Source of the DNA: Nitrospirota bacterium
Lineage (GTDB): Bacteria > Nitrospirota > Thermodesulfovibrionia > Thermodesulfovibrionales > SM23-35
DNA: 64,000 nucleotides
Assembly: GCA_040753955.1 (NCBI GenBank)
Contig: JBFMDQ010000003.1
Coordinates: 17,312 to 81,311 of the forward strand
Direction: 5' to 3'
Part shown: piece after piece, positions 1 through 64,000 of the stretch
How positions within the stretch are numbered: position 1 is the first letter of the stretch
Layout of the letters: every line of letters starts with the position of its first letter
The notes under the pieces: model-generated
Told to the model about the DNA's origin: nothing
What the model saw: only the letters and a program-made list of their open reading frames with translations
The model's database searches: none
Program-made: the position numbers and the translations under genes

Positions 1-57
1 TTTCCTGTTATATACTTATTAAGGTAATATCACTATATCTGGCGTAGGGAGGAAGAG

Positions 58-2343
58 ATGGAGGTTGTGGACCCCGTTTGTGGCATGACAATTAAAAAAG
101 AGGATGCTGTGGGGACGTCTACATATAAAGGTGTTACCTACTATTTCTGCTCAGAGGTATGTAAAGAGAATTTTGATAAAGACCCAGAGGCCTTCATCAG
201 TGAGAAAATTGTTATCCCCTCACCAAAGATACTTCCAAAGATGGCAGAAATGGCAAAGGATCCTATATGTGGAATGGTTATCCCGAAGGAGCGGTCCATA
301 AAGAGGGAGGTCGGAGGAAGGGCATATTATTTCTGTAGTGAAACCTGCGTAAGGACTTTTGAGGCTCCTGAGGCTGAGTTGAAGGCCATGAAGAGAAGGG
401 TGACCATCGCCCTCACAGGAGTTCTTGCCCTTGCAATTTTCAGGGCCGCGGTCTTTTTGGGACTTGCTGCAGGAGCAACAATTCTTACATGGGTTCCTGT
501 ACCATGGCTTCCATGGTTCACATGGGGTGTATGGCTTTTTATCATCACAACGCCGATTATGATTTTTGGAGGAAAAGGATTTTTTGTTGGTGCTTATCAT
601 GCTATCAAAAAACGCGTAGCCAATATGGATCTTCTCATTGCCCTCGGCACATCCACTGCCTATACTTACAGTGCCTTTGTCGTCTTCTTTCCCGGCATAT
701 TGCCAGTTGAGGAAAAGAATGTTTATTTTGAGGTCTCAGCTATCATAATTGCTTTTGTCCTCCTTGGGAAATATATGGAAGAAATAATCAAGAAGCGTAG
801 TTCTGCTGCAATTCGAAAGCTCCTTGACCTAAAACCACAAACAGCGAAGGTAATAAGAGATGGTGCTGAAGTAGAGATACCTGCTGAATCGGTTATGGTG
901 GATGAGATCGTGATTGTTAGACCGGGTGAGAAGATACCAACAGATGGCATAGTGATAGAAGGTCATTCATCAGTTGATGAAAAGATGATAACAGGAGAAA
1001 GTATTCCTGTAGAGAAAAAACTCGGTGATGAAGTAATTGGAGGTACAATAAACAAGGTTGGCTCTTTCCGATTCAGGGCAACAAAGGTAGGTGCTGATAC
1101 AACATTGAGCCAGATAATAAAGATGGTAGAAGAGGCCCAGGCATCGTCTTCAAATATTCAAAGGCTTGCTGATAAAGTAGCCTCTTATTTTGTACCTGCT
1201 GTTATTGGCGTTGCTTTTTTAACGGTTGTTGTTTGGATTCTTATCGGGAATTTCACGATGGCACTCCTTTCTTTTGTCGCAGTCCTTATTATCGCCTGTC
1301 CTTGTGCCCTCGGGATTGCAACCCCTGCTGCTTTGATGGTTGGGGTAGGCAAGGGTGCCGAACTGGGGATTCTGATAAGAGGGGCAGAATATCTTGAAAA
1401 GGCAGAAAAACTTAACGCCGTTGTTTTCGATAAGACAGGCACACTCACAAAGGGAGAACCTGAGGTTACAGAGATAGTGGCCTTTGTTGGAAGTGAAAAG
1501 GATGTCATCCTTCCTGCCTCTATTGCAGAGAAAGGTTCAGAGCACCCCCTTGCAGAGGCCATAATCAAAAAAGCAAATATGATGGCTCTCACTATACCAG
1601 ACGCTGAAGCTTTTGAAGCCATACCCGGCCACGGGGTCAGGGTAAACTTTAATGAAGAGGAGATATTGATAGGAAATAGGAGACTGATGAAAGACAGGGG
1701 TATCTCTATAGAAGACAGAGAAGCAGAATTATCAGACCTTGAGGAAAAGGGCAATACCGTGATAATTGTGGCAGTAGACAACAAACTGAAAGGTCTGATC
1801 GCCGTTGCTGATACCCTGAAGGGATATGTAGAAGATGTAGTGAAAGGGCTTAAGGCCGAAGGAATTCAAGTTGTCTTGCTAACCGGTGACAATGAAAGAA
1901 CAGCAAGAGCTATAGGTGCAAAGGTAGGGATAGACAGGATCATAGCCAATGTTCTTCCAGGTGATAAGGCAAAAGTTATAAAAGACCTTCAAGCAGAGGG
2001 AAAGGTTGTAGCAATGGTTGGAGATGGCATTAACGATGCTCCTGCCCTTGCTCAGGCAGACATTGGAATAGCCATAGGAAGTGGCTCGGATGTTGCTAAG
2101 GAGACAGGGGGAATTATATTGGTCAGTGAAGACCTGAGAAACGTCATTAAAGGGATAAGGCTTAGCAGGGCAACGATGCGGAAGATAAAGCAAAACCTTT
2201 TCTGGGCGTTCTTTTATAATACTGCTGCTATTCCTATCGCTGTCTTTGGTCTTTTAAACCCTATTATTGCAGCTGCGGCTATGTCTATAAGCTCATTGTC
2301 TGTTGTAAGTAACTCAGCTTTACTAAAGACAGTAAAGATATGA
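58..2343 (+). CDS. copA: Heavy-metal (Cu/Ag-type) translocating P1B-type ATPase with two N-terminal TRASH/YHS-like domains
   Basis: The 761-aa ORF has two N-terminal CGM...YYFCSE.C modules. It also has the membrane CPC motif ([11 protein letters not shown]), DKTGTLT, SEHPLA and GDGINDAP. The SD GGGAGGAAG lies upstream. Confidence 0.9.
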
Positions 2344-2385
2344 TGTCTTTTTTAAGTCCAATCCTAAAACCATTTTTCTTCGACC

Positions 2386-2414
2386 TTGACATAAAACTAT
2401 ATGTTAACTAAATT
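2386..2414 (+). promoter_or_regulatory. Candidate sigma-70 promoter (TTGACA-17 nt-TAAATT) ending 7 nt before the tpiA ATG
   Basis: TTGACA lies at 2386-2391 and TAAATT at 2409-2414. No Shine-Dalgarno sequence sits between it and the ATG at 2421. Confidence 0.3.
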
Positions 2415-2420
2415 ATCAAA

Positions 2421-3170
2421 ATGCGAAGGCCCTTTATAGCAGCAAATTGGAAGATGAACAAGACTGTATCTGAGACACGAGAGTTTATATCCAGTTTTAT
2501 TCCTGAAGTAAAAGATGTAACGGATGTTGATATTGTTATTGCACCGCCTTTTACCTCTCTGGTGGTAGCTGCAGAAGAACTTAAGAATTCTAATGTTATA
2601 CTTGCTGCACAGGATGTATTCTATGAGGAGAAGGGCGCATATACAGGCGAGGTTTCTCCTCTTATGCTTGCAGATATTGGTTGCAGGTATACAATTATCG
2701 GCCATTCTGAAAGAAGACAGTATTTCGACGAGACAGATGAAATCGTAAACAGAAAGATAAAGGCCGCAAAAAGGGGAGGGGTTGGCGCAATCCTCTGTAT
2801 TGGTGAATCCCTTGAAGAGAGGGAGGCAGGAAAGACCTTTGGTGTCCTTGAGAGAGAAATTGATAAGGGGCTATTCGAAACTGATACCGCAGACATAGTC
2901 ATAGCATACGAGCCTATCTGGGCAATAGGTACGGGGAAGACAGCAACACCCGAACAGGCCCAAGAGACCCATGCCTATATAAGAGAAAGGCTCGGGGTTA
3001 AATATGGTAATAAAGGTGATGAGGTTCGTATAATATATGGAGGTAGTGTAACTCCTGAGAATATAGATTCCCTGATGGCTTGCAAGGATGTAGACGGTGC
3101 GCTCGTCGGTGGTGCAAGTTTAAAGGTAGATAGCTTTGTAAGAATAGTAAAATTTAAGGCTCTTTCGTAA
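2421..3170 (+). CDS. tpiA: Triosephosphate isomerase
   Basis: The 249-aa ORF carries the TIM signatures FIAANWKMN, IGHSERR, AYEPIWAIGTG and GGASL. Confidence 0.95.
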   Translation: MRRPFIAANWKMNKTVSETREFISSFIPEVKDVTDVDIVIAPPFTSLVVAAEELKNSNVILAAQDVFYEEKGAYTGEVSPLMLADIGCRYTIIGHSERRQYFDETDEIVNRKIKAAKRGGVGAILCIGESLEEREAGKTFGVLEREIDKGLFETDTADIVIAYEPIWAIGTGKTATPEQAQETHAYIRERLGVKYGNKGDEVRIIYGGSVTPENIDSLMACKDVDGALVGGASLKVDSFVRIVKFKALS

Positions 3171-3200
3171 AAAAGTTGAGATACTAAATCATAACTTAAG

Positions 3201-3346
3201 AAATCCAAAGCACGAAATACGAAACAATCTCAAAATGCAAATGATCAAAACTCAAGATACTTACTTTTGATGGCAGAGTGTTTGGGGCATTTGTATTTCG
3301 GTCATTTAGATTTGTTTCGAATTTCGGGTTTAGATATTCGAATTTT
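3201..3346. repeat. Imperfect inverted repeat built from A/T-rich 7-nt-periodic words (CGAAATA/CGAAACA type) in the tpiA-secG spacer
   Basis: The left arm (about 3212-3238) matches the reverse complement of about 3305-3333 (cgaaat[a/t]cgaaacaa.tct.aaatg). The centre is about 40-60 nt. Confidence 0.6.
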
Positions 3347-3428
3347 ATTATCCTGCTTGGTTTTCAACTAAAATACGAAAGAGAGAAATTTAAAAGAGAT
3401 TAAGGTATCATAAAAACATGGAGGAACA

Positions 3429-3806
3429 ATGACGACACTTCTAGTAATAGTTCACGTGCTTGTCTGTTTTTTTCTCATAGTTATGGTCCTTCTCCAGGGT
3501 GGTAAGGGCGCTCAGCTCGGTGCTGCCTTTGGAGGTTCAAGCCAGACACTTTTTGGAAGTCGGGGTGCTGCAACATTTCTAAACAAGATGACAACAGTTG
3601 CTGCAATTGTTTTTATGATTACATCCCTTACATTAGCGGTTGTTACTGCGAAAGAAGGCTCCGTTGTTAAGAAGACACCCGTAACTCAAGAGCAGAAGAA
3701 GGCCGTCCCTCAGACTCCTGGTCCTATTCAAGGCGGGGGAGGGGTGCAACCAGACCAGTCACCTACGCAGCAGCAAGCACCGCAAACACCTGTACCAGCA
3801 AAGTAA
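3429..3806 (+). CDS. secG: Preprotein translocase subunit SecG with a P/Q-rich C-terminal tail
   Basis: The 125-aa ORF has two TM segments and the LLQGGKGA..GAAFGG...LFG motif. It sits in the conserved position after tpiA, and GGAGGAA lies upstream. Confidence 0.85.
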   Translation: MTTLLVIVHVLVCFFLIVMVLLQGGKGAQLGAAFGGSSQTLFGSRGAATFLNKMTTVAAIVFMITSLTLAVVTAKEGSVVKKTPVTQEQKKAVPQTPGPIQGGGGVQPDQSPTQQQAPQTPVPAK

Positions 3807-3841
3807 ATATGGCTTTTACCGAAATTTAGACAGGCGATAAT

Positions 3842-4510
3842 ATGCCTATTGAAACAGTTCTTCTTGTCGTTGAATCAATATTGCTTCTTGCTACCATTAT
3901 ACTCCTTCTTTATAGTTTGAAAGAAGGCAGGGGGAGGAAAGCCCTCCTACTGGAAGTAGGAAGGGCTATAAAGATCCTCACACGACAGGAGTACTTTCTT
4001 GTAGTCACTGATTCCATGATGGATGCAAAGGTTGAAGTTATAGGGTCTATCACAGGCAGAGTTCCATTAAGTGACGATAAGAAAAGGACCAGAGATGTTA
4101 TAAATAATATTGAGAGATTAACAAGGAATGAGGTACGGGTTAAATACCTCCTGCCAAAATTCCCTGATAGACTGCATATAGGCTACTTGTATACGAAGGC
4201 CGGCGCTGAGATCCGCTACAGCGACTGCCCTATTGTACATGATATCCGCTATATGGTTGTAGATGATAGATTGGTTGTGATTGGTATTCCCGAGATTACA
4301 GGTGAACAGGAAGCGACCAGAAAAGGTTATAGAATACCATCTGAGGGGCTCGCAACTATGCTCAAAGAGTATTTCAATAGGTGTTGGGAAAAAAGCATTA
4401 GTTATGAGGAATATGTTAAAGAGGTAATGAAACAGACAGGCGCTACGCCAAAGCTACTTGCACGAGAATTTCAAATAGATGAGAAAGAAATGGAAAGGCT
4501 TGCTGGATAA
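3842..4510 (+). CDS. Hypothetical N-terminally membrane-anchored protein
   Basis: The 222-aa ORF has one N-terminal TM helix. I recognise no family; VHDIRYMVVDDRLVVIG gives only a weak PLD/TrmB-like resemblance. Confidence 0.5.
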   Translation: MPIETVLLVVESILLLATIILLLYSLKEGRGRKALLLEVGRAIKILTRQEYFLVVTDSMMDAKVEVIGSITGRVPLSDDKKRTRDVINNIERLTRNEVRVKYLLPKFPDRLHIGYLYTKAGAEIRYSDCPIVHDIRYMVVDDRLVVIGIPEITGEQEATRKGYRIPSEGLATMLKEYFNRCWEKSISYEEYVKEVMKQTGATPKLLAREFQIDEKEMERLAG

Positions 4511-4512
4511 TC

Positions 4513-6105
4513 ATGTCTGCTCGCTACATATTGATTTTTACCCTGATAATAGTTCTGATTTCTTGTTCTTGTACACGTGAGCCAGAGGTTAAGAATCCAA
4601 ATACAATCACCATAGGTTTTCTTGCTGATGCAAAAAGACTACTTCCTTTACTTGCTTCAGACAGCGCATCAGGTGATATAAGTGGCCTAATATATAACGG
4701 CCTCACAAAATATGATAAAAATATAAAAATAACAGGTGACCTTGCCGAGTCATGGGAGATCTCTCCTGATGGTCTTAAGATAACCTTCAATCTAAGAAAG
4801 GGTGTCAAATGGCACGACGGTGTAGAATTTACTGCTGACGATGTCATGTTTACATATAAGACCGTTATAGACCCAAAAGTTCCAACACCATACAGTAGCA
4901 ACTATGGACCTGTTGAAAAAGCCGAGGTTCTGGATAAATACACTATAAAGGTTACATACAAAGAACCATATGCTCCTGCACTCGAGTCGTGGGGGATGGG
5001 CATAATACCTAAACATATACTTGAAGGAAAAGATATAACTGCTGAAAAATACAATAGAAATCCAATAGGGACAGGCCCATATAGACTTAAGGAATGGGTT
5101 ACAGGTCAGAAGATAGTCCTTGAAGCATTTAATGATTATTTTGAAGGAAGGCCAAAGATTGATAAATATGTTGCGAGGGTTATTCCTGATGCTGCAACAA
5201 TGTTTCTCGAGCTTAAATTTGGAGGTATAGATTTTATGGGTCTTACACCCCCGCAGTATAAACTACAGGCAAATACTAAATTCTTTAACAAATACTTTCA
5301 GAAATTCAGGTATCCTTCTTTTGGATATACATATTTAGGATATAACCAACTTGATCCGAAATTTTCGGACAGAAGGGTTAGGCAGGCTTTAACATATGCT
5401 ATTAACAAAAAGGATATTATAGATGGTGTTCTGCTCGGCTATGGAATACCTTGCACAGGACCATTTCCTCCAGAATCATGGGCATACAACTCAGAGATAA
5501 AAGACCTTGAATATGATCCTGAGAAGGCACGGATGCTTTTTGCTCAGACAGGATGGAAGGCGGGGAAGGGTGGTTTCCTTGAAAAGGATGGTAAGCCTTT
5601 CAGTTTCACAGTCCTTGTGAACCAGGGTAATGAGGCGAGGCTCAAGACAGCTCAGATAATAAAGGAGAACCTTAAGAGGGTCGGGATTGATATGAATATA
5701 AGGGTGCTTGAATGGCAGGCGATGTTACATGAATTTATAGACAAGAAACGCTTTGAGGCAGTCATTATGGGATGGGCTTTATCAAGAGACCCTGATGCCT
5801 ATGACATCTGGCATTCTTCAAAGACCAGGGAAGGGGAATTTAATTTTATTTCATACAAAAATGAGGAGGTTGACAGGCTTCTCCTTCTGGGAAGAAGGAC
5901 ATTTGATATTGAAAAAAGAAGAAAAATTTACCACAGGATACATGAAATCCTCGCGGATGGTCAACCCTACACCTTCCTTTATGTCCCGGATGCCCTTCCC
6001 GTACTTCACAAGAGATTCAAGGGTGTAGAGAAGGCACCGCTGGGCATATGGTATGACTTTATACACTGGTATGTGCCAAAAGAAAAGAATGAGTGGTATA
6101 GGTAG
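4513..6105 (+). CDS. ABC transporter substrate-binding lipoprotein, family 5 (peptide/nickel type)
   Basis: The 530-aa ORF has a signal peptide with a Cys lipobox region (LISCSC). Its length and motifs are typical of the OppA/DppA/NikA family. No permease gene is adjacent. Confidence 0.8.
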   Translation: MSARYILIFTLIIVLISCSCTREPEVKNPNTITIGFLADAKRLLPLLASDSASGDISGLIYNGLTKYDKNIKITGDLAESWEISPDGLKITFNLRKGVKWHDGVEFTADDVMFTYKTVIDPKVPTPYSSNYGPVEKAEVLDKYTIKVTYKEPYAPALESWGMGIIPKHILEGKDITAEKYNRNPIGTGPYRLKEWVTGQKIVLEAFNDYFEGRPKIDKYVARVIPDAATMFLELKFGGIDFMGLTPPQYKLQANTKFFNKYFQKFRYPSFGYTYLGYNQLDPKFSDRRVRQALTYAINKKDIIDGVLLGYGIPCTGPFPPESWAYNSEIKDLEYDPEKARMLFAQTGWKAGKGGFLEKDGKPFSFTVLVNQGNEARLKTAQIIKENLKRVGIDMNIRVLEWQAMLHEFIDKKRFEAVIMGWALSRDPDAYDIWHSSKTREGEFNFISYKNEEVDRLLLLGRRTFDIEKRRKIYHRIHEILADGQPYTFLYVPDALPVLHKRFKGVEKAPLGIWYDFIHWYVPKEKNEWYR

Positions 6106-6120
6106 TATGGGAGGGCTACC

Positions 6121-8105
<1,985 letters not shown>

Positions 8106-8372
8106 TTATATGCGGATTTTATATTCTTTTATTTTTGTCCTCAGAGTATTTCTATTTATACCGAGGGTCTTCGCAGTCTTGAGCTGGTTACCTTCAGTCT
8201 CCTTAAGGACTATTGTAATGAGTGATCTTTCGACCTCTGAAAGAACAGCCTTATAAAGATTGGATTTTTCAAGTTTTGTCAGCTCTTTTAGGTAGCGCTT
8301 CAATTTCTCTTCAAGAAACTCATTTATCGAGCATGAGTTTGCCGCTTCGATGAGAAGTTCTCTCTTATCCAT
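8106..8372 (-). CDS. fis: Fis-family helix-turn-helix DNA-binding protein
   Basis: I start it at MDKRELL, preceded by AAAGGAGG. The C-terminal HTH reads GNQLKTAKTLGINRNTLRTKIKEY. The longer tracked ORF runs through a tRNA gene. Confidence 0.8.
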   Translation of the reverse strand: MDKRELLIEAANSCSINEFLEEKLKRYLKELTKLEKSNLYKAVLSEVERSLITIVLKETEGNQLKTAKTLGINRNTLRTKIKEYKIRI

Positions 8373-8619
8373 TAACCGGCCTCCTTTAGTAGGTCTTCCC
8401 TTTCTTGTGCAACTTCTGCTCATGACATCATCATAAATAAAAATATAACCCGTTAATCTGATAAATTTGCAAGCATTAAAAGAAGAATTATTGGGAATAT
8501 GAACATCCCAAATTGCAAGATAATTATCCCATAGAATTATCAGGAATTCAACAAGATAGTGGAGAGTAGTTACTTTTTGGCGGAGGGGCAGGGATTCGTC
8601 CCGCACCAAAAGCTTTTTT

Positions 8620-8707
8620 TGGCGGAAGGAGCAGGATTCGAACCTGCGAGGCCTTTCGACCTGGACGCTTTCGAGGCGTCTGGATTCAACCACTCTCCCA
8701 TCCTTCC
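8620..8707 (-). tRNA. tRNA-Ser (anticodon CGA), CCA encoded
   Basis: The 88-nt cloverleaf was folded by hand. It has acceptor GGAAGGA/TCCTTCC, anticodon arm GACGC-CTCGAAA-GCGTC, a long variable arm and T arm GCAGG-TTCGAAT-CCTGC. Confidence 0.9.
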
Positions 8708-8749
8708 AGTTTTGGTGCGGGATTCGAGACCGCCTCATTCTTTAAAACC

Positions 8750-9178
8750 TTATCTTCTCTCTTTAAAAAACCTTTTCAGTATTAAGGCACACTCTTCTTC
8801 AAGAACACCTGATACAACCTCTACCTGATGGTTAAGCCTTTTATCTGAAAGGAGGCTGTAAAGACTATCAACGGCACCGCCCTTTTCATCCTTACATCCA
8901 TAGACAAGCCTGCCGAGTCTTGCATTCACCACTGCACCTGCACACATTATGCACGGCTCTTTTGTTACATAAAGTGTTGCACCTGTCAGGCGCCAGCTGT
9001 CATTTTCATTTGAGCCATATCTGAGTACGAGGACCTCAGCATGCCCTGTCGGGTCTTTTAAAGTCTCCCTCTGGTTATGTGCCTTTGCAATAACCTTGTC
9101 ATCTTTTACAAGGACTGTGCCTACAGGGACTTCCCCTTCAATAAAGGCGAGGCTGGCCTCTTCGAGTGCAAGGGTCAT
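8750..9178 (-). CDS. tadA: tRNA adenosine(34) deaminase
   Basis: The CDA motifs HAEVLVL and PCIMCAGA are present. The start is set at MTLALEEA; the tracked ORF extends 80 codons further upstream (to 9418), and that extension is uncertain. Confidence 0.85.
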   Translation of the reverse strand: MTLALEEASLAFIEGEVPVGTVLVKDDKVIAKAHNQRETLKDPTGHAEVLVLRYGSNENDSWRLTGATLYVTKEPCIMCAGAVVNARLGRLVYGCKDEKGGAVDSLYSLLSDKRLNHQVEVVSGVLEEECALILKRFFKERR

Positions 9179-9410
9179 AAAATAGATATCTTTTTCTTTT
9201 TTTACTTTTTTCAAAACTTTAACTTTAACATTATTTAAAATCCACGCAACTTGAAGGCCTCGGCGTGAGCTCAGCCGAACGGTTGCGGCTACGTCCTTTG
9301 CGTAATTTAAGTTTAAATAGTCTTCCATGGTGCTGTCAATGAAGCTCATTGTCCTGTTAAAGAAATGGCACCTAAAAACTATCAAAGATGAATTATAATT
9401 AATTTTCAGG

Positions 9411-10202
9411 GTGATCAATTATGAACCTAACAGACGAATCCAAGGCGATCCTGTGACTAAAATCTATGTCATAGGAATAGGCTACAAGCCCTTTGATAAA
9501 AGACAGAGGGAGATTATCTATAACTCCGAGTTCATCCTTTCCTCCAGCAGGCTTTTTGAGGTCTTTAAAGGATATGAAGAGTTTGAGAAGGTGAAGGAAA
9601 GGGTGCTCATAATTGATAATGTGGATGAGACCATCAACTTCATAAAATCCAAAATTCGTACACAAGGGGGACTGTGTCCCCCTTGTGAAATCCCCCTTGA
9701 AGAAAAGGGGCTCACGAGGGAAACTATGTTTCCCCCGTGTGGTATAACTGTCCTTGCCTCTGGAGACCCTTTGTTCTTTGGTATTGGTAGAAGGGTCATC
9801 AGTGAATTCAGGAAAGATATGATGGAGATAATCCCTGATCTTTCAAGCATTCAGGTGGCATTTTCGAGGATAAAGGAGCCCTGGGATGATGCCTTTCTCA
9901 TGAGTCTTCACAAAGGCCCGGACCCTAAAAAGAGAAGGAAGTTAAAGTATGAAATTAAGGATATCCCTGCTTTGCTTAAAAGGCACAAAAAAATTGCAAT
10001 CCTTACGGATAAAGAAAATAACCCTACAGGGATTGCAAAAATTCTTACCTCATCACCCATCACCCGTAATTTATCGCTCATAATGTTTGTCTGTGAAAGA
10101 CTTGGTTATCCTGATGAAAAAATCATTGAGGGGACACCTGAAGATATTGCAGGTAAATCCTTTTCAATCCCTAACGTAGTTATTGTTCTGATGAAAACGT
10201 AG
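9411..10202 (+). CDS. cbiE: Precorrin-6Y C5,15-methyltransferase subunit CbiE-like tetrapyrrole methylase carrying an internal ~29-codon insertion
   Basis: The ORF has IYVIGIG, VLASGDPLFFGIG and IPDLSSIQVAFSR blocks. An alternative GTG start lies at 9453. The insertion spans 9657-9743. Confidence 0.65.
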   Translation: MINYEPNRRIQGDPVTKIYVIGIGYKPFDKRQREIIYNSEFILSSSRLFEVFKGYEEFEKVKERVLIIDNVDETINFIKSKIRTQGGLCPPCEIPLEEKGLTRETMFPPCGITVLASGDPLFFGIGRRVISEFRKDMMEIIPDLSSIQVAFSRIKEPWDDAFLMSLHKGPDPKKRRKLKYEIKDIPALLKRHKKIAILTDKENNPTGIAKILTSSPITRNLSLIMFVCERLGYPDEKIIEGTPEDIAGKSFSIPNVVIVLMKT

Positions 10203-10267
10203 GGTTCCCTTTTTATCCAAGTGAAAACTGGAATTCCTTCATAAATATAAATACAATAAAATCGAAG

Positions 10268-11053
10268 ATGACCAAGGATGACTTAATCTTCTTCAAAAAC
10301 TGGTTCTCTGATTACTGCAAATCCTTCTATTCATCAAATAGGGAAGACCAGAGGAATATCCGTCTCAAGGAAGTTCATACCTTTAATGTTTGCGAGAACA
10401 TCATTGAGATAGGCAGGGAATTATCCCTCAGCGATAGTGAGATGATGCTCGCCGAGACAGTAGCCCTTTTCCACGATATAGGGAGATTTCCACAGTATGT
10501 AAAATACAAAACATTTGTGGATAGCATATCCGTCAATCATAGTCTTCTCGGAGCTCAGACACTCCTCGAGGAAAAGACCCTCCAGAATCTCCCAGAAGAT
10601 GAGCAGGAATTGATTATCCAGGCAGTGAGGTTTCATAACGCCTTTTCGATACCAAAAATAGAAAAAGAGGATATTGTTTTCTTCATCAAATTGATAAAGG
10701 ATGCGGATAAACTGGACATATGGCGGGTATTTATAGAATATTATGAGAGTCCTGAAGAGAATAGGGCTTCTGCAGTCGGTCTTGGATTGCCAGATACAAC
10801 GGATTATTCAGAAGAGGTCCTCTTGAATATTTTTAAAAAGAAGATGGCTTCTCTTTCTAAAGTAAAGACATTGAATGATTTCAAAATCATGCAGCTCTCA
10901 TGGGTGTATGACCTCAATTTCAGGACCTCTTTTAGGTTGCTAATGGAAAGGAATTATATAGAAAGGATTGTCTCAAAGTTGCCAAAGACAGAGGAGATTC
11001 ACAGGGCCTCAGCGTACTTAAAGGAATTCGTTTACAGTAAATTAAAGATTTGA
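10268..11053 (+). CDS. HD-domain metal-dependent phosphohydrolase
   Basis: The 261-aa ORF has H...HDIGR (ALFHDIGRF) and the downstream DADKLD motif. Confidence 0.75.
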   Translation: MTKDDLIFFKNWFSDYCKSFYSSNREDQRNIRLKEVHTFNVCENIIEIGRELSLSDSEMMLAETVALFHDIGRFPQYVKYKTFVDSISVNHSLLGAQTLLEEKTLQNLPEDEQELIIQAVRFHNAFSIPKIEKEDIVFFIKLIKDADKLDIWRVFIEYYESPEENRASAVGLGLPDTTDYSEEVLLNIFKKKMASLSKVKTLNDFKIMQLSWVYDLNFRTSFRLLMERNYIERIVSKLPKTEEIHRASAYLKEFVYSKLKI

Positions 11054-11169
11054 ATAGAAAATGCTCGTTCTAAGAGCATTTTTCAGTCGGGTAATTCAAA
11101 AATAAACTTTAAGCAAAAAGTTTTGATCTTACATTTGAATATAAAAAGCAGATATTTTCAGGAGGAAAC

Positions 11170-11604
11170 ATGAAATATCAGGTAGGGAAAACAGGACGAG
11201 TCGTTGCGGCAAGATTTGAAGATAGAGAGGACCTTCTCAAAGGCATCAATGATATAGTAAAAAAGGAGAAAATAAAAAATGCAGTATTCTTTCTCCTCGG
11301 AGGCATGAGACAGGGGAAGATTGTTGTTGGCCCTGAAAAGGATAAAATACCTCCTACTCCTGTATGGAGGGAATTAAGAGAGGGTCACGAGGTTTTGGGT
11401 CTCGGCACAATATTCTGGGAGGGAGAGGAACCAAAGGTTCACTTCCATGGTGCCTTTGGAAAGCAAGACAAGGCCAGCGTTGGATGCCTCAGAGAGGTGT
11501 CAGAGACATTTCTCATTCTTGAGGCAGTTATTATAGAGATAGAAGGGATCAATGTAGAAAGGGAGTTTGACCCAGCATCAGGGCTCTCTCTGTTGAAGCT
11601 ATAA
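11170..11604 (+). CDS. PPC/DUF296 domain protein
   Basis: The 144-aa ORF has the pattern typical of DUF296 (..GGMRQG...HFHGAFG...). GGAGGAAAC lies upstream. Confidence 0.6.
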   Translation: MKYQVGKTGRVVAARFEDREDLLKGINDIVKKEKIKNAVFFLLGGMRQGKIVVGPEKDKIPPTPVWRELREGHEVLGLGTIFWEGEEPKVHFHGAFGKQDKASVGCLREVSETFLILEAVIIEIEGINVEREFDPASGLSLLKL

Positions 11605-11812
11605 ATGAAAAAGGTTCTCCTCATTAATCCCAATGCCAACAAGGTCATTGAAGATGCAATAAAGAGTGGTTTTAAAGGGGCCTTCTGGGACATTTTGGCT
11701 ATGTATCAGAAAGATAAGTCAGATAAATAACGCCTTAAATCAAGAAAATGTGCTGTATATGGTTGCAGGAGGCATAGCTGTTAATCTCGAGCTCATCGAG
11801 ATGAAAGAGAGG

Positions 11813-12271
11813 TTAAAAATAATCTTCCCAGTGAAATGCTAATGGCTTTTTCTGAGCATTCAAAAGCTTTGCGTTAATAACCTCTCCGACAAAGAGTGTA
11901 TGGTCTCCTGCAGTAAAAGTATCTACTAATCTGCATTCAAAAAATGCAAAGGCCCCATCGATGACAGGTGAACCTTTGGGAGCATCGAAATAGGTGATTC
12001 CTTTGAACTTATCTACTTTTCTGCCACTCTTGAAACCGAAATGTCTGGCGTGGTCCTTCTGGTCTTCAGTTAGAGTATTTATCGCAAAGTAGCCAGATTC
12101 TTTGATCAGACCATGTGTATACCTCGCCGGGGCAATGGAGGCCATTAACATGAGCGGATGAAGGGAAACCTGTGATACCCAGGCTGCCGTCATGCCATTG
12201 ATTTTTTCTTTCGTCCTTACGGTAATAACATAAACCCCGTGAGAGATTCCTTTTGATACTATGTCCTGCAT
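11813..12271 (-). CDS. Flavin reductase-like FMN-binding protein
   Basis: The 152-aa ORF has the flavin-reductase split-barrel pattern (GVYVITV...GMTAAWVSQVS..P). AAGGAGGAAACC lies upstream. Confidence 0.75.
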   Translation of the reverse strand: MQDIVSKGISHGVYVITVRTKEKINGMTAAWVSQVSLHPLMLMASIAPARYTHGLIKESGYFAINTLTEDQKDHARHFGFKSGRKVDKFKGITYFDAPKGSPVIDGAFAFFECRLVDTFTAGDHTLFVGEVINAKLLNAQKKPLAFHWEDYF

Positions 12272-12648
12272 GGTTTCCTCCTTGTTATCTCTCAGAAGTT
12301 CAATCTTTGCATTAATCTTCTACAATGTAATCCTTAAGTTTTTCCTTAAGTGAATCTGGTTCGAAGATTTTTTTGACCATAAACTGCTCCTCAATGCAAA
12401 TTTATAAATCATTATATAATTATAAAGCAAATTCAGTAATATTTTAACCCAAATTATGCAAGCCTATGTTTTTATCTAAAATTACATCCACCTCAGGTAG
12501 CGCCCCAAAGCCACAGGTGTAAACCCCACCACCAATGTATTGGTGAGGGGGTTACAGACTAAAGGTGCCAGGATATTGTAAAATGTTTTATGCCGATTCG
12601 CCGAGGCAAGAATACACTAAAACAATATGGTAAAAAGATAGTTTTAAG

Positions 12649-13728
12649 ATGCTAAGGACAGGTACTGCAACATTGCCCCTTCATTACGGTAAGGCTCCTA
12701 AATGGCTCTTTTCGAGGATGACCACCCTCTCAAGGGAGATCATTATTGCAGTTGTTACAGAGTTTGGTGTAACAGAACTCCTGAAAAGACTCTCTGACCC
12801 TTACTGGTTTCAGGCCCTTGGCTGCTTGCTTGGTTTTGATTGGCATAGCAGCGGTCTAACAACAACTGTAACAGGTGCATTAAAAGAAGGTATTAAGGGT
12901 ATGGAGAATGAGCTTGGAATCTTTATGGCTGGGGGTAAAGGCTTGACATCAAGGAGGGCACCTGAGCATATTCTCAGTTACGCTGATAAATATTCCATCA
13001 ATCCTTCACCCCTGATTTATGCAAGCAGAATGTCTGCAAAGGTTGACAATACAGCCCTTCAGGATGGCTACCAGCTTTATCACCATGCCTTCATTTTCAC
13101 ATATAAAGGTAATTGGGCTGTAATTCAGCAAGGGATGAATCTGGTGAATAAGACAGCGAGACGCTATCACTGGCTGGGAGAAGATGTTAAGGATTTTGTT
13201 ATAGAGCCACATAAGGCAATCTGCTGTGATACGAGGCAGAGGACCTTGAATATGGTTGCCCTGGAGAGCGAAGATGCAAGAAAGATTTCTGTAGCCTTAT
13301 CAAAGGAAGGCCCGGACAGGGTTATAAAGGAAGTGAAGGCAATTTGTGAATTACCCTTACCTGAAAGACATAATGTGACAGTAACTGACATAGACACAAA
13401 AAGACTCTACAGGATTTTCACAAAGACTTATGAGAGGCAGCCTGAGGATTTTGAGAGGCTTCTTGGAATTGAAGGAGTCGGGCCAAAGACAATAAGGGCG
13501 TTGAGCCTTGTATCAGAGTTGATTTATGGTAAGCCTCCGAGCTATCGTGACCCTGCAAGGTTTAGCTTTGCCCATGGGGGAAAAGATGGAACACCCTTTC
13601 CCGTTGACAGAAACACATATGATAAGACTATAGAGATCATGAAGAATGCAATACAGTCAGCGAGGATAGACAATACTGACAAGATAGAGACAATAAAGAG
13701 GCTTAATAAATATTTTGCTGCCCTTTGA
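12649..13728 (+). CDS. DUF763 domain protein with a helix-hairpin-helix motif
   Basis: The 359-aa ORF has an N-terminus LPLHYGKAPKWLF typical of DUF763. An HhH-like GIEGVGPKTIRAL lies near the C-terminus. Confidence 0.65.
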   Translation: MLRTGTATLPLHYGKAPKWLFSRMTTLSREIIIAVVTEFGVTELLKRLSDPYWFQALGCLLGFDWHSSGLTTTVTGALKEGIKGMENELGIFMAGGKGLTSRRAPEHILSYADKYSINPSPLIYASRMSAKVDNTALQDGYQLYHHAFIFTYKGNWAVIQQGMNLVNKTARRYHWLGEDVKDFVIEPHKAICCDTRQRTLNMVALESEDARKISVALSKEGPDRVIKEVKAICELPLPERHNVTVTDIDTKRLYRIFTKTYERQPEDFERLLGIEGVGPKTIRALSLVSELIYGKPPSYRDPARFSFAHGGKDGTPFPVDRNTYDKTIEIMKNAIQSARIDNTDKIETIKRLNKYFAAL

Positions 13729-13730
13729 GG

Positions 13731-14603
13731 CTAATCCTTCCATCTGTACTGTTCCTCCACATGGCTGTGAAGCCTGAAAGGTGTGATACATTCTTTGATG
13801 GATACACCGACAACATTAATCTTATTTATATCTGCCTCACCCAGTCCTCTTTCTGCACAATAGTAGAGGTATCCTACTTTCAAGAGGTCAATTCCCATGA
13901 TCTCGCAGGCCACCCTATCTGCCGCCAGGGGGTCAGTACTGGATATTGCAATACCGACATGAATGGGATCACCAAAGGTCGGCCCATTCCCTTCCATACC
14001 AACAAGGCCGTCAATAACAGAGAGGTCTGGCCAGATATGTTGTGCAAGTTCTGCTATATTCAGATTTGTCTGCCTTAATCCTTGATGAACCTTTCCTTTA
14101 TCAAAAAGGAAGACACTTCCCATCGCCATATTCTTTATTGAGAGTGTAACGACTACCGCATCATGGGTCTTGAGCTTTGCTGCAGAAATGAGGTAATTGT
14201 CTTCTTCAAGGAAGAGACTTGAGACCCTTACATTGATAGGCCTTCCCTTTGAATCTCTTATAGAGATGAGTTTATAAGGTCCTCGATTGAGGTCCGTCAA
14301 TTCAACATTGTATTCATCGAGGAGACTATAGTAGCCGAAATTTTTAAAGGCATCCTGTGTATCACCGCAGGCTGCCTCAGCGATGATAACTTTCTCTTTA
14401 TGAAAGCCCCTCAAGAAATCCAGTATGCCCCGTATCTGATCTATATGGCTCGCAGCAAGCTGAATAGATGTAGACACGAAGTTTGGCTTGATTATTATCT
14501 GCCTTTTACCGATGCCTTTTTTGACATCATCAGTAAGAAGCTCAAGGGATTTCTTGATATTATTCCTTCTGCTTTCGCCTTTCACGATAGAAACCTTCAC
14601 CAT
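13731..14603 (-). CDS. DUF362 domain protein
   Basis: The 290-aa ORF has the IIIKPNFV...and ...DGLVGMEGNGP pattern characteristic of DUF362. Confidence 0.65.
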   Translation of the reverse strand: MVKVSIVKGESRRNNIKKSLELLTDDVKKGIGKRQIIIKPNFVSTSIQLAASHIDQIRGILDFLRGFHKEKVIIAEAACGDTQDAFKNFGYYSLLDEYNVELTDLNRGPYKLISIRDSKGRPINVRVSSLFLEEDNYLISAAKLKTHDAVVVTLSIKNMAMGSVFLFDKGKVHQGLRQTNLNIAELAQHIWPDLSVIDGLVGMEGNGPTFGDPIHVGIAISSTDPLAADRVACEIMGIDLLKVGYLYYCAERGLGEADINKINVVGVSIKECITPFRLHSHVEEQYRWKD

Positions 14604-14636
14604 AATTGACTAATGTTAGCTTATCACCGAACCGCC

Positions 14637-15320
14637 TTAATTTATTTTATAAACCTCTTTTGGTGTAACAATAATCAGTATCCTCCTGTCCTTCTCCCCC
14701 ATAAGATATGAAAAATCCTCAAAGACCTGAACTTCATGCACAAGAGCAACCCTTGGAGTCTTTTCATCTATAAGACCTGCCTCGGAAAGGATTATATCTT
14801 CCCTGTCGCCATAACCAGTGCCCTTACCAATCCTGTTTCCCTTTTTATCAACAGCCACAGCACCAGTAAGATAGAGGTCTACTCTGGGAAGATAGGGTTT
14901 TATTTTTATAGCTCTGCCAAACCTTGGAAATCCTCGGATGCCTGATGCCTCAAACGCCTTTTCTGGAGAAATATCTTTGAGGAGATAGAAACCTGTTAAC
15001 TTTGGTGCTGCCACGAGGAGGATTTTGCCTTCTTTCAGAGTCTCGCATCTTGCAGGATGTAAAGAAGAATCGGGTGCTGAAAATATAACCCTCGCCTCTT
15101 TCCATTCTGTAAGGGTTTTCAGTTTATCTGTTGCAGTCTGGGAGCCAATAAAGTTGGGTATCCTTCTATAGCAGGGTCGCGGAAAGGTAACAAGGTTATT
15201 ATTTTCCATATAGACCCAGACAGCCTGCCTGATTTCTTGTTTACTTTTAAAGACTGTGTTCTTCAGATTGGCCAATTTTACCTCGTTATAAAATCTTACA
15301 ATAAATTTATCTAAAGACAA
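14637..15320 (-). CDS. 5-formyltetrahydrofolate cyclo-ligase family protein
   Basis: The 227-aa ORF has a C-terminal GAVAVDKKGNRIGKGTGYGDRE motif of the MTHFS family. Confidence 0.7.
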   Translation of the reverse strand: MSLDKFIVRFYNEVKLANLKNTVFKSKQEIRQAVWVYMENNNLVTFPRPCYRRIPNFIGSQTATDKLKTLTEWKEARVIFSAPDSSLHPARCETLKEGKILLVAAPKLTGFYLLKDISPEKAFEASGIRGFPRFGRAIKIKPYLPRVDLYLTGAVAVDKKGNRIGKGTGYGDREDIILSEAGLIDEKTPRVALVHEVQVFEDFSYLMGEKDRRILIIVTPKEVYKIN

Positions 15321-15380
15321 ACCTAAAAATTTTTCGTTTTCCTGAAGTTAGGGCATGGAGTAAAATGAGAGATAGATGAA

Positions 15381-16163
15381 ATGGAAGAAGAATATCCAGG
15401 ATATGTAAAACCTGGCTTCAAACCTTTTGACCCCATTGCCCTTGCATCATGGACAAAGGATATTGTCTGTAAGGACTCGATGAGAAGATATACAGACTTC
15501 TACTGCACAGGAGTCTATGGAGGCATATCCACGGGCTACACCGTCGGTTGCTGCCTGAGGTGTATCTTTTGCTGGGTTGATTTTTCGAGGGATTTCCCTG
15601 AAAAGTTCGGAAGTTTCTATTCTCCTGAAAATGCCTTTGAACAACTCCTAAAGAACGCAAAAAAAGAAAAGGTAAAGAGGATGAGGATATCGGGTGGAGA
15701 GCCAACCCTCTGTCGTGATCATCTCCTTAGCCTTCTCGACTTGATTGAAGGAAAAGGTTATCTCTTCATCCTCGAGACAAATGGCATACTTTTCGGTGCT
15801 GATGAAGGATATGTCGAGAGACTGACTAAATACACAGGTATCCATGTAAGGGTATCACTTAAGGCAGGCACACCACAGGGATTCCAGAGGAGGACAGGTG
15901 CAAAAGGTGATTTTTACGAGCTACCTTACAACGCCATCAGATATCTTGTGAAGGAAAAGATATCCTTCCATGTGGCAGCCATGAGCGACCCGAGACTAAT
16001 GCCTCCTGAAGAAAGGGTAGCCATGTTGAAGAAGCTCAGTGAAATTGGCTATAAAGACTCCCTGGAGGAAGAAACATGCGACCCTTATCCTCATACAATC
16101 TACAGACTAAAAGAAGCGGGGCTGGAGATATTTAACAAGGAGAGTAGAACCTGGAAGGCCTGA
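15381..16163 (+). CDS. Radical SAM protein (small, archaeal-like)
   Basis: The 260-aa ORF has a CxxxCxxC cluster (CCLRCIFC) and the GGEPTL glycine-rich SAM motif. Confidence 0.8.
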   Translation: MEEEYPGYVKPGFKPFDPIALASWTKDIVCKDSMRRYTDFYCTGVYGGISTGYTVGCCLRCIFCWVDFSRDFPEKFGSFYSPENAFEQLLKNAKKEKVKRMRISGGEPTLCRDHLLSLLDLIEGKGYLFILETNGILFGADEGYVERLTKYTGIHVRVSLKAGTPQGFQRRTGAKGDFYELPYNAIRYLVKEKISFHVAAMSDPRLMPPEERVAMLKKLSEIGYKDSLEEETCDPYPHTIYRLKEAGLEIFNKESRTWKA

Positions 16164-16522
16164 AACGATAGTATTTCCTGTGGTCATTTTTGCATACAAT
16201 ATTTCTGGCAAGTACTGTTATTCCAAGAGGGTTAAACGTATGAAATTATATCATTCTGAAGAGCTACAAAGGACGGAGTCTTCACTACCGGGTTTATCTA
16301 ATAACATAGTAAATCAAAAAATCTAATAACATCGTAAACTAATTTTAACATCGCCTGAACCTCTTCCAAAGACTCTTTGGAGGAGAGAAAGGCGATGAAG
16401 ATTTTTGATGAGGCAATTCGTAACGTTGACCTCTTGTCATGTAATTACTATAATATTTTTAAAACCTGTTTCACATCAGTTTATTTGTCTCATAAAATTA
16501 GTCTATAGGTGGGTGAACTGAC

Positions 16523-17494
16523 ATGGGACTTCAACTAAAGATGTGGTTATTGGTAGTAACGATGTTCGCCATCCTCTATGGAGTGATTACTGGAGTTGGA
16601 AGTTATCTGGGAGTAGGAGGTGCCGGTAGCTATATAATTCTGGCTGTGATGCTGACAGGCATTCAGTATTTAATAGGCCCTTCTCTGGTATCAATGATGA
16701 TGGCAGTAAAATATGTTTCAGAACAGGAGGAACCTGAACTTCACAGAGTGGTAGAGGAATTATCCCGGAAGGTAGGAATCCCAAAACCGAAGATAGGAAT
16801 TTCCCAGCTTTCAATTCCCAATGCCTTTGCCTTTGGAAGGAGTCAAGGTGACGGAAGGGTTTGCATCACACAAGGAATCAGGAGATTACTCAATAAAGAT
16901 GAACTAAAGGCAGTAATCGGTCATGAGATCGCCCATATCAAACACCGGGACATGATGGTTATCACCTTGCTTTCAGTTATACCTTTGATTTGCTACTGGA
17001 TTGCCTGGAGCCTTATGTGGGGAGGAATTGGCAGAAGAAGAGAAGGCGGAGGTTATGCTGCTTTAATTGGTGTGGGAGCAATGCTGGCTTACCTCACCAC
17101 CAATCTTCTTGTTTTAGCCGGTTCCCGCATCAGGGAATATTATGCTGATGAGAAAAGTGTGAGATTGGGAAACCCACCTCATTCTCTGGCATCAGCTCTC
17201 TACAAACTGGTTTATGGCTCAGCAAAAGCAAGAGAAACTGCCCGGGGAGAGGAAGAACTGCATCGGGTAGAAGGTTTAAAGGCCTTCTTCTTGAATGATG
17301 TCGGCAGGGCCTATAATGAGATAGCTGATTTAAAAGCAATTGATAGAGATTACTCAGGCACAATTGATCAGGGTGAGCTTATGGCTCTGAGGTCAATGAA
17401 GGTAAAATTGGGAGCAGGGGAAAAGATAGCAGAACTTCTCACTACACATCCGAATATATTAAAGAGGATTGGACGTTTAGCCACTCTAATTTAA
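16523..17494 (+). CDS. htpX: M48 zinc metalloprotease HtpX homologue with an EF-hand-like loop in the C-terminal region
   Basis: The 323-aa ORF has four TM segments, HEIAHIKHRD, a third ligand in EYYADE and a C-terminal THPNILKRI. DRDYSGTIDQGE lies at 17342-17377. Confidence 0.85.
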   Translation: MGLQLKMWLLVVTMFAILYGVITGVGSYLGVGGAGSYIILAVMLTGIQYLIGPSLVSMMMAVKYVSEQEEPELHRVVEELSRKVGIPKPKIGISQLSIPNAFAFGRSQGDGRVCITQGIRRLLNKDELKAVIGHEIAHIKHRDMMVITLLSVIPLICYWIAWSLMWGGIGRRREGGGYAALIGVGAMLAYLTTNLLVLAGSRIREYYADEKSVRLGNPPHSLASALYKLVYGSAKARETARGEEELHRVEGLKAFFLNDVGRAYNEIADLKAIDRDYSGTIDQGELMALRSMKVKLGAGEKIAELLTTHPNILKRIGRLATLI

Positions 17495-17500
17495 ATTTCC

Positions 17501-17941
17501 TTGAAATCTGATAAGCCTCGTGAGGTATATGATGGAGTCGGAAGGGCCATGATGCTCGTTCCTGCTGGCCCTTTTTTATTTGGGCCTGACAATCTAACGG
17601 AAGTAATCGAATATAATTTCTACATTGACAAATATCCAGTGACGAATTTGGATTTTCTGCAGTTTCTTGAAGATATAAATATCACATCTAAAATGCCCCC
17701 TGGATTTCATGATTATCTAAACTATTTGAGAATGATCAGTGAGAAGAAGCCAGACCACCCTGTAGTGAATATCAACCGGTATGTAGCATCTCAATATTGT
17801 GAATGGGCAGGTAAGAGGTTACCGACAAGTAAGGAGTGGGAGAAGGCTGCGAGGGGTATTGATGGTCGTCTTTATCCCTGGGGAGATACATTCCAAATAG
17901 ACAAATGCAACTGCTTAGAATCTGGATATAATGAAGGATAA
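17501..17941 (+). CDS. Formylglycine-generating-enzyme (SUMF1/EgtB) family protein, C-terminally truncated (possible pseudogene)
   Basis: The 146-aa ORF has a TTG start. It carries FIDKYPVTN and YCEWAGKRLPTSKEWEKAARG..YPWG blocks, but the C-terminal third of the domain is missing. It overlaps the next gene. Confidence 0.5.
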   Translation: MKSDKPREVYDGVGRAMMLVPAGPFLFGPDNLTEVIEYNFYIDKYPVTNLDFLQFLEDINITSKMPPGFHDYLNYLRMISEKKPDHPVVNINRYVASQYCEWAGKRLPTSKEWEKAARGIDGRLYPWGDTFQIDKCNCLESGYNEG

Positions 17942-19412
17942 AGCCTTTGCTATGGGTGTAATAGGAGCTCTACTACTTCTGTTATTAGGTCTCTTTTTCC
18001 TTCCTTACTGTGCGGTTAGTCCTATAACCAAGGAGCGGGAGTTTGTACTGGTAAGTGAAGGGGAAGAGATAGAGATCGGCAGAAAGGTGGATCCAAAAGT
18101 CATAGAGGAATATGGCCTTTATGAAGATAGAATGCTTCAGGAATACATTAATAAGGTAGGTCAAAGGCTTGCACAGGTTTCTCATCGTTCTGATTTGATC
18201 TATCGGTTTAAGATACTGGATTCCCCCGTAGTTAATGCCTTTGCCCTGCCAGGAGGATATATCTACATCACCAGGGGGATGCTTGCGTGGCTAAACAGTG
18301 AGGCGGAGCTTGCCTCTGTGCTTGCTCATGAGATAGGACACGTCACTGCCCGCCATGCAGTGCATCAGTTGACCAAGGCAAGAAGTTACCAGATACTCTC
18401 CACCTTAGGTGCAATCTTTATTGAAGAATACCGGGTGGCTCAGAGAAGGTATGGGGATCTTTTCGACCTCCTTTTTGTAGGAATCTTACAGGGATACGGA
18501 AGGAAGAATGAGTTTCAGGCCGATTCACTCGCAATAGAATATGCCTTTAAAGCTGGCTATGACCCTGAGGCATCGGTCTCTTTTATGAAGACATTAGAGA
18601 GGATGAAGGATGAACCCAAGAGGGAAAGGAGCTTTTTTGAGGGTCTCTTTGCAAGCCATCCACCCATAGAAGAGAGGATTGATAAAAACAGGGAAATGTC
18701 AAAGGCTTACCTTGTGGAGGGGAGGGAGGTTATTAGACTTTCTAAGGAATATAAAAGCAAAATTGAAGACCTCCTCTACGGAGATGACCCAAGGTACGGG
18801 ACGGTTATTGGAAACGTCTTCAGGCATCGGGATTTAGCTATTGAGGTTACCTTTCCAGAGAAATGGAAAATAACTAATGAAAAGGGTCGGCTCCTTGTGA
18901 AAAACCCTAAGGCAGAGCAGCTCATGGAGCTAACCAGCCATGACATGGCTAAAAGGATTACAGCTGAGGTATATGCCAGGAATTTCTTCAGGAAGAGGGC
19001 ACTCAGGCCTATCTCAGGCACCTCAGTCCGCATTAATGGCCTCGATGCCTTTGTCGCATTAGCAGATGGCCGGGTGGAGCCATTCGGGCCTGTCAGATTA
19101 AAGATAGTTTTTATCCTTAAAGGAGACAAAGTCCTTCACCTGGTTGGGCTTGCCCCGCCTCACGAATTTAAAGGATTAGAGGAGGTCTTCTCTCAGAGCA
19201 TCTTAAGCTTCAAAGTCCTTTCTGTAGAGGAGGCAGAAGCAATCAGAGGTTTGCGTATAAGGATCTATAAAGTTCAGAGAGGAGACACAATCACCTCTAT
19301 TGCTGAGAGGGAATTGGGTGAACCTGAGAAGGCCTCTGAGATTGCTAAACTGAACGGTATAGAAATCGAAGCCACATTAAAAGAGGGGGATTTGATAAAG
19401 CTTATTAAGTAA
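17931..19412 (+). CDS. Periplasmic M48 family metalloprotease (BepA/YfgC-like) with a C-terminal LysM domain
   Basis: The 493-aa ORF has an N-terminal signal anchor and HEIGHVTARH. The C-terminal YKVQRGDTITSIAE...AKLNGI....LKEGDLIKL is LysM-like. Confidence 0.8.
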   Translation: MKDKAFAMGVIGALLLLLLGLFFLPYCAVSPITKEREFVLVSEGEEIEIGRKVDPKVIEEYGLYEDRMLQEYINKVGQRLAQVSHRSDLIYRFKILDSPVVNAFALPGGYIYITRGMLAWLNSEAELASVLAHEIGHVTARHAVHQLTKARSYQILSTLGAIFIEEYRVAQRRYGDLFDLLFVGILQGYGRKNEFQADSLAIEYAFKAGYDPEASVSFMKTLERMKDEPKRERSFFEGLFASHPPIEERIDKNREMSKAYLVEGREVIRLSKEYKSKIEDLLYGDDPRYGTVIGNVFRHRDLAIEVTFPEKWKITNEKGRLLVKNPKAEQLMELTSHDMAKRITAEVYARNFFRKRALRPISGTSVRINGLDAFVALADGRVEPFGPVRLKIVFILKGDKVLHLVGLAPPHEFKGLEEVFSQSILSFKVLSVEEAEAIRGLRIRIYKVQRGDTITSIAERELGEPEKASEIAKLNGIEIEATLKEGDLIKLIK

Positions 19413-19465
19413 TTAAGTAGATTGCTCTACCTTCTACTGCCGTAATGTAGAGAAGAGACTGAAAA

Positions 19466-19783
19466 ATGGCCTGTGAGATAATAGATATTAAATACCTCTC
19501 AGATTTAGAGTCATGCCAGCTTTGTGAACACCGCTGTGGTATAAACAGGCTTAAGGGCGAATTAGGTGTATGCCGCATAGGTTTACCAAAGGGGGCATCA
19601 GCCACGCTTCATCCAGCTCCTCCTAAAAGCTACACAATCTTCATGGCTGGCTGCGACTTCAAATGCCTAAATTGCCGGAACTATTTCTATTTCTTTGCCC
19701 TCTTCCAGAGTAACGATGAGCATCGATTTGGGAAAAGAACCGGGATTGAGGTAGTAAACATCTTTTTTCTTTTCCTTTCTTAG
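19466..19783 (+). pseudogene. Remnant of a PflX-like (PFL-activase-related) radical SAM gene
   Basis: Only about 70 N-terminal codons resemble the family (CQLCEHRCGINR..GELGVC, degenerate HPAPP and GCDFKCLNCRN). The frame then runs antisense into the convergent phosphoesterase gene. Confidence 0.55.
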
Positions 19784-20125
19784 TCGATGGGTATGGCCAT
19801 AAAGATATATATCAATCTTTTCTCCTTTGAATTTATTTTCTAATTTTTTATCAGTAAGAAACAAACCGTGCCCGTGAAAAATCCCAATCCTTTTTCCCTC
19901 TACTTCAACAATTTCTTTCTCCTTTAAAGTCTTTCTGATTTCAGAGGGATCCATATTCCCTGCCACGCCGCAAAAATTTCCCAGTGCCTTTAATTGATGA
20001 ACGACTTTGATATCGGTATAATCACCACAATGGATTATTAAATCTAAATTCAGACTTTTGAGCTTTTCTAATACCTCAAGAGATAAACTCGAAGCATGAG
20101 TATCTGAAATCATTCCTATTCTCAT
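19667..20125 (-). CDS. YfcE-type metallophosphoesterase
   Basis: The start is set at MRIGMISDTH. The motifs DTH, GD(Y), GNMD, HGH and GHTH are all present. Confidence 0.85.
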   Translation of the reverse strand: MRIGMISDTHASSLSLEVLEKLKSLNLDLIIHCGDYTDIKVVHQLKALGNFCGVAGNMDPSEIRKTLKEKEIVEVEGKRIGIFHGHGLFLTDKKLENKFKGEKIDIYLYGHTHRLRKEKKKDVYYLNPGSFPKSMLIVTLEEGKEIEIVPAI

Positions 20126-20169
20126 AACTCTTTCAGTATAACGTCGATATTTATCCTTAAAGGGATAAT

Positions 20170-20418
20170 CTATTCCACTTCGATTTCTTCTCCTTCTTCT
20201 AACTTCCTTGGCCATTCAATTTCTAATATGCCACCTTTTAACAGCCTTACCTTAAGGTCTTCTTTATTAGGTTCTGGATCGAGCCGTAATCTGATGATAT
20301 TGGAATTTTTTGTCTGTGAGTAACTCACTTTGAAAGGCCTCAGAAAAGGTCCGATCCCCATTCTAAAAGGTCCGAATCTAAAATCTAAAAACTCATCTTG
20401 GTATTCCTCAAATGGCAT
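20170..20418 (-). CDS. Small hypothetical protein with weak Hsp20/alpha-crystallin C-terminal resemblance
   Basis: The start is set at MPFEEY, preceded by GGAGG. The C-terminal LKVRLLKGGILEIEWPRK resembles the small-HSP beta9 region. Confidence 0.35.
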   Translation of the reverse strand: MPFEEYQDEFLDFRFGPFRMGIGPFLRPFKVSYSQTKNSNIIRLRLDPEPNKEDLKVRLLKGGILEIEWPRKLEEGEEIEVE

Positions 20419-20619
20419 AGAAAACCTCCTCTCTTTCAAATTTATTGCTTAGTGCTTTCAATAATTGCCCTGAGTAAAGAAACAGACATTGCTACCTGTC
20501 AAGATTTAGAGGTATTATACTTAGAACCACTATATAGAGTAAACTTAGATTGACTCTTAATTTAATAACCTTTTGGAATTTTAGATTATTAATAGCTTAT
20601 CTGAGAGAGGTGAGACGTT

Positions 20620-21186
20620 ATGTTAAAAGATTTGATTCAAAGAAATAGAAGCTGTCGCCGTTTTTATCAGGAATTTAAAATAGATATCCAAATCTTAAGA
20701 GAGCTAATTGATCTGGCCAGGCTTTCTCCCTCGTCAGGGAACCTACAACCATTAAAATATATCCCTTCTTGCGATCCTGAAAAGAACAATCTAATATTCC
20801 CTTGTCTCAGTTGGGCTGGTTATCTAAAAGACTGGCGTCCACCTGAGGGAGAAAGACCATCTGCTTATATCATTATCCTTGGTGATAAAGAGATTGCCTC
20901 TTTCTTTGGATATGATGCTGGAATCGCTACCCAGAGTATTCTTCTGGGTGCCAGAGAGAAAGATTTGGGAGGTTGTGTAATTGGCTCAATACAAAGAGAG
21001 AAACTTAGAACTGCTCTTAATATTCCAGAAAGATATGAAATACTTTTGGTTTTGGCTCTTGGGAAGCCAAAAGAGAAAGTGTTGATCGAAAGAGTTGGTC
21101 CAGAAGGAGATATTAAGTATTGGAGGGATAGTGAGGGTGTTCACCATGTTCCAAAGCGATCATTAGATGAGTTGATTGTTGACTAA
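20620..21186 (+). CDS. Nitroreductase family protein
   Basis: The 188-aa ORF has RRSCRRF at the N-terminus, PS.GN.QP, and a conserved C-terminal part. Confidence 0.8.
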   Translation: MLKDLIQRNRSCRRFYQEFKIDIQILRELIDLARLSPSSGNLQPLKYIPSCDPEKNNLIFPCLSWAGYLKDWRPPEGERPSAYIIILGDKEIASFFGYDAGIATQSILLGAREKDLGGCVIGSIQREKLRTALNIPERYEILLVLALGKPKEKVLIERVGPEGDIKYWRDSEGVHHVPKRSLDELIVD

Positions 21187-21335
21187 AGATTTTGCTCTAT
21201 TGTTGTTAGAACCACGTCGACGACCTGCACAAATCGGTGGTAAGGTCTACTAAGGTTTAACAGAGTCAAGAAAGGAAGCTCAGGGTATGGGGGGTATTCA
21301 CTCCAATATTTTTTCTAAACTACAGTAAAATAAAA

Positions 21336-22037
21336 ATGATTTATGGCTATAGAGTGATAAGAGAAGAGGAGGTATGTCTTTACCCCGCGGGTCTGATTCA
21401 GATATCCATATACAGAGGTTTTGGGGAAGGGATAGACCACATGCTGAAAGCAGCCTCTGCTTGCCGTTCCTTAAATCTAAGATATGTGATACACCCGGTT
21501 GGGTATTTTCTTTCTGAGACAAGGCATAACCATAGGGCTGAGACATTAGAGACAGTGCGCAAAATTGCCAAAAATGTAGATCTTGCTCTTATTGTCCATG
21601 ATGAAACTACACCATGGGGCACACGGCTTGAAGGTGTTTATGAGGAGGCGTACAGGGAGGCCCTCCTCGAACTTTCAGAAATGTGTCCTGTATCGATCGA
21701 GAATGCGAACAATACGCATGACATAGAATGGTTCTGGAGGCGATTTGCAAACTCTGTAACTCTCGACATAGGGCATGTTGAGGCTGCAGGTATAGACTCT
21801 GAGGAATTTGTAATGGAACTCGAGGAAGATATTATTGATAAGCTGAGCTTCGTCCATATCCATAGATATAACGGCCCTCATGACGGTCTTATGGATCACT
21901 GGAGCCTTTTAGAAGGCTGTAAAGAATTGAAGGCCCTCAGGCGTCTTCTCGATAAAAAGCAAGATATAGGTGTGATTCTCGAGATTAATGATATGGAGAA
22001 CCTCGGAGAAAGCCTGAAACTCCTCGATAGATTATAA
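21336..22037 (+). CDS. Xylose-isomerase-like TIM-barrel (sugar phosphate isomerase/epimerase family) protein
   Basis: The 233-aa ORF has alternating beta/alpha patterning with HP, HDE, ENA, DIGH and H..D metal-site-like residues. Confidence 0.5.
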   Translation: MIYGYRVIREEEVCLYPAGLIQISIYRGFGEGIDHMLKAASACRSLNLRYVIHPVGYFLSETRHNHRAETLETVRKIAKNVDLALIVHDETTPWGTRLEGVYEEAYREALLELSEMCPVSIENANNTHDIEWFWRRFANSVTLDIGHVEAAGIDSEEFVMELEEDIIDKLSFVHIHRYNGPHDGLMDHWSLLEGCKELKALRRLLDKKQDIGVILEINDMENLGESLKLLDRL

Positions 22038-22047
22038 TGAGCCCATA

Positions 22048-22599
22048 GTGAGGTGGAATATATTGAGGAAAATTATTAATACATTTATGGTTGCACTTAT
22101 AGTCATTTCATTCTTTGCATCCCATGATTCTTTTGCAGCTACAAAGTACTTAAAAACAGAAGGGGCAAGAGCTGACGAAATAAAAGGTACTTTCACACTT
22201 ATATTGTATGGGGGAAGACATATTAATGACTTAGAAACCATTGCCTTTCTTGATAAAGAAGGAGACCAGTATGAATTTGAGCCTTACGCACCTGAGTTTG
22301 ACTACAAGATAAAAAGAGAGAGCCCTGCTGAAGATGCCTTGAATGAAGCGAAAAAATTTGTCAGTTTTCACAATGCTTTCTGGCATTCTCAATTAAGCAG
22401 GATTATTGATGACAAAGGGAATACTATTGGATATGAATTGAGGCCTCTGTATTATCCTTTTGTTTATGGTAGGGATGATGTCCTTGAAGTATATTACAGG
22501 ATTAAGGACGATAAGGTGATTGTTGAAATAAGGCTTATACCAGAAATTTTTAACACGCTCTTTTTTGGAGACCTACCAGATTCTCCGGGAGGGTTTTGA
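22048..22599 (+). CDS. Hypothetical secreted protein
   Basis: The 183-aa ORF has an N-terminal signal peptide ending SFAATK. I recognise no family. Confidence 0.5.
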   Translation: MRWNILRKIINTFMVALIVISFFASHDSFAATKYLKTEGARADEIKGTFTLILYGGRHINDLETIAFLDKEGDQYEFEPYAPEFDYKIKRESPAEDALNEAKKFVSFHNAFWHSQLSRIIDDKGNTIGYELRPLYYPFVYGRDDVLEVYYRIKDDKVIVEIRLIPEIFNTLFFGDLPDSPGGF

Positions 22600-22688
22600 T
22601 AAGCATATTTTTCCATACGGCCTTTAGGGATCCGCAATATTTTGTTAGTCTTCTTGTTGTAACAATACGCATAAAATTATTACTTCAA

Positions 22689-23615
22689 TTAAAACGGCAT
22701 GAAGAACTTGTATTCCCTGATAAATTTCCTGAATGTCCTGGCGGCTACGGTTGAAGGCTCTTCATGAAGACTAATAAGATAGAACTTTCTCCTGAGCCTT
22801 TTAGTTGGCATATGCAAGAGCTTAATTGATCCATCCTTTAATGCACTGAAAACTGACCATTTTGAGACAAAGGATATTCCCATTCCCGACTGCACCATGC
22901 GAACAATCAACTCTGGATTGCCGAGCGTCATCGATACCTTTATGTTACCCGGCTCTATCCCTAAGTTATGTAGGAAATCATCTACCAATTCCCTTGTGCC
23001 TGAACCAGTTTCTGGCATTATGAATGGTTGGGAAATAAGATCCTGAGGTGTCAGAGGTTTTTTCTTTGTCAGGAGATTGTCATCAGATGCAATAATGACC
23101 ATCTCATCCTCAGCAATTTCCTCAAGATGAATCGTTGTCTTCTGGGGATTTCCCTCTACAATTCCTATATCAATCATTCCTTCACAGAGGTAGTCAATGG
23201 TAGATTCAGTATTTGAGACAGAGACTTCTATCTGGACCTCAGGATAATTTTTAGAAAAACTATAAAAGACTTGGGGGAGCAGGTATGTTGCTGCCGTTGG
23301 GCTTGCGCCTATAGAGAGTGGACCTCTTGCCTTGTGAACGAGGCTGTAAACATCATTTTCCATTTTTTTGTAGAGTTCGAGTATCTGTTTTGCATAGTCA
23401 TAAAAAAGCCTTCCGGCAGGTGTTGGTGTAACTGTCTTAGACTCCCTTTCCAATAGTTTAACGCCAAGTTCGTCTTCAAGATTTTTTATGAGGTGGCTCA
23501 TTGCAGACTGGGTCAAAAACTTTGCCTCTGCTGCTTTTGAAAAGCTTTTCATCTCAACAACGAGACAGAATGCCTTTAACCTGTGGTCTTCCATAACATT
23601 ATTGTAAGTAGTCAA
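22689..23615 (-). CDS. LysR-family transcriptional regulator, divergent from the porin/tungstate-uptake genes
   Basis: The 308-aa ORF has an N-terminal wHTH (FSKAAEAKFLTQSAMSHLIKNLE) and a LysR substrate-binding domain. Confidence 0.85.
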   Translation of the reverse strand: MTTYNNVMEDHRLKAFCLVVEMKSFSKAAEAKFLTQSAMSHLIKNLEDELGVKLLERESKTVTPTPAGRLFYDYAKQILELYKKMENDVYSLVHKARGPLSIGASPTAATYLLPQVFYSFSKNYPEVQIEVSVSNTESTIDYLCEGMIDIGIVEGNPQKTTIHLEEIAEDEMVIIASDDNLLTKKKPLTPQDLISQPFIMPETGSGTRELVDDFLHNLGIEPGNIKVSMTLGNPELIVRMVQSGMGISFVSKWSVFSALKDGSIKLLHMPTKRLRRKFYLISLHEEPSTVAARTFRKFIREYKFFMPF

Positions 23616-23723
23616 AGCAAGAGTGTCAAACAGCTAACTTATGAAATTAATTCATTCTTTTGATGAAAATTAAGAATTTGCCTTTCACTGTTAGCAAAAG
23701 TAATTTAATAATTGAAGGTACTG

Positions 23724-23822
23724 AGCAGGATTCTTATCGTAAGTTGCTTTATCTAATTTAGCTTGTCTTAGGCATAGGCTACAATCGGCTTGAGGTCAAA
23801 TACGTCAAATAAGAATCCTGCT
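23724..23822. promoter_or_regulatory. Perfect 14-bp inverted repeat pair (AGCAGGATTCTTAT / ATAAGAATCCTGCT) spaced 71 nt in the LysR-porin divergent region
   Basis: The arms lie at 23724-23737 and 23809-23822 and are exact reverse complements. Confidence 0.5.
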
Positions 23823-23911
23823 TTGGTTTTCTTCGCAATTAGGATAACCAATGATACTTTATGGATTTCAACATTCCACTTACACTCTAAATAAAAAAGG
23901 GAGATATTCAA

Positions 23912-25423
23912 ATGAAGAGATTATGTGTTTTTCTGCCTCTTTTCGTTTTTTCACTTTCAGTATGGATTTTGCCTGTTATGGCAGCAGACCCATCTATAGA
24001 GATAGAGCAACTTAAAAAAGATATGCAGCGACTTTTAGACGAGCAGACGATCCTAAAAAAGAGGATAGAGGAGTTAGAAAAAACTCAGACCCAGACCGAG
24101 ACAAAAACTATCGAAACAGAAAAAAAGGTTGTAGAAGCAGAGAAGAAAGGGATACTAGCCGGATATGATAAAGGTTTTTATATAAAGTCCCCTGATGAGA
24201 ATTTTCTCCTAAAGACCAATCTATTCCTCCAGTTTCGTTATACATATCTCCATTTTGACAGAACAGTTAATGTTAATGATGAGGACTGGAGCAACTTCTT
24301 CATAAGACGGGCGAGGGTCTTTTTTACAGGCAATGCACCTAATAAAGACTGGACATATTTCTTCCACATTCAGTTAGAGCCTACAAGCGCAGTTAACCTG
24401 CATGATGCATACGTGACATGGAAAAAATATCCTTATGCCCAGGTTCAGTTTGGCCGTTCCAAACTCCCTTATGGACTTCACTTCTGGCAATCTGCAAGCC
24501 TTCTTAACGGGATTGAAAGAAGTATCTTCTCAGGGGAAACAGATGTAGACGGCAGATCAGATACGAGGAAATGGCCTGGTGGGAATGCCAATTTCCCTGT
24601 CAGTGATGAAGATTCTGTTACAAAGTTTCCTATAGGTGGTTTTAATCTTTTCAGGTCTCAAGGGGTTCAGCTACAAGGTGATATTGATTTATTCGATCAG
24701 AATGGATTTTTACAATACTGGGCTGGAGTATATAACGGGAGAAATACGAAAGGAGGCATAAACATTGACAGCACATCTCTTTGGGTAGGCAGGATCTCTA
24801 TAAATCCATTCGGCAAATATAACCTGCTCCAGCAAGGCGACATAGATTACAGCAAAACCCCTAAGGTCTGTTTTCTTGTCTCAGGCTTCCATAATACAGA
24901 TCGATTAAGTAAGATTCGCAGTTCAACAGATGGAAAGGAACAATCAGTAAATCTCTATGACATTAAAGGTTCAGGTTACGATCTGGCTGCTTTATTCAGG
25001 TATAGGGGTTTTTCTGCGGATGCTGAATATGGCTATGACAGGTTTGAGCAGGATAGGGAAGGTGGAAATACCTGGGATCGTTTCGCCTATAGACTTGATG
25101 CTGGTTATTTCTTAATACCTAGGAAGTTTGAAATAGTAGCGAGGTATGCTTATGTTGAACGGCTTAAAGATAACAATATAGAAAGATCCCTTGCTTCAGG
25201 TCTGGGTCTTGTAAGTGTCAATGGTGGAACAAACAATGCTATTGAGGATAATCTCAGGGAATACACAGTTGGTTTAAACTATTATTTTTATGGACACAAC
25301 CTGAAGTTCTTTTTAGATTATAGTTATCTAACAAGGGAGTTTATCGAGGTTCCTGGTGCTTCAGTTTCTGCCGAAGACCAGCATGACAATAGGTATAGAG
25401 CGATGATACAGTTTTACTTCTAA
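23912..25423 (+). CDS. Outer-membrane porin (phosphate-selective porin O/P-like) with an N-terminal coiled coil
   Basis: The 503-aa ORF has a signal peptide (...LPVMAAD), a coiled-coil segment, alternating beta-strand patterning and a C-terminal aromatic residue (QFYF). Confidence 0.7.
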   Translation: MKRLCVFLPLFVFSLSVWILPVMAADPSIEIEQLKKDMQRLLDEQTILKKRIEELEKTQTQTETKTIETEKKVVEAEKKGILAGYDKGFYIKSPDENFLLKTNLFLQFRYTYLHFDRTVNVNDEDWSNFFIRRARVFFTGNAPNKDWTYFFHIQLEPTSAVNLHDAYVTWKKYPYAQVQFGRSKLPYGLHFWQSASLLNGIERSIFSGETDVDGRSDTRKWPGGNANFPVSDEDSVTKFPIGGFNLFRSQGVQLQGDIDLFDQNGFLQYWAGVYNGRNTKGGINIDSTSLWVGRISINPFGKYNLLQQGDIDYSKTPKVCFLVSGFHNTDRLSKIRSSTDGKEQSVNLYDIKGSGYDLAALFRYRGFSADAEYGYDRFEQDREGGNTWDRFAYRLDAGYFLIPRKFEIVARYAYVERLKDNNIERSLASGLGLVSVNGGTNNAIEDNLREYTVGLNYYFYGHNLKFFLDYSYLTREFIEVPGASVSAEDQHDNRYRAMIQFYF

Positions 25424-25607
25424 GTTAGGTGATTATTTTTACTGATAAGGTTCTTTTTTGTAATTTTTACGTTGTTGATCTGTTTCTATGCTAATATTAG
25501 AAATCAAAACTTGGGTTAAGGTTTAATTGATAAGTGAAATATCCTTTGTAGGAAGCTAAGGGCATTGTCCTATCAAGTAAACTGCGTATAGAATTTAAGG
25601 AGGTTAT

Positions 25608-26390
25608 ATGCCAAAAGAGAAAACAAAACTTGTGATTGCGTCGACCACAAGTACTCAACAGTCCGGACTTTTTGACATCCTCATACCGGCATATGAAAAA
25701 TCTTCGAAATACAATATAAAAGTGGAAATTATTGCTGTAGGGACGGGAAAAGCCATTAGGGTTGCGAAAAAAGGTGAGGCTGATTTACTCTTTGTTCATG
25801 ACCCTTTCAGAGAGGAAAAATTTGTTACTGAAGGATATGGTGTTAACAGAAGAGCTGTGATGCATAATGATTTTGTCATAATTGGCCCTGGGAATGACCC
25901 TGCAGGGATAAAAAAATTTAAAAATGCTGTAGAAGTCTTCGAAGAAATTGCAGAGAAGGGATCTCCCTTTGTATCGCGAGGAGATGACTCAGGCACAAAT
26001 ATCAAGGAATTAGATATCTGGGATAATGCTGGTATTAATCCAAAAGGTAAGGGCTGGTATTTTGAGACAGGTGCCAAAATGGGAGATACCTTACTCACTG
26101 CAAGTCAAAAAAGGGCCTACACAATGACTGATATAGGGACATTTCTAAATTACGAATCAAAAATCAATTTAAAGATACTCTTTAAAGGTGATCCTATATT
26201 GAGGAACAATTACAGTGTCATCGCAGTCAATCCCGAGAAATTTCCTGAAACCAAATATAGAGAAGCAATGGATTTTATCGCCTTCGTTACATCACCTGAG
26301 GGTCAACGTTTAATTGCGAATTATAAAAAACACGGTATTAATCTTTTCTATCCAGATGCTATCCCATCAGTGATGACCAAGGGAAAATAG
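25608..26390 (+). CDS. TupA-like tungstate/molybdate-binding protein lacking a signal peptide
   Basis: The 260-aa ORF has the ASTTSTQQSGL anion-binding motif and SRGDDSGT. AAGGAGG lies just upstream, and an in-frame stop 4 codons upstream excludes an N-terminal extension. Confidence 0.75.
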   Translation: MPKEKTKLVIASTTSTQQSGLFDILIPAYEKSSKYNIKVEIIAVGTGKAIRVAKKGEADLLFVHDPFREEKFVTEGYGVNRRAVMHNDFVIIGPGNDPAGIKKFKNAVEVFEEIAEKGSPFVSRGDDSGTNIKELDIWDNAGINPKGKGWYFETGAKMGDTLLTASQKRAYTMTDIGTFLNYESKINLKILFKGDPILRNNYSVIAVNPEKFPETKYREAMDFIAFVTSPEGQRLIANYKKHGINLFYPDAIPSVMTKGK

Positions 26391-26414
26391 ATAATCCGGT
26401 CTGTGGAGGCCAAG

Positions 26415-27278
26415 ATGAGATTACAAAATTGTTTTCTATTTTTATTACTGATTATTGTCTTAAATGAAGGAACTTCAGTTTCTTATGCACAGGAAAAATG
26501 TGCAGAAGTATATGGAAGTGGTCCTAACAAATTTTCTCTTGCTACAGGGAGTCCCGGAGAACTTGGTCTCTTAAAAGTCTTGGGAGAAGCTTTCGGAAAA
26601 GAGATGAATACAACTCTCTGCTGGATAAAGGCCGGTTCAGGAGAGGCTTTAAGGCTTTTGAAAGAAAAGGCTGTCGACATGATCATGGTACATGATCCTT
26701 CTGCAGAGAGGAAGGCAGTGGCAGAAGGGTGGGCTACGAAAAGGATACTTATTGGTTCAAACGAATTTTATATCGTTGGTCCTCCTGATGACCCTGCAAA
26801 GATTACAGAAGCAAGTGATGCTCGGGATGCTTATACTCGTATAGCAAAAGCAAAGGCCAAATTCTTTTCCAGAGGTGATAACTCAGGGACTCACAAGAAG
26901 GAGATGGAAATTTGGAAGAAGACCGGCATTTTGCCTTCTGGGGACTGGTATGTTGTCACAAAAGATTTTATGACAGCAACCCTAAAAAGAGCTAATGATG
27001 AAAAAGGATACTTCATGACTGACAGCAGTACGTGGGTGGCAGAGAAAAAGAATATGCCTAATCTGAAAATACTTTTTAGAGGGAACAAATTTCTTGTCAA
27101 TACATATCATGCTCTTTGCCAACCTGAAGGGGCAACACCAAGGGGAACGACTGCGACAAAGTTTATAGATTTTGTATCCTCTGAGAAAGGACAAAAACTT
27201 ATTAGAGAGTATGGAAAAGATCTTTATGGCGATGGACTTTATAATGATGCAGCTTATGCACGCAAGTATGAGGAATAA
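26415..27278 (+). CDS. Divergent TupA-family periplasmic binding protein
   Basis: It has a signal peptide. The paralogous fold shows SRGDNSGTHKKE, but the first anion motif is changed to ATGSPGELG. GGAGG lies 5 nt upstream of the ATG at 26415. Confidence 0.7.
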   Translation: MRLQNCFLFLLLIIVLNEGTSVSYAQEKCAEVYGSGPNKFSLATGSPGELGLLKVLGEAFGKEMNTTLCWIKAGSGEALRLLKEKAVDMIMVHDPSAERKAVAEGWATKRILIGSNEFYIVGPPDDPAKITEASDARDAYTRIAKAKAKFFSRGDNSGTHKKEMEIWKKTGILPSGDWYVVTKDFMTATLKRANDEKGYFMTDSSTWVAEKKNMPNLKILFRGNKFLVNTYHALCQPEGATPRGTTATKFIDFVSSEKGQKLIREYGKDLYGDGLYNDAAYARKYEE

Positions 27279-27306
27279 TATATCACCGAAAAAGGAGGAG
27301 GAAAAA

Positions 27307-28128
27307 ATGAGATTACTGAAAGTCATTTTAACGTTAGCTTTTGTTTTAGTGGTTGGCATAAATATAGGTGTTTCAGCAGATAAGGAAATAATCCTGGCGT
27401 CCACTACAAGCACAGAGAACTCAGGGTTATTTGATTATATCCTGCCTATTTTTGAAAAGAAGACTGGGATAAAGGTAAAAGTCGTTGCCCGTGGTACAGG
27501 AGCAGCTATTGAGATGGGAAAGAGAGGAGATGCTGACGTTGTCTTTGTTCATGCTAAGGAACAGGAATTGAAGGCTGTTGAGGAAGGGTACTTTGTTAAT
27601 CACCATGATGTTATGTATAACGATTTTGTTATTATTGGGCCTATTGATGACCCAGCAAACATAAAAGGGATAAAATCAGCATCTGAGGCATTTCGAAAAA
27701 TAGCAGAGAGTGGACGTCCATTTGTTTCACGTGGAGACAATTCAGGCACGCACACAAAGGAACTTGCTGTATGGAAAAAGACAGGGATAGACCCGAAAGG
27801 GCAAAAATGGTATCTTGAATCCGGTCAGGGAATGGAAAAGACACAGAGGATTGCAAATGAAAAAAGGGCATATACCCTTACAGACCGGGGAACGTGGCTT
27901 GCGACAAGGGAGAAGGACAAACTTGAAATGGTGATTGTTCTCGAAGGAGATCCTGCCCTCTTTAATCAGTATGGAGTCATGGCTGTAAACCCTCAGAAAC
28001 AAAAACATGTAAAATACAAAGAGGCTATGGAGTTCATCAACTGGCTAATATCAAAAGAAGGTCAAAAGGCCATAGCATCATTTAAGGACAGCTATGGTAA
28101 TCAGCTTTTTTTCCCAAATGCAAAATAG
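27307..28128 (+). CDS. tupA: Periplasmic tungstate-binding protein TupA
   Basis: The start is set at MRLLKVIL after AAAGGAGGAGG. It has a signal peptide plus ASTTSTENSGL and SRGDNSGTH motifs. Confidence 0.8.
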   Translation: MRLLKVILTLAFVLVVGINIGVSADKEIILASTTSTENSGLFDYILPIFEKKTGIKVKVVARGTGAAIEMGKRGDADVVFVHAKEQELKAVEEGYFVNHHDVMYNDFVIIGPIDDPANIKGIKSASEAFRKIAESGRPFVSRGDNSGTHTKELAVWKKTGIDPKGQKWYLESGQGMEKTQRIANEKRAYTLTDRGTWLATREKDKLEMVIVLEGDPALFNQYGVMAVNPQKQKHVKYKEAMEFINWLISKEGQKAIASFKDSYGNQLFFPNAK

Positions 28129-28134
28129 ATAAAA

Positions 28135-28848
28135 ATGGATTCTATCATAGAGGGTTTTAGAAAGGCATTTTACCTTATATTAAATTTCGATCCAGAGTTT
28201 TTAAGTATTATCGTTCTATCCTTTAAGGTTTCTGGTACAGCCCTTATAATAGCAACAGTTTTAGGTTTGCCGATTGGTGCCCTGACAGGATTGAAGAGAT
28301 TTCCGGGAAGGGGATTAATCATCAGTCTCCTGAATACTTTTATGGGTCTTCCACCTGTCGTTGTTGGACTCTTTCTATATCTTCTACTATCAAGGAGAGG
28401 ACCCCTCGGCTTCATGGCCTTGCTCTATACACCTTCAGCAATGATTATTGCCCAGAGCATTCTTGCTTTTCCTATCGTGGCTGCCCTTTCCCACTCAGCT
28501 ATTAAAAAAATTGAGCCTCTCATTAAACAGGCTTCACTTACCCTTGGTGCAACGCCTTTCCAGGTGATGATTACTATTATAAAAGAAGCAAGGTATGGGA
28601 TTATGTCAGGGGTAATTGCTGCCCTTGGGAGGGTGATGGCTGAGGTAGGGGCAATACTTATTGTAGGTGGCAATATTGCTGGTTATACACGTGTTATGAC
28701 CACGACCATTGCCCTTGAGACGGATAAGGGGAATTTTGAACTTGCCCTCGCACTTGGTATTATACTTTTAATGTTGTCATTTATTATAAACATGTTCTTA
28801 TATTTGATTCAGAAAAAAGGCGTAGTAGAGACTGCTATATGGACCTAA
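28135..28848 (+). CDS. tupB: Tungstate ABC transporter permease
   Basis: The 237-aa ORF has 5-6 TM segments and an EAA-like loop (KQASLTLGATPFQ). Confidence 0.8.
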   Translation: MDSIIEGFRKAFYLILNFDPEFLSIIVLSFKVSGTALIIATVLGLPIGALTGLKRFPGRGLIISLLNTFMGLPPVVVGLFLYLLLSRRGPLGFMALLYTPSAMIIAQSILAFPIVAALSHSAIKKIEPLIKQASLTLGATPFQVMITIIKEARYGIMSGVIAALGRVMAEVGAILIVGGNIAGYTRVMTTTIALETDKGNFELALALGIILLMLSFIINMFLYLIQKKGVVETAIWT

Positions 28849-29495
28849 AATTGATTACTTCAAATATTTATAAGAGTTACGACGGAAAGCCTGTCCTAAA
28901 AGACTGTTCCTTTTCATTTGATAGAAGTGGAACCTACGTTCTGACGGGTCCTAATGGTAGTGGCAAGTCAACATTCTTCAGGATATGTGGCCTTCTTGAA
29001 GATCCTGATGAAGGGGAAGTTAATTATTTTTCAGGGGTACATATTTTAAAGAGAGACATTGAACTAAGACGCAGGATAACCCTTTTATTGCCGAAAGTTG
29101 GGATTTTTAACACTACGGTATTTAAGAATACGGCTTATGGGCTGAGGATAAGGGGAATGAAAGGGCCTAAAATAAAGGAAAAAGTTGATAAGGCATTGGA
29201 GTTTGTTGGACTGACTCATAAAAAGAATCAGAATGCCCTGACCCTTTCAAGCGGAGAGACACAAAGGCTTGGTATTGCGAGGGCGATGGTTATTGAGCCT
29301 GAAATATTTTTCCTCGATGAACCAACAGCATCTGTTGATCAAGAAAATACAGAAATAATAGAAGATATTATTTTAAAAATGAAAAAAGAGGAAAGGTCAA
29401 TTGTTGTCATTGCAACCCATGACATGGCCCAGGCAAAAAGACTCGCAGACTGGTTACTCTTAATGAAGGACGGAAAAATTATTTCCTCCTGGTGA
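28839..29495 (+). CDS. tupC: Tungstate ABC transporter ATP-binding protein
   Basis: The 218-aa ORF has Walker A GPNGSGKST, signature LSSGETQR and Walker B FFLDEP. Confidence 0.85.
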   Translation: MDLKLITSNIYKSYDGKPVLKDCSFSFDRSGTYVLTGPNGSGKSTFFRICGLLEDPDEGEVNYFSGVHILKRDIELRRRITLLLPKVGIFNTTVFKNTAYGLRIRGMKGPKIKEKVDKALEFVGLTHKKNQNALTLSSGETQRLGIARAMVIEPEIFFLDEPTASVDQENTEIIEDIILKMKKEERSIVVIATHDMAQAKRLADWLLLMKDGKIISSW

Positions 29496-29803
29496 TTGCA
29501 CCGGACTGTCTCTGTGCTAATATTTTAGACCCTTGTTCAATACGGGCTTGTGACCCTTGCTTTTCATGCTCTGTGCATTAGGCACATCATAGGTTTACCC
29601 TGTTGCTGCATAAATTTATTTGATTACTAAAGCTCAATATAGGAATATCAGGCATTTATGTCAATTTTATGTCTTATCGCAGGACTTAACTTTTAGTGAC
29701 ATCTATGAATACATGTCTGATTGACTTCAAACGTTGTATTTTAGCCATAACATGAGTTTCAGTCATATGTATTATTGCAACAACAGGGTTTAGATATATC
29801 CTG

Positions 29804-30403
29804 ATGGATGAGATCATATTTATCTCTCTTGGCCTTTTGGTAGTCCTCGCTGCCCTGAAGATTGCCTTTGCCCTCCTTACTGGTCTATCATCATTTAAGA
29901 CGGGAGGGGCCATGTTTACTACTACCCATCGCTCAAAGATAAAAAAGATCTTAGAGGCCATACCTATGTGTCCCGGGCAGGTAGTCTATGATCTGGGATG
30001 CGGGGACGGAAGATTCTTGATAGCTGCAGCGAAAAGATATAAAGTAAAGGCCATTGGCTTCGAGATAAACCCCTGGGCCTATCTACTATCCAAGTTCAGA
30101 GTGGGACTCTGTCAAGCAAATGTCTCCATCCACTTTCAGGACTTCTGGAAGACAGACCTCAGCGAGGCAGATATAGTCTTCTGCTACCTTTTCCCTGATG
30201 TGATGGAAAGATTGAGAGAAAAGCTTTCCAAGGAACTCAAGGCTGGGGTTAAGGTCATAAGCTGTAACTTCGAAATACCAGGATGGAAACCTGAAAAGAT
30301 AATCACCGCCTCCCATCCCACACACACAGATCCCATTTTCATATATACCAATTTGCTATGGTGCGCCCAGGAGGATTCGAACCCCCGACTTTCGGATTCG
30401 TAG
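29804..30403 (+). CDS. Membrane-anchored class I SAM-dependent methyltransferase
   Basis: The 199-aa ORF has an N-terminal TM helix and SAM motif I VYDLGCGDGRF. Its last 15 codons are antisense to tRNA-Arg. Confidence 0.7.
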   Translation: MDEIIFISLGLLVVLAALKIAFALLTGLSSFKTGGAMFTTTHRSKIKKILEAIPMCPGQVVYDLGCGDGRFLIAAAKRYKVKAIGFEINPWAYLLSKFRVGLCQANVSIHFQDFWKTDLSEADIVFCYLFPDVMERLREKLSKELKAGVKVISCNFEIPGWKPEKIITASHPTHTDPIFIYTNLLWCAQEDSNPRLSDS

Positions 30404-30435
30404 TCCGACGCTCTATCCAGCTGAGCTATGGGCGC
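30359..30435 (-). tRNA. tRNA-Arg (anticodon ACG), CCA encoded
   Basis: The 77-nt cloverleaf was folded by hand. It has acceptor GCGCCCA/TGGGCGC, anticodon loop CTACGAA and T arm GGGGG-TTCGAAT-CCTCC. Confidence 0.9.
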
Positions 30436-30443
30436 GCAGTTCT

Positions 30444-31034
30444 TTACCCTTTTTTTGCAACCCCTTGCTTCAGTCTGATGCTGTATTTAGGATGGTTAAG
30501 TGGATGTACCGATGGTAACTTGGAGAATAACCATCCCCATTTTTTCCCGGATGTAGGAAATATTTGTTTATCGTCCTCAAAAACCCTTATATTGACTGCC
30601 GGATTATTAGGCTCGTTGGAGGCCGAGGTCAGAACAAATCCATCCATCCTAAAGTCAGGTAGGAATTCTCCAACATGGATGTTAAGATTGGAATTCGGGA
30701 TTTTGAAATCGCTATTTAGATTTACTGTGTATTCCAGGGTTTTCTTTGTAATCTTATCTTCAACGATAATCTTTACCGCAGCCCATTTGCCCTTAACAAA
30801 ATCAGGCACTAATATCTGTGATTCTCTCATTGGCATCATCATGCCAGGTCCTGGAACTGGCTGCTGCCCCTCTGGCGATATCGGCCCCTGCATTATAGGC
30901 CCTTGTGGTATCTGTCCAGGTGCCATTGGAACTTGAGTTTTTGGGACAGGTGGCTGAGTTTCCTTCTTCTTACATGCACTTACTGAACCAGCTAAAACAA
31001 AACACAATGCCACTGTCAACACCCTTTTTTTCAT
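30444..31034 (-). CDS. Lipoprotein with a P/Q/G-rich linker, function unknown
   Basis: The 196-aa ORF has a signal peptide with lipobox LAGSVSAC and a proline-rich low-complexity segment followed by a globular domain. Confidence 0.6.
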   Translation of the reverse strand: MKKRVLTVALCFVLAGSVSACKKKETQPPVPKTQVPMAPGQIPQGPIMQGPISPEGQQPVPGPGMMMPMRESQILVPDFVKGKWAAVKIIVEDKITKKTLEYTVNLNSDFKIPNSNLNIHVGEFLPDFRMDGFVLTSASNEPNNPAVNIRVFEDDKQIFPTSGKKWGWLFSKLPSVHPLNHPKYSIRLKQGVAKKG

Positions 31035-31073
31035 CCAATCCTCCCTAATTTTTAGTTATGAGTTAAAAGTTGC

Positions 31074-31166
31074 TGGCGGAGAGGCAGGGATTCGAACCCT
31101 GGGTGAGGTTTTACCCCCACAACCGCTTAGCAGGCGGCTGCCTTAGACCAACTCGGCCACCTCTCC
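31074..31166 (-). tRNA. tRNA-Ser (anticodon GCU), CCA encoded
   Basis: The 93-nt hand fold has acceptor GGAGAGG/CCTCTCC, anticodon loop CTGCTAA, a long variable arm and T arm CAGGG-TTCGAAT-CCCTG. Confidence 0.9.
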
Positions 31167-31260
31167 TTAAACTATATTATATCTAAATCAAGTGATTTTT
31201 TCGTCTATATCATGGCAAGTCAGTCCGCCTCTGGCGGATGCCGCTACCTGAATTCAAGTC

Positions 31261-31384
31261 AAAATTATCAATGAGTAATTATCAATTAACAATGAGCAAT
31301 TACCAAGTTAAATTTTCAATGATAATTTTGCATTGATAATTGCTAATTTTTATTTGATTATTATTTGGTCATTGGGTATTTTAG
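31261..31384. repeat. Heptamer-periodic AT-rich inverted-repeat element (AATNNNN words)
   Basis: Six in-phase heptads run AATTATC AATGAGT AATTATC AATTAAC AATGAGC AATTACC (31263-31304). They face an inverted arm ending at about 31384. The element shares an identical 17-mer and 20-mer with the hypB-hypF spacer. Confidence 0.7.
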
Positions 31385-31418
31385 CTTAATTTGCACATTG
31401 CAATATTTTATCGAGAGT

Positions 31419-32267
31419 TCAACCTATATCCCGATGGATGATGTTAAGGTCTATCGGATGTTTTTTAAGGTGGCTTTGTAGTTTTTCTACAATAGCAGGA
31501 GAACGATGAATGCCACCTGTACAACCGATACCAATTGTAAGATAGGACTTGCCTTCTCTGATATACAGTGGAATAAGGAAGTCCACAAACTCTTTTACCT
31601 TGGTCATAAATGCCCTTGCCTCTGGCTTTTTAAATATATAATCAGAGACCCTTTTATCCATCCCTTTCAGTGGTTTTAATTCGGGAACAAAATTTGGATT
31701 GGGCAGAAATCTCACATCGAAGAGCAGGTCAATGTTTTGGGGTGTGCCGAATTTAAAGCCAAACGAGATAAGGACAAGGGTCATCGCCTTTTTGCCTCTC
31801 TGTATCTCGTATATAGACGTCACAAATTGTCTCAACTGATGTGGTGTAAATGGGGATGTATCAACGACCCTGTCGGAGGTCCCCCTCAGGAGAGAAAGTC
31901 TTTCTTTTTCGATCTGAATGGCCTCCTCAATATCCCCTCCAAGTGGATGGGGTCTGCGGGTCTCCTTAAATCGCCTCAGAAGTACATCCTTTTCTGCCTC
32001 GAGAAAGAGGATTTCCGTCCGATATTTATTTCTGAGGTTTTCCAGGACATCGCTGACTTCAGATAAAAATCCTTTTTCTCTAATGTCAATACCAATTCCT
32101 ATTTTTTTAATCTCCCTGTCACTGGATATAATTGAAGCGAAGGAGTCGATAAGTGTAATAGGAAGGTTGTCCACGCAAAAAAAACCAGAATCTTCAAGGG
32201 CTCTCAGTGCAACGGTCTTGCCCGAGCCGGAGAGCCCGGTGATTATGACAATAATCGGCTTTACCAA
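31419..32267 (-). CDS. rapZ: RNase adapter protein RapZ (P-loop NTPase)
   Basis: The 282-aa ORF has Walker A GLSGSGKT, FCVDNLP and a C-terminal GCTGGIHRS motif. Confidence 0.9.
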   Translation of the reverse strand: MVKPIIVIITGLSGSGKTVALRALEDSGFFCVDNLPITLIDSFASIISSDREIKKIGIGIDIREKGFLSEVSDVLENLRNKYRTEILFLEAEKDVLLRRFKETRRPHPLGGDIEEAIQIEKERLSLLRGTSDRVVDTSPFTPHQLRQFVTSIYEIQRGKKAMTLVLISFGFKFGTPQNIDLLFDVRFLPNPNFVPELKPLKGMDKRVSDYIFKKPEARAFMTKVKEFVDFLIPLYIREGKSYLTIGIGCTGGIHRSPAIVEKLQSHLKKHPIDLNIIHRDIG

Positions 32268-32271
32268 TATC

Positions 32272-32805
32272 TTACTTCTTACTTCTCAGCGGTTCTATAA
32301 GGCCGAAATTGCTATCTTTCCTTCGGTATATAACATTTATGTCTCCGCTACCTACATTTGTAAAGACAAAGAAGTCTTTGTCAAGAAGTTCCATCTGCAT
32401 GGCGGCCTCATCTGGGCTCATAGGCTTCAGTTCAAACCTTTTATTTTTTATAATCCTGCCAGTCTCTGCTGTGGCTGCAGCCTCAAGCTGTGTCCTGCTT
32501 GCCTTTCCTTCGTTCTTCCTATGAGAGACGAGTTTCTCTTTATATTTCTTTACCCGTCTATCGAGTTTTTCCACTACCTCATCGATTGAAGAGTATATCT
32601 CACCTGTAATCCCTTCTGCTTGGATGAGGACTCCATTGACCTTGAGAAGAACCTCTACCTTATGTCTGTACTTTTCTATGCTGAGCGTAACGATGGCCTC
32701 GGATATGTTTGGTAGATAACGGTTGAATTTTTTAATCTTCTTTTCAGCATATTTTTTTAGAGCTGGCGTGATTTCAAGGTGTCTTCCTGTCACAATGATA
32801 TTCAT
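32272..32805 (-). CDS. hpf: Ribosome hibernation-promoting factor, long form
   Basis: The 177-aa ORF begins MNIIVTGRHLEITPALK.Y and has a C-terminal dimerisation domain (KRF.LKPM...EA..QMELL...F..F). Confidence 0.9.
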   Translation of the reverse strand: MNIIVTGRHLEITPALKKYAEKKIKKFNRYLPNISEAIVTLSIEKYRHKVEVLLKVNGVLIQAEGITGEIYSSIDEVVEKLDRRVKKYKEKLVSHRKNEGKASRTQLEAAATAETGRIIKNKRFELKPMSPDEAAMQMELLDKDFFVFTNVGSGDINVIYRRKDSNFGLIEPLRSKK

Positions 32806-32820
32806 GACTCCCTCCTTTAA

Positions 32821-34260
32821 TCAGGTGAACTTCTTCCGCCGAGCCTGTGATGGGATTCCTATTTCCTCTCTGTATTTTGCCACGGTTCTCCTGGCGACTA
32901 TGATGCCGCTGCTCTTTAGCATCTCTACTATTCGCTGATCACTCAAGGGCTTTCTGGAATCTTCTTCCATCACAATCTTCTTTATCATACTCTTTACGGA
33001 TGTAGATGAAATATTTCCCGTGCTGCCATGGAGTGCACAATTAAAGAAGAATCTGAAGCTTAAAATACCATGTGGACATGACAGATATTTGTTTGATGTG
33101 ACCCTGCTTACTGTGCTTTCGTGCAAATTCAGTTTTGAAGCAACATCCTTGAGGGTTAAGGGTTTGATGTATTCTATGCCCCCATCAAAAAACTCCTTCT
33201 GGAAATTCAGGATACTCTCCGTTACCCTGTATATTGTCCTGTTCCTCTGCTCGAGACTTTTAAGAAGCCAGACTGCAGATCGCAGCCTTTCAACGAAAAA
33301 TTGCCTATCTTCTTTGGAGAAGGCATCTTTCTGTCGAATGAGTTTTTTGTAAAAACTACTAATCCTCAATCTCGGTAGCCCCTCATCGTTGAGAACTATC
33401 TGATATCCATCAGGTGTCTTGATCACGTATACATCGGGGATAACGTAGTTTATAGTGGCATGGGTAAAATTTCTGCCAGGTTTAGGTTCAAGCCCCTCGA
33501 TAATCTTTACAGCAGTTATGATCTCCTTCATGTGCAGGTTGTGCTGCTGTGCAATCCGCATATATTTTTTCTTTTCGAGTTCATCCATGTTGTTAATAAT
33601 TATCTTTTCAGCGAGAGTCCCCTGAAGGTCCAGTGCCTCGAGCTGTAAAAGCAGACACTCTGTGATGTTCCTCGCACCTACCCCTGGGGGATCAAAACTC
33701 TGTATCAATCTGAGCGCCTTTTCTGCTGTCTCCATGTCAGTCTTTGCCTCATCGGCGAGCTCCTCAATAGATTCCCTCAGATATCCATTCTCATCTATAT
33801 TGCCTATCACGATCTCTCCTACCTTTCTTATGTCTTCAGGCTCATTCGAGAGTCTCAGTTGCCATAAGAGATGGTCGTAGAGGTTTGGTCCTCTGGTAAG
33901 AAGCTGCTCATATGGAAGGGGGGTTACAGTGCCTGGATTGAAATAACCGAGGTCTCTTCCATTACTCCCCCTCTCTTCAAAGTATTCGTCTACTGTAAAG
34001 TTCATCAGCCTTTCAAGAGGAGCCTCCGCATCTTCGTTTATTTCTTCAACCTCGATAGAGTCCTTTTCCTCCTGTGTTAAATCTTCTGTGTTTATCTCAT
34101 CAATAGATTCTTCTAGAAAGGGATTTTCTATAAGTTCCTGCCTGAGTGTCTGGGAGAGTTCGAGCTGGGACAGTTGCAGCAGTTTTATTGCCTGCTGAAG
34201 CTGAGGCGTGAGTATCAGCTTCTGCGTTAATTCCAGCTCAATCCTGCTTTGAAGGGCCAT
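32821..34260 (-). CDS. rpoN: RNA polymerase sigma-54 factor
   Basis: The 479-aa ORF has a Gln/Leu-rich N-terminal region I, an HTH, and the RpoN box ARRTVAKYRE. Confidence 0.95.
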   Translation of the reverse strand: MALQSRIELELTQKLILTPQLQQAIKLLQLSQLELSQTLRQELIENPFLEESIDEINTEDLTQEEKDSIEVEEINEDAEAPLERLMNFTVDEYFEERGSNGRDLGYFNPGTVTPLPYEQLLTRGPNLYDHLLWQLRLSNEPEDIRKVGEIVIGNIDENGYLRESIEELADEAKTDMETAEKALRLIQSFDPPGVGARNITECLLLQLEALDLQGTLAEKIIINNMDELEKKKYMRIAQQHNLHMKEIITAVKIIEGLEPKPGRNFTHATINYVIPDVYVIKTPDGYQIVLNDEGLPRLRISSFYKKLIRQKDAFSKEDRQFFVERLRSAVWLLKSLEQRNRTIYRVTESILNFQKEFFDGGIEYIKPLTLKDVASKLNLHESTVSRVTSNKYLSCPHGILSFRFFFNCALHGSTGNISSTSVKSMIKKIVMEEDSRKPLSDQRIVEMLKSSGIIVARRTVAKYREEIGIPSQARRKKFT

Positions 34261-34982
34261 TAAAGTATAAACTCCTCTCCGAGAAATGCCTCTTTGACCC
34301 TCGGATCTGCAACAATTTTATCAGGTATGCCCTCTTCGAGTATCTTGCCGTTGCTTATGATATATGCCCTGTCTGTTATGGAAAGTGTATCTCTTACATT
34401 ATGGTCTGTTATCAGTATCCCAAGGCCTTTGCCTTTAAGATAATTGAGCATCTTTTTGAGTTCTACGATCGTAATGGGGTCTATGCCCGTGAAGGGTTCG
34501 TCAAAGAGTATGAACAAGGGTTTTATCGCAATGGCTCTTGCTATCTCGGTCTTCCTCCTCTCACCTCCGGAGAGCTTATAGCTATCCTTTTTTGCATGGT
34601 CTACAAGGTTAAACTCCTTTAACAAGCGGTCTACTTCAATATCGATCTCATCCTTGCGGAGCCCCCTTATCTCGAGTACTGCCCTGAGATTATCTTCAAC
34701 TGTGAGTCTCCTGAATATGGATGGTTCCTGGGGTAAGTAGCTTATCCCCATCATAGCCCTCCTGTACATCGGAAGTTTGGTTAGATCCTCATTGTCGAGA
34801 AAGACTTTTCCGTAGTCAGGCTTTGTAAGTCCTACAATCATGTAGAAGGTGGTTGTCTTACCTGCGCCATTGGGACCAAGGAGGCCTACGATCTCACCCG
34901 TAGAGAGATAAAGGTTAAAATCCTTGACGACATACCTTCTGCCATAATTTTTTGAAAGCCCTTTTGCCTCAAGGAGGTGCAT
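34260..34982 (-). CDS. lptB: LPS export ABC transporter ATP-binding protein
   Basis: The 240-aa ORF has GPNGAGKTT, LSGGERRK and ILFDEP. It sits in the conserved position upstream of rpoN. Confidence 0.9.
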   Translation of the reverse strand: MHLLEAKGLSKNYGRRYVVKDFNLYLSTGEIVGLLGPNGAGKTTTFYMIVGLTKPDYGKVFLDNEDLTKLPMYRRAMMGISYLPQEPSIFRRLTVEDNLRAVLEIRGLRKDEIDIEVDRLLKEFNLVDHAKKDSYKLSGGERRKTEIARAIAIKPLFILFDEPFTGIDPITIVELKKMLNYLKGKGLGILITDHNVRDTLSITDRAYIISNGKILEEGIPDKIVADPRVKEAFLGEEFIL

Positions 34983-34997
34983 AGTTAACTCCGCCCC

Positions 34998-35468
34998 TTA
35001 TTGCTGTTTCCTTGTTTTCAGAAAGACCTTACTGCCTTCAACAAGAAAGCGGTCTTCATTCAAAAGATATGTTATCTTTCTGCCTGTGACTACATTTTCA
35101 CCCTCTACAGCACGCGGTTCTCCTGTAAAGATAATCTTCTCTCCATCGGCACAATAGGTAGCTTCCTTCGAGGTAATAGTCCTCATCCCTTTAATTAATT
35201 TAATACCTCCCTCTGCCTCAATCTTTGTTATATTTCCAGTATCCGCATTATAGTAGACGAGCATCCTGTCTGCATGAAGTGTCATATCTGTTGTCCTTGC
35301 AACGACAGAATTTTCAAAGAGTGCGGTATGGGCCTTGTTATCCGCTGTCAGCATCTCAGAAGTTATGATTATCGGACCTTTTATCTGTTGGGTCTTTTCT
35401 TCAGAGAAGACATTTGTTGATAGTAAAAAGAGGATTAAAAGACTACTTATAAAAAGTTGCCTTGACAT
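34998..35468 (-). CDS. lptA: LPS transport periplasmic protein LptA (OstA-like)
   Basis: The 156-aa ORF has a signal peptide and an OstA-like beta-jellyroll pattern. Context is lptC-lptA-lptB. Confidence 0.75.
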   Translation of the reverse strand: MSRQLFISSLLILFLLSTNVFSEEKTQQIKGPIIITSEMLTADNKAHTALFENSVVARTTDMTLHADRMLVYYNADTGNITKIEAEGGIKLIKGMRTITSKEATYCADGEKIIFTGEPRAVEGENVVTGRKITYLLNEDRFLVEGSKVFLKTRKQQ

Positions 35469-35967
35469 CTTTAAGTATCCTCAGCTTCTGTTCGGAATCT
35501 ACCGTCATGCCTTTGCCCTCGACCTTGAATCTTTTGCCTTCAACCTTTATCGAGTCTTCTGTCTTAATTTTTCCAGGAGAGGCTTCGTAATCAATCGAGG
35601 TGGTTATTATTTTATAATCCTCTGCCTCAGCCCTTATCTCACCTTCTGCAGTAAAGTTTCGGGTAAAAAGATCATGTGTACCTTTATCAGCATAAAGTCT
35701 CATGCCGTTTTTCTGAAAGACGACGGTAACATCACTGAGCTCAACCATATTTTCACCTTTGGTAAAATTCGCTTTCCGGGCAGTTAGCGCCCAGATAGCA
35801 TTACCATCCTTTTCATGTAAGATCTTGAGACCGTCGATGAAAGAATTCCCCTTTATTTTTAAGTCTTCACTACTTTCTCTCTCACTTCTGAGCATTATGA
35901 AAAGTATACATGCAAAAAAGAGGGAAAGGCCAATCATGAAAAACCTTTTCATAGAAAATTCTATCAT
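35443..35967 (-). CDS. lptC: LPS export system protein LptC
   Basis: The 174-aa ORF has a single N-terminal TM anchor, and the call also rests on context. An alternative start lies at 35952 (MKRFF). Confidence 0.7.
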   Translation of the reverse strand: MIEFSMKRFFMIGLSLFFACILFIMLRSERESSEDLKIKGNSFIDGLKILHEKDGNAIWALTARKANFTKGENMVELSDVTVVFQKNGMRLYADKGTHDLFTRNFTAEGEIRAEAEDYKIITTSIDYEASPGKIKTEDSIKVEGKRFKVEGKGMTVDSEQKLRILKDVKATFYK

Positions 35968-35984
35968 ACAGAGAAAGCTGTGTA

Positions 35985-36016
35985 AACCCCGTTAGAAGAA
36001 ATATTTCTAACGGGTT
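35985..36016. repeat. Hairpin AACCCCGTTAGAA-7 nt-TTCTAACGGGTT, member of a CCCCGTTAGAA repeat family
   Basis: This is a perfect 12-13-bp stem in a divergent promoter region. The same word recurs at 48965-48978 and, inverted, at 49055-49069. Confidence 0.6.
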
Positions 36017-36078
36017 ATTTTTACCCCATTGAAGGTGTTGCAGTGTCAGCAGATGGTATATATAATAAAGAGGTTTCT

Positions 36079-37128
36079 ATGATAACTAACAGATTTTACC
36101 TTTTTGCCTTGATAGCCCTCGTATTAATTCTGGGTTTTCTAAGTTACCGAATATTAAGGCCTTTTTTATCTCCCATAGCATGGGCAATCGTCCTTTCTAC
36201 AGTTTTTTATCCCCTTTTTGCCCTCGCTACTAAATATATAAAATGGAAATCGGTAGCATCCCTTATTACCCTCGGTATCATACTTTTAATAATTCTTGGC
36301 CCCTTTTCATATCTCACATATTTACTTATTAATGAACTTAAGGCCTTAGCAGATTATCTGGAAGTTGAAAGGATTAGGGCCTTTCAAGATCTGCTACAGC
36401 ATCCGAGTATCAAGCCGATATTCGATAAGTTACTATCTCTATTTAATATTACCGAAGCAGAACTCAATAAGGCCATTGCTGATAATATATCGCGATTTGG
36501 GAAAGAAGTGGTTGACAGAATTACAGAGGGAATGGCTAATATTGTAACTTTCTCATTAAACTTTGTTTTTATGGCCTTTTCAATCTTTTTCTTTCTGAGG
36601 GATGGACCTGAATTTCTGAGTAAAGCTCGTGATTACATGCCCTTTTCAGAAGAACAGAAGGATAGACTGGTAAAACGGATAAGGGATATTGTCATATCAA
36701 CGATTTATGGTGGCGTTGCTGTCTCGATCGCCCAGGGAACCATAGCCGGAATTGTCTTTTTCATACTCGGAATCTCAACACCTGTTGTCTGGGGATTGGC
36801 CACTTCCATTGCCTCCTTCATCCCGCTTGTTGGCGCATCTGCAGTATGGGTGCCTGCCGTTATATATCTGTTTATAAAGGGTGCGGTAGTAAAAGGAATA
36901 GCCCTTGCAATTGTGGGGATATTTGGGATAAGCTTGATAGACAATATTTTAAAGCCCATCATAATAGGTGGCAGGACAAAGATGCCCATTCTTGTCATCT
37001 TTTTCAGTATTCTCGGAGGAATAAAATTATTTGGATTGATAGGTCTTATAATGGGACCACTGGTACTGGCACTGTTTGTATCGGTTATCGAGATATTCAG
37101 GAGTGTAGAAGGAGGACAAAATGCTTAG
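36079..37128 (+). CDS. AI-2E family transporter (PerM-like permease)
   Basis: It is a polytopic membrane protein with the typical AI-2E C-terminal region. The start is set at MITNRF after AAGAGG; the tracked ORF begins at 36043. Confidence 0.8.
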   Translation: MITNRFYLFALIALVLILGFLSYRILRPFLSPIAWAIVLSTVFYPLFALATKYIKWKSVASLITLGIILLIILGPFSYLTYLLINELKALADYLEVERIRAFQDLLQHPSIKPIFDKLLSLFNITEAELNKAIADNISRFGKEVVDRITEGMANIVTFSLNFVFMAFSIFFFLRDGPEFLSKARDYMPFSEEQKDRLVKRIRDIVISTIYGGVAVSIAQGTIAGIVFFILGISTPVVWGLATSIASFIPLVGASAVWVPAVIYLFIKGAVVKGIALAIVGIFGISLIDNILKPIIIGGRTKMPILVIFFSILGGIKLFGLIGLIMGPLVLALFVSVIEIFRSVEGGQNA

Positions 37129-38242
37129 CAGGGCAGAACTGAAAGAGATCGCATCTATGGAGAGAAAGGATGGTTATTTTGTTAGTCTCTATCTCAATGT
37201 TGACCCTATGTTCAATAAAAAGGGAGACTATATGGTGCATCTCAAAAATATGATGAAGAACACTGTAGAGTCGCTGGATAAGACTATATATAAAAGAGTA
37301 AAGGTTGACCTTGAAAGAATTGATAATTATGTCCTTACAAATAAAAGGATGTTTAAAAAGGGACTTACCCTTTTGAGTTCCACTGAGAATTCCTTCTGGA
37401 AGGAATACCATCTCGGAATTCCAGTAAAGAATGAATTGATTATTGATAAGACTCCTTATACAAAACCTCTTATGGATATTCTGGATAATTACCAGAGGTA
37501 TGCAGTTTTGCTCGTGGATAAAGAGTCCGCAAGGATCTTTGTGATTCACCTTCGTGAGATTGTAGAATACGGTGAGGTCCACACCCCTGACGTTCCCGGA
37601 AAACATAAAAAAGGTGGATGGTTTGCCCTTTCTCAGAATCACTATGCGCGGCATATAGATTATCATATAGGCATGCACCTCAAAGAGGTGATAGAAAAAC
37701 TGGATTCCTTCCTTGGTGGCGAATATATTGGTAGGCTGATAATAGGTGGCTCTGATGAAGCTGTTTCTATGGTCAAAGGTATGCTGCGCAAGATAATTCT
37801 TGACAAGGTTATAGGAACAGTAAAGATAGAGATGTTTGCTAAAAGTTCTGAGGTTCTGGCCAAAGTAGAACCGATAGTTTTTAATTATGAGAAAAAGAAA
37901 GAGGAGGAAACAGTAGAAAAACTTGTCACAGGAGCTATGAAGAACAAAGATGCTGTATTGGGTTTAGAAAATGTTCTAAATGCCCTGCAGGAACAGAAGG
38001 TGATGAAATTAGTCTTAATAAAGGATTTCAGGACATCTGGATACTCCTGTTCATCTTGCGGATTTTTGACTATCCAAAAAGTCGAACCCTGTCCTTACTG
38101 TAAAGGTGAGATGGAGATAGTTGATTATATAGTTGATCTTGCAGGTGAAAAGGCAATACGGCAGGGCGCTCTCGTTGAAGCCATAATAGAGAACAAGAAG
38201 TTGGCAGATGTTGGAGGGATTGGGGCATTCCTGAGGTTTTAG
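37121..38242 (+). CDS. Bacterial eRF1/Pelota-like (aeRF1 superfamily) protein with a zinc-ribbon insert
   Basis: The 373-aa ORF has KKGGW...SQ in its central domain and a C-terminal eRF1 domain-3-like end ...GGIGAFLRF. A CxxC...CxxC ribbon (CSSCG...CPYC) is inserted. Its start overlaps the AI-2E stop by 8 nt. Confidence 0.6.
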   Translation: MLSRAELKEIASMERKDGYFVSLYLNVDPMFNKKGDYMVHLKNMMKNTVESLDKTIYKRVKVDLERIDNYVLTNKRMFKKGLTLLSSTENSFWKEYHLGIPVKNELIIDKTPYTKPLMDILDNYQRYAVLLVDKESARIFVIHLREIVEYGEVHTPDVPGKHKKGGWFALSQNHYARHIDYHIGMHLKEVIEKLDSFLGGEYIGRLIIGGSDEAVSMVKGMLRKIILDKVIGTVKIEMFAKSSEVLAKVEPIVFNYEKKKEEETVEKLVTGAMKNKDAVLGLENVLNALQEQKVMKLVLIKDFRTSGYSCSSCGFLTIQKVEPCPYCKGEMEIVDYIVDLAGEKAIRQGALVEAIIENKKLADVGGIGAFLRF

Positions 38243-38958
38243 TGGGTAGCCTCTTTTATTAACTCCTTCATTTCCCTAACAGCCCTCTCCATTCCCACAA
38301 GCACCGCCTTTGAAACGATACTGTGTCCTATGTAAAGCCCCCTTATGCCCTGTATAGAGGCTATTTTTGTAACATTAAAATAGTTAAGACCGTGCCCTGC
38401 ATTGACCACAAGACCAATATCAAGCGCGTGTCTAACTGCATTCGTAACCCGAATCAATTCTTCTTCCTGCCTTTTACCTTTTACATTTGCATAAATTCCT
38501 GTGTGTATTTCAACCATATCTGCTTCTATCTGTTTCGATAGAGTAATGTCTTCAAGATCGGGATTTATAAATAGACTCACGGGTATGCCGACACCCTTAA
38601 TCTTTTTTATTGCATCCTGAATGTTTTTTTTCTGCGATTTTACATCGAGTCCACCTTCTGTTGTGAGTTCCTGCCTTTTTTCTGGTACCAAGGTAACCAG
38701 ATCAGGTTCTGTCTGGGTAGCGATCCTTATCATCTCTTTTGTTGCTGCCATCTCGAGGTTTAATTCAACAAGTATAAACTCCTTTAACATCTTCAAATCC
38801 TTATCCTGAATGTGACGCCTGTCCTCCCTTAGATGAACTGTGATTCCATCTGCACCACCGAATATAGCTAAGGTTGCAGCCATAACAGGGTCAGGCTCAA
38901 TACCCCTTCTTGCCTGTCTTATAGTAGCCACATGGTCAACATTAACACCTAATATCAT
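38239..38958 (-). CDS. pdxJ: Pyridoxine 5'-phosphate synthase
   Basis: The start is set at MILGVNVDHVATIRQARR. The motifs HLREDRRHI and GHGL are present. The 22 upstream codons of the tracked ORF are repeat DNA. Confidence 0.9.
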   Translation of the reverse strand: MILGVNVDHVATIRQARRGIEPDPVMAATLAIFGGADGITVHLREDRRHIQDKDLKMLKEFILVELNLEMAATKEMIRIATQTEPDLVTLVPEKRQELTTEGGLDVKSQKKNIQDAIKKIKGVGIPVSLFINPDLEDITLSKQIEADMVEIHTGIYANVKGKRQEEELIRVTNAVRHALDIGLVVNAGHGLNYFNVTKIASIQGIRGLYIGHSIVSKAVLVGMERAVREMKELIKEATH

Positions 38959-38965
38959 AAAAGAA

Positions 38966-39190
38966 CTCCAATGATCAATAACCAAATACCAATAACCAAA
39001 TAAATTCCAATAATCAAAAACCAATAACCAAACAACATTAACCCTTAATTAGCAACTGAACCACTTGCACGGATTAACTGTGAAATGAGTTCTCTGTGGT
39101 TCTCTCTTCAAGGTCGAATTTTTGTTTGGTTATTGGAATTTTCTTCATTGGTTATTATTTGGATCTTGGAATTTGGTGTTTGGTTATTAT
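38966..39190. repeat. Long inverted repeat of ~70-nt heptamer-periodic arms (ATAACCA/AATACCA words) filling the hypE-pdxJ spacer
   Basis: The arm at 38966-39036 faces the inverted arm at 39121-39190, with an 84-nt centre. A third copy of the arm lies at 46935-47000. Confidence 0.75.
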
Positions 39191-39195
39191 CTGCA

Positions 39196-40194
39196 TCAGC
39201 ATATTCTCGGCAACTGGTCTCCTGAGAGCATCTCAACTATTCTGGTGCCACCTATAGATGTCTTCAGTAAGACCATTCCTGCTGGTGCCTCCTGCACATA
39301 TCCGATTAAACGGGTTTCCTTCCCAAGTGGATGTTTTCTCATGATACTAACAAGCGTTTCTGCTACGTCAGGGCTTATTATTGCAACAAGTATCCCTTCA
39401 TTGGCTACATAAAGTGGGTCAAGGCCGAGGAGTTCACATGCCCCCTTTACTCCTGACGGAACAGGTATAGACTCTTCTTCAATCACGATACAGTATCCTG
39501 AATCCCCTGCGATCTCTTTGAGGGATGTTGCAAGACCTCCCCTTGTAGGGTCTCTCATGGCATGTATCTCCTTAGTTGTATTCAGCATATCCCTGACGAG
39601 ACTATTCAGGGGTGCTGTATCACTTAATACGGGTGGGTCGAAAGTGAGGCCATTTCTTTCTCCAATAATTGAAATTCCATGATTTCCAATAGGGCCACTT
39701 AGAATAACCTTATCAGCAGGCATTACCCTCGAAGGCGATATATCAAGCCCCTCTTCGATTATTCCGATCCCGGATGTATTGATGAATATTCCATCTCCCT
39801 TGCCTTTGTTAACTACCTTTGTGTCTCCGGCAACTATCTTTACCCCTGCCTTTTCTGCGGCCTCTGACATAGAAGATAGAATCCTCTTTAAATCTTCGAG
39901 GGGGAAGCCCTCTTCAAGAATAAAACCTGCCGTAAGGCAAAGGGGTCTTGCCCCAACCATCGAAAGGTCGTTCACAGTGCCATAAACAGCGAGTCCTCCA
40001 ATATCCCCCCCGGGAAAGAATATAGGAGAGACAACATAAGAGTCTGTTGTTAAGGCAATCCTTCCATGATTTATCCCCTCAAGGACAGCAGAATCATTGA
40101 GTGATTTAAGCTCAAATTCAGGGGCAAAATGCCCCCTGATTAGCTGGTGCATCATTCTTCCACCACTGCCATGGCCAAGGAGAATTCTATCCAC
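39196..40194 (-). CDS. hypE: Hydrogenase maturation carbamoyl dehydratase HypE
   Basis: It has the AIR-synthase-like fold motifs HGSGG and a C-terminal PRIC. A GTG start at 40194 overlaps the hypD stop; the tracked ORF extends to 40257. Confidence 0.9.
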   Translation of the reverse strand: MDRILLGHGSGGRMMHQLIRGHFAPEFELKSLNDSAVLEGINHGRIALTTDSYVVSPIFFPGGDIGGLAVYGTVNDLSMVGARPLCLTAGFILEEGFPLEDLKRILSSMSEAAEKAGVKIVAGDTKVVNKGKGDGIFINTSGIGIIEEGLDISPSRVMPADKVILSGPIGNHGISIIGERNGLTFDPPVLSDTAPLNSLVRDMLNTTKEIHAMRDPTRGGLATSLKEIAGDSGYCIVIEEESIPVPSGVKGACELLGLDPLYVANEGILVAIISPDVAETLVSIMRKHPLGKETRLIGYVQEAPAGMVLLKTSIGGTRIVEMLSGDQLPRIC

Positions 40195-41254
40195 GATATA
40201 CCCCTGAATACTTATAATATGCTGCGCAGCTTCCTTCAGTGCTAACCATACATGCACCTACAGGCCTTTCGGGAGTGCAGGTCCTTCCAAAGAGGGGGCA
40301 ATCTGTCGGTATCTTGACTCCCCTTAGGACAGAGCCACAGATGCAGGATTTTGGTTCCTTAGAATCTGGAATATCAATATGGAATAACTTTTCGGCATCC
40401 CAGCGTCCGAACTTATCCCTCAATCTCAGTCCGCTCCGGGGAATCATCCCTATTCCCCTCCAGTTCGCATTGCATGGCTCAAAGTATTCATTCATGAGAG
40501 ACGTAGCCTTTTGATTGCCTTCCTCTCTTACAACCCTCTTATATTGAATCTCGACATCTGCCCTGCCAGATGAAATCTGTTCAAGGAGCATCATAATAGC
40601 CTGAAGTATGTCCTCTGCATCAAAACCTGTTATGACCGAGGGCACTCTATAATCAGATGCTATAAATTCATAGGGTCTACTCCCTATAATTGTACTCACA
40701 TGTCCGGGGAGAATAAAACCTTCTACCCTGACATCATCAGAATCAAGGAGGGCCTTCATGGCTGGAGGAATTGTCTTATGCGCGGAGTATATATAAAAAT
40801 TATCAACCCCTATCCTTTCTGCCTCAAAGAGGGTTCCAGCAACAGAGGGCGATGTTGTTTCAAAACCTGTTGCAAAGAATACAATATTCCTCTCTTTATT
40901 TTCTGATGCAAGTTTTAATGCATCCATTGAGGAATAGACAACCCTTATATCAGCACCCTCTGCCTGTGCATGATAAAGAGATTGCTTACTTCCAGGCACC
41001 CTCATCATATCTCCGAAGGTAGCGAGGATAAAGTCATTCATCTTCGAAATAGCAATAGCAGTATCCACATCTTTTATCGGGGTAACACACACAGGGCAGC
41101 CTGGGCCACTCAGGAAGATAATGCCTTCAGGGAGAATCTCCCTTATGCCATGTCTGAATATTGCTACAGTATGCGTCCCGCATACCTCCATGAGCCTTAC
41201 CGGTCTGCCGATTGAATCCATTAAATCCCTTATCCTTTTAATTATGTTTTTCAT
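40187..41254 (-). CDS. hypD: Hydrogenase maturation Fe-S protein HypD
   Basis: The 355-aa ORF has the motifs CGTHT, GPGCPVCV and FETT, plus a C-terminal Cys cluster. Confidence 0.95.
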   Translation of the reverse strand: MKNIIKRIRDLMDSIGRPVRLMEVCGTHTVAIFRHGIREILPEGIIFLSGPGCPVCVTPIKDVDTAIAISKMNDFILATFGDMMRVPGSKQSLYHAQAEGADIRVVYSSMDALKLASENKERNIVFFATGFETTSPSVAGTLFEAERIGVDNFYIYSAHKTIPPAMKALLDSDDVRVEGFILPGHVSTIIGSRPYEFIASDYRVPSVITGFDAEDILQAIMMLLEQISSGRADVEIQYKRVVREEGNQKATSLMNEYFEPCNANWRGIGMIPRSGLRLRDKFGRWDAEKLFHIDIPDSKEPKSCICGSVLRGVKIPTDCPLFGRTCTPERPVGACMVSTEGSCAAYYKYSGVYRG

Positions 41255-41279
41255 AACTTTTAACTTTTAATTTTTGACT

Positions 41280-43778
41280 TCATCTTCCTGCCTTTATCCT
41301 TTCCCTGATTATATATGCCTGGCCGAGGGATATCCCGGCATCATTACATGCAACCTTTTCGTTGACATAGACTTCCATTCCTATGGATTTAAGCCTTGCG
41401 ATGGTCCTTTCGAGGAGATAAATGTTCTGAAATACCCCCCCGCTCAGAACAACTTCTTTTATCATATAAAGGGAAGAGAGCTTCTGCGCAATTCTAAAAA
41501 TAGCAGTGGCTACGGTGTTATGGAAAAGAGATGCAATAACACCTTCATCCTCTCCTTTTATTGAATCCTCTATAATCCTCAGAAAAGTCTGGGAGAAATC
41601 AATCTCTATGGCCTCTCTGAATTTTATATCTACAGGATAGTCATCAACTACATCAGGTCTCGTTATGGCTTCAAGTGCAATAGCTGCCTCTCCTTCAAAG
41701 GTATTTTTGTCACATATCCCGAGTATGGCTGAGACCACATCGAAGAGTCTCCCGGCTCCTGATGAAAGGGGCGAAAATTGTTTTTTATCGATAATCCTCG
41801 ATATGTTTTCCGTCGTCTCATGACCATACTTATCAAGAAAGCCTATGGACTCAAGATAATCCATCGCCTTATCTTGAGCCATGTTCCAAATATAGCTCAC
41901 AGCTGTCCTCCACGGTTCCTTAATTGCCACTTCACCCCCTGGAAGGGGAATATATCTGAAATGACCTACCCTTTCGAACCCCTCTATATTGGCAATTAAA
42001 ATTTCTCCACCCCAGAGATTTCCATCAGTGCCATAACCGGTTCCATCAAAGGAGAAACCTATAACCCTCCTCTTTATCCCCTTTTCAGCCATCACAGAAG
42101 CAATATGGGCATAGTGGTGCTGTATACCTATCTTTTCAATATCTTCCTGCCGCAATGCCCATTGTGTTGATAGATACCCGGGATGGAGGTCATAGGCAAG
42201 GGCCACAGGCTCTACCCTGTAAACATCTTTAAGGTTTTCTAAGCTCTCCTCAAAAAACCTCAATGTCTCGTAGTTTTCCATATCACCTATATGCTGACTC
42301 GGTATCGCAAAACCTCCCTTTGTGAGGGTGAAGGTGTTCTTAATATCAGCTCCACATCCGAGAACCTCAGGGCCCTCCTCGTGAAAGGGAATGGGGTCAG
42401 GGACATATCCGCGAGAACGTCTTATAAAAAAAGTCGGGAGTCGGGAGTCGGGAGTCAAGGATCCTAATTTTTGATTTTTAATTTTTAATTCTTGACTGAT
42501 GACTCTTACTACTGAATCATCAACCCGCATAAAAATATCTCTATTATGAATAAGAAAGGCATCAGCAATGTCTGAAAGCGTAGAGAAAGCCTCATTATTG
42601 TCTATGACGATAGGCTCTTCCGAGAGGTTGCCACTCGTCATGATAAGGGCATCGAAGTTAGTCGTTAGTCGATAGTCGATAGTCGATAGTCCTGAAGCTG
42701 TAGCCGCAGGCTTCAGCCTGCGAAATTTTTCATTTAAGGGATAAAAAAATAATAGATAATGCAACGGGGTATACGGAAGCATGAAGCCGAGGCAGGGGTT
42801 ATTCGGTGCAATTGCATCGGGAAGAGAGTTTTGCCTCTTTTTAAGTAGCACAATCGGTCTTTTGTTAGAAATTAAAAGCTCCTCCTCTTCTTTAGATACG
42901 TCGCAGAATTTTTTAATCGTTCCAACATCAGGCGCCATCAGGGCAAAGGGTTTGTTACTCTTTCTCTTCCTTAATCTCAACGTCTTTACTGCCTCATCGT
43001 TAGTTGCATCGCAGCCTAAATGAAACCCTCCAAGCCCCTTAATAGCAACAACTTTTCCTTCTTTCATGAGTTTTATTGTCGCCTCTATAGGATTTCCTTT
43101 TTCATAGACTTTTAGCTCTTCACCTAATAATCCCCTCATTCCCTCTTTATCCCTCTTAGTCCCCCCTTGGTAAGGGGGGAAATAGGGGGGTGAGGGGGGA
43201 TTACTTTCATTCTTTACTATTAATTCAACATGTGGACCGCATGCTGCACATGCATTCGGCTGGGCATGGAACCTCCTGTCTTCTGGATTATGGTATTCTT
43301 CCTCGCATTTAGGGCACATCTGAAAAACAGACATGGTAGTGCTCGGTCTATCATAAGGAACAGATTTTGTTATTGTATATCTTGGACCGCAGTTCGTGCA
43401 GTTTATGAATGGATAGAGGTAACGTCTGTCATTCTTATCCAGCAGCTCCCTCAAGCAGTCTTCGCATAACGAGACATCTGGAGAAATGAGGGTGAAACTC
43501 CCTTCGTCCTTACTCCTGACTATCTGAAAATCCTGATAACCATGATAGGGCATGGGAATTATATCAATTTCCATTATCTGTGAAAGAGGCGGGGCCTCTC
43601 TGGTAAGCCTCTCGATAAAGGTGGAGCTATTGTTACCTTCTATCTCGATAGTAACACCCCTGGATGAGTTCATCACGAGGCCCTTGAGATTCAAAGTTTT
43701 GGCAAGGCTATAAACAAAGGGCCTGAAGCCAACTCCCTGGACAATTCCCCTGACTAATATCTTCACCCTGGGTTTCAT
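41280..43778 (-). CDS. hypF: Carbamoyltransferase HypF carrying three in-frame repeat-derived insertions
   Basis: The 832-aa ORF has an acylphosphatase domain, two CxxC-x18-CxxC zinc fingers, a YrdC-like domain (AIKGLGGFHL) and a Kae1-like domain. Extra segments lie at 43116-43211, 42651-42743 and 42426-42500. Confidence 0.9.
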   Translation of the reverse strand: MKPRVKILVRGIVQGVGFRPFVYSLAKTLNLKGLVMNSSRGVTIEIEGNNSSTFIERLTREAPPLSQIMEIDIIPMPYHGYQDFQIVRSKDEGSFTLISPDVSLCEDCLRELLDKNDRRYLYPFINCTNCGPRYTITKSVPYDRPSTTMSVFQMCPKCEEEYHNPEDRRFHAQPNACAACGPHVELIVKNESNPPSPPYFPPYQGGTKRDKEGMRGLLGEELKVYEKGNPIEATIKLMKEGKVVAIKGLGGFHLGCDATNDEAVKTLRLRKRKSNKPFALMAPDVGTIKKFCDVSKEEEELLISNKRPIVLLKKRQNSLPDAIAPNNPCLGFMLPYTPLHYLLFFYPLNEKFRRLKPAATASGLSTIDYRLTTNFDALIMTSGNLSEEPIVIDNNEAFSTLSDIADAFLIHNRDIFMRVDDSVVRVISQELKIKNQKLGSLTPDSRLPTFFIRRSRGYVPDPIPFHEEGPEVLGCGADIKNTFTLTKGGFAIPSQHIGDMENYETLRFFEESLENLKDVYRVEPVALAYDLHPGYLSTQWALRQEDIEKIGIQHHYAHIASVMAEKGIKRRVIGFSFDGTGYGTDGNLWGGEILIANIEGFERVGHFRYIPLPGGEVAIKEPWRTAVSYIWNMAQDKAMDYLESIGFLDKYGHETTENISRIIDKKQFSPLSSGAGRLFDVVSAILGICDKNTFEGEAAIALEAITRPDVVDDYPVDIKFREAIEIDFSQTFLRIIEDSIKGEDEGVIASLFHNTVATAIFRIAQKLSSLYMIKEVVLSGGVFQNIYLLERTIARLKSIGMEVYVNEKVACNDAGISLGQAYIIRERIKAGR

Positions 43779-43828
43779 TAACCATTAATCAGTTTTGCGA
43801 GATCCCATGCTCAAAGGTTTAATTGCAA

Positions 43829-44045
43829 GTTAAAATTATCAATTAACAATTATTAATTTTACTGTTTTTCACAATACGGTTAAGGTTACGATGCCGGTAT
43901 CGTTATTCGGTTACGTCTTTCGGCCTCGAACTCAATAGTATAGAAAAACGAATGACATTGGCCGTTGGACGGCACGGGCTTCTTAACCTTAAACCTCTTT
44001 ACCCTATAATACGGTTAATTTTACATTGATAATTGCTAATTTTCA
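43829..44045. repeat. AATTATC-type hairpin element interrupted by a 124-bp GC-richer insert flanked by an 11-bp direct repeat
   Basis: The 17-mer AATTATCAATTAACAAT (43834-43850) and 20-mer CATTGATAATTGCTAATTTT (44024-44043) are identical to 31277-31293 and 31331-31350. The direct repeat AATACGGTTAA lies at 43873-43883 and 44008-44018. Confidence 0.7.
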
Positions 44046-44687
44046 CCTTATGAGTGACTGTAACCATTCTGCCCATTCGCCTATACCTTCTCCTGTCTTG
44101 CATGAAACCTCAAATATCTTCAAAGTTGGGTTAAGGGATAACGAATTCTTCCTTATCTTTCCTGTATCTGCATTTGTATAAGGCAGGAGGTCAATCTTAT
44201 TCAAGATCAATGCTGAAGATTCCTGGAACATCAACGGATATTTGAGGGGCTTATCGTCCCCTTCTGTTACACTAAGGACCATAACCTTCATGTCCTCACC
44301 AACCTTGAACTCAGCAGGACAGACGAGATTTCCAACATTCTCTATGATAAGGAGATCAAGGTCTTTAAGGGATAAACCAACAATTGCCTCGTTAATCATA
44401 TTAGCATCGAGGTGGCATGCACCACCTGTATTTATCTGAATGACGGGGATGCCGAGGCCTCCTATCCTTTGTGCATCCTCTGTACCAGCAATATCACCCT
44501 CTATAACGCCTACTCTCAGTTTACCCTGATACTCTTTAATCGTCCTCTCTATTAAGGAGGTCTTGCCTGCTCCGGGGGCGCTCATGAGGTTGATAACATA
44601 AACACCTGCCTCATTAAAAAACTTCTTGTTTTCGGCAGCAATTCTCTCATTCGCCTCCATGATTCGTGTTACAACCTTAATCTTCAT
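44043..44687 (-). CDS. hypB: Hydrogenase nickel-incorporation GTPase HypB
   Basis: The 214-aa ORF has the P-loop SAPGAGKTS, ENVGNLVCPA and NKIDL. Confidence 0.95.
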   Translation of the reverse strand: MKIKVVTRIMEANERIAAENKKFFNEAGVYVINLMSAPGAGKTSLIERTIKEYQGKLRVGVIEGDIAGTEDAQRIGGLGIPVIQINTGGACHLDANMINEAIVGLSLKDLDLLIIENVGNLVCPAEFKVGEDMKVMVLSVTEGDDKPLKYPLMFQESSALILNKIDLLPYTNADTGKIRKNSLSLNPTLKIFEVSCKTGEGIGEWAEWLQSLIR

Positions 44688-44708
44688 CCCGTTAAACCTC
44701 CTCTCATA

Positions 44709-45053
44709 TCAGAATACTTCCATCTCATAAATATCTAATTCCCGTCCTGTCTCTACTCGGAATGAGGTATCTCCACACCTCGGACAAAATAAAATATATG
44801 CCTCTTCCACACTGAAATTATTGCTGCAACTGTTACAGAAACCGCTGATGGGTATTTCCTCTATAGTCAGGCATGCCTTCTCTGCAATAGTGCCAATCTT
44901 AACTGCATCGAAGGCAAAAAGGAGTGCATCAGGCATAACACCGGAAGACTTACCTATCTTCACCCTTATCGACTCTATACCTTTATACCCTTCCCTCTTA
45001 CAGTATCCTGTTGCAATCTCGAGCAGGCTGAGGGCAATCGATACCTCATGCAT
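44709..45053 (-). CDS. hypA: Hydrogenase nickel-insertion protein HypA
   Basis: The 114-aa ORF has an N-terminal MHE nickel site and the zinc motifs CxxC...CxxC (CNSC...CPRC). Confidence 0.95.
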   Translation of the reverse strand: MHEVSIALSLLEIATGYCKREGYKGIESIRVKIGKSSGVMPDALLFAFDAVKIGTIAEKACLTIEEIPISGFCNSCSNNFSVEEAYILFCPRCGDTSFRVETGRELDIYEMEVF

Positions 45054-45365
45054 TTATTCCTTAGACAGCCTCTCTTTCTCTTTCTCGTAAGCCTCCTTGC
45101 CTGCCTCAACAGCCTTTGCTATAACGGATTTTTTCTCCTCGAAAAGCTCCTTGCCTTTTTCCACAGTAGATGTGACCTTTCCCTTTACATCCTCGGCATA
45201 ATCCTTTGCCTTGCCCTTCACATCCTCAGCAAGTTCTTTTACCCTCTGTCTTGTCTCGCGGCCTGACTGTGGTGCCAAAAGCAATGCAAGGGCTGCACCT
45301 ACAATACCTCCGAGCAGGAAGGAAAGAAACATACTGCCTGCACTATACCCGCCTTCCTCTCTCAT
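45054..45365 (-). CDS. YtxH domain protein
   Basis: The 103-aa ORF has a TM helix followed by APQSGRETR and a K/E-rich helical tail. Its stop abuts the hypA start. Confidence 0.75.
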   Translation of the reverse strand: MREEGGYSAGSMFLSFLLGGIVGAALALLLAPQSGRETRQRVKELAEDVKGKAKDYAEDVKGKVTSTVEKGKELFEEKKSVIAKAVEAGKEAYEKEKERLSKE

Positions 45366-45389
45366 TGTCTACCTCCTTTCTTAAAGAGA

Positions 45390-45797
45390 TTATTTTAAAA
45401 GATTATTCAATAAAACTCCAAGGGCTGTCCTTATTCCAACCCTAAGGCCTGAAGCCTTTATTAGGGCAGAGGATGTCACATCCTCTAACAGGCTACTAAC
45501 ATGCCTTATATTCTCACCCACATCTTTTACGGCGCCAGAGAATGTCTTGACATTAACCGCAACTTCTTCAATGTCGTCCGATACATTCCTGAGACTCTTC
45601 AGTGTCTGCTGTAGTTCTTCCAGTGTTGTTTTAGTAGATTCCAGTGATGTTTTAGCTGATTCCCCTGTTGTCTTCAAAAACTCCCTCAGAGATCGGGCCG
45701 TCTTCCTCAATTCTATGAGCAGCGGAATGAGAAAACCGGCCGTCACAAGAACGGCAACTACTATTAATCCTATCCATACCTGATTCATGGTAGTCAT
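45390..45797 (-). CDS. DUF948-like membrane-anchored coiled-coil protein
   Basis: The 135-aa ORF has an N-terminal TM helix and long helical repeats, an arrangement typical of the DUF948/YtxH pair. Confidence 0.6.
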   Translation of the reverse strand: MTTMNQVWIGLIVVAVLVTAGFLIPLLIELRKTARSLREFLKTTGESAKTSLESTKTTLEELQQTLKSLRNVSDDIEEVAVNVKTFSGAVKDVGENIRHVSSLLEDVTSSALIKASGLRVGIRTALGVLLNNLLK

Positions 45798-45852
45798 TAT
45801 ATCAAAAAAAGTAAGCAGTGGGAAGTAAAAAAATTATGGTATCCTATTATTC

Positions 45853-46944
45853 ATGGGTGACGAACTTTATATAAAGCGTGCCCTTAGGCTTGCAGCAAAG
45901 GCACGCTGTATGACAAGCCCGAACCCCATGGTTGGGGCTATAATTGTCAAGAATGGGAGAACAATTTCTGAGGATTTTCATAGAAGGCCTGGGACTCCCC
46001 ATGCTGAGGCTCTCGCTATAGAAAAGGCCGGAGAAAATGCCAGGGGTTCCACCCTTTATATAAATCTCGAGCCATGCTGCCATACAGAGAAAAGAACCCC
46101 TCCCTGCACAGAGGCTATCATTAGTGCGGGTATAAAAGAAGTGGTTATTGCTATGACAGACCCAAATCCAAAGGTCTCGGGCAGAGGAATCTCAGAGCTT
46201 CAGAAGGCTGGTATAAAAGTCAGATCAGGTATTCTCGAGAACAAAGCAGAGAGACTTAATGAGGCATATATAAAGTACATGACTACAGGAAAACCCTTTG
46301 TGATACTAAAGATTGCCATGACCCTCGATGGGAAGATTGCTACCCCTGAAGGGCAGTCTAAATGGATAACATCCGAAAAGGCAAGAAAGATGGTTCACCG
46401 TCTGAGAGGCAGCGTTGACGCAATCATAACAGCTATAGGAACAGTTAAAGCAGATGACCCTGAGCTTACGGTAAGGATAAAAGATGGTAAGAATCCCCGA
46501 AGGATCGTTATTGACCCTGACCTTGAAATATCTTTGAATGCAAAGGTTCTTAAGGTACCACCCCCGACAATTATAATAGCGAAAAAGTCAGCAGTCGAAG
46601 AAAAGAAAAAAACATTGTTCAATAAGGGTGTTCAAATCATCGAGTATAAGGGAGAAAAACTAAATCTCCACTGGCTCATGAGAAGGCTTGGGGGAAGAGA
46701 AATCACATCGGTTCTGATAGAGGCAGGCTCCTCGATGAATGCCCATGCCCTCGAAGAAGGAATTGTCGACAAGGTGATATTTTTCATTGCACCGAAGATC
46801 ATCGGAGGGAGAGAGTCATTCCCTGCTGTAGGTGGGAAGTCCTTCAGGAGGCTTGAAGAGGCATACCGTTTAAAGGATGTGAAGGTAAGAAGGGTAGGGG
46901 AAGATATCTTGATTGAAGGATATATAGATAAGAATAACCAATAA
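45853..46944 (+). CDS. ribD: Bifunctional riboflavin biosynthesis protein RibD (deaminase/reductase)
   Basis: The 363-aa ORF has the CDA motifs HAE and PCxH..(x)..PC, plus a C-terminal RibD reductase domain. The last codons and the stop lie in repeat DNA. Confidence 0.95.
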   Translation: MGDELYIKRALRLAAKARCMTSPNPMVGAIIVKNGRTISEDFHRRPGTPHAEALAIEKAGENARGSTLYINLEPCCHTEKRTPPCTEAIISAGIKEVVIAMTDPNPKVSGRGISELQKAGIKVRSGILENKAERLNEAYIKYMTTGKPFVILKIAMTLDGKIATPEGQSKWITSEKARKMVHRLRGSVDAIITAIGTVKADDPELTVRIKDGKNPRRIVIDPDLEISLNAKVLKVPPPTIIIAKKSAVEEKKKTLFNKGVQIIEYKGEKLNLHWLMRRLGGREITSVLIEAGSSMNAHALEEGIVDKVIFFIAPKIIGGRESFPAVGGKSFRRLEEAYRLKDVKVRRVGEDILIEGYIDKNNQ

Positions 46945-47030
46945 CCAAGCACCAAATTCCAAATAAATTACAATGACCAAATTCCAATAACCAAACAAAA
47001 AATCTCTGTAGCCGCAGGCTTCAATCTGCG
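46935..47030. repeat. Composite repeat: one ATAACCA-type arm followed by the 24-nt motif TGTAGCCGCAGGCTTCAATCTGCG
   Basis: The arm resembles 38966-39036. The 24-mer at 47007-47030 matches 42699-42722 inside hypF at 22 of 24 positions. Confidence 0.7.
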
Positions 47031-47163
47031 TTAAAGGAAATAGCCAAAGCCATTAAAAGGGCCATAAAAGAGAGATTCGGCATCTCACTATCCTGGAGAC
47101 CATCAGGGGTTAAAAGTGTAAATGTAAAATGAGGTACAGGTTGGTATTTCCACTGAGAGTTTC

Positions 47164-47634
47164 ATGACAATTTCTGTTGATGTTCAGACAAAGGTTTATG
47201 GTTCAGAAAAAGAAGCACAGATTCTGAAGAACATTTTAATTTCTAAATTAAAGAGGGAAAATTGGAAGGTGGTTGAAAGAGGAGGTCTTAATCTTTTAAT
47301 AGTCATTACCCATTTAAAACGGGTGGGGGGATTAAAAAGGTTTGTGATGGGATTTTTAGTAGGGCGTGCCTCTGTCAAGGCAGAAGTAACCCTTAAGGAT
47401 ATAAACGATAATTTGATAACTCAATTTTCTGTGAGCGGGGAATCTGCACCCTTTGAAATAATTCCTTTGATCACCATACCTTTCACTACCACAAGGCAAG
47501 CACTTAAAAAAGCGGCAAAACAGATATTAAATTCTCTAAGAGATGAAACACAGGGCAAAGGGCTCAAAGATTTGGCATTACAAAGTTTAAAAAACATTAA
47601 GAGTGAAACACAACATTATACTTTTAGAAAATAA
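47164..47634 (+). CDS. Hypothetical protein
   Basis: This is a 156-aa ORF with no family recognised. An upstream in-phase fragment without a start codon suggests a disrupted N-terminus. Confidence 0.4.
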   Translation: MTISVDVQTKVYGSEKEAQILKNILISKLKRENWKVVERGGLNLLIVITHLKRVGGLKRFVMGFLVGRASVKAEVTLKDINDNLITQFSVSGESAPFEIIPLITIPFTTTRQALKKAAKQILNSLRDETQGKGLKDLALQSLKNIKSETQHYTFRK

Positions 47635-48889
47635 CTGGTAGTTGACGCCTTGCAGTGGACATAAAGCCAAAGAGTTCCCCAGGATCAAGGTCACATCCAA
47701 TAACGGGAAGTTTTGGTGGTTCTTCTGGATTCATGAAATACTCTTTCCAGTTACCTATTATTTCCTTACCCATAGCCAATCCCATTTGATAAAGCACTGA
47801 GCCAGGAAATGGCTTGGGAATTCCAAACCAATAGGAGTCTAAATTGAGCTCCCTGGCAAATTCTAAGGTTCTTTTACAGGAGTTGGCATCTTCGCCGGGA
47901 TAGCCAAATAAAAAGGCAGCGAAGGTTTCCATGCCATATTTTTTAATCTGTTCACATGCCTCCCGTAGCTGAGAAGTAGTAAAGGGTTTATTTGCTCTCT
48001 TGAGAATAGCATCATCCCCTGAGTCAGCGGTCCAGAATCTTACCATCCCACAGCCATGCCTGGCTATCAATTCAATCTTCTTATTATTTAGAAGATTAGG
48101 TATAGAAGTAATTTCCCATTTCATTTTCCCCTCGAGTTTTTCCCTTTTGAATGCCTGACAAAAATCTTCGAGCCATTGCCCATCTTGCGTTAACATACAG
48201 TCTACAAAATGAACATGGTCATAACCTATCTGTGAAAGATATTTGAGTTCCTGGATTACACTTTTAACTGTCCTTCTTCTTACACCTGAACCAAAAACTT
48301 TAAAGCACGAACAGCTTATGCATTTATATGGACAGCCCCTTACTACATTAATATGTATAGGGATATTCTCCTGGCTAACTCTACCTTTCATCTCACGGAT
48401 AGGGAAAGGAAGTGCGTTTAAATCCTGGTACCTTTGTGGAGGAGAAGATATAATCTGACCACCCTTTCTAAAGAATAAACCATTGACCGATTCCAAATCG
48501 AATCCCATTTCCAGTGCCTGTATAAAATTAAGGACCACCTCCTCCCCCTCACCAGCTACAGTCAAATCTAAATCAGGACATTCCTCAAGTGTTAGGCCTG
48601 GCAATGCAGAGGTGTGAACACCCCCGCAAATGGTAGTACAGGAAGGTCTCTCCTTCTTAATTATCCTGGCTAAACGATATATTTCAGGCATCAAAAATGT
48701 CATAGAGGTAAATCCAATAATCTCATATCCCCCTTCATTGATATATGCCAGAAGTCTGTCATCAGGCATACCCGCAGTATTCAATATGCCTGCCATATGC
48801 CCTGATGCCCTAAACCTTGCTGCTATATAACCTATTCCCAGAGGCGGCGAATTCAGACTTATTTGAGAAATTACTAATAATACTCTCAT
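47624..48889 (-). CDS. B12-binding-domain radical SAM protein
   Basis: The 421-aa ORF has an N-terminal cobalamin-binding-like domain and a CxxxCxxC cluster (GCPYKCISC). Confidence 0.8.
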   Translation of the reverse strand: MRVLLVISQISLNSPPLGIGYIAARFRASGHMAGILNTAGMPDDRLLAYINEGGYEIIGFTSMTFLMPEIYRLARIIKKERPSCTTICGGVHTSALPGLTLEECPDLDLTVAGEGEEVVLNFIQALEMGFDLESVNGLFFRKGGQIISSPPQRYQDLNALPFPIREMKGRVSQENIPIHINVVRGCPYKCISCSCFKVFGSGVRRRTVKSVIQELKYLSQIGYDHVHFVDCMLTQDGQWLEDFCQAFKREKLEGKMKWEITSIPNLLNNKKIELIARHGCGMVRFWTADSGDDAILKRANKPFTTSQLREACEQIKKYGMETFAAFLFGYPGEDANSCKRTLEFARELNLDSYWFGIPKPFPGSVLYQMGLAMGKEIIGNWKEYFMNPEEPPKLPVIGCDLDPGELFGFMSTARRQLPVIF

Positions 48890-49059
48890 AAAAAATTATA
48901 AATCATCAGCTGCAAAATATCTTTCATTGATATTTCTGTTAAATAAGAGATGTCTTGATCTTTTACCCCGTTAGAAGGCCCCGTCCGTGAGGGCAGAGAT
49001 GATATAAATGAATTTTAAAATCCTCTTAGAAAAGGGGGGTGTTTAAAACTCCGTCCTTT

Positions 49060-49704
49060 CTAACGGGGTTTACTTTTACATGCCGGGCAGAATTCGTAGC
49101 CTTTTCTGTCTGTATCCGCTAAGGTGTTTGAAAAAAACATTACACATCGAGGGTTGTTGCAATGACCTAATCCATAGGTATGACCTAATTCATGAACAGC
49201 TTCAGTTAAGGCTCTCTTATTAAAAAGCTCTTTGTCTTCTGGTAAGCTATAAAATCCTTGCCTTAGACGGGTTAGGGAAATTACAGCCACTTTTTCGCTA
49301 GCCTCTCCAAAGACAAAATTTAACCGAGGCACATATAAATCGTGATCAACTACTCCCAAAACCTTTTCGTATGCGTTGTATCCTTTTTGCTTTATAAGGG
49401 TATTTAATATGGCCGTGGATAAATACTGATTTCTTTTCTTATCAAAGGCGTAATCAGGCTCCGGCATTGCTTTGCCAATAAATACCTTCTTGTTAAATAT
49501 CTTTCCTAAATGATTCTTAAGTCTCTCGATAGCCTCTTTGTTTACTTCTCCAACAGGCACCAAAACAATGCCTGCGCCCTGATTCCTTTCCTTTGCAAAT
49601 GAATCAACGTTTAAAAAGATTCTCGGTAAGTGGAATAAACCCGAGCAAGAAGCGATTATAAAGCCTAATTTCATTATATCAATCACGCGCACTGAGTTTA
49701 ACAA
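49060..49704 (-). CDS. amzA: Archaemetzincin-family zinc metalloprotease with an N-terminal hydrophobic extension
   Basis: It has the full signature HELGHTYGLGHC-x4-C.M...C..C (HExxHxxGx3Cx4CxMx17CxxC). Its stop codon lies inside a repeat arm. Confidence 0.85.
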   Translation of the reverse strand: MLNSVRVIDIMKLGFIIASCSGLFHLPRIFLNVDSFAKERNQGAGIVLVPVGEVNKEAIERLKNHLGKIFNKKVFIGKAMPEPDYAFDKKRNQYLSTAILNTLIKQKGYNAYEKVLGVVDHDLYVPRLNFVFGEASEKVAVISLTRLRQGFYSLPEDKELFNKRALTEAVHELGHTYGLGHCNNPRCVMFFSNTLADTDRKGYEFCPACKSKPR

Positions 49705-49718
49705 TGTTCCGGGTGAAT

Positions 49719-49991
49719 CTATCTTAATGCATCTTTAAATGCCTTACCAGCTGTAAACTTAGGAACCTTTGCGGCAGGTATTTTTAGTTCTTCGCCTGTT
49801 CTGGGATTACGGCCTTTTCTTGATTTCCTTTTAACAACTAAGAAAGTCCCGAAACCTACAAGGGTAACCTTTTGCCCTTTCTTTAAGGCTCCCTTTATGG
49901 AGTTTAAAGTAGAATCTAATGCCTTTGCGGCATCTGCCTTACTTAATTTTGCTCCTGAGGCAATTTTGTCAATGAGTTCCACCTTTGTCAT
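49719..49991 (-). CDS. hup: HU-family nucleoid DNA-binding protein
   Basis: The start is set at MTKVELIDKIA after GGAGGGGGA. The RNPRTGE...IPA arm motif is present. Length is 90 aa. Confidence 0.9.
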   Translation of the reverse strand: MTKVELIDKIASGAKLSKADAAKALDSTLNSIKGALKKGQKVTLVGFGTFLVVKRKSRKGRNPRTGEELKIPAAKVPKFTAGKAFKDALR

Positions 49992-50079
49992 TTCCCCCTC
50001 CTTAATATTATCAAATTTAAAACCGGTTAACAGTATCAAGAAAAAATCCCTACTGTCAAGGTTACTTCAAAATCTATAT

Positions 50080-50673
50080 TTAACCCCTCGGTTTTGCGAG
50101 TATCTCGAGGACTCTCAGATCAAGGAATCTCTTTGAGGCAGTGGATCTAATTACCATCACGGTATCTGCGCCCTTTGCGGTACCGGCAACTGCAAGTACT
50201 TCCTCTCCTTCTGGAATCAATCCTGCATCAGAAGCCATCATCACAATCTCGCAGCATACCTTTGGACCTTCGCCAAACCTCCTGAGGGATTGAGCAATAA
50301 TGAGTGTCGGGTAGGAACCGCCAAACTTTGAGGCAAGGGATGTCTCGATAGAATGAGTTAACATAGAACCTGTGAATACCTTTGCACCCTTTGCTTCTAT
50401 CTTCTTTCTTATCTCCTCTGGCATCTCCTGTGTATTCGGCTCCTTAAAGCCAGCTGAATGAGTTACGACGACAAGATTAATATCAGAACCCTCCAATGCC
50501 TCTGAGAAAAGAAGACCCGTATCTCCGCTTGTTGAGGCAACAACTACATGCTTATACCTTCCCCCTTTGAGTGCATTTTTAACAACCTCAAGGCAGGCAG
50601 CCGTATTCTCACTGCCGGGCTTTTCGAAATAAATAACCCTTCTTTCTATAGTATTCTTAGGTAATGAAACCAT
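50080..50673 (-). CDS. Pyruvate-kinase C-terminal (alpha/beta) domain-like protein
   Basis: The 197-aa ORF has the VVASTSGDTG pattern typical of stand-alone PK_C-like proteins. Confidence 0.6.
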   Translation of the reverse strand: MVSLPKNTIERRVIYFEKPGSENTAACLEVVKNALKGGRYKHVVVASTSGDTGLLFSEALEGSDINLVVVTHSAGFKEPNTQEMPEEIRKKIEAKGAKVFTGSMLTHSIETSLASKFGGSYPTLIIAQSLRRFGEGPKVCCEIVMMASDAGLIPEGEEVLAVAGTAKGADTVMVIRSTASKRFLDLRVLEILAKPRG

Positions 50674-50715
50674 GCCCAGACCTCATTATGGCTAAAATTT
50701 ATTCCAATTATTTTC

Positions 50716-52194
50716 CTATCCCAGAAACCTTCTCATATGCGCTGTCTCTATTATAAGGCTTTGAAGATTCTCTGTCCTCTTTTCTTTTAAAGATTGAATG
50801 ACTTCGTCTGTTACTGCCTTATGTGGCATGTCTGATTCATAGAAGAATAATTCTTTTGACCTTGTAGCAGCATCTCTGACCTTTACCCTTATATCTTTTG
50901 GGACAATACTGAAGACATTTTCATTGAGGTAACGCAGGGCTTCTCTCATTGCATCCCCAAGATTCACAAAGACCTCCTTCAAAAAGGCCAGATCGTCAGA
51001 ATCGAGAATATTAAAAGCAAGGATCTCTGGCGGAAGCCCAATCGAGTAACAGGATGCACAAAAACTTATCACCCTCGGGAGGGTCACTTTTCCAACACTT
51101 CTTGCATAACCAAAAAGTCCTATATGGAGTTTCCTCATCCTTCTTCTAGGCACATATTCAGCAACAAAGTTTATGAGAGGTGCAAGGGACTCAACCTGTC
51201 TTGCATATTCAGCAGAAATCTTCTGGATAATATTTATGCATCTTTCTTCATCCACATCCCAGCCCCGGCGTCTCGGTATCTGCTTGAGCCTCTGGATAGA
51301 AGATATTACATCACTGGCAGGATTGTCGTACTTGTAAGCCGATTGTGCTGTAAATGTCTGGGCATCAGGAAATTCGAAGCAGAGTTTCTCAGCGGTTGCT
51401 GGTTTAAAATTACCCCTGAAAGGGGCTGAGCCAACGCCTATGATAGGGAATATCTCTTTTCCAATCTTCTCTGAGAGCCTCCTTAACCTCTGGAGCGCTA
51501 TTTTGTTTAATAGCATAGCACTTATCATCCCATAGTTCATTGCAGGATCGGAATAGGCAAGGAAAACCCTCTGACGGGGAATATCTTTATCTTTTAAATA
51601 TTCTCTTAAAATGTTATGGGACTCAAGCAGGTGCTCTTTATCCTCGAACAGGGGAATGACGTTAATCCTTTCCGGTCTAAATTTACCTATCCACTCCGCA
51701 ATGGTAATATCGCCCCGGTAAAATCTCTGGTTCTCTTTGCCTGCAACAAAATCCTTGTAGTAGTAGTAAATCCTATTCAGACATTTTGCCGATGTGGTCA
51801 TTGGAAGAATGACCTCAAATATCGGGGGTTTGGCAGATTTATAGAAGACTTTTGCAGTATCAAAGGAACGGGGTATGCTCTCAAGAGTCTCAAGAAGAAC
51901 CTTTGCTTCTTCCTTTTCTACTGTCGGGTTAGGGGTTCTTAGGGTAATGAATACATCTTTTCCAATGACATTCTCTGCAAAAAAATGCTCATACTTGGTA
52001 AGGAGCTTTCTTATGACAAAGACATCGACCTCTTTGCCTTCACAATCCCACATCTGCTCGTCACACCCGAGATGCGAAAAGGCATAGTAAGCCTCCAGTA
52101 TTTCGTCATCACCTGACATATCTGGATGTTCAGCAAAAAAGGGTATCCTGACATTGTCAGGATGCTGTGTTGACATAACTCTCGGAATCTTCAT
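50716..52194 (-). CDS. ppcA: Archaeal-type phosphoenolpyruvate carboxylase
   Basis: The 492-aa ORF has the N-terminal IPRVMSTQHPDN signature. Its length is typical of the PpcA type rather than the ~900-aa bacterial Ppc. Confidence 0.85.
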   Translation of the reverse strand: MKIPRVMSTQHPDNVRIPFFAEHPDMSGDDEILEAYYAFSHLGCDEQMWDCEGKEVDVFVIRKLLTKYEHFFAENVIGKDVFITLRTPNPTVEKEEAKVLLETLESIPRSFDTAKVFYKSAKPPIFEVILPMTTSAKCLNRIYYYYKDFVAGKENQRFYRGDITIAEWIGKFRPERINVIPLFEDKEHLLESHNILREYLKDKDIPRQRVFLAYSDPAMNYGMISAMLLNKIALQRLRRLSEKIGKEIFPIIGVGSAPFRGNFKPATAEKLCFEFPDAQTFTAQSAYKYDNPASDVISSIQRLKQIPRRRGWDVDEERCINIIQKISAEYARQVESLAPLINFVAEYVPRRRMRKLHIGLFGYARSVGKVTLPRVISFCASCYSIGLPPEILAFNILDSDDLAFLKEVFVNLGDAMREALRYLNENVFSIVPKDIRVKVRDAATRSKELFFYESDMPHKAVTDEVIQSLKEKRTENLQSLIIETAHMRRFLG

Positions 52195-52284
52195 TGATAA
52201 TTAAAAAATCCATAAACTTAATGTATGAAACCCCCGGTGTCTTCACATAAATAATTAAAAGCTACCACAGTATGGTATCAAACC

Positions 52285-52563
52285 TTAGAAAAGGATCAAT
52301 TTTCTTTCTCTGGCAAAATTCTTGATTACTATTGAGGCTTGATGGAGCCTCTGAAGCCTCATATTTCTCCTCCTGATTGCCTGAGAATCACTGTAAGGAA
52401 ACTTCCCGGCCCTGATCTCTGACTGGGCCTTCATTATCTCATGATAGAGTTCCTTGAGGGAATCATCATCGAGGGGCTTCAAGAATATGGGATTAACAAC
52501 CAGATACCCCTCTGATATATCATAGGTAATTGCCCTGAGACTCTTTCCCCTCGTAGAAGGCAC
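52285..52563 (-). CDS. Hypothetical protein translationally coupled to tatC
   Basis: This 92-aa ORF starts at the last base of the tatC stop region. I recognise no family. Confidence 0.4.
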   Translation of the reverse strand: MPSTRGKSLRAITYDISEGYLVVNPIFLKPLDDDSLKELYHEIMKAQSEIRAGKFPYSDSQAIRRRNMRLQRLHQASIVIKNFARERKLILF

Positions 52564-53336
52564 TAAGTAGCCTCTCTTCTTATAAAAATTCTCGAGATGA
52601 GTATGCCTACCTCATAAAGAACTATTATAGGTACAGCCATCAGGATCTGGTTGAATGCATCAGGTGTTGGGGTAAGAATAGCAGCCACAACAAAAGCTAA
52701 TATAATAGCGTATTTTCTGTTTTTCGCCAATGTCTTCGGAGTTACAATACCCATACGTGCGGAAAAGATTATAGCGATAGGTAGTTCAAAGATTGCCCCA
52801 AAGGCCAGTATAAACTTAAGACAAAAGTCAACATATTTGCCTATAGAAAGCATCGGAGTCATAGATTCTGTCTTATAGGTAAGGAGGAAACCCATTGCGA
52901 GGGGGAGCACCAAAAAAAAACAGTATGCGGCACCGATCAAAAAGAAGGTTGTTGCGATTATGACAAAGGGAATCACATATTTTTTCTCTTTATGTAACAG
53001 GCCGGGTGATACAAATTTCCAGAGCTGTAAAAAAATTACAGGCAGGGATATAATCAGACCTGTAATCATGGAAATCTTAAGGTGCATCCAGAAGGCCTCG
53101 GCAGGGGCAAGAAATACAAGAGGTGGAATCTTTACTTTTTTCTCTACCATCACGGCAAAAGGCGACGAGGTACTGAATGAAATATCATATTTCAATGGAA
53201 TGGTCAGAAATCTAAACAGTTCCTCGGAATAGATAAAGGCTGCAACAAATCCTATTAAAAGTGCGATAAGAGATATAATAATCCTTTTTCTCAAATCTGA
53301 AAGATGCTCTGTTAAGGGCATCTTAATGTCTCTCAT
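52563..53336 (-). CDS. tatC: Twin-arginine translocase subunit TatC
   Basis: The 257-aa ORF has six TM segments and an N-terminal HL.ELR.R motif. Confidence 0.9.
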   Translation of the reverse strand: MRDIKMPLTEHLSDLRKRIIISLIALLIGFVAAFIYSEELFRFLTIPLKYDISFSTSSPFAVMVEKKVKIPPLVFLAPAEAFWMHLKISMITGLIISLPVIFLQLWKFVSPGLLHKEKKYVIPFVIIATTFFLIGAAYCFFLVLPLAMGFLLTYKTESMTPMLSIGKYVDFCLKFILAFGAIFELPIAIIFSARMGIVTPKTLAKNRKYAIILAFVVAAILTPTPDAFNQILMAVPIIVLYEVGILISRIFIRREAT

Positions 53337-53681
53337 CTAAGCCTCTTCCCTTTCTTCTTCCTTTTCCTCTACCTTCTTATCTGCGTTCATCACCCTAAAC
53401 TCAGTCTCTACCTGCTCCTTTACATCCTGTAGTGACCTTTTAAATTCAGCGAGCTCTTTGCCAAGTGGCCCTTTCTCTCCACCCTCTACTGCCTCTTTAA
53501 TATTAGAGGTGGTCTCCTTAAACTCAGTCTCTACCTGCTCCTTTACATCCTGTAGTGACCTTTTTAGTTCAGCAAGGCCTTTGCCAAGTGCCCTGCCTAA
53601 TTCAGGAACCCTCTTTGGCCCGAAGACAAGGAGGACAACAATAAATATCACTATCAGCTCCTGCAAACCAATATCAAACAC
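53337..53681 (-). CDS. tatA: Twin-arginine translocase TatA/TatB-family protein with an internally duplicated tail
   Basis: It has an N-terminal TM helix plus the hinge FGPKRVPELGR. A 41-codon duplication carries KRSLQDVKEQVETEF twice. Confidence 0.85.
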   Translation of the reverse strand: MFDIGLQELIVIFIVVLLVFGPKRVPELGRALGKGLAELKRSLQDVKEQVETEFKETTSNIKEAVEGGEKGPLGKELAEFKRSLQDVKEQVETEFRVMNADKKVEEKEEEREEA

Positions 53682-53689
53682 TGCCTAAA

Positions 53690-54478
53690 CTATTCCTCCT
53701 CATATACCTTTTTAATAGCCTTCTTTTCAGATGGTAACAAAAATGTCACCGAGAATATTATCCTGTACTCAGGGCCTCTATTTTTAAGATCAAACCCCGC
53801 GCCTAAAGTCGTATATATCAGGTCTGTAGTCTTTATCCTGTAACCGACCCTTCCCTCTAAGGAGTCAAATTCCTTAGAGTCATGACTTTTCTTGGAGTAT
53901 AATTCAGCAAGGATCTTAACATTATGAGCTGCGGCGAAGTCCAGACCTGCTCCCAAAATTATCTCCTCATCGAGACTCCCCTTACCAGGCCTTTCGTAAA
54001 AAAAATTTGCATGCCCCTTAACTGGGCCCATCCTTTTGCTTACAATGAGGCCGCCCCCGAAACGCCCATCTGTGCTGAACTCATCCCGTCCCGATGGTAT
54101 AGAGGCATTCAGAATATATGCTATGGATAGCCCATACTTGCCCTCATCGAAAAACCTGTGCTTTAACCCGAGGGCAATATCCTCGAACCCATCCACCAAG
54201 TCAGCCCATTTATGTATATAAGGGATAGTCATGTTGAACTCAACAGCATCTGTAATGCCATATGCTGTCTTGAAAAAAAACCTGTAAAAATCTGGCTCTA
54301 TCAATATTTCGGCATCCGTAGAAAAAGCGACCTTACCTTTTGAGAGACTCTCGGCACTGAAGGTCGAAAAAACCCCATAGGGAGGAGTAGGCTGTAGACC
54401 GGTTATATCAAAACCATAGGAATCTTTATGCAGGGAAAGAATCATTAAAATAACAGGAAGCAGAAGGTACTTTCTCAT
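53690..54478 (-). CDS. Outer-membrane beta-barrel protein (MetA-pathway/transporter-like family)
   Basis: It has a signal peptide (MRKYLLLPVILMILSL) and alternating amphipathic strands. The start is set at M13 of the tracked ORF. Confidence 0.55.
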   Translation of the reverse strand: MRKYLLLPVILMILSLHKDSYGFDITGLQPTPPYGVFSTFSAESLSKGKVAFSTDAEILIEPDFYRFFFKTAYGITDAVEFNMTIPYIHKWADLVDGFEDIALGLKHRFFDEGKYGLSIAYILNASIPSGRDEFSTDGRFGGGLIVSKRMGPVKGHANFFYERPGKGSLDEEIILGAGLDFAAAHNVKILAELYSKKSHDSKEFDSLEGRVGYRIKTTDLIYTTLGAGFDLKNRGPEYRIIFSVTFLLPSEKKAIKKVYEEE

Positions 54479-54518
54479 TTTTTCAAAAATAACAGAAAAG
54501 CCCAGGACTGTCAATGAA

Positions 54519-54851
54519 CTAAATAGAGCTCTGTTTCAGAAGCTCCTGAGCCTGCGCCAGATTCAACCTGTCGCCGATTTTATCAAAGATCGTCTCAGCG
54601 CGTTTCAGAAAGAGGGGATCTCCTGTCCGTTTGCCCATTTCCAGATATGTCATACCCAGGTCACAACAGGCCCCCAGCTTTTCTGCTGCTAACAGGCTTC
54701 GTTGCCACCACTTTTTGGCAGCAGCAGGCCTGCCATTGGCCCACTCATAGGTGCCTCGCACACGAAAGGCATGCGGTAACCCACCGCGACAGATCTTGGC
54801 TTCTTTCAGGGCTGTCTGGCATGCCAGCTTTGTTTTTTTAGCATCTCGGTC
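54519..54851 (-). pseudogene. Out-of-frame C-terminal continuation of the cyclase-STAND-TPR gene
   Basis: The -1 frame is open from just downstream of a TGA at about 54851 through to 54519. It reads ...KLACQTALKEAKICRGGLPHAFRVRGTYEWANGRP...LGM.., a typical terminal TPR segment. The frames meet at an A7 run (54833-54839). Confidence 0.7.
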
Positions 54852-57800
54852 CTTTCAAGTCCTTCCGACCTCTCTGCTGAGGCGAGATAGACCTCGGCTA
54901 AAACATTGCGAAGTCTGGTGATAGGCGGACCCTTTAATCCCTGCTCTGCAGCGAGTTGTTCGCTCTTCTCCAGCGCGCCACGGGCTTGTTTCAGCCTTCC
55001 TTGATGTAAATAGCACAGTCCGATGTCACGGCTCGCATCTACCATCCCCTGGTAATCTGGAACGGTCATATGCAATTCAATTGCCTTCTGCAGGTGTGCT
55101 TCAGCCTCTTTCAATGCTCCGGTACACAACAGGTTGAGCCCTTGTCCCCACAATCTCCATCCCCAGATCTGGTGATCAGCCCCTTCCTGACCTACCTGAG
55201 CGATATTCTGGAATGTCTCAAAACTCTGAGTAAGGTTTCCTCTGAAATGGTATAATTCGGCACGTATTGAGTTTGCCGCTCCCCATCCACGCAAATTGCC
55301 TGCTGTCCAGAACGCCTCTGCTGCCTTCTGACAATCTTCAATAGCTGCCTCCCACTTACCCAGAATGTCTTCATGTATTGCCTGACCGAGATAGGAGAGA
55401 CCTACTGCTACAGGGTTCTTGATCTGCTCTGCCAGTGTCACTGCACGCCGATGGTATCTCTCAGCGAGCCAGAATATATGTATGTGGTCGAAAATCAACC
55501 CTACACCCATATATCCCTGAACAATACCCAGTGAAAAGCCACTCCGTTCCGAGAAGTTCAGTAACGTGAGTGCATCAAGTAAAAGTCGTTCCCGGTCAAT
55601 AAAATAGTTGATCCAGCCTGTCACCTCATAGATGCGTGACCGTTCTTCTACTATAGGGCCATTTCGGTCAAGTCTGTGACGAAGAGACAAGCCTGGCAGC
55701 AAAAGGTGGCCTAACTGCCTTAAAAGTTGTTTGGCGATAGCCATGCGAATACCCCAGCGTGAGGTGGGATATGGGCTTCCTATGTAGGTTAATGCTCGCT
55801 GCATGTACTCCGCGGCTTGATGGTGTTCTCCCCGTCTGAAAAAGGCCTCACCCATTTTGCGCTCGAGTATTGCCCGCTGAAATGGATCCCACTGGTCACC
55901 GAACGCGCGTGCATGGGCAGCTATTGCTTGCTGGTAATGAGAAAGGGCTTCAGCGTCTGCAGCTACCTTAACTGCACGGTCACCAATCTTAAACAGATAG
56001 TCCTGGGCCTTCTCCCAATCCTCTGCCTGTGCGAAGTGATAAGCCAGAAGACCGTAGAACTCTTCCAGGCGTCCTGCAAACAATGTCTCGAGGCATTCTC
56101 CCACCCGATGGTGCAGTTCCCGTCGTCGTTGCAAAAGAATGCTTTCATAGGTAACTTCCTGGGTCAGCGCATGCTTAAAGGTATACTCAAGTTCTGGAAA
56201 GAGGCTCTTTTCATGGATGAGTTCTAATTGTTGTAATTTCTCCAGGTGCTTATCTAATCCTTGTTCTTCTTTGCAGACGGCCCGCAGTACTCGATAGAAA
56301 AAGCTACGCCCGATGACCGAGGCAATCTTGAGCACCTCCTTAGTTTCTTCATCAAGGCGATCAATACGAGCTATGATTACCCCTCGGAGGGTATGAGGTA
56401 TGGTAATATGTTCAATCGATTTAGTGACTTGCCAGCGACCCGTCGACACATTCTGTATAACGGCTCCGACATCGATAAGTGAGCGGACCACCTCTTCTAC
56501 AAAGAAAGGATTTCCTTCGGCTTTTTGCAGGATTAACTTGGCTAATCGTGAAGTTGTATCTTTAATCTCTAACAGGTTATACAGAAGTCGGGTGCTATCG
56601 ACTGGTGAAAGGGAAGTAATGACAATCTCAGTGTAGCGGTCAGGATAGTCCCTTGCAGCTATCTCCCACAGGTGCGCTGCAGGGCTCTGAGGGTCTGGTC
56701 GGCTGATGCCACAGATCATAAGTGGGACTTCTCTGACAAGAGGGAAGGGGTGCTCCAATAGCTCCATTGAAGACTGGTCGACCCATTGCAGATCCTCAAA
56801 GACAAGAATCAACGGATACTTTAGGGAGAGTCGCTCGAAAAAGCGTCGTGTTGCTCGAAAGATATGTCTGCCCATTGCCTCCCCATCCAGGTACTTGACG
56901 CGTTCTTCTAATCCACCCCTCACTTCCAAACCCAATAAACTTGCGAGATAGGGGAGAATCTCTGCCACCTGGTCGGGAAACAAGGCTGTGACTTCCTTTT
57001 CAAGTTTTTCCCAGGCCTCTATTTCGTCATCTTCCTCAGTGATTCCTGCATAAGCCTTGAGGATCTGCTGGAAAGGCCAATAGCTGATTGTCTTGCTATA
57101 AGAAAGGGCCCTGCCTTCCAGCCAGAGCAGTTTCCATCCTTCCACTTGTTTTCTCACTTCTGCCACGAGTCGTGACTTGCCAAGGCCTGCATCTCCAACA
57201 ACTGACACGATGCTTCCCTGGCCTGCCAATAGACGTCCGATGTTCCCAATGAAAGTGGCAAATTCAATATTACGCCCTACCATTGGTGAGACTATACCCC
57301 GGACTGAACTTCCATACAAGGAATATGGCAGCTCCAGAACACCCAGTACCCTGTACGCTGGAACAGGCTTTGACTTTCCCTTTACCCGAATCGGCCCAAG
57401 TTCTTGAAAATCAAAGATACCCCTGGTCAAACGATAGGTAGTAGGTCCCACCAGGATCTGCCCGGGTTTTGCAAGATCTTTCAGCCTGGAGGCTACATTA
57501 ACGGTATCACCCATTACCGAGTAATCTTGCCGCTCGCTCGTGCCAAGGCCTCCCACAATGACCAGGCCTGTGTTGACGCCGAGGTGAAGGCTTAAACTCG
57601 TAGCATGCGCTGCATTAAAGGCCGCCATTGATTCTATCATCTCTAAGCCAGCTCGCAAGGCCCTTTCATGGTCATTCTCATGAGATAGGGGCACGCCAAA
57701 GACTGCCATAATCGCATCGCCAATGTACTTGTCGAGCATACCCCCATATTTTGTCACAACCGGTACTAACTGCTCGAAACAGGCATTTATTAAATCCCGT

Positions 57801-58012
57801 ATCTGTTCAGGGTCCATTTCCTCAGATAGTGAGGTGAATCTGGTAATGTCGGCAAATATCACGGTTACGAACTTTCGTTCCCCTTGAAAGTTCTTGATAA
57901 TTTCTCGGTCAAAAGGAGGCTGACCCTCTTGATAGGTGCTTAATTTAGACCCACACTCTAAGCAGAATTTTGCAAAAGACGTATTCTCATGTTGGCACTT
58001 AGGGCATTTCAT
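54806..58012 (-). CDS. Zinc-ribbon / class III adenylate-guanylate cyclase / P-loop STAND ATPase / TPR protein, interrupted near the 3' end
   Basis: The 1068-aa ORF has an N-terminal CPKC..CLEC ribbon, cyclase motifs (FADITRFT, KYIGDAIMAVFG, GDTVNVASR), Walker A GDAGLGKS and long TPR-like repeats. The reading frame continues after a -1 shift. Confidence 0.85.
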   Translation of the reverse strand: MKCPKCQHENTSFAKFCLECGSKLSTYQEGQPPFDREIIKNFQGERKFVTVIFADITRFTSLSEEMDPEQIRDLINACFEQLVPVVTKYGGMLDKYIGDAIMAVFGVPLSHENDHERALRAGLEMIESMAAFNAAHATSLSLHLGVNTGLVIVGGLGTSERQDYSVMGDTVNVASRLKDLAKPGQILVGPTTYRLTRGIFDFQELGPIRVKGKSKPVPAYRVLGVLELPYSLYGSSVRGIVSPMVGRNIEFATFIGNIGRLLAGQGSIVSVVGDAGLGKSRLVAEVRKQVEGWKLLWLEGRALSYSKTISYWPFQQILKAYAGITEEDDEIEAWEKLEKEVTALFPDQVAEILPYLASLLGLEVRGGLEERVKYLDGEAMGRHIFRATRRFFERLSLKYPLILVFEDLQWVDQSSMELLEHPFPLVREVPLMICGISRPDPQSPAAHLWEIAARDYPDRYTEIVITSLSPVDSTRLLYNLLEIKDTTSRLAKLILQKAEGNPFFVEEVVRSLIDVGAVIQNVSTGRWQVTKSIEHITIPHTLRGVIIARIDRLDEETKEVLKIASVIGRSFFYRVLRAVCKEEQGLDKHLEKLQQLELIHEKSLFPELEYTFKHALTQEVTYESILLQRRRELHHRVGECLETLFAGRLEEFYGLLAYHFAQAEDWEKAQDYLFKIGDRAVKVAADAEALSHYQQAIAAHARAFGDQWDPFQRAILERKMGEAFFRRGEHHQAAEYMQRALTYIGSPYPTSRWGIRMAIAKQLLRQLGHLLLPGLSLRHRLDRNGPIVEERSRIYEVTGWINYFIDRERLLLDALTLLNFSERSGFSLGIVQGYMGVGLIFDHIHIFWLAERYHRRAVTLAEQIKNPVAVGLSYLGQAIHEDILGKWEAAIEDCQKAAEAFWTAGNLRGWGAANSIRAELYHFRGNLTQSFETFQNIAQVGQEGADHQIWGWRLWGQGLNLLCTGALKEAEAHLQKAIELHMTVPDYQGMVDASRDIGLCYLHQGRLKQARGALEKSEQLAAEQGLKGPPITRLRNVLAEVYLASAERSEGLERTEMLKKQSWHARQP

Positions 58013-58221
58013 AATCTTCTACCTCACGTCTTCACTACATTCCATATTCCATAATACTATAAGCATCACTCAGAGAATTGAATGTGTCAAGAGAATTCTC
58101 TCCCTCTTGCCTCACATATAAATCTATACGAAATGATTACTGGTTGCCTCATGAAAATTATATACGAAATCTTCTTTATCTTCATGGATATCTTTCTCTT
58201 TAGCCAAGGCAATTCGGAGGG

Positions 58222-58251
58222 TTGACAAAGAGTTGTTACTAAAAATATAAT
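58222..58251 (+). promoter_or_regulatory. Near-consensus sigma-70 promoter upstream of trxA
   Basis: TTGACA lies at 58222-58227 and TATAAT at 58246-58251, with an 18-nt spacer. Confidence 0.55.
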
Positions 58252-58302
58252 TTAAATCAACTTATTTATCTCGCCTGATAGCGAGGTTTACAGGAGGTTT
58301 TC

Positions 58303-58644
58303 ATGGTAGAAGGTGTACGTGAGGTTACATCATCCACTTGGGATAGCGAGGTGATCAAGGCTCAAGGGCTCGTCATGGTCGATTTTTGGGCCGCATGGTG
58401 CGCCCCTTGTAGGATAGTATCACCTACAGTTGAAGAGTTAGCAAAAGAGTATATAGGGAAAGTGAAGTTTATGAAACTCAACACTGATGAAAATCCTGAT
58501 ATTGCCAGCAGATATAAAATTATGGGAATACCTACCCTTATGTTTTTCAAAGATGGTGGTACACTTGACTCTATAGTAGGTGCGGTCCCGAAACAGCAGC
58601 TAAAGGCAAAAATAGATTCCCTTCTCAACACCTCCGGAGTCTGA
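58303..58644 (+). CDS. trxA: Thioredoxin
   Basis: The 113-aa ORF has active site WCAPC (CAPC variant of CGPC) and the GIPTLMFFKDG motif. Confidence 0.9.
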   Translation: MVEGVREVTSSTWDSEVIKAQGLVMVDFWAAWCAPCRIVSPTVEELAKEYIGKVKFMKLNTDENPDIASRYKIMGIPTLMFFKDGGTLDSIVGAVPKQQLKAKIDSLLNTSGV

Positions 58645-58653
58645 CACAATCAT

Positions 58654-58690
58654 TAGCGGAGGTCCGGCAAGACCCGCTAGGCTTTATTAT
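58654..58690 (+). terminator. Rho-independent terminator candidate after trxA
   Basis: The hairpin TAGCGGAGGTC-cggcaa-GACCCGCTA is followed by a GGCTTTATTATT tract. Confidence 0.55.
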
Positions 58691-58719
58691 TATCAGGAGG
58701 ATTGAGCACTTTATGATAA

Positions 58720-60039
58720 ATGTTTGAAACACTCAGCAATAAATTAGAATCCATATTTAGAAGATTAAAAGGGAAAGGTCTTTTAAAAGAAGAGGATGTT
58801 GAACTTGCACTTAAAGAGATAAGACTTGCCCTTCTGGAGGCTGATGTCAACTTCAAGGTTGTAAAGGACTTCGTTCAGAAGATTAAAGAAAAGGCTATTG
58901 GCAAGGAGGTTTTTGAGAGCCTCACACCCGGACAACAGGTTATAAAGATAGTGAATGAAGAACTCTGTGAGCTGCTTGGAAAGACAAATAGCAGGATTCA
59001 ACTATCTCCCAATCCTCCAACTATAATAATGATGGTAGGTTTGCACGGCTCCGGGAAGACTACAACGGCTGCAAAATTAGCGAAGAACTTCAAGAAAGAA
59101 GGCAGGAGACCGATGCTTGTAGCAGCGGACCTTCAGAGACCTGCTGCAATAGACCAGCTTATTACACTCGGCTCGCAGATAAATGTGCCTGTATATTATT
59201 CGAAAGAGATCAAAGATCCCGTGACTCTGTGCGAGGGATCAGTAAAAGAAGCAAGGGTTGATGCAAGGGATATTGTTATTTTTGACACTGCGGGAAGACT
59301 GCACATTGATGACTCCCTAATGAGTGAGCTAAGAAGAATAAAAGAAAGTGTCTCGCCGAAAGAGGTTGTCCTTGTCGCAGATGCAATGACAGGGCAGGAT
59401 GCGGTAAATATCGCAAAAAACTTTGATGAGCAGATAGGTATTGATGGGATAATACTTACCAAGATGGATGGTGATGCAAGGGGTGGAGCCGCACTCTCGA
59501 TGAGGGCGACAATTGGGAAACCTATAAAATTTATCGGTATTGGAGAAAAAATCGACATGCTCGAGCCTTTTTATCCTGAAAGGATTGCCTCAAGGATACT
59601 CGGCATGGGCGATGTTTTAAGCTTGATAGAAAAGGCACAGAAATCTTTCGACCAGAAAGAGGCTGAGAAACTCCAGAAGGCGATAATGGATGAATCATTC
59701 ACATTTGATGACCTGAAAGAGCAGCTAAAAAAGCTACGCAGCATGGGGCCATTGGAAAATATACTCAGCATGATGCCGGGCTTTAGTAAGATTAAAAATC
59801 TGGACGTTGATGAGAAGGAACTCGTAAAGATAGAGGCGATAATAAATTCCATGACCAGAAAGGAAAGGAGAAATCACAATATAGTTGATGGAAGCAGACG
59901 CAGAAGAATTGCCATGGGAAGCGGTACAACCGTCGCAGATGTCAACAGGGTTATAAAACAGTATATAGAAATAAAGAAAATGCTCAGGATGTTTAAAGGC
60001 AAGAAGGGTCTCAAATTGCCTAAATTCCTTCCTTTTTGA
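58720..60039 (+). CDS. ffh: Signal recognition particle protein Ffh
   Basis: The 439-aa ORF has an NG domain (GLHGSGKTTT, DTAGR, TKMDGD) and a Met-rich M domain. Confidence 0.95.
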   Translation: MFETLSNKLESIFRRLKGKGLLKEEDVELALKEIRLALLEADVNFKVVKDFVQKIKEKAIGKEVFESLTPGQQVIKIVNEELCELLGKTNSRIQLSPNPPTIIMMVGLHGSGKTTTAAKLAKNFKKEGRRPMLVAADLQRPAAIDQLITLGSQINVPVYYSKEIKDPVTLCEGSVKEARVDARDIVIFDTAGRLHIDDSLMSELRRIKESVSPKEVVLVADAMTGQDAVNIAKNFDEQIGIDGIILTKMDGDARGGAALSMRATIGKPIKFIGIGEKIDMLEPFYPERIASRILGMGDVLSLIEKAQKSFDQKEAEKLQKAIMDESFTFDDLKEQLKKLRSMGPLENILSMMPGFSKIKNLDVDEKELVKIEAIINSMTRKERRNHNIVDGSRRRRIAMGSGTTVADVNRVIKQYIEIKKMLRMFKGKKGLKLPKFLPF

Positions 60040-60052
60040 GTTTTTATCACCC

Positions 60053-60082
60053 TTGACACATCAACTCGTTAATTGCTAAATT
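60053..60082 (+). promoter_or_regulatory. Sigma-70-type promoter of the hrcA operon
   Basis: TTGACA lies at 60053-60058 and TAAATT at 60077-60082. It sits immediately before the CIRCE element. Confidence 0.5.
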
Positions 60083-60083
60083 A

Positions 60084-60110
60084 TTAGCACTGAACCATCG
60101 AGAGTGCTAA
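60084..60110 (+). promoter_or_regulatory. CIRCE operator (HrcA binding site)
   Basis: TTAGCACTG-N9-GAGTGCTAA matches the consensus TTAGCACTC-N9-GAGTGCTAA at 17 of 18 positions. It lies 19 nt upstream of hrcA. Confidence 0.9.
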
Positions 60111-60128
60111 AATTAAACACATCAAGAT

Positions 60129-61157
60129 ATGCTCAATGAAAGAAGTAAAAAGGTTCTCTGTGCAGTTGTCCAGAACTATATAGACTTCCCTGGTTCTGTG
60201 GGATCGAGGACTGTGGCGAAAAGGTATTCTTTCGGACTTTCTCCTGCTACCATAAGAAACATAATGGCTGATCTTGAGGAGATGGGCTTTCTCACACAGC
60301 CTCATACATCAGCGGGCAGGATACCAACAGACAGAGGCTATAGATTCTATGTGGATTCACTTGTGGCCGAAGGCGATTATTATTCAAACATAGAGATTCT
60401 GCAGGGACTTTACAATAGACTTGAGGCCTTAAGGAATAACATAGATGTGTTGCTTAGTGAGACAACAAAAACCCTCTCTATGCTGTCCCATTACATCGGG
60501 GTTGCGATGTCCCCAATGCCTGACATATCAACCCTGAAAAGGATTGAACTTCTTAAATACAAAGCTGATAAAGTAGCTGCAATACTATTCACAGATGAAG
60601 GACTGATTAAAAACAGGGTCGTATCTCTTGATTCTGAAGTCTCCCAGAAGGACCTCAACAGGATTGCAGGGTACCTTAACTCTGAATTCTCTGGACATAC
60701 ATTTGATGAGATCCGGCTGAAGGTTATAAAAGAGATGTCAAAAGAGAAGACCAGATGCAATAGCCTTATCTTAAGAGCAATGAGGATATGCCAGGAGGCA
60801 CTTTTTTTTCTCCATAGCGACATCTTTGTATCAGGACTTTCAGAGGTACTCGAACTACCTGATTTCGCTGATCTCAAAAAAATAAGGGATTTGTCAAGAG
60901 CTATAGAGGACAAACATACTATAATCAAGCTGCTTGATAAGCTCTCGGAGTTTGACGGTGTTCAGATATTAATCGGCTCGGAAAATTTAATGGATGAGAT
61001 GGAAAAATTCAGCGTAGTGGTCTCAACATGTAAGGAAGGTGATCGGCCAATCGGTGTTGTCGGGATAATCGGGCCTACAAGGATGAACTATGCAAAGGCG
61101 ATTTACATAGTTGATAATACAGCAAAATTCATTACTAAAATGCTTGTAGAAAGGTAG
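60129..61157 (+). CDS. hrcA: Heat-inducible transcription repressor HrcA
   Basis: The 342-aa ORF has an N-terminal wHTH (SPATIRNIMADLEEMGFL.QPHTSAGRIPT). Operon context supports the call. Confidence 0.95.
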   Translation: MLNERSKKVLCAVVQNYIDFPGSVGSRTVAKRYSFGLSPATIRNIMADLEEMGFLTQPHTSAGRIPTDRGYRFYVDSLVAEGDYYSNIEILQGLYNRLEALRNNIDVLLSETTKTLSMLSHYIGVAMSPMPDISTLKRIELLKYKADKVAAILFTDEGLIKNRVVSLDSEVSQKDLNRIAGYLNSEFSGHTFDEIRLKVIKEMSKEKTRCNSLILRAMRICQEALFFLHSDIFVSGLSEVLELPDFADLKKIRDLSRAIEDKHTIIKLLDKLSEFDGVQILIGSENLMDEMEKFSVVVSTCKEGDRPIGVVGIIGPTRMNYAKAIYIVDNTAKFITKMLVER

Positions 61158-61179
61158 GGAAACATTGCAAGGGCGTGAG

Positions 61180-61758
61180 ATGAGCGAAAATCAACTAACC
61201 TCTAATAAAGAAGAAACTGAAGAGAAAGTTGTTGAAGAATTGCCTGTTGATGAAAAAGAACGACTAACTGCTGAACTTCAGGAGTTGAATGACAAATATC
61301 TAAGGCTTTATGCTGAATTTGAAAATTATAAGAAAAGGGTTAATAAGGATAGAGAAGAACTCGTAAAATATGGCAATGAAAGTCTCCTCTACGAGCTACT
61401 GCCTGTTATTGACAACCTTGAGATGGCGTTGAAACATGCTTCTAACAACGTTTCCGGAGGTCTTGTACAGGGAGTAGAGCTCACTTTGAAGGAGCTCCAG
61501 AGGACGATGGAAAAGTACGGTGTGACCCCTATAGAGGCGACGGGCAGACCTTTTGACCCTTTAGTACATCATGCTATGACACTTGTTGAGCGAGAAGATA
61601 TTGAAGAAAAGATAGTCGTTGAGGAATTCAGGAAAGGATACATGTTCAGAGATAAGGTCTTGCGACCATCTCTCGTCGCAGTATCGAAAAAACCAGTGAA
61701 CAGTGGCAGTGCCAGTGTCAGTAAAGAGACACTGACACTAAACACTGACACGAAATAA
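61180..61758 (+). CDS. grpE: Nucleotide exchange factor GrpE
   Basis: The motifs YLRLYAEFENYKKR and ...FDP..H.A are present. The start is set at the ATG at 61180; the tracked ORF starts at a TTG at 61165. Confidence 0.9.
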   Translation: MSENQLTSNKEETEEKVVEELPVDEKERLTAELQELNDKYLRLYAEFENYKKRVNKDREELVKYGNESLLYELLPVIDNLEMALKHASNNVSGGLVQGVELTLKELQRTMEKYGVTPIEATGRPFDPLVHHAMTLVEREDIEEKIVVEEFRKGYMFRDKVLRPSLVAVSKKPVNSGSASVSKETLTLNTDTK

Positions 61759-61783
61759 ATATTATTGAGGAGGACTGATAAAA

Positions 61784-63670
61784 ATGGGAAAGGCGATCGG
61801 AATTGACCTTGGAACTACGTTCTCTGTTGTGGCTGTCGTCCAAGCGGGTGAGCCAGTGGTAATTCCTAATCAGGAGGGAAGCAGGACAACACCATCTGTG
61901 GTGGCTTTCACCGAAAAGGGTGAAAGGCTTGCTGGTCAGATAGCAAAAAGGCAGGCGATAACAAACCCTGAAAACACTGTATTCTCTATAAAGAGGCTCA
62001 TGGGAAGGAAATACAATTCTCCCGAGGTAGAACATGCAAGAAAGAGACTACCCTATAAGATTGTTGAGGCACCAAATGGCGATGCCCATGTGGAAATAAG
62101 AGGTAAACGTTATTCTCCACCGGAGATCTCGGCGATGATCCTTCAAAAGCTCAAACAGGCTGCTGAGGACTATCTTGGAGAACCAGTAACAGATGCGGTT
62201 GTTACAGTACCTGCCTATTTTGATGACAGCCAGAGACAGGCAACAAAAGATGCTGGAAGAATTGCAGGCCTGAATGTGCTGAGAATTATAAATGAACCAA
62301 CAGCCGCCTCCCTTGCATATGGCATGGATAAAAAGAAGGAGGAAAGGATTGCAGTCTATGACCTGGGCGGTGGGACATTTGATATATCTATACTTGAAAT
62401 TGGGGAAGGGGTTATAGAGGTTAGATCCACAAATGGCAATACCTATTTGGGCGGTGATGACATGGACCTCAGGATTATGGACTGGATGGTTGAAGAGTTC
62501 AAGAAAGATCAGGGTATAGATCTTAAAAAGGACAAAATGGCACTGCAGAGGCTGAAGGAAGCTGCCGAAAGGGCAAAGATAGAGCTTTCAACAGCGATGG
62601 AGACTGAGATAAACCTCCCGTTCGTAACTGCTGATGCAACGGGGCCTAAACATCTGCTTATGAAGCTGTCGAGGGCAAAGTTTGAACAACTTGTTGGAGA
62701 CCTCATCGAACAGACGGTAAGTCCGTGCAAAATGGCTTTATCAGATGCTAACCTTTCTCCTTCAAGCGTTGATGAAGTCCTGCTTGTTGGTGGTCAGACA
62801 AGAACCCCAAAGGTACAACAAACAGTCCAGAGCTTTTTTGGGAAGGAACCTAATAAGACGGTAAACCCCGATGAGGTAGTTGCTGTAGGAGCTGCAATAC
62901 AGGCTGCAGTGCTAAAAGGAGAGGTTAAAGAGGTACTTTTGCTTGATGTTACCCCCTTATCCTTGGGTATAGAGACGCTTGGTGGAATCTTCACAAAAAT
63001 AATCGAGAGAAACACTACCATTCCGACAAAGAAAGGTCAGATATTCTCCACTGCAGCTGATAACCAGCCAGCGGTTTCAATCAAGGTATGTCAGGGTGAA
63101 AGGGAGATGGCTGCAGACAACAAGCTCCTCGGAAACTTTGAGCTTATAGGCATTCCACCTGCACCAAGAGGAGTTCCGCAGATAGAGGTGACTTTCGATA
63201 TTGATGCAAATGGCATACTCCATGTCTCTGCTAAGGATCTCGGCACAGGTAGGGAGCAATCGATAAGGATAACCGCATCAAGTGGTCTAGCTGAAGAAGA
63301 GATAAAAAAGATGATGCGTGATGCAGATGCACACGCGGAGGAAGATAAAAGGAAGAAACAGCTTGCAGAGGCAAGAAACGAGGCTGATACACTTATCTAT
63401 ACAGTCGAGAAGTCTCTAAAGGACTATGGCGATAAACTGACCGAATCAGAGAGGAGAGAGATTGAAGATGCCCTCGAAAAATGCAAAAAGGCAAGAGATA
63501 CAAGCAATGAGATATCTGAAATAAAATCTGCAACAGAAGACCTTACCAGGAAATCTCACAAACTGGCAGAACATATTTATAGGGCTGCTGGTGCGAAAGC
63601 GGGTGCGAAAGGTCCTGAAGAAGAGGTTGTTGAGGCTGAATTTGAGGACGTTGATAAGAAGGAGAAATGA
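61784..63670 (+). CDS. dnaK: Molecular chaperone DnaK (Hsp70)
   Basis: The 628-aa ORF carries the Hsp70 signatures [16 protein letters not shown] and VLLVGGQTR. Confidence 0.98.
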
Positions 63671-64000
63671 AGGACTATTATGAGATTCTTGGTGTGTTAA
63701 GAGAGGCATCTGAGGCTGATATTAAAAAGGCATTCAGACAGCTTGCCCTAAAGTACCACCCTGACAGAAATCCAGGAGACAAAGGGGCAGAAGAAAAATT
63801 CAAGGAGATAAACGAGGCTTATTCTTGCCTGAGCGACCCAGAAAAAAGGGCTAATTATGACAGATTTGGGATTGTAGAAGGAGTTGGAGCAGGTTTTGGC
63901 CCATTTGGGGCAGGCTTTGGTGATATATTTGAAGATATCTTTGGGGATTTCTTTGGGACATTCACAGGCCATCGCAGACCAAGACCGACAAAGGGCAATG
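63667..64000 (+). CDS. dnaJ: Molecular chaperone DnaJ, 5' part (runs off the window)
   Basis: The ATG overlaps the dnaK stop (ATGA). My translation is [10 protein letters not shown]...[10 protein letters not shown]...G/F-rich region. This ORF is not in the track because it is open-ended. Confidence 0.9.

Follow-up and report, generated by a model that had tools for sequence, protein, structure and literature searches.

The cbiE gene and its three-hairpin element

In the 64-kb stretch of DNA analysed here (the window), the gene for the precorrin-6y/cobalt-precorrin-7 C5-methyltransferase subunit CbiE contains an in-frame element of approximately 79 nt that lacks a stop codon (Table 1). The open reading frame extends from a GTG at 9411, whereas the GTG given as the start in Table 1 fits the NH2-terminus of the orthologous proteins (MTKIYVIGIGY) in an alignment (A1) of 30 close Nitrospirota/Thermodesulfovibrionales orthologues, and on this comparison the downstream codon is the likely start. 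The product scored 144.6 bits against the CbiE profile TIGR02467 (cut-off, 92.9 bits) and also matched PF00590. The description of an in-frame, stop-free segment in a cbiE-like gene in the initial annotation was thus borne out, and the match to the CbiE profile was interrupted exactly at the insert.

Folding of positions 9650 to 9750 yielded exactly hairpins 1 to 3 and nothing else, in agreement with the three hairpins originally proposed from the sequence. The RNA fold had an energy of –48.1 kcal/mol (z = –6.0, with none of 200 dinucleotide shuffles folding as well), and the DNA fold one of –28.2 kcal/mol (z = –6.5). Hairpin 1 is the sole perfect short-loop hairpin of at least 12 bp within the window. 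Hairpin 3 has a core of GGGAAAC-TAT-GTTTCCC at 9718–9734, and its extension to 12 bp carries the single mismatch. A covariance model, R1, built from the cbiE-type unit matched the insert at 9659–9701 on the forward strand with 66.6 bits and at 9702–9741 on the reverse strand with 23.3 bits. Given that R1 matched on both strands, hairpin 3 together with the preceding sequence is a diverged and inverted second unit, and on the evidence of these matches the three hairpins are not independent but make up a doublet, with its two units facing in opposite directions. The stems of the two units differ in sequence (AAGGGGGAC versus GGGGGAAAC).

Table 1 Features of the window discussed in the text, with positions numbered from its first nucleotide.
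Feature	Position	Strand	Description or basis
Site in SBP_bac_5 gene (4513–6105)	5545..5590	+	Element missing in the window; R1 match at 6064–6105 of sister-genome locus L001
cbiE	9456..10202	+	Precorrin-6y/cobalt-precorrin-7 C5-methyltransferase subunit; ORF list, TIGR02467, PF00590, alignment A1
Inserted element, REPIN-like doublet	9661..9739	+	Two inverted palindromic units, tail to tail; fold, R1, consensus fold
Unit A hairpin (hairpin 1)	9661..9687	+	CACAAGGGGGAC-TGT-GTCCCCCTTGTG; perfect 12-bp stem, 3-nt loop
Insert-encoded peptide	9666..9737	+	GGLCPPCEIPLEEKGLTRETMFPP, CbiE residues 71–94; AlphaFold2 model
Unit A tail	9688..9698	+	AAATCCCCCTT; kept beside hairpin 1 in nearly all Nitrospirota copies (alignment A4)
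Hairpin 2	9693..9710	+	CCCCTT-GAAGAA-AAGGGG; 6-bp stem, unit A tail paired with inverted unit B tail
Unit B hairpin (hairpin 3)	9713..9739	+	CACGAGGGAAAC-TAT-GTTTCCCCCGTG; 12-bp stem with one A.C mismatch
Type-2 insert in hypF (41280–43778, –)	43116..43208	–	Imperfect long palindrome around TCCCCCCTT-ACC-AAGGGGGGA

Related loci showed changes that preserve the pairing. The sister genome (L001) has a perfect hairpin 3, CATGGGGGAAAC-TAT-GTTTCCCCCATG, with a compensatory change from C-G to T-A relative to the window. Hairpin 1 of locus L003, which encodes the orthologue P0009, reads CGCAAGGAGGAC-TTT-GTCCTCCTTGCG and differs from that of the window by two compensated pair changes. The three-hairpin doublet was also found in mnmA (L089), in mqnD (L102), at a metagenome locus (L126), and in cbiE of the sister genome. 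A consensus fold of four doublets showed stems that are kept, outer pairs that compensate, and loops that vary.

We determined the length of the linker between VDxT and SGDP for the best 120 CbiE orthologues. This linker comprises 50 amino acids in the window protein and 25 to 30 in most of the 120. The extra segment noted at the outset therefore exists, but its excess over the orthologues amounts to approximately 20 to 25 codons rather than the 29 first estimated; the solved CbiE structure 2bb3 has approximately 29 residues fewer between the aligned flanking blocks. The insert was present in only three of the 120 orthologues. Only P0001 (90% identical to the window CbiE) has the full three-hairpin insert, and P0009 (70% identical) has hairpin 1 and the tail only, whereas orthologues with 75 to 77% identity have nothing at this position. 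Since the alignment contained no conserved segment there, the cbiE segment is, as judged from these orthologues, an insertion in a variable linker and not a conserved feature of CbiE. A metagenome scan with the window's own cbiE flank, in search of strain variants with or without the insert, returned no matches.

The insert of the sister genome was present in two independent assemblies, L001 (NCBI GCA_030019415.1) and L002 (a contig of Logan SRR23186780). Library artefacts, such as chimeric or fold-back reads, can make palindromes, but the identity of the insert in these two assemblies and the presence of related copies in dozens of metagenome-assembled genomes (MAGs) leave such an origin with virtually no probability, and on the basis of the independent assemblies it was rejected.

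We obtained a structure model of CbiE with AlphaFold2, built on alignment A1. Only residues 71 to 94 had pLDDT values below 50, and they were placed between a helix (residues 56 to 69) and a strand (residues 97 to 101). The insert is thus predicted by the model to be a low-confidence, disordered loop. If the insert is translated, peptides such as TQGGLCPPCEIPLEEK would be expected. The encoded sequence contains three cysteines, within CPPC and PPCG, and is in frame both in the window and in L001.

A dispersed family in unrelated genes

We scanned 185,579 genomes, one per bacterial or archaeal species, with a 20-nt pattern of hairpin 1, CAAGGRGGACNNNGTCCYCCTTG. The scan returned 113 loci, compared with approximately three expected by chance (estimated as 596 Gb / 4^20 x 4). 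Twenty-six of these loci are in Nitrospirota/Thermodesulfovibrionales MAGs, with two to four per MAG, a lower bound given the strict exact pattern and the incompleteness of the MAGs. Three loci lie on different contigs of the sister genome, and the window itself contains one site of this type (type 1) and one of a second type described below. After orientation, the Nitrospirota copies read C-R-CAAGGGGGAC-NNN-GTCCCCCTTG-Y-G followed by AAATCCCCCT. The unit consists of a 27-nt hairpin and a tail of approximately 10 nt (consensus nnCACAAGGGGGACTnTGTCCCCCTTGTGAAATCCCCCT, alignment A4); its basic form is a 12-bp G5/C5 stem, a 3-nt loop, and the AAATCCCCCT tail. Hairpin 1 is the signature module of this cbiE-type repeat family.

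In 25 Nitrospirota copies, 99.7% of cells were paired, a conservation that is in part due to ascertainment, with most copies having been found by requiring an intact hairpin. The inner ten stem pairs were fixed by the search pattern, so that their invariance is likewise a matter of ascertainment, whereas the stem reaches 2 bp beyond the pattern, and one of these outer pairs was A-U in 16 and G-C in nine of the 25 copies and was never unpaired. The loop is hypervariable: it reads AAA or TTT in CheR loci whose flanks are 92 to 98% identical, a difference that on comparison of these loci is a loop flip.

Across several Nitrospirota MAGs, no fewer than 11 unrelated genes contain the unit. The host genes encode CbiE, MqnD (PF02621), CheR, RsmG/GidB, an MrfA-like DEAD/MZB helicase, a PpsA-like PPDK_N/PEP-utiliser protein (two copies), MnmA, a SAM hydroxide adenosyltransferase, a histidine kinase, an MCP, and an SBP_bac_5 protein. 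About two-thirds of 27 Nitrospirota copies are well within long domain-bearing open reading frames, the others being at or near gene ends. The suggestion that repeats have invaded coding regions beyond a single gene therefore holds more generally than was first proposed.

Relative to the host gene, copies point in either direction, and they use five of the six combinations of frame and orientation. The encoded peptides vary accordingly and include QGGxxPPCEIP, RKGDxVPLAKSP, TRGTxSPL, and GGFHKGDxVPLV. With so many frames and peptides for one DNA unit, it cannot be the protein sequence that is conserved. Of the six frames, five are open in the TG variant of the unit and all six in the CG variant; in doublets, four are open. 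The scarcity of stop codons and the richness of the peptides in proline and glycine follow from the runs of G and C in an AT-rich genome (42% GC). The absence of stop codons from copies, together with indel lengths divisible by three (63 and 27 nt in mqnD), speaks for translation of the inserts rather than their removal.

These frames bear on the possibility that a cysteine-rich (CPPC...PPC) metal or redox loop was added adaptively to CbiE. The three cysteines and the maintenance of the frame in the window and in L001 would fit such a loop. However, the same DNA is read elsewhere in other frames (RKGDxVPLA, TRGTxSPL, HKGDxVPLV) so that what is conserved is the DNA; the model predicts disorder for the peptide, almost all orthologues lack it, and the Cys codons fall directly out of the palindrome (TGT...CCCCCTTGT). 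We consider this explanation highly improbable, and a CxxC protein motif was rejected.

Searches of Rfam 15 provided no assignment. At a permissive E-value, the best match of the cbiE region was to sraA, with 22.8 bits against a gathering threshold of 56, and reflected a generic G5/C5 hairpin; at the gathering threshold, 14 related loci gave no match. Outside Nitrospirota, hairpin 1 with a C-rich tail occurs in longer repeats of Firmicutes, Bacteroidota, and Acetobacteraceae. In MAGs of Ruminococcus, Oscillospiraceae, Alistipes, and Acetobacteraceae, hairpin 1 and a CCCCCT tail head multi-hairpin repeats of 200 to 290 nt, which showed strong covariation in a downstream hairpin and had no Rfam match. 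Neutrality gives no explanation for the constraint on the sequence of hairpin 1 across phyla, and its recurrence suggests a sequence-specific partner. A literature search for the motif strings and for intragenic palindromes of Nitrospirae or Thermodesulfovibrio found nothing specific to this family.

Turnover of copies and the type-2 insert of hypF

Comparison of alleles revealed gain, partial deletion, and decay. In the sister genome, the SBP_bac_5 gene contains unit B and the tail hairpin, encoding RLHRGNCVSPVEPLPSEGGSH, whereas the window gene is without them. At this site, L001 has 89 nt in place of the 26 nt at 5558–5583 of the window, a net gain of 63 nt with local rearrangement, and the identity of the flanks shifts from 79 to 97% across it. 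Among 120 MqnD orthologues, a set unbiased with respect to the element, 87 have a loop segment of 26 to 29 amino acids and 33 have inserts of several kinds. One mqnD allele (L122), 86% identical to a filled allele, lacks exactly 63 nt and retains ACGCAAGGGGGA, and in another (L123) the missing segment is precisely hairpin 1, 27 nt in length. Decay has affected hairpin 3 in the mqnD alleles L034 and L069, and a decayed hairpin is also present in P0272, which reads RKRD. A mismatch between CAAGAGGGAC and GTCCCCCTTG is common to three independent metagenome loci and to P0272 (for the latter, as deduced from the RKRD peptide), which suggests a subfamily copied from a master. The repeats thus form a dispersed intragenic family with gain, decay, and in-frame partial deletion.

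This turnover has to be weighed against the possibility that the hairpins are a selected mRNA or DNA structure, acting by slowing ribosomes between the CbiE lobes, by affecting transcript stability or processing, or by binding a protein. In favor of this view, the fold has very high stability (z = –6), the differences among the window, L001, and L003 compensate each other so that hairpins 1 and 3 stay paired, and hairpin 1 is still perfect in mqnD alleles in which hairpin 3 has decayed. Its sequence also recurs across phyla, and the arms of hairpin 1 in L003 resemble Shine-Dalgarno and anti-Shine-Dalgarno sequences (AAGGAGG/CCTCCTT). On the other hand, only three of 120 CbiE orthologues have the insert, with closer relatives lacking it, and copies lie in both orientations in unrelated genes that have no common function. 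Decay and partial deletions were seen in the unbiased mqnD sample, the mismatch subfamily persists, no Rfam family was matched, and ascertainment accounts for part of the stem conservation. We therefore regard a selected structure as unlikely.

Both available close alleles that are insert-free retain a sequence resembling the left arm, ACAAGGGGAG in cbiE of L006 and ACGCAAGGGGGA in mqnD of L122. This sequence could be a deletion footprint, or it could reflect targeting or a homology-dependent or templated insertion beyond a simple transposition model. Inspection by eye of the 25 oriented copies and of three comparisons of filled with insert-free alleles disclosed no target-site duplication, and no defined element ends were seen among the oriented copies. 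The left-arm-like sequences would also fit palindromes that formed in place from local sequence by template switching or fold-back synthesis, and the AAA/TTT flips and concerted changes of the arms are expected products of intrastrand template switching. However, no fewer than 11 unrelated genes, in many genomes, contain the same unit of approximately 40 nt, nonpalindromic tail included, and the same doublet of 80 nt. Given these dispersed copies, local duplication cannot be the source; origin of the whole element in situ was rejected on this basis, and we give it very little credence. Template switching probably contributes to maintenance of the palindromes, not to their origin.

The insert in hypF had initially been regarded as an instance of the same phenomenon. 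It is real: it adds 29 amino acids relative to the 74%-identical orthologue P0121 and is missing from other HypF sequences. Runs of C and of G flank its core, and it encodes ESNPPSPPYFPPYQGGTKRDKEGMRGLLGEE. However, R1 did not match the hypF insert, which belongs instead to a type-2 family with the core C6-7TT-NNN-AAG6-7. The sequence AATCCCCCCTTACCAAGGGGGG is common to the hypF insert and to the insert in the cbiE linker of L120, and the linker of L121 is likewise of type 2. L120 contains four type-2 elements in 21 kb, all inside genes. Other Nitrospirota (L120 and L121) thus have the type-2 peptide TPPNPPLxKGGxGG in their CbiE linker, and type 2 occurs in MqnD too; the CbiE linker holds still further inserts, including AAAACTC-like tandem units. 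The type-2 core and hairpin 2 of the doublet are one and the same motif. Given the absence of an R1 match, we kept hypF as a separate family, its relation to the cbiE family resting on the motif in common with L120 and L121; at the level of motifs, the two families are, on these comparisons, distinct but related.

Origin, relation to known repeats, and significance

The cbiE segment is probably a small, dispersed, noncoding palindromic repeat of a selfish kind, similar to repetitive extragenic palindromes (REPs) and REPINs and to the RPEs of Rickettsia, that entered CbiE at a permissive surface linker, where its translation now yields a disordered loop of approximately 25 residues. Its nearly stop-free composition of G and C runs would allow insertions in protein loops to survive selection, and this tolerance would account for the accumulation of several different repeat families in the same CbiE and MqnD loops. 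Spread would occur by copying from master copies, with the single-stranded hairpin DNA probably handled in trans by an enzyme that the host encodes, for instance a HUH tyrosine transposase of the RAYT or IS200 type. The arms would stay complementary, and the loops would flip, through intrastrand template switching. A tblastn search for a mobilizing enzyme with an IS200 TnpA query in 837 kb of sequence from the loci studied found none, a weak negative result given that the query is insensitive to RAYTs. The element would appear to bring CbiE no demonstrated benefit.

RPEs are palindromic repeats found in frame in genes of Rickettsia (Ogata et al. 2000, summarized in PMC10969869 and PMC3733652). 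Like them, the Nitrospirota repeats are dispersed palindromes, often in frame in unrelated housekeeping genes, that would give rise to translated loops tolerated in folding. The in-frame insertion into unrelated genes that typifies RPEs was found here as well, with allele length differences of 63, 63, and 27 nt. RPEs, however, are approximately 100 to 150 bp long, are confined to Rickettsia, and encode a conserved peptide in each family, whereas the present units are 27 to 43 nt, with a doublet of approximately 79 nt, contain runs of G5-7 and C5-7, and are read in several frames. Given the differences in taxon and length, the resemblance is best taken as analogy only, and sequence relatedness is not expected.

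REPs are defined as palindromic, extragenic sequences with a consensus of approximately 14 to 40 nt and multiple copies per genome (PMC12306157). The Nitrospirota unit shares the palindromic stem-loop and the short consensus; both kinds of repeat are short (20 to 40 nt), GC-rich stem-loops with a family consensus and frequent inverted dimers that fold into larger structures. In contrast to the extragenic REPs, most Nitrospirota copies found are intragenic (about two-thirds of 27), and the GTAG/CGTC tag of two described REP superfamilies, or its complement, was absent beside the stem in alignment A4. Intragenic REP dimers that encode 20 to 30 amino acids have been described in Opitutus terrae, Thauera, and R. 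conorii (Di Nocera et al. 2013, PMC3733652). As far as the outline of REPINs by Bertels and Rainey (2011, PMC3116915) goes, the doublet resembles them in combining two inverted REP-like units with a short spacer and in recurring, R1 having matched both strands and doublets having been found in cbiE, mnmA, mqnD, and L126. Relative to that outline, the two units of the doublet here differ in sequence, and singlets are no less common.

MITEs have terminal inverted repeats of 15 to 30 bp, target-site duplications, and lengths of 70 to 300 bp (PMC10969869, PMC2229807). Those of the Correia/NEMIS, ERIC, and Coxiella QMITE families resemble the present repeats in being small and nonautonomous and in their capacity for in-frame fusion with host open reading frames, but the Nitrospirota units are much shorter and showed neither a target-site duplication nor a flanking direct repeat. 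The coding palindromes of Nematomorpha mitochondria (PMC6649704) are also perfect hairpins within functional coding sequence; their arms, however, encode conserved protein regions and are gene specific, whereas the repeats described here form a dispersed family in variable loops. Intragenic palindromic repeats as such are already known, and it is the family that is new.

A broader reading, which we put forward only tentatively and think doubtful, is that AAGGGGGAC-N3-GTCCCCCTT with the CCCCCT tail serves as a recognition element common to a widespread, undescribed superfamily of hairpin-chain repeats, handled by the same machinery and present in five or more phyla (Nitrospirota, Bacillota, Bacteroidota, Pseudomonadota, and Chloroflexota), with the short derivatives in Thermodesulfovibrionia being specialized on coding sequence by virtue of their stop-free, Pro/Gly-rich loops. 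If this reading were true, the left-arm-like sequence at insert-free sites would hint at homology- or template-dependent insertion, not classical transposition.

Rickettsia offers the best-known example of in-frame colonization of housekeeping genes by palindromes. Free-living Nitrospirota show it as well, and to a considerable extent: more than one-quarter of MqnD and approximately one-third of CbiE orthologues have some repeat-derived insert in one particular loop. For annotation, this means that linker lengths vary and that profile matches break at insert sites, as seen here with the CbiE and HypF models. The inserts are natural markers for strain typing and, for protein evolution, a ready source of Pro/Gly-rich loop extensions. 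The family also offers a tractable case of the spread of hairpin repeats without an obvious transposase, and of one 23-nt hairpin found across phyla.

Repeats in and around hypF

Relative to most orthologues, we observed two further inserts in hypF. The heptamer repeats that they contain remain in frame because three heptamers amount to 21 nt. A diverged form of the insert that carries the hairpin was also found in P0121, a HypF orthologue with 74% identity. Two AT-rich repeat families were also apparent in the window. The roughly heptamer-periodic repeats exemplified by AATAACCAAATACCAATAACC are another repeat family in this genome. Copies of the second family, CAAGTCAAAATTATCAATGAGTAATTATCAATT / TAATTTTGCATTGATAATTGCTAATTTT, two of which are located immediately upstream of hypF, may serve as regulatory sites or represent a further small repeat.

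Positions of the additional repeats and compared regions
Feature	Locus	Position	Strand or orientation	Composition
Two further hypF inserts	Window	42660-42743; 42432-42494	minus	One: hairpin CGCAGGC-TGAA-GCCTGCG, then heptamer ACTATCG x ~3.5; other: A-rich stretch, then heptamer GACTCCC x3
AT-rich, heptamer-periodic repeats	Window	38956-39049; 39116-39193; 46933-47004	copies in direct and inverted orientation, separated by 8 kb	e.g. AATAACCAAATACCAATAACC
AT-rich family	Window	31254-31355; 43826-43858; 44016-44043		CAAGTCAAAATTATCAATGAGTAATTATCAATT / TAATTTTGCATTGATAATTGCTAATTTT
Units in PpsA-like gene	L012	3006-3048; 3657-3699	opposite, 650 nt apart	hairpin 1 and C-rich tail
Regions compared at SBP_bac_5 gene	Window; L001	5297-5834; 5800-6400
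Regions compared for cbiE neighbourhood	Window; L120	9411-11053; 1-16032

Occurrences of hairpin 1 and the unit at other loci

A single PpsA-like gene at locus L012 contains two copies of the unit, one of which has an A.C mismatch in its stem. Hairpin 1 was also detected in repeated elements of 200-290 nt, in which it precedes a tail of CCCCCTG and another hairpin, AAGGGAC-NNN-GTCCCTT. These elements were represented by a Ruminococcus sp. SIG550 set (L031, L041, L042, L063, L067, L083, L091, and L103) and an Alistipes/Ruminococcus MAG set (L018, L061, L068, L077, L082, L090, L112, and L117), with hairpin 1 being located at one end in the latter set whereas it occupies the middle in SIG550. Many compensatory changes were evident in a third, long hairpin, and terminator-like hairpins flank the SIG550 elements. 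Near-identical families of the elements were present in MAGs assigned to different phyla. The elements yielded no match in Rfam, and they could constitute a family of small RNAs or MITEs that has not been described previously.

Comparison of the window with the sister-genome locus L001 revealed that nucleotide identity in the SBP_bac_5 gene rises from 79% upstream to 97% downstream of the repeat insertion site. This jump occurs exactly at the insertion site, which suggests that the element marks a recombination boundary.

The CbiE linker in other Nitrospirota

The cbiE gene of the window stands alone, between a gene of the cytidine/adenosine deaminase type (PF14437/PF00383) and one with an HD domain; cbiE of other Nitrospirota is fused to cbiT and lies within a large cbi operon, with L120, a locus with a type-2 insert at the linker, serving for comparison. 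Different repeat-derived inserts were found at the same CbiE linker in other Nitrospirota, including the cbiE orthologues L004 and L005 and, at the peptide level only, the proteins P0010, P0025, P0048, P0111, and others. The L004 insert consists of AAAACTC-like tandem units and encodes KLKTQNSELRT, to which QTLNSELRT of L005 is related, and FRNSEPSGFRA is an additional motif among these inserts. The CbiE linker serves as a general dumping ground for repeats.

Follow-up and report, generated by a model that had tools for sequence, protein, structure and literature searches.

A LysR-porin-TupA cassette ahead of tupBC in a Thermodesulfovibrionales genome and its probable role in tungstate and/or molybdate uptake

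INTRODUCTION

What does a tungstate-type ABC importer gain from a regulator, an outer-membrane porin and three binding proteins encoded alongside it? How cells discriminate between tungsten and molybdenum is a long-standing question that has mostly been approached one binding protein at a time, and, to our knowledge, the passage of molybdate or tungstate through the outer membrane is essentially uncharacterised. The TupABC transporter is known from Eubacterium acidaminophilum, Campylobacter jejuni and Desulfovibrio alaskensis G20, and TupA structures have been solved (5MY5, 3LR1). The locus analysed here carries a porin gene within a tup operon, a module that we did not find in the literature searched.

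RESULTS

Gene content of the locus and the W/Mo demand of the host

The host is a sulfate-reducer-like bacterium represented by a Thermodesulfovibrionales MAG (97.8% complete, 1.69 Mb genome). In the window, i.e. the whole 64,000-nucleotide stretch of DNA that was analysed, lysR is divergent to porin-tupA1-tupA2-tupA3-tupB-tupC, and all seven genes are intact. The features are:

lysR, 22689..23594, minus strand: LysR-type regulator of the tup-linked clade, 301 aa from the ATG at 23594 (the ORF, 22689-23615, reaches a TTG at 23615)
Candidate lysR promoter, 23601..23629, minus strand: TTGACA-17-TACAAT, from a promoter scan (11/12 matches)
Predicted LTTR operator, 23641..23677, no strand assigned: dyad ATGAAATTAATTCAT at 23641-23655, of the T-N11-A type, plus a degenerate box ATGAAAATTAAGAAT at 23663-23677
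Leader hairpin, 23724..23822, plus strand: closed by a perfect 14-bp inverted repeat
porin, 23912-25423, plus strand: predicted OprP/OprO-type anion porin with a signal peptide and an N-terminal coiled coil
tupA1, 25608-26390, plus strand: leaderless TupA paralogue, 260 aa, PBP_like_2/TupA-type
tupA2, 26415-27278, plus strand: exported TupA-like protein of a separate clade (alternative ORF start, GTG at 26403)
tupA3, 27307-28128, plus strand: canonical exported TupA (STTS, H, R, T and D complete)
tupB, 28135-28848, plus strand: ABC permease, BPD_transp_1
tupC, 28839-29495, plus strand: ABC ATPase, ABC_tran, short form

Judged from its orthologues, LysR truly starts with MEDHRL at the ATG at 23594. 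We placed the tupA3 start at the ATG at 27307, behind a GGAGGAGG site; the listed ORF at 27172 runs into tupA2. The assignments are backed by Pfam/NCBIfam, and gene calls and domains agree with the sequence-only reading, which had described a LysR gene, a porin, three TupA paralogues and TupBC.

TupB scored 253 bits with NF038017, above the cutoff, and 181 bits with the TupB equivalog model NF041773, below its cutoff of 320. TupC (218 aa) covers positions 4-208 of the 319 in the TupC model and has no C-terminal TOBE/regulatory domain; with the C-terminal third of the model unmatched, it scored 129 bits against the NF041774 cutoff of 400. The TupA equivalog model NF041772 (cutoff 400 bits) was likewise missed, by TupA3 (263), TupA1 (231) and TupA2 (137). 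As this cutoff was reached in none of 61 genomes (the host and 60 relatives) and none of 14 control genomes, we regard it as narrow. The domains and residues support a Tup-type oxyanion ABC importer, the ligands of which are predicted.

The host genome encodes two AOR-type and five Mo/W-bisPGD enzymes, so the context of an anaerobe with many W/Mo enzymes, as first suggested, holds. Neither ModA, WtpA nor MOT1 was found in the 97.8%-complete MAG, and the tup locus is the sole recognisable Mo/W importer in this genome. The host also decodes selenocysteine (selD is present, as is an FDH gene with an in-frame TGA).

Three TupA classes with distinct pockets

The ligand residues of TupA are a TTTS loop, His59, Arg118, Thr124 and Asp170 (PMC5517513). 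TupA3 and TupA1 have the complete set in the form STTS, H, R, T, D. TupA2 keeps H, R, T and D but has TGS for TTTS within a rewritten pocket (A-TGS-PGELGL, GSNEF, KDFM, TDSST, NTYH, CQPE). TupA3 matches the Geobacter TupA 3lr1 at 1e-78 and the D. alaskensis TupA 5my5 at 2e-62, and TupA2 is 35-38% identical to TupA1, TupA3 and the solved TupAs.

Phylogenetic placement gave three distinct clades, each with a conserved pocket signature. TupA1 and TupA3 fall inside a 100/100 clade that holds both solved TupAs, namely the biochemically characterised protein of D. alaskensis (5MY5) and that of Geobacter (3LR1), and TupA1 forms its own 100/100 clade within this canonical group, marked by the invariant changes MYNDF>MHNDF, SGTH>SGTN and TDRGT>TD(I/V/L/M)GT. 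TupA2 lies outside, in a deep 100/100 clade on a branch of 1.88, and its signature is near-invariant across Nitrospirota and Thermodesulfobacteriota. Elsewhere, TupA2-type genes accompany a TaoR-type regulator and tupABC, or TOBE and MOT1 genes; at one locus (L094), with MOT1 and TOBE genes a few kb away, an ABC pair has a TupA2-type protein as its only binding protein.

TupA1 has neither a signal peptide nor a hydrophobic N-terminus; the sequence-only summary had overlooked both this and the short TupC. Its gene has a strong AAGGAGG ribosome-binding site (RBS), and a stop codon lies four codons upstream. The 120 clusters listed are all ≥79% identical and 257-310 aa long, most of them 260 aa, and the orthologues always have their own strong RBS and an MPKEK/MAKEK start. 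Since the signal-less state is conserved, TupA1 would be cytoplasmic and not a transporter receptor, and the importer would be served from the periplasm by only two of the three TupA proteins. The original proposal that three binding proteins discriminate between oxyanions is thus retained in part: the distinct clades and pockets fit specialisation, but only two of the proteins are periplasmic.

These pockets also bear on whether the substrate is something other than plain tungstate, either mainly molybdate or, for TupA2, thio-tungstate/thio-molybdate (in sulfidic habitats) or vanadate. The five bisPGD enzymes may need Mo in a genome where ModA and WtpA are missing, the TupA2 pocket has fewer hydroxyl donors and is invariant across phyla in its rewritten form, and the L094 context points the same way. 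Nevertheless, TupA3 and TupA1 carry the full canonical tungstate-type residues and cluster with tungstate-selective TupA, the presence of two AOR-family genes points to a genuine need for tungsten, and thio-anion binding is without chemical support. We consider such alternative substrates unlikely.

A porin linked to tup genes

The porin scored 58.8 bits with Porin_O_P (PF07396; gathering cutoff 20.9). In an AF2 model of moderate confidence (pLDDT 73.9), residues 30-76 form a long helix and the protein also has a beta-barrel, bearing out the initial call of an O/P-type porin with a coiled-coil N-terminus. The best Foldseek matches in the PDB were OprP (2o4v) and OprO (4rjw), with E values of about 5e-15 to 1e-14 and target TM scores of 0.62-0.67. 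DcaP (6EUS), also among the matches, likewise has an N-terminal coiled coil. Many Arg/Lys residues in the barrel are invariant and are candidates for pore-lining positions: R132, R133, R135, R182, K184, R203, R248, R390, R417, K465, R475, R494 and R496. The porin belongs to the same Pfam family as OprP/OprO of Pseudomonas aeruginosa (2O4V, 4RJW); unlike these proteins, to which it is 14-17% identical in structural alignments, it has an added N-terminal coiled coil and is encoded inside a tup operon rather than in a Pho context.

At about 14 of about 20 loci with a porin at ≥60% identity, the gene lies between tupA3 and tupB or adjoins tupA. The arrangement is also found in a Syntrophales MAG and a Thermodesulfobacteriota MAG, and very distant Porin_O_P members (25-26%) occur 5' of tupABC in Desulfuromonadales-type MAGs. 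Some loci (L039, L048-L050, L056) have porin orthologues at 60-78% identity without tup linkage, and none of the homologues at 37-46% identity has tup neighbours; mid-distance homologues adjoin Mo-oxidoreductase or YeiH genes. The porin family overall is therefore not tup-specific. In some relatives, a TonB-dependent receptor with TonB stands behind the same regulator, 5' of A1-A3-B-C, where the receptor replaces or accompanies the porin.

A tup-linked LysR clade and its operator

The regulator gene has the properties of an LTTR: HTH_1 and LysR_substrate domains (Pfam), a divergent target operon and a T-N11-A box (the ATGAA-N5-TTCAT pair). The -10 of the candidate lysR promoter ends 7 nt ahead of the ATG, so the mRNA would be near-leaderless, and a GTGTCAA element in this promoter region is kept across orthologous loci. 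The two operator boxes are 22 bp apart and abut a TTGCCT -35 at 23678-23683. ATGAA-N5-TTCAT occurs beside lysR in nearly all orthologous loci, frequently as two boxes with the same 22-bp spacing; it is rare elsewhere: the 1.69 Mb genome holds only three exact copies, and allowing one mismatch gives 0.08 per kb.

The leader hairpin folds at -37.6 kcal/mol (z -4.9), occurs once in the genome and has a compensatory change in a related (G020-type) locus. In the loop and right arm, the 5' end of a Sec-FDH-like gene (Tat signal) survives as a relic on the opposite strand, at 23771-23830, and the hairpin core is the reverse complement of ...AGVLFGVFDLKPIVAYA from FDH-like genes on other contigs. No intact source gene for the relic was found in the host genome.

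The LysR proteins encoded next to tup genes form one clade (support 100/99), with orthologues that are 57-83% identical and include a Thermodesulfobacteriota copy; this tup-linked LTTR clade is previously undescribed. The co-conservation of the porin and LysR genes with tup genes on which the first interpretation depended is therefore present in related genomes. It could still be that the two are generic neighbours that have nothing to do functionally with tup, for instance a porin for phosphate or for anions in general beside an unrelated regulator, given that Porin_O_P is best known for phosphate and pyrophosphate and that several close orthologues and all of the 37-46% homologues lack adjacent tup genes. 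Yet at many loci in two phyla the porin gene sits inside the operon, separated from tupA3 and tupB by short spacers, a distant porin lineage is independently linked to tupABC, no pst/pho genes were found near the porin gene, and the LysR clade and operator track tup loci. We regard this as very unlikely.

What kind of regulator is it? The sequence-only reading had held a LysR-family TunR to be plausible but unproven, an assignment that we reject: TunR reportedly combines a XerC/XerD-like DNA-binding domain with ModE-like TOBE domains, and LysR is not an integrase-like protein with TOBE. A separate gene with Phage_integrase and two TOBE domains on another host contig (C7) has what we take to be the TunR architecture, and a gene of this architecture lies near tup loci in two relatives. 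Like TunR and TaoR, which are tungstate-responsive regulators of sulfate reducers controlling W/Mo homeostasis genes, the regulator here is tied to such genes, but it is a classical LTTR.

LysR scored 267.4 bits with NCBIfam NF040786, a 'selenium metabolism-associated' LysR model with a cutoff of 250. The LysR_Se/HrsM subfamily rests on linkage to selA/selB/selD (Lin et al. 2015, PMC5322559), a linkage that the tup-linked copy lacks. The locus might nonetheless be run by a LysR_Se-type selenium-status regulator, and its transporter might import selenium oxyanions or respond to them, perhaps matching the supply of W to that of Se for a Sec-containing W-FDH; the Sec decoding, a weak match to ExtI (a selenite/tellurite porin) at the porin C-terminus and the fdhA-like relic in the leader would fit. 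However, linkage to selB/selD is seen for a paralogue on another contig (C10), which scores higher (309 bits) and is divergent to selB, close to a YedE-like gene and selD. The tup-linked LysR is only 31% identical to it and sits in its own clade, Se genes are absent from the locus, and the binding proteins have TupA residues and occur elsewhere in Mo/W contexts. A selenium role is highly improbable.

The closest solved relative of LysR is YeiE, a sulfite-sensing LysR-type regulator in which Arg191 pairs with the anion (PMC8931317; PDB 7ERP, 8SBH). LysR scored 187.5 bits with the YeiE equivalog, below the cutoff of 480, and its target is the tup operon, not yeiH. The equivalents of Ser96, Asn126, Glu145, Ser195 and Thr197 are kept in a pocket signature S-x-N-T-E-P-S-T, whilst each of the seven tup-linked LysRs examined has Pro in place of Arg191. 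Without the anion-pairing Arg, the analogy to YeiE gives no support for direct tungstate sensing, and a predicted pocket in which Glu145 is kept and Arg191 lost argues against LysR sensing a tetrahedral oxyanion directly.

Gain of the cassette and retention of its TupA genes

At the equivalent site in a same-genus genome (G001) there is only tupA-B-C, and positions 22613-27396 of the window are absent. The tupBC genes of the two genomes are 96.7% identical at the nucleotide level (TupB is 95% identical) and tupA is 78% identical. With tupA-B-C alone at the same site in the congener, LysR-porin-A1-A2-A3 is a swapped-in cassette. The whole module was found again in a Thermodesulfobacteriota MAG. 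LysR and leaderless TupA1 co-occur strictly, with 17 genomes having both and none having TupA1 alone, although the genomes compared are related and not independent samples. Tandem duplication is common in ABC loci and the paralogue number varies from one to four among relatives, but it is scarcely credible that the additional tupA genes are redundant or decaying copies, with TupA1 as a functionless remnant without a signal peptide. Both A1 and A2 are conserved, each at ≥71-79% identity in >100 sequence clusters across phyla, with intact frames, clade-invariant signatures and, for A1, the constant RBS and start.

DISCUSSION

The locus probably comprises an accessory front end (lysR, porin and tupA1-3) ahead of core tupBC that together would serve envelope-spanning uptake of tungstate and/or molybdate. 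LysR would bind the paired boxes between its own and the operon promoters and, judging from the LTTR paradigm and the conservation of the operator, control both. The operon mRNA would begin with the stable 5' hairpin. From fold and synteny, the OprP-like porin, probably a trimer with a periplasmic coiled coil, would pass the oxyanion through the outer membrane. In the periplasm, canonical TupA3 and pocket-variant TupA2 may each take an oxyanion species of their own, both delivering to a single TupB2C2 translocator. More speculatively, leaderless TupA1 may bind the imported oxyanion in the cytoplasm as a buffer, hand-off protein or sensor.

The system resembles known TupABC transporters in its PBP_like_2 proteins with a TTTS-type loop and the His, Arg, Thr and Asp ligands, and in having one permease and one ATPase gene. 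It differs in its three TupA classes per operon (one leaderless, one with a rewritten pocket), in the porin gene within the operon, in the short TupC, in a LysR-type regulator rather than ModE, TunR or TaoR, and in missing NCBIfam equivalog cutoffs.

The strict co-occurrence of TupA1 and LysR raises a further, doubtful possibility. TupA1 and the tup-linked LysR might form a two-piece cytoplasmic tungstate/molybdate sensor, in which oxyanion-bound TupA1 switches the LTTR, whose own pocket lacks the anion-pairing Arg, by protein-protein contact, and the same regulon would be combined with interchangeable outer-membrane entry devices (OprP-like porin or TonB-dependent receptor). In AmiC/AmiR and NasS/NasT, a partner regulator is controlled by a leaderless binding-protein homologue that senses its ligand in the cytoplasm. 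TupA1 is similarly a stand-alone cytoplasmic SBP homologue encoded beside a regulator; the logic would be similar, but the partners there are ANTAR antiterminators and not LTTRs, and the TupA1-LysR interaction is putative. A precedent for TupA-type sensing inside the cell exists in TaoR, whose PBP-like (TupA-like) domain is cytoplasmic (PMC11980592).

The module provides a model, open to experimental test, of the passage of these trace metals through the cell envelope and of the distinction between W and Mo. It offers a candidate dedicated outer-membrane channel, with a TonB-dependent alternative behind the same operator in relatives; a natural specificity series in the three co-encoded TupA classes, with their conserved differences in the pocket; and a new LTTR clade with a defined operator. 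As small soluble or barrel proteins, all of the parts lend themselves to heterologous expression. The role of the cytoplasmic TupA, whether buffer, hand-off protein or sensor, could bring to light a new step on the way from import to cofactor synthesis, and the cassette-like gain relative to the congener shows that anaerobes exchange trace-metal acquisition capacity as a unit.

Gene content of the locus and W/Mo enzymes of the genome

The ORF list of the window places a minus-strand lysR gene and six plus-strand genes at 22689-29495, and Pfam and NCBIfam matches bear out the gene content proposed in the sequence-only reading: a LysR regulator, a porin, three TupA-type binding proteins, a permease and an ATPase. 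The regulator combines HTH_1 with LysR_substrate (Pfam/NCBIfam); the 503-aa porin is a Porin_O_P member (Pfam, 58.8 bits against a cutoff of 20.9); and the three consecutive binding proteins (TupA1, TupA2 and TupA3) are PBP_like_2 proteins for which the NCBIfam TupA model was the sole meaningful match. The permease (TupB) matched BPD_transp_1, NF038017 (253 bits) and the TupB model (181 bits). The ATPase (TupC; ABC_tran) is short: its 218 aa match the 319-position TupC model at positions 4-208 only. Three gene starts were refined, that of lysR because its orthologues open with MEDHRL:

lysR: start ATG 23594, minus strand
tupA2: start ATG 26415, plus strand
tupA3: start ATG 27307, plus strand, preceded by GGAGGAGG

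The source genome is a Thermodesulfovibrionales MAG of 1.69 Mb. It holds no TupA-like genes other than these three, and no ModA, WtpA or MOT1 homologue was found in this 97.8%-complete assembly. The suggestion that the organism has many W/Mo enzymes holds: there are two AOR-family genes and five Mo/W-bisPGD enzyme genes, one of the latter with an in-frame TGA. With these enzymes encoded and no other importer found, the locus is the sole recognisable group-6 oxyanion importer, and the organism needs W and probably also Mo. An Rfam scan at E≤1 returned two tRNAs only, and no Moco/Wco riboswitch. The locus is followed by two tRNA genes, at window 30362-30435 and 31077-31166 (-); the long ORFs called over them (30358-30936, plus strand) are spurious.

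Three classes of TupA

The pocket of D. alaskensis TupA comprises a TTTS loop, His59, Arg118, Thr124 and Asp170 (PMC5517513). All of these are present in TupA3, with the loop as STTS, and TupA3 is 44-53% identical to the solved TupAs. The named residues are also present in TupA1, which lacks any signal peptide; its gene has a strong RBS and a stop four codons upstream, and the start MPKEK/MAKEK is the same across all orthologues. Among the matches listed, these orthologues form at least 120 clusters, all ≥79% identical and most exactly 260 aa. TupA2 is only 35-38% identical to all other sequences, and its pocket is rewritten.

We placed the three proteins in a tree of 34 sequences, as the sequence-only reading had proposed, and they fell into three separate clades, each with 100% support. 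TupA3 groups with single-copy TupAs; TupA1 is a leaderless offshoot within the canonical group, which also contains the characterised TupA; and TupA2 falls outside the canonical group, its branch being 1.88 substitutions per site long. Each clade has invariant signatures, among them MHNDF, SGTN and TD(I/V/L/M)GT in TupA1, where the Arg after Asp170 is lost, and A-TGS-PGELGL, GSNEF, KDFM, TDSST, NTYH and CQPE in TupA2. TupA2-type proteins are 71-88% identical between Nitrospirota and Thermodesulfobacteriota. Their other contexts are Mo/W contexts: a TaoR-type regulator plus tupABC and, at one locus, a TupA2-type protein as the sole binding protein of an ABC pair, with TOBE and MOT1 genes a few kb away. 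As judged from the sequences, the class pattern speaks for specialisation under selection and against decay.

The porin and its association with tup genes

An AF2 model of the porin (pLDDT 73.9) has a signal peptide, a long helix (residues 30-76) and a barrel; its best PDB matches were OprP (2o4v, E 5e-15) and OprO, with DcaP also matched. Many Arg and Lys residues are invariant among 15 homologues. DcaP bears an N-terminal periplasmic coiled coil, and the window porin likewise has an N-terminal coiled coil; paralogous porins of the lineage have it too, which makes it a feature of the lineage, not one specific to tup.

A search of 36 other family-level genomes gave clear orthologues (63-84% identity) in 8. 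The porin of these genomes, and of species-representative MAGs, usually lies inside the operon, as A1-(A2)-A3-porin-B-C; one locus (L040, MAG SO_2017_GW3_27, 6115-13162) reads A1-A1-A2-A3-porin-B-C, with four binding-protein genes. The porin-first order of the window was shared, among the compared loci, only with the locus type of a relative, G020. A TupA-porin pair occurs in a Syntrophales MAG, and the full LysR<>A1(260 aa)-A2-A3-porin-B-C module in a Thermodesulfobacteriota MAG. The proposed linkage of porin and LysR to tup genes is conserved in relatives. Neighbouring tup genes accompany porins of ≥60% identity at about 14 loci out of about 20, and are missing at five or six. More distant homologues (37-55% identity) adjoin Mo-oxidoreductase or YeiH-family genes instead, and Porin_O_P members just 25-26% identical again stand upstream of tupABC in Geothermobacter/Geopsychrobacter-type MAGs. 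The family is therefore one of general anion porins, and recruitment of tup-linked lineages from it took place more than once.

The regulator belongs to a LysR clade of its own

The sequence-only reading had likened the regulator to a LysR-family TunR. This comparison does not stand: TunR, reportedly described by Kazakov et al. in 2013, is said to join a XerC/D-like domain with TOBE domains, and the window regulator is HTH_1 plus LysR_substrate. A gene of TunR architecture lies elsewhere in the genome (contig C7, L034:6299-7393 (-); 364 aa, Phage_integrase and two TOBE domains), adjoining a TauE-type exporter and a Usp gene. In two relatives, G031 and G035 (L111, L112), tupC is followed 3-5 kb downstream by an orthologue of this gene (71-84% identity).

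The regulator scores above the NCBIfam cutoff for 'selenium metabolism-associated LysR' (267 versus 250), a subfamily defined by linkage to selA/B/D (PMC5322559). The genome has three selenium-type paralogues. Its best LysR_Se match (309 bits) is the LysR of contig C10, divergent to selB and near a YedE-like gene and selD. That selenium island (L035:5667-14026) holds a Sec-containing selD with an in-frame TGA, the YedE-like Sulf_transp gene, selB and the divergent LysR. The tup-adjacent LysRs from seven loci, including one in another phylum, form one clade (100/99 support) of 57-83% identity; with the selB-linked copy they share just 30-33% identity.

Among solved structures, YeiE-type LTTRs come closest. 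The ligand of YeiE is sulfite; Arg191 pairs with the anion, and Glu145 shuts out tetrahedral sulfate (PMC8931317). All seven tup-linked LysRs examined keep Glu145 and have Pro at position 191, where both paralogues keep Arg. Direct tungstate binding in the canonical LysR pocket is not supported by this comparison. Homology of the LysR effector domain to TupA was also considered and rejected: the PBP_like_2 match was marginal (31.5 bits) and BLASTP against TupA3 was not significant (E 0.63).

A predicted operator stays with lysR

All divergent loci share a T-N11-A box, ATGAA-N5-TTCAT, beside lysR, and a weaker second box 22 bp further abuts a TTGAC(T)/TTGCCT -35 element; the predicted pair has the standard LTTR layout of recognition and activation sites. 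The exact box has three copies in the whole genome, and with one mismatch allowed its density is 0.08 per kb. Where lysR lies 1.5-6 kb from tupA1 the pair remains with lysR, and the box was absent upstream of tupA1 in six of seven loci with a remote lysR; the predicted operator stays with lysR and its divergent gene. On the opposite strand is a candidate lysR promoter, TTGACA-17-TACAAT (within window 23594-23629). Its -10 element ends 7 nt 5' of the ATG, so the lysR mRNA may be leaderless or nearly so. At L040, an exact box lies between both tupA1 copies.

Co-occurrence of LysR and leaderless TupA1

A tup-type LysR was adjacent or within 6 kb at 19 of the 21 fetched loci with a leaderless TupA1, and at none of the 11 without. 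Across the source genome and 60 relatives (LysR at ≥59% identity, TupA1 at ≥72%), both occurred in 17 genomes, TupA1 alone in none and neither in 41; the three genomes with LysR alone are all fragmented or incomplete assemblies. In one relative (G018) the two lie on separate contigs, and one genome has a second locus with LysR<>A1-A2 only. Much of this co-occurrence can be put down to common descent of a single cassette, and the related genomes are not independent. Together with the pocket lacking Arg191, the co-occurrence motivates the hypothesis that leaderless TupA1 and the tup-linked LysR form a two-piece sensor, which we consider unlikely.

Gain or loss of the cassette and a relic in the porin leader

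A genome of the same genus (G001) has tupA-B-C only between the same flanking genes. At the nucleotide level its tupBC is 96.7% identical and its tupA 78%; window 22613-27396 (lysR, porin, tupA1, tupA2 and the 5' end of tupA3) has no counterpart there. On this comparison, the block was either gained in the source genome or lost in G001; among relatives the G020-type locus (82-86%) comes nearest to it.

Within the block, the arms of a perfect 14-bp inverted repeat lie at 23724-23737 and 23809-23822 and form the closing stem of a stable hairpin (-37.6 kcal/mol, z -4.9), which is kept in the G020-type locus with a compensatory change. Read as the reverse complement, the core of its loop is the Tat-signal end (AGVLFGVFDLKPIVAYA) of Sec-containing FDH-like alpha subunits on other contigs; the minus strand of the window reads ...AGFLFDVFDLKPIVAYA and then a stop:

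23771-23830, minus strand: FDH-like alpha-subunit Tat-signal relic of roughly 17 codons (...AGFLFDVFDLKPIVAYA*)

The source genome holds no intact source gene for this relic. A mobile palindromic element is ruled out by the single copy of the repeat in the genome. A role as antisense regulator of a resident fdhA is rejected too: the core matches genes of other contigs, and its region is just 36% identical to the Sec-FDH that this genome encodes. In the G020-type locus two relic copies flank the porin gene (L096:6872, L096:8793), which suggests that the porin moved to the operon front by recombination. We read the hairpin as a recombination relic that would now form a 5' stem-loop of the porin leader, with a stabilising role possible. 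In another relative (G021), L110:9953-10786 between lysR and tupA1 encodes a 278-aa molybdopterin oxidoreductase fragment with C-terminal Molybdopterin and Molydop_binding domains, another Mo/W-enzyme remnant inside a lysR-tupA1 control region.

Comparison with known TupABC systems

The system is predicted to work like TupABC: residues and phylogeny place TupA3 and TupA1 in the TupA family, even though the window proteins do not reach the narrow NCBIfam equivalog cutoffs. In the literature searched we found no description of a Mo/W porin, a LysR regulator of tup or a cytoplasmic TupA. New relative to known TupABC are an OprP-like porin encoded within the operon, a leaderless class of TupA that is linked to a dedicated clade of LTTRs, a TupA2 class of TGS type, and the behaviour as a cassette.

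TonB-dependent receptors at the loci of relatives

At five loci that have lysR and tupA1 several kb apart, the gene divergent from lysR encodes a TonB-dependent receptor of ~700 aa (Plug plus barrel):

L108, L109, L111, L115, L038: receptor-type loci in relatives, between the lysR operator and tupA1

The receptor gene is succeeded by genes for a membrane protein, for a protein with an Oxidored_molyb domain and/or for TonB, and then by A1-A3-B-C. The proteins encoded in this interval include a membrane protein of Cytochrom_C_asm-like type and a 252-aa protein of unknown function. The source genome has no orthologue of this receptor. Its contig C51, which contains a run of N, carries at 153-4911 an HTH-less LysR-type effector-domain ORF (215 aa), TonB, ExbD/ExbB-like genes and a TonB-dependent receptor; at 27% identity, the LysR-like gene is ruled out as part of a second tup-type module. 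Four of the five receptor loci have no porin, and one has both. With a receptor or a porin at these loci, the regulon therefore recurrently takes in an outer-membrane entry device, and the TonB-type genes may provide an energy-driven outer-membrane route for W/Mo species.

Follow-up and report, generated by a model that had tools for sequence, protein, structure and literature searches.

Tandem repeats whose unit is not a multiple of three would be expected to disappear from essential coding sequence. Repeats with a 7-nt unit have been described in several bacterial settings: the STRR (short tandemly repeated repetitive) hairpins of filamentous cyanobacteria are built of 7-bp repeats and occur, for example, in the hupS-hupL intergenic region and 5' of hoxW (PMC2670836), and the poly-psi VNTR of NeuO, in the E. 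coli K1 prophage CUS-3, repeats the heptanucleotide AAGACTC inside a coding region (PMC3046976). The latter is one long, perfect tract (2-93 copies) that begins two nucleotides past the start codon, encodes a disordered peptide, changes by strand slippage, and has been proven to switch at high frequency, with an effect of dose on activity (PMC3046976). In marine Beggiatoaceae, TAACTGA direct repeats form abundant heptamers directly upstream of start codons without a Shine-Dalgarno sequence, and are occasionally found inside ORFs, there in the stop-free orientation only (PMC4679880). To judge from the summary of one survey of simple sequence repeats (SSRs), heptanucleotides are the commonest 5-11 nt class in most prokaryote genomes, slippage being the mechanism proposed, and units in multiples of three dominate coding regions (Mrazek, Guo and Shah 2007, PMC4679880). 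Lastly, the Rickettsia palindromic elements, or ‘RPEs’, are characterized, in the account given of them in a later review, by a length of about 150 bp, many copies, a conserved peptide, and insertion into many unrelated genes (Ogata et al. 2000, reviewed in PMC10969869).

The window analysed here, a 64-kb stretch of DNA from a Nitrospirota/Thermodesulfovibrionales MAG, carries a block of heptamers in frame within hypF (‘site C’), together with two further inserts in the same gene (‘site A’ and ‘site B’) and a related run at the junction with hypD. The features are as follows:

41280-43778, minus strand: hypF, encoding the carbamoyltransferase HypF (832 aa), with three in-frame repeat inserts; PDB and Pfam matches
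42426-42500, minus strand: site C insert, residues 427-451; a degenerate palindrome of ten 7-nt units that keep a single register
42433-42459, plus strand: left arm of site C, GTCGGGA x3 followed by GTCAAG; found by TRF, and paired with the right arm in the plus-strand RNA fold
42459-42464, no strand assigned: GGATCC, centre of the palindrome and apex of the hairpin; from the fold and the sequence
42465-42497, plus strand: right arm of site C, TAATTTT TGATTTT TAATTTT TAATT CTTGACT; from arm comparison and translation
42654-42728, minus strand: site B insert (residues 351-375); from TRF, translation and a fold z of -2.0
43107-43211, minus strand: site A insert (residues 190-224), a C6/G6-type palindrome encoding NPPSPPYFPPYQGG...
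41255-41279, minus strand: hypF-hypD junction, AGTCAAA AATTAAA AGTTAAA AGTT, preceded by TGA and followed by ATG; of the site C unit family

The host protein is a conventional HypF. It is similar over its full length to solved HypF structures (PDB 3VTH, 1e-208, and 4G9I) and displays an acylphosphatase domain, two zf-HYPF domains, and YrdC-like and Kae1-like domains (Pfam Acylphosphatase, zf-HYPF, Sua5_yciO_yrdC at 237-433, HypF_C at 469-565 and HypF_C_2 at 574-820); it is 100% identical to a HypF from a Nitrospirota MAG at NCBI. The site C peptide, ISQELKIKNQKLGSLTPDSRLPTFF, lies between the flanking motifs DDSVVRV (420-426) and RRSRGYVP (453-460), at the Pfam boundary of the YrdC-like and Kae1-like domains. 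It corresponds to a gap in the alignments with 3VTH and 4G9I, the turn at this point being short in solved HypF structures; all of these, and many relatives, are without the loop. The insert occupies the turn of a beta-hairpin on the C-terminal margin of the YrdC-like domain. An AlphaFold2 model built with 60 close homologues, which places it between strands at 422-426 and 450-455, is poor (mean pLDDT 59, and <50 over residues 383-505) and was used solely as weak support for this strand-insert-strand layout. The initial annotation of this DNA had counted about 25 extra codons; these are indeed extra relative to solved structures and many relatives, but the net gain is smaller, at about 16 residues over the basal loop of the clade (VRVMPNNSSLSFI) and about 18 over 3VTH and 4G9I. 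The insert is more hydrophilic than HypF as a whole (mean hydropathy -0.97 vs -0.24).

Read on the minus (sense) strand, the block falls into a single register of AGTCAAG, AATTAAA, AATTAAA, AATCAAA, AATTAGG, ATCCTTG, three copies of ACTCCCG, and ACTTTTT. Its left arm (GTCGGGA x3 at 42433-42453 and AGTCAAG at 42453-42459 on the plus strand) is (CCCGACT)n in the sense direction and encodes TPDSRLPT; its right arm (TAATTTT, TGATTTT, TAATTTT and TAATT at 42465-42490, then CTTGACT at 42491-42497) reads AGTCAAG AATTAAA AATTAAA AATCAAA. Both arrays are reported by TRF, with 3.6 and 3.7 copies and, for the left arm, 100% matches; codons 427-451 of 832 hold three perfect units and four interrupted ones. 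Among arrays of at least three copies in the window, period 7 is the only period represented, with three such arrays observed, each of them inside hypF, where 20 dinucleotide shuffles gave 0.0. With at least three head-to-tail copies of a 7-nt unit, at a frequency above chance, the locus shares one defining trait of coding-region heptanucleotide VNTRs and SSRs.

The two arrays are not independent of each other, being the arms of one degenerate palindrome of 65 nt. When the reverse complement of the right arm is compared with the left, 30 positions yield 15 identities, 15 transitions and 0 transversions (although, because array units are copies of one another, the 15 transitions amount to some 5-7 independent changes), and the arms pair through G.U on the plus strand. 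As RNA, that strand, antisense to hypF, forms a hairpin of -24 kcal/mol (z = -4.0, 0/200 shuffles); the sense (mRNA) strand shows no significant structure (z = +0.2), and neither strand folds significantly as DNA. Pairing of the STRR type is therefore found for the plus strand as RNA only. A general rule that adjacent arrays are always transition-only inverted copies was considered and found to have weak support: among 12 adjacent pairs, two lack transversions (7% under the null) and seven have no more than one (32% under the null), and the relation was retained for the window and a few other loci (L074, L027 and L014).

The sequence and coordinates given for site C in the initial annotation proved exact: a heptamer block in frame at 42426-42500 within hypF, each unit of which is read in all three phases. 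The inverted 7-mers AGTCAAG/CTTGACT that it placed around the block bracket the AT-rich half and not the whole. It overlooked that the arrays form a palindrome, that period-7 arrays are specifically enriched in hypF, and that one variant unit avoids a stop. That variant, AATCAAA, sits where a perfect unit would give an in-frame TAA, and perfecting the AT-rich array would yield ‘...KN*KL...’ on translation. The same tendency is seen in the consensus units of arrays as a set, of which 4/47 contain a stop when read cyclically on the sense strand, as against 28/47 on the antisense strand. The arrays are also poor in G on the sense strand (0.18 vs 0.26). Avoidance of T (through stops and hydrophobic residues) was considered as the cause of the asymmetry between the arms and rejected, the arrays being depleted of G and not of T. 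Selection against structure in the mRNA would account for the low G content as well as selection on an antisense hairpin would; at site C such structure would represent a premature-termination hazard, because on the sense strand the palindrome is followed by U7. Reading the block as an intein, an intron or a site of translational bypass was dropped, given its small size, the absence of a stop or of take-off and landing codons, and a continuous ORF.

At site B, a TAGTCGA x4.7 array (42659-42691, plus strand) adjoins a GC hairpin module (42703-42722) that, with its T-rich tail, is terminator-like on the plus strand and whose core is found again at 47011-47023 and, in two related loci (L002/L004), at site B. 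Site A contains an inverted repeat (I5, 43140-43168/43172-43200; -39 kcal/mol); its insert is absent from PDB homologues, and among relatives that are 95-99% identical, some have inserts of a related ‘PPxKGG’ kind and others lack them. The run at the hypF-hypD junction is, as had been proposed, of the same unit family as site C on the minus strand, and the orthologous junction in the closest relative (L001) is (AAGTTAA)n. Heptamer-based tracts likewise build the intergenic hairpins of the window, as previously suggested, and these hairpins are multi-copy. In the 64-kb window and about 1.4 Mb of related loci, neither the site C block as a whole nor one of its arms was found a second time; within the same DNA the AT-rich unit alone recurs, at hypF site A of L007/L008. 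In the databases, the array of the window is represented by this allele alone, the corresponding cluster (P0001) having one member.

Comparison across the Thermodesulfovibrionales reveals that the repeats are concentrated in this gene. Period-7 arrays number 44 in hypF and 12 in its flanks, a 14-fold difference by density, and the bias is replicated in metagenome contigs (30 in hypF vs 4 in flanks); at periods other than 7 there is no bias toward hypF. By a rough estimate, the density in hypF is also about three times that of intergenic DNA in the flanks, and a single gene may contain as many as eight arrays (L035). A homologous insert family (of the type ISQKS...ST.DSR.STFF) is found at site C in many members of the order, in proteins 66-84% identical to this HypF. 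Loops that bear an insert are patchily mixed with basal ones, the two alternating even among 95% identical relatives (P0029/P0032, 28 aa, compared as proteins only), and inserts of the same family turn up in different subclades. A bipartite build of array, spacer and array, made of other units, also stands at site C elsewhere (TCATCAG x4 and CTTTCAA x5 in L001; L059, L074 and others). In L001 the flanks and some of the units are common to the window, whereas the expanded units differ. The encoded peptides are not conserved even in the closest relatives (ISQELKIKNQKLGSLTPDSRLPTFF vs ISHQSSVISQKLSTFNFQLSTFF), and differ between HypF proteins that are 84% identical.

At site C, pairs of close alleles differ by three whole units. 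In L081 and L082 (96.7% nucleotide identity), site C differs by exactly 21 nt, as it does in L083/L084, and site C peptide lengths among relatives step by 7 aa. Among 161 distinct hypF sequences, a single one has lost the frame (L078, the same as L136): its frame changes exactly inside a 4-unit array, and would be restored by the gain of one unit or the loss of two. (An apparent frame break in L063 is an N gap.) At site B, the same L081 and L082 carry entirely different sequences, which suggests that recombination or insertion acts besides slippage. Sharing of units between arrays from separate sites within a gene, which would point to intragenic spread, was not significant (14.5% vs 8.2% at no more than one mismatch, p = 0.36); anecdotal cases of units common to different sites occur in L082 and L059.

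Thus, the hypF of Thermodesulfovibrionales is a hotspot where heptamer repeats come and go, and not the record of one colonization event. On this point the initial annotation, which is partly supported as a whole, needs revision: ‘colonization’ by a dispersed element is not supported by a block that occurs once in the window and the 1.4 Mb of related loci. The segment does lie at a turn, but homologous inserts occur in many members of the order and it is not private to this genome; these insert-bearing relatives belong to that same order, not to unrelated lineages. Of the two comparisons that had been offered, that with STRR is apt, and that with RPEs fails on most of their defining features.

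The resemblance to STRR repeats extends to tandem 7-bp units, hairpin-capable arrays, a multitude of unit sequences, and association with hydrogenase gene clusters; moreover, the AACAGTC arrays of L034/L035 match CAACAGT, the STRR3 unit. STRR repeats, in contrast, are intergenic and belong to heterocystous cyanobacteria, whereas site C is in frame within coding sequence of a member of the Nitrospirota, and its mRNA-strand pairing is eroded. With NeuO, the locus has in common a GACTC core (AAGACTC against the CCCGACT of site C) and the fact that three units form a 7-aa block, so that frame is kept at multiples of three; the hypF arrays differ in being short, paired, inverted, interrupted and situated mid-gene in a loop. 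The heptamers of the hypF-hypD junction, like those of the Beggiatoaceae, stand directly before a start codon, but the latter consist of a single unit favoured genome-wide that is mostly intergenic, with in-ORF cases at protein termini, whereas in hypF many different units build paired inverted arrays in internal loops of one gene. RPEs, as the review presents them, are likewise palindromic repeats that sit in frame within housekeeping genes, where the protein fold can accommodate them; site C departs from that description in its length (65 nt), its single copy within the searched DNA, the lack of a conserved peptide, and its concentration in one gene. Whereas the prokaryotic SSR survey, as summarized, has multiples of three prevailing in coding sequence, hypF retains non-triplet units there through changes of three units at a time. 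Finally, the 24-nt GC hairpin module that stands beside heptamer arrays at site B and at 47003-47026 is reminiscent of the small dispersed repeats (SDR) of Nostoc, reportedly very small hairpin repeats in a heptamer-rich genome, although lineage and sequence differ.

Taken together, we regard site C, at a probability of roughly 60%, as a hairpin repeat of STRR-like heptamers in a permissive loop, subject to turnover through slippage and to a filter for frame and stops. The ancestral block would have been a better-paired palindrome, (AGTCRRR)n-loop-(YYYGACT)n, common to a subclade of the Thermodesulfovibrionales, and its arrays would since have turned over by slipped-strand gain and loss of units and by unit variants spreading through an array. 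Of the resulting alleles, selection on HypF would retain those whose total length changes by multiples of 3 nt (typically three units, that is 21 nt and 7 aa), whose units are free of stops in all three phases, and whose mRNA does not fold strongly, and the 16-18 additional residues, presumably translated, would form a hydrophilic passenger loop with no sequence-specific role. Arrays of three units are short for efficient slippage, which counts against this mechanism, and slippage combined with tolerance does not by itself explain the 14-fold enrichment of hypF over its flanks. That the period-7 enrichment might instead reflect function or a dedicated mechanism, with hypF acting as a multi-site contingency gene that would render hydrogenase maturation stochastically switchable in free-living anaerobes, or its antisense G.U hairpins being selected, seems to us unlikely.

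A mobile palindromic element, in which a selfish MITE-, RPE- or REP-like sequence landed in hypF and by chance left the frame intact, is unlikely. Such an origin would be in keeping with the palindromy of the block, with the alternation of basal and insert-bearing loops and the recurrence of insert families described above, and with the dispersal of the site B hairpin and of the intergenic hairpins. The block, however, is single-copy in the DNA searched, which takes in 64 kb of this genome, shows no visible target-site duplication and no terminal inverted repeats distinct from its arrays, and is smaller than a typical MITE or RPE; the comparison with L001, where flanks and some units are alike and expanded units differ, fits turnover in situ, and an RPE-type element is further opposed by the divergence of the encoded peptides.

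Somewhat less likely again is a contingency locus of the NeuO kind (PMC3046976), in which slips of a single unit would switch hypF, and with it all [NiFe]-hydrogenase maturation, off and on. A unit that is not a multiple of three would indeed shift the frame on a single slip, and the strong, specific enrichment in hypF, the several arrays per gene and the reversible state of L078 all point in this direction. Yet the near-absence of out-of-frame alleles does not (albeit in consensus assemblies, which are blind to minority alleles), nor does the architecture: arrays of 3-6 units, often interrupted (in the window by the variant unit), that are scattered mid-gene at many sites in place of a long uninterrupted tract near the 5' end or promoter, and whose number would make OFF states hard to reverse. 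The 21-nt differences between close alleles fit purifying selection as well as they do switching.

It is improbable that the plus-strand hairpin is itself selected, as part of a cis-antisense RNA or as a replication-linked structure. This reading would explain why the arms differ by transitions only, because such changes keep G.U pairs, and the arm relation could thus reflect selection on antisense-strand structure instead of decay; it would also accommodate the marked difference in RNA folding between the strands, the terminator-like orientation of the site B hairpin on the same strand, and several relatives that fold better on the antisense strand. On the other side stand the small number of independent changes, the weakness of the rule across the 12 array pairs, a strand preference across loci of about 18 to 17, the lack of significant folding as DNA, and a depletion of G that selection against mRNA structure accounts for equally well. 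Rfam searches at permissive E-values returned nothing relevant (sub-threshold miRNA-like matches arose at the site A palindrome only), and a search for an antisense promoter gave no convincing candidate.

The chance that the extra loop is a selected protein feature, such as a functional linker or an interaction surface of HypF, is very small: inserts do lie at domain boundaries and in frame in many lineages, but the peptide is unconserved even in the closest relatives, a 7-nt periodicity is not a codon multiple, and many relatives and all solved structures manage without it. An assembly artefact, for which the derivation from a single MAG contig might speak, can be set aside, since the arrays (21-35 nt) are much shorter than reads, the ORF is intact with stops avoided, and the same build is seen in dozens of independent assemblies.

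For annotation, these observations serve as a warning that the length variation of HypF within the clade (765-935 aa) is repeat-derived, and for protein engineering they supply a natural and useful set of loops inserted at some six permissive HypF sites. They also show that STRR-like heptamer hairpins are confined neither to cyanobacteria nor to intergenic DNA. Throughout a bacterial order, repeats with a 7-nt unit have been maintained in the gene of a maturation enzyme, and what permits this (changes in threes, stop-avoiding units and lost mRNA-strand pairing) can be read as a set of filters in the sequences.

The HypF of the window matches the solved structures 3VTH (E = 1e-208) and 4G9I, contains Pfam Acylphosphatase, zf-HYPF, YrdC-like (237-433) and Kae1-like (from 469) domains, is identical in sequence to the annotated HypF of an NCBI Nitrospirota MAG, and has its closest relative (84%) in a Thermodesulfovibrionales MAG. 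Its gene belongs to a minus-strand cluster ordered hypA, hypB, hypF, hypD, hypE, and harbors repeat inserts at three sites (A, B and C).

Features of hypF
41280-43778 (-): hypF ORF, encoding an 832-aa HypF
43107-43211 (-), residues 190-224: insertion A, a C6/G6-type palindrome, in frame as NPPSPPYFPPYQGG...
42654-42728: site B insert
42426-42500 (-), residues 427-451: site C block
41255-41279: hypF-hypD spacer, 25 nt, heptamers AGTCAAA AATTAAA AGTTAAA AGTT

The initial annotation had described the site C block as tandem heptamers, and its sequence and position proved exact: residues 427-451 are ISQELKIKNQKLGSLTPDSRLPTFF, flanked by DDSVVRV and RRSRGYVP, and the minus-strand DNA reads in one 7-nt register as AGTCAAG, AATTAAA, AATTAAA, AATCAAA, AATTAGG, ATCCTTG, ACTCCCG (three times) and ACTTTTT. 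Both arrays are called by Tandem Repeats Finder; arrays of at least 3 copies occur in the 64-kb window at period 7 only (3 observed vs 0.0 in dinucleotide shuffles), and all 3 fall within hypF. The insert is real, but the ‘about 25 extra codons’ first counted correspond to a net gain of 16-18 residues, because the extra residues align with a gap in a short turn of 3VTH and 4G9I (…DDSVTSFN–AGA–ERIIRRARGY…) and many clade members carry a 9-residue loop there (VRV-MPNNSSLSF-IRR). The insert lies at the C-terminal edge of the YrdC-like domain (Pfam) and is hydrophilic (mean hydropathy -0.97 vs -0.24 for the entire protein); an AlphaFold model, which is poor at site C and was not relied on, places β-strands 422-426 and 450-455 on either side.

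The two site C arrays are not unrelated: they form the arms of one palindrome, a relationship that the initial annotation overlooked. Its center is GGATCC and its innermost stem consists of the perfect 7-mers AGTCAAG/CTTGACT, which had been taken to bracket the full block and are indeed present, but enclose the AT-rich half only. When the left arm is compared with the reverse complement of the right, 15 of 30 positions are identical and the other 15 are transitions, with 0 transversions; these represent approximately 5-7 independent changes, because the units are copies of each other. In relatives the first arm is (AGTCAAA)n and the second (YYYGACT)n, in light of which the AATTAAA/AATCAAA units of the window look like AGTCAAA decayed further. 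Folded as RNA, the + strand (antisense to hypF) forms a 29-bp, G·U-rich hairpin at -24 kcal/mol (z = -4.0; 0/200 shuffles fold equally well) and the mRNA strand gives z = +0.2; as DNA, neither strand of site C folds significantly.

Comparison across 120 homologues found at site C either a ‘basal’ loop lacking a repeat insert or one of several insert families, one of which (ISQKS…DSR…STFF) varies in length by steps of 7 aa. On a tree constructed without the insert columns the loop types are patchy, with basal forms nested among insert-bearing ones. Array-spacer-array DNA occupies this site in many lineages, with differing units.

Site C in related hypF loci
L001 (closest relative): TCATCAG x4 and CTTTCAA x5
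L002: CTCCGCA x4
L059: TGCGGAG x4
L074: complementary arms, -42 to -46 kcal/mol, varying with the stretch folded

Turnover is visible between close relatives: the site C alleles of L081 and L082, loci with 96.7% nt identity, show a difference of exactly 21 nt, or three ACTYCYC units, and those of L083 and L084 one of three AACTCTC units. Site B is occupied by wholly different sequences in L081 and L082 (a C7/G7 palindrome vs a heptamer array), and other pairs, 95-99% identical, are set apart by whole inserts of 20-57 aa. ‘PPxKGG’ inserts related to insertion A (palindrome arms 43140-43168 and 43172-43200; -39 kcal/mol) are present or absent among 95-99% identical HypF at sites A, B and C, and HypF length ranges across the clade from 765 to 935 aa. 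One hypF gene (L035 6541-8263) contains eight period-7 arrays, among them complementary GGTGATA and CCTATCA arrays approximately 110 nt apart. In-frame (AACAGTC)n arrays occur at L034 7716-7744 and L035 7959-7980; their unit matches that of the cyanobacterial STRR3 repeat CAACAGT.

The arrays bear marks of their coding context. AATCAAA is the sole variant unit of the AT-rich array, and a perfect unit in its place would create an in-frame TAA (…KN-stop-KL…); L001 has the same stop-avoiding change (AGTTAAA to AGTGAAA). Among consensus units of hypF arrays, 4/47 contain a stop in some phase on the sense strand vs 28/47 on the antisense strand. Since sense-strand arrays are G-poor (0.18 vs 0.26) and A+C-rich, with no depletion of T, avoidance of mRNA self-pairing fits better than avoidance of hydrophobic codons. 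At site C a U7 follows the palindrome on the sense strand, so that a well-paired version would look like an intrinsic terminator.

The reading favored here, with a probability of roughly 0.6, is that site C is a heptamer hairpin repeat whose units would be gained and lost by slippage in a permissive HypF loop, with selection filtering the resulting alleles for frame, stops and mRNA structure; the original interpretation, of repeat DNA colonizing hypF without breaking it, is partly supported. Phase variation of hypF through these arrays is improbable: a frame change does lie within a four-unit array (ATTCAAG x4) at site A of L078 (6543-6574, the same as L136 3543-3574), where the gene would return to frame with +1 or -2 units, but this allele is one of 161 distinct hypF genes, and hypF arrays are short, interrupted and mid-gene. 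L078 comes from Nitrospirae bacterium CG1_02_44_142, and its changed frame marks either an allele that slipped, a pseudogene or else an error.

No second copy of the site C block was found in the window or related loci, the one shared piece being its AT-rich unit, which reappears at site A of hypF in L007/L008; site C itself has the look of an inherited repeat turning over in situ. The proposal that heptamer-based repeats are dispersed in this genome was borne out by the multi-copy GC hairpin core and intergenic hairpin.

Dispersed repeats
42703-42722 (hypF site B) and 47003-47026 (just 3' of ribD): GC hairpin module, ~24 nt, TGTAGCCGCAGGCTTCAGCCTGCG
31254-31355, copies 44016-44043, 43834-43850 and L001 5035-5100: intergenic heptamer hairpin
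38968-39043 (inverted partner 39122-39141) and 46930-46995: CCAATAA/CCAAATA heptamer tracts

On the + strand each GC hairpin copy comes 3' of a heptamer tract, and the hairpin with its T-rich tail is terminator-like on that strand. Because it is found at site B, just after ribD (core GCCGCAGGCTTCA repeated at 47011-47023) and at site B of L002/L004, the module behaves like a dispersed hairpin repeat of small size. The intergenic hairpin (AATTATC/AATGAGC-type heptamers, -26.8 kcal/mol) has a copy in the hypB-hypF spacer, conserved in the closest relative, and the CCAATAA/CCAAATA tracts lie one upstream of pdxJ and the other downstream of ribD. ORF 38239-39024 is annotated from a TTG that is probably too far upstream, because its PdxJ profile match starts at residue 25; ORF 37121-38242 (+), adjoining pdxJ, encodes bacterial eRF1-like release-factor domains (baeRF family 10, eRF1_2, eRF1_3). 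A 21-nt repeat (45596-45671 (-), 2.6-2.9 copies) in the DUF948 protein gene (ORF 45390-45797) is a repeat of 7 aa at the protein level rather than of 7 nt.

Several known systems invite comparison. The 7-bp-repeat hairpins of filamentous cyanobacteria, including one between hupS and hupL, are intergenic (PMC2670836), whereas site C is an in-frame, paired-array, STRR-like repeat (STRR: short tandemly repeated repetitive sequences) in Nitrospirota, concentrated in hypF. NeuO contains a coding (AAGACTC)n in which three units encode one heptad and frame is held only at multiples of three (PMC3046976). Beggiatoaceae TAACTGA repeats occasionally lie within ORFs in a stop-free orientation, and, in the summary offered by the same paper, the longer SSRs are most commonly heptanucleotide repeats, for which slippage is the proposed cause (PMC4679880). 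Like those repeats, the hypF-hypD spacer places heptamers 5' of a start codon, reaching the hypD ATG directly with no Shine-Dalgarno motif there; the L001 junction carries (AAGTTAA)n. The suggested parallel with Rickettsia palindromic elements (PMC10969869) held in one respect only, in-frame palindromic insertion; site C lacks what otherwise defines these elements, namely a multi-copy family, their size and a conserved peptide.

Period-7 arrays in hypF and flanks (binomial p-values too strong, orthologues not being independent, a concern tempered by units at one site mostly differing between lineages)
80 genome loci: hypF 44 (189 kb), flanks 12 (717 kb), p 4e-20
80 metagenome loci, partly overlapping the genome set: hypF 30 (184 kb), flanks 4 (341 kb), p 2e-10

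Array density at the genome loci is thus 0.233 per kb in hypF vs 0.017 in flanks (14-fold), and roughly three times that of flank intergenic DNA (a rough estimate); periods 4, 5 and 6 are distributed the opposite way (hypF/flanks 12/61, 2/12 and 2/8). Arrays fall at about six positions in HypF (residues ~180-208, 290-370, 395-450, 505-560, 615-625 and 700-710), are rare outside hypF (RibD, HypE, Nnr), and number 1 in 22 loci with HypF <50% identical to the query vs 29 in 58 closer loci. Tolerance alone does not account for this preference for hypF. A single block is explicable; that a hotspot specific to hypF and to period 7 should span an order was not to be expected, and can be put to the test.
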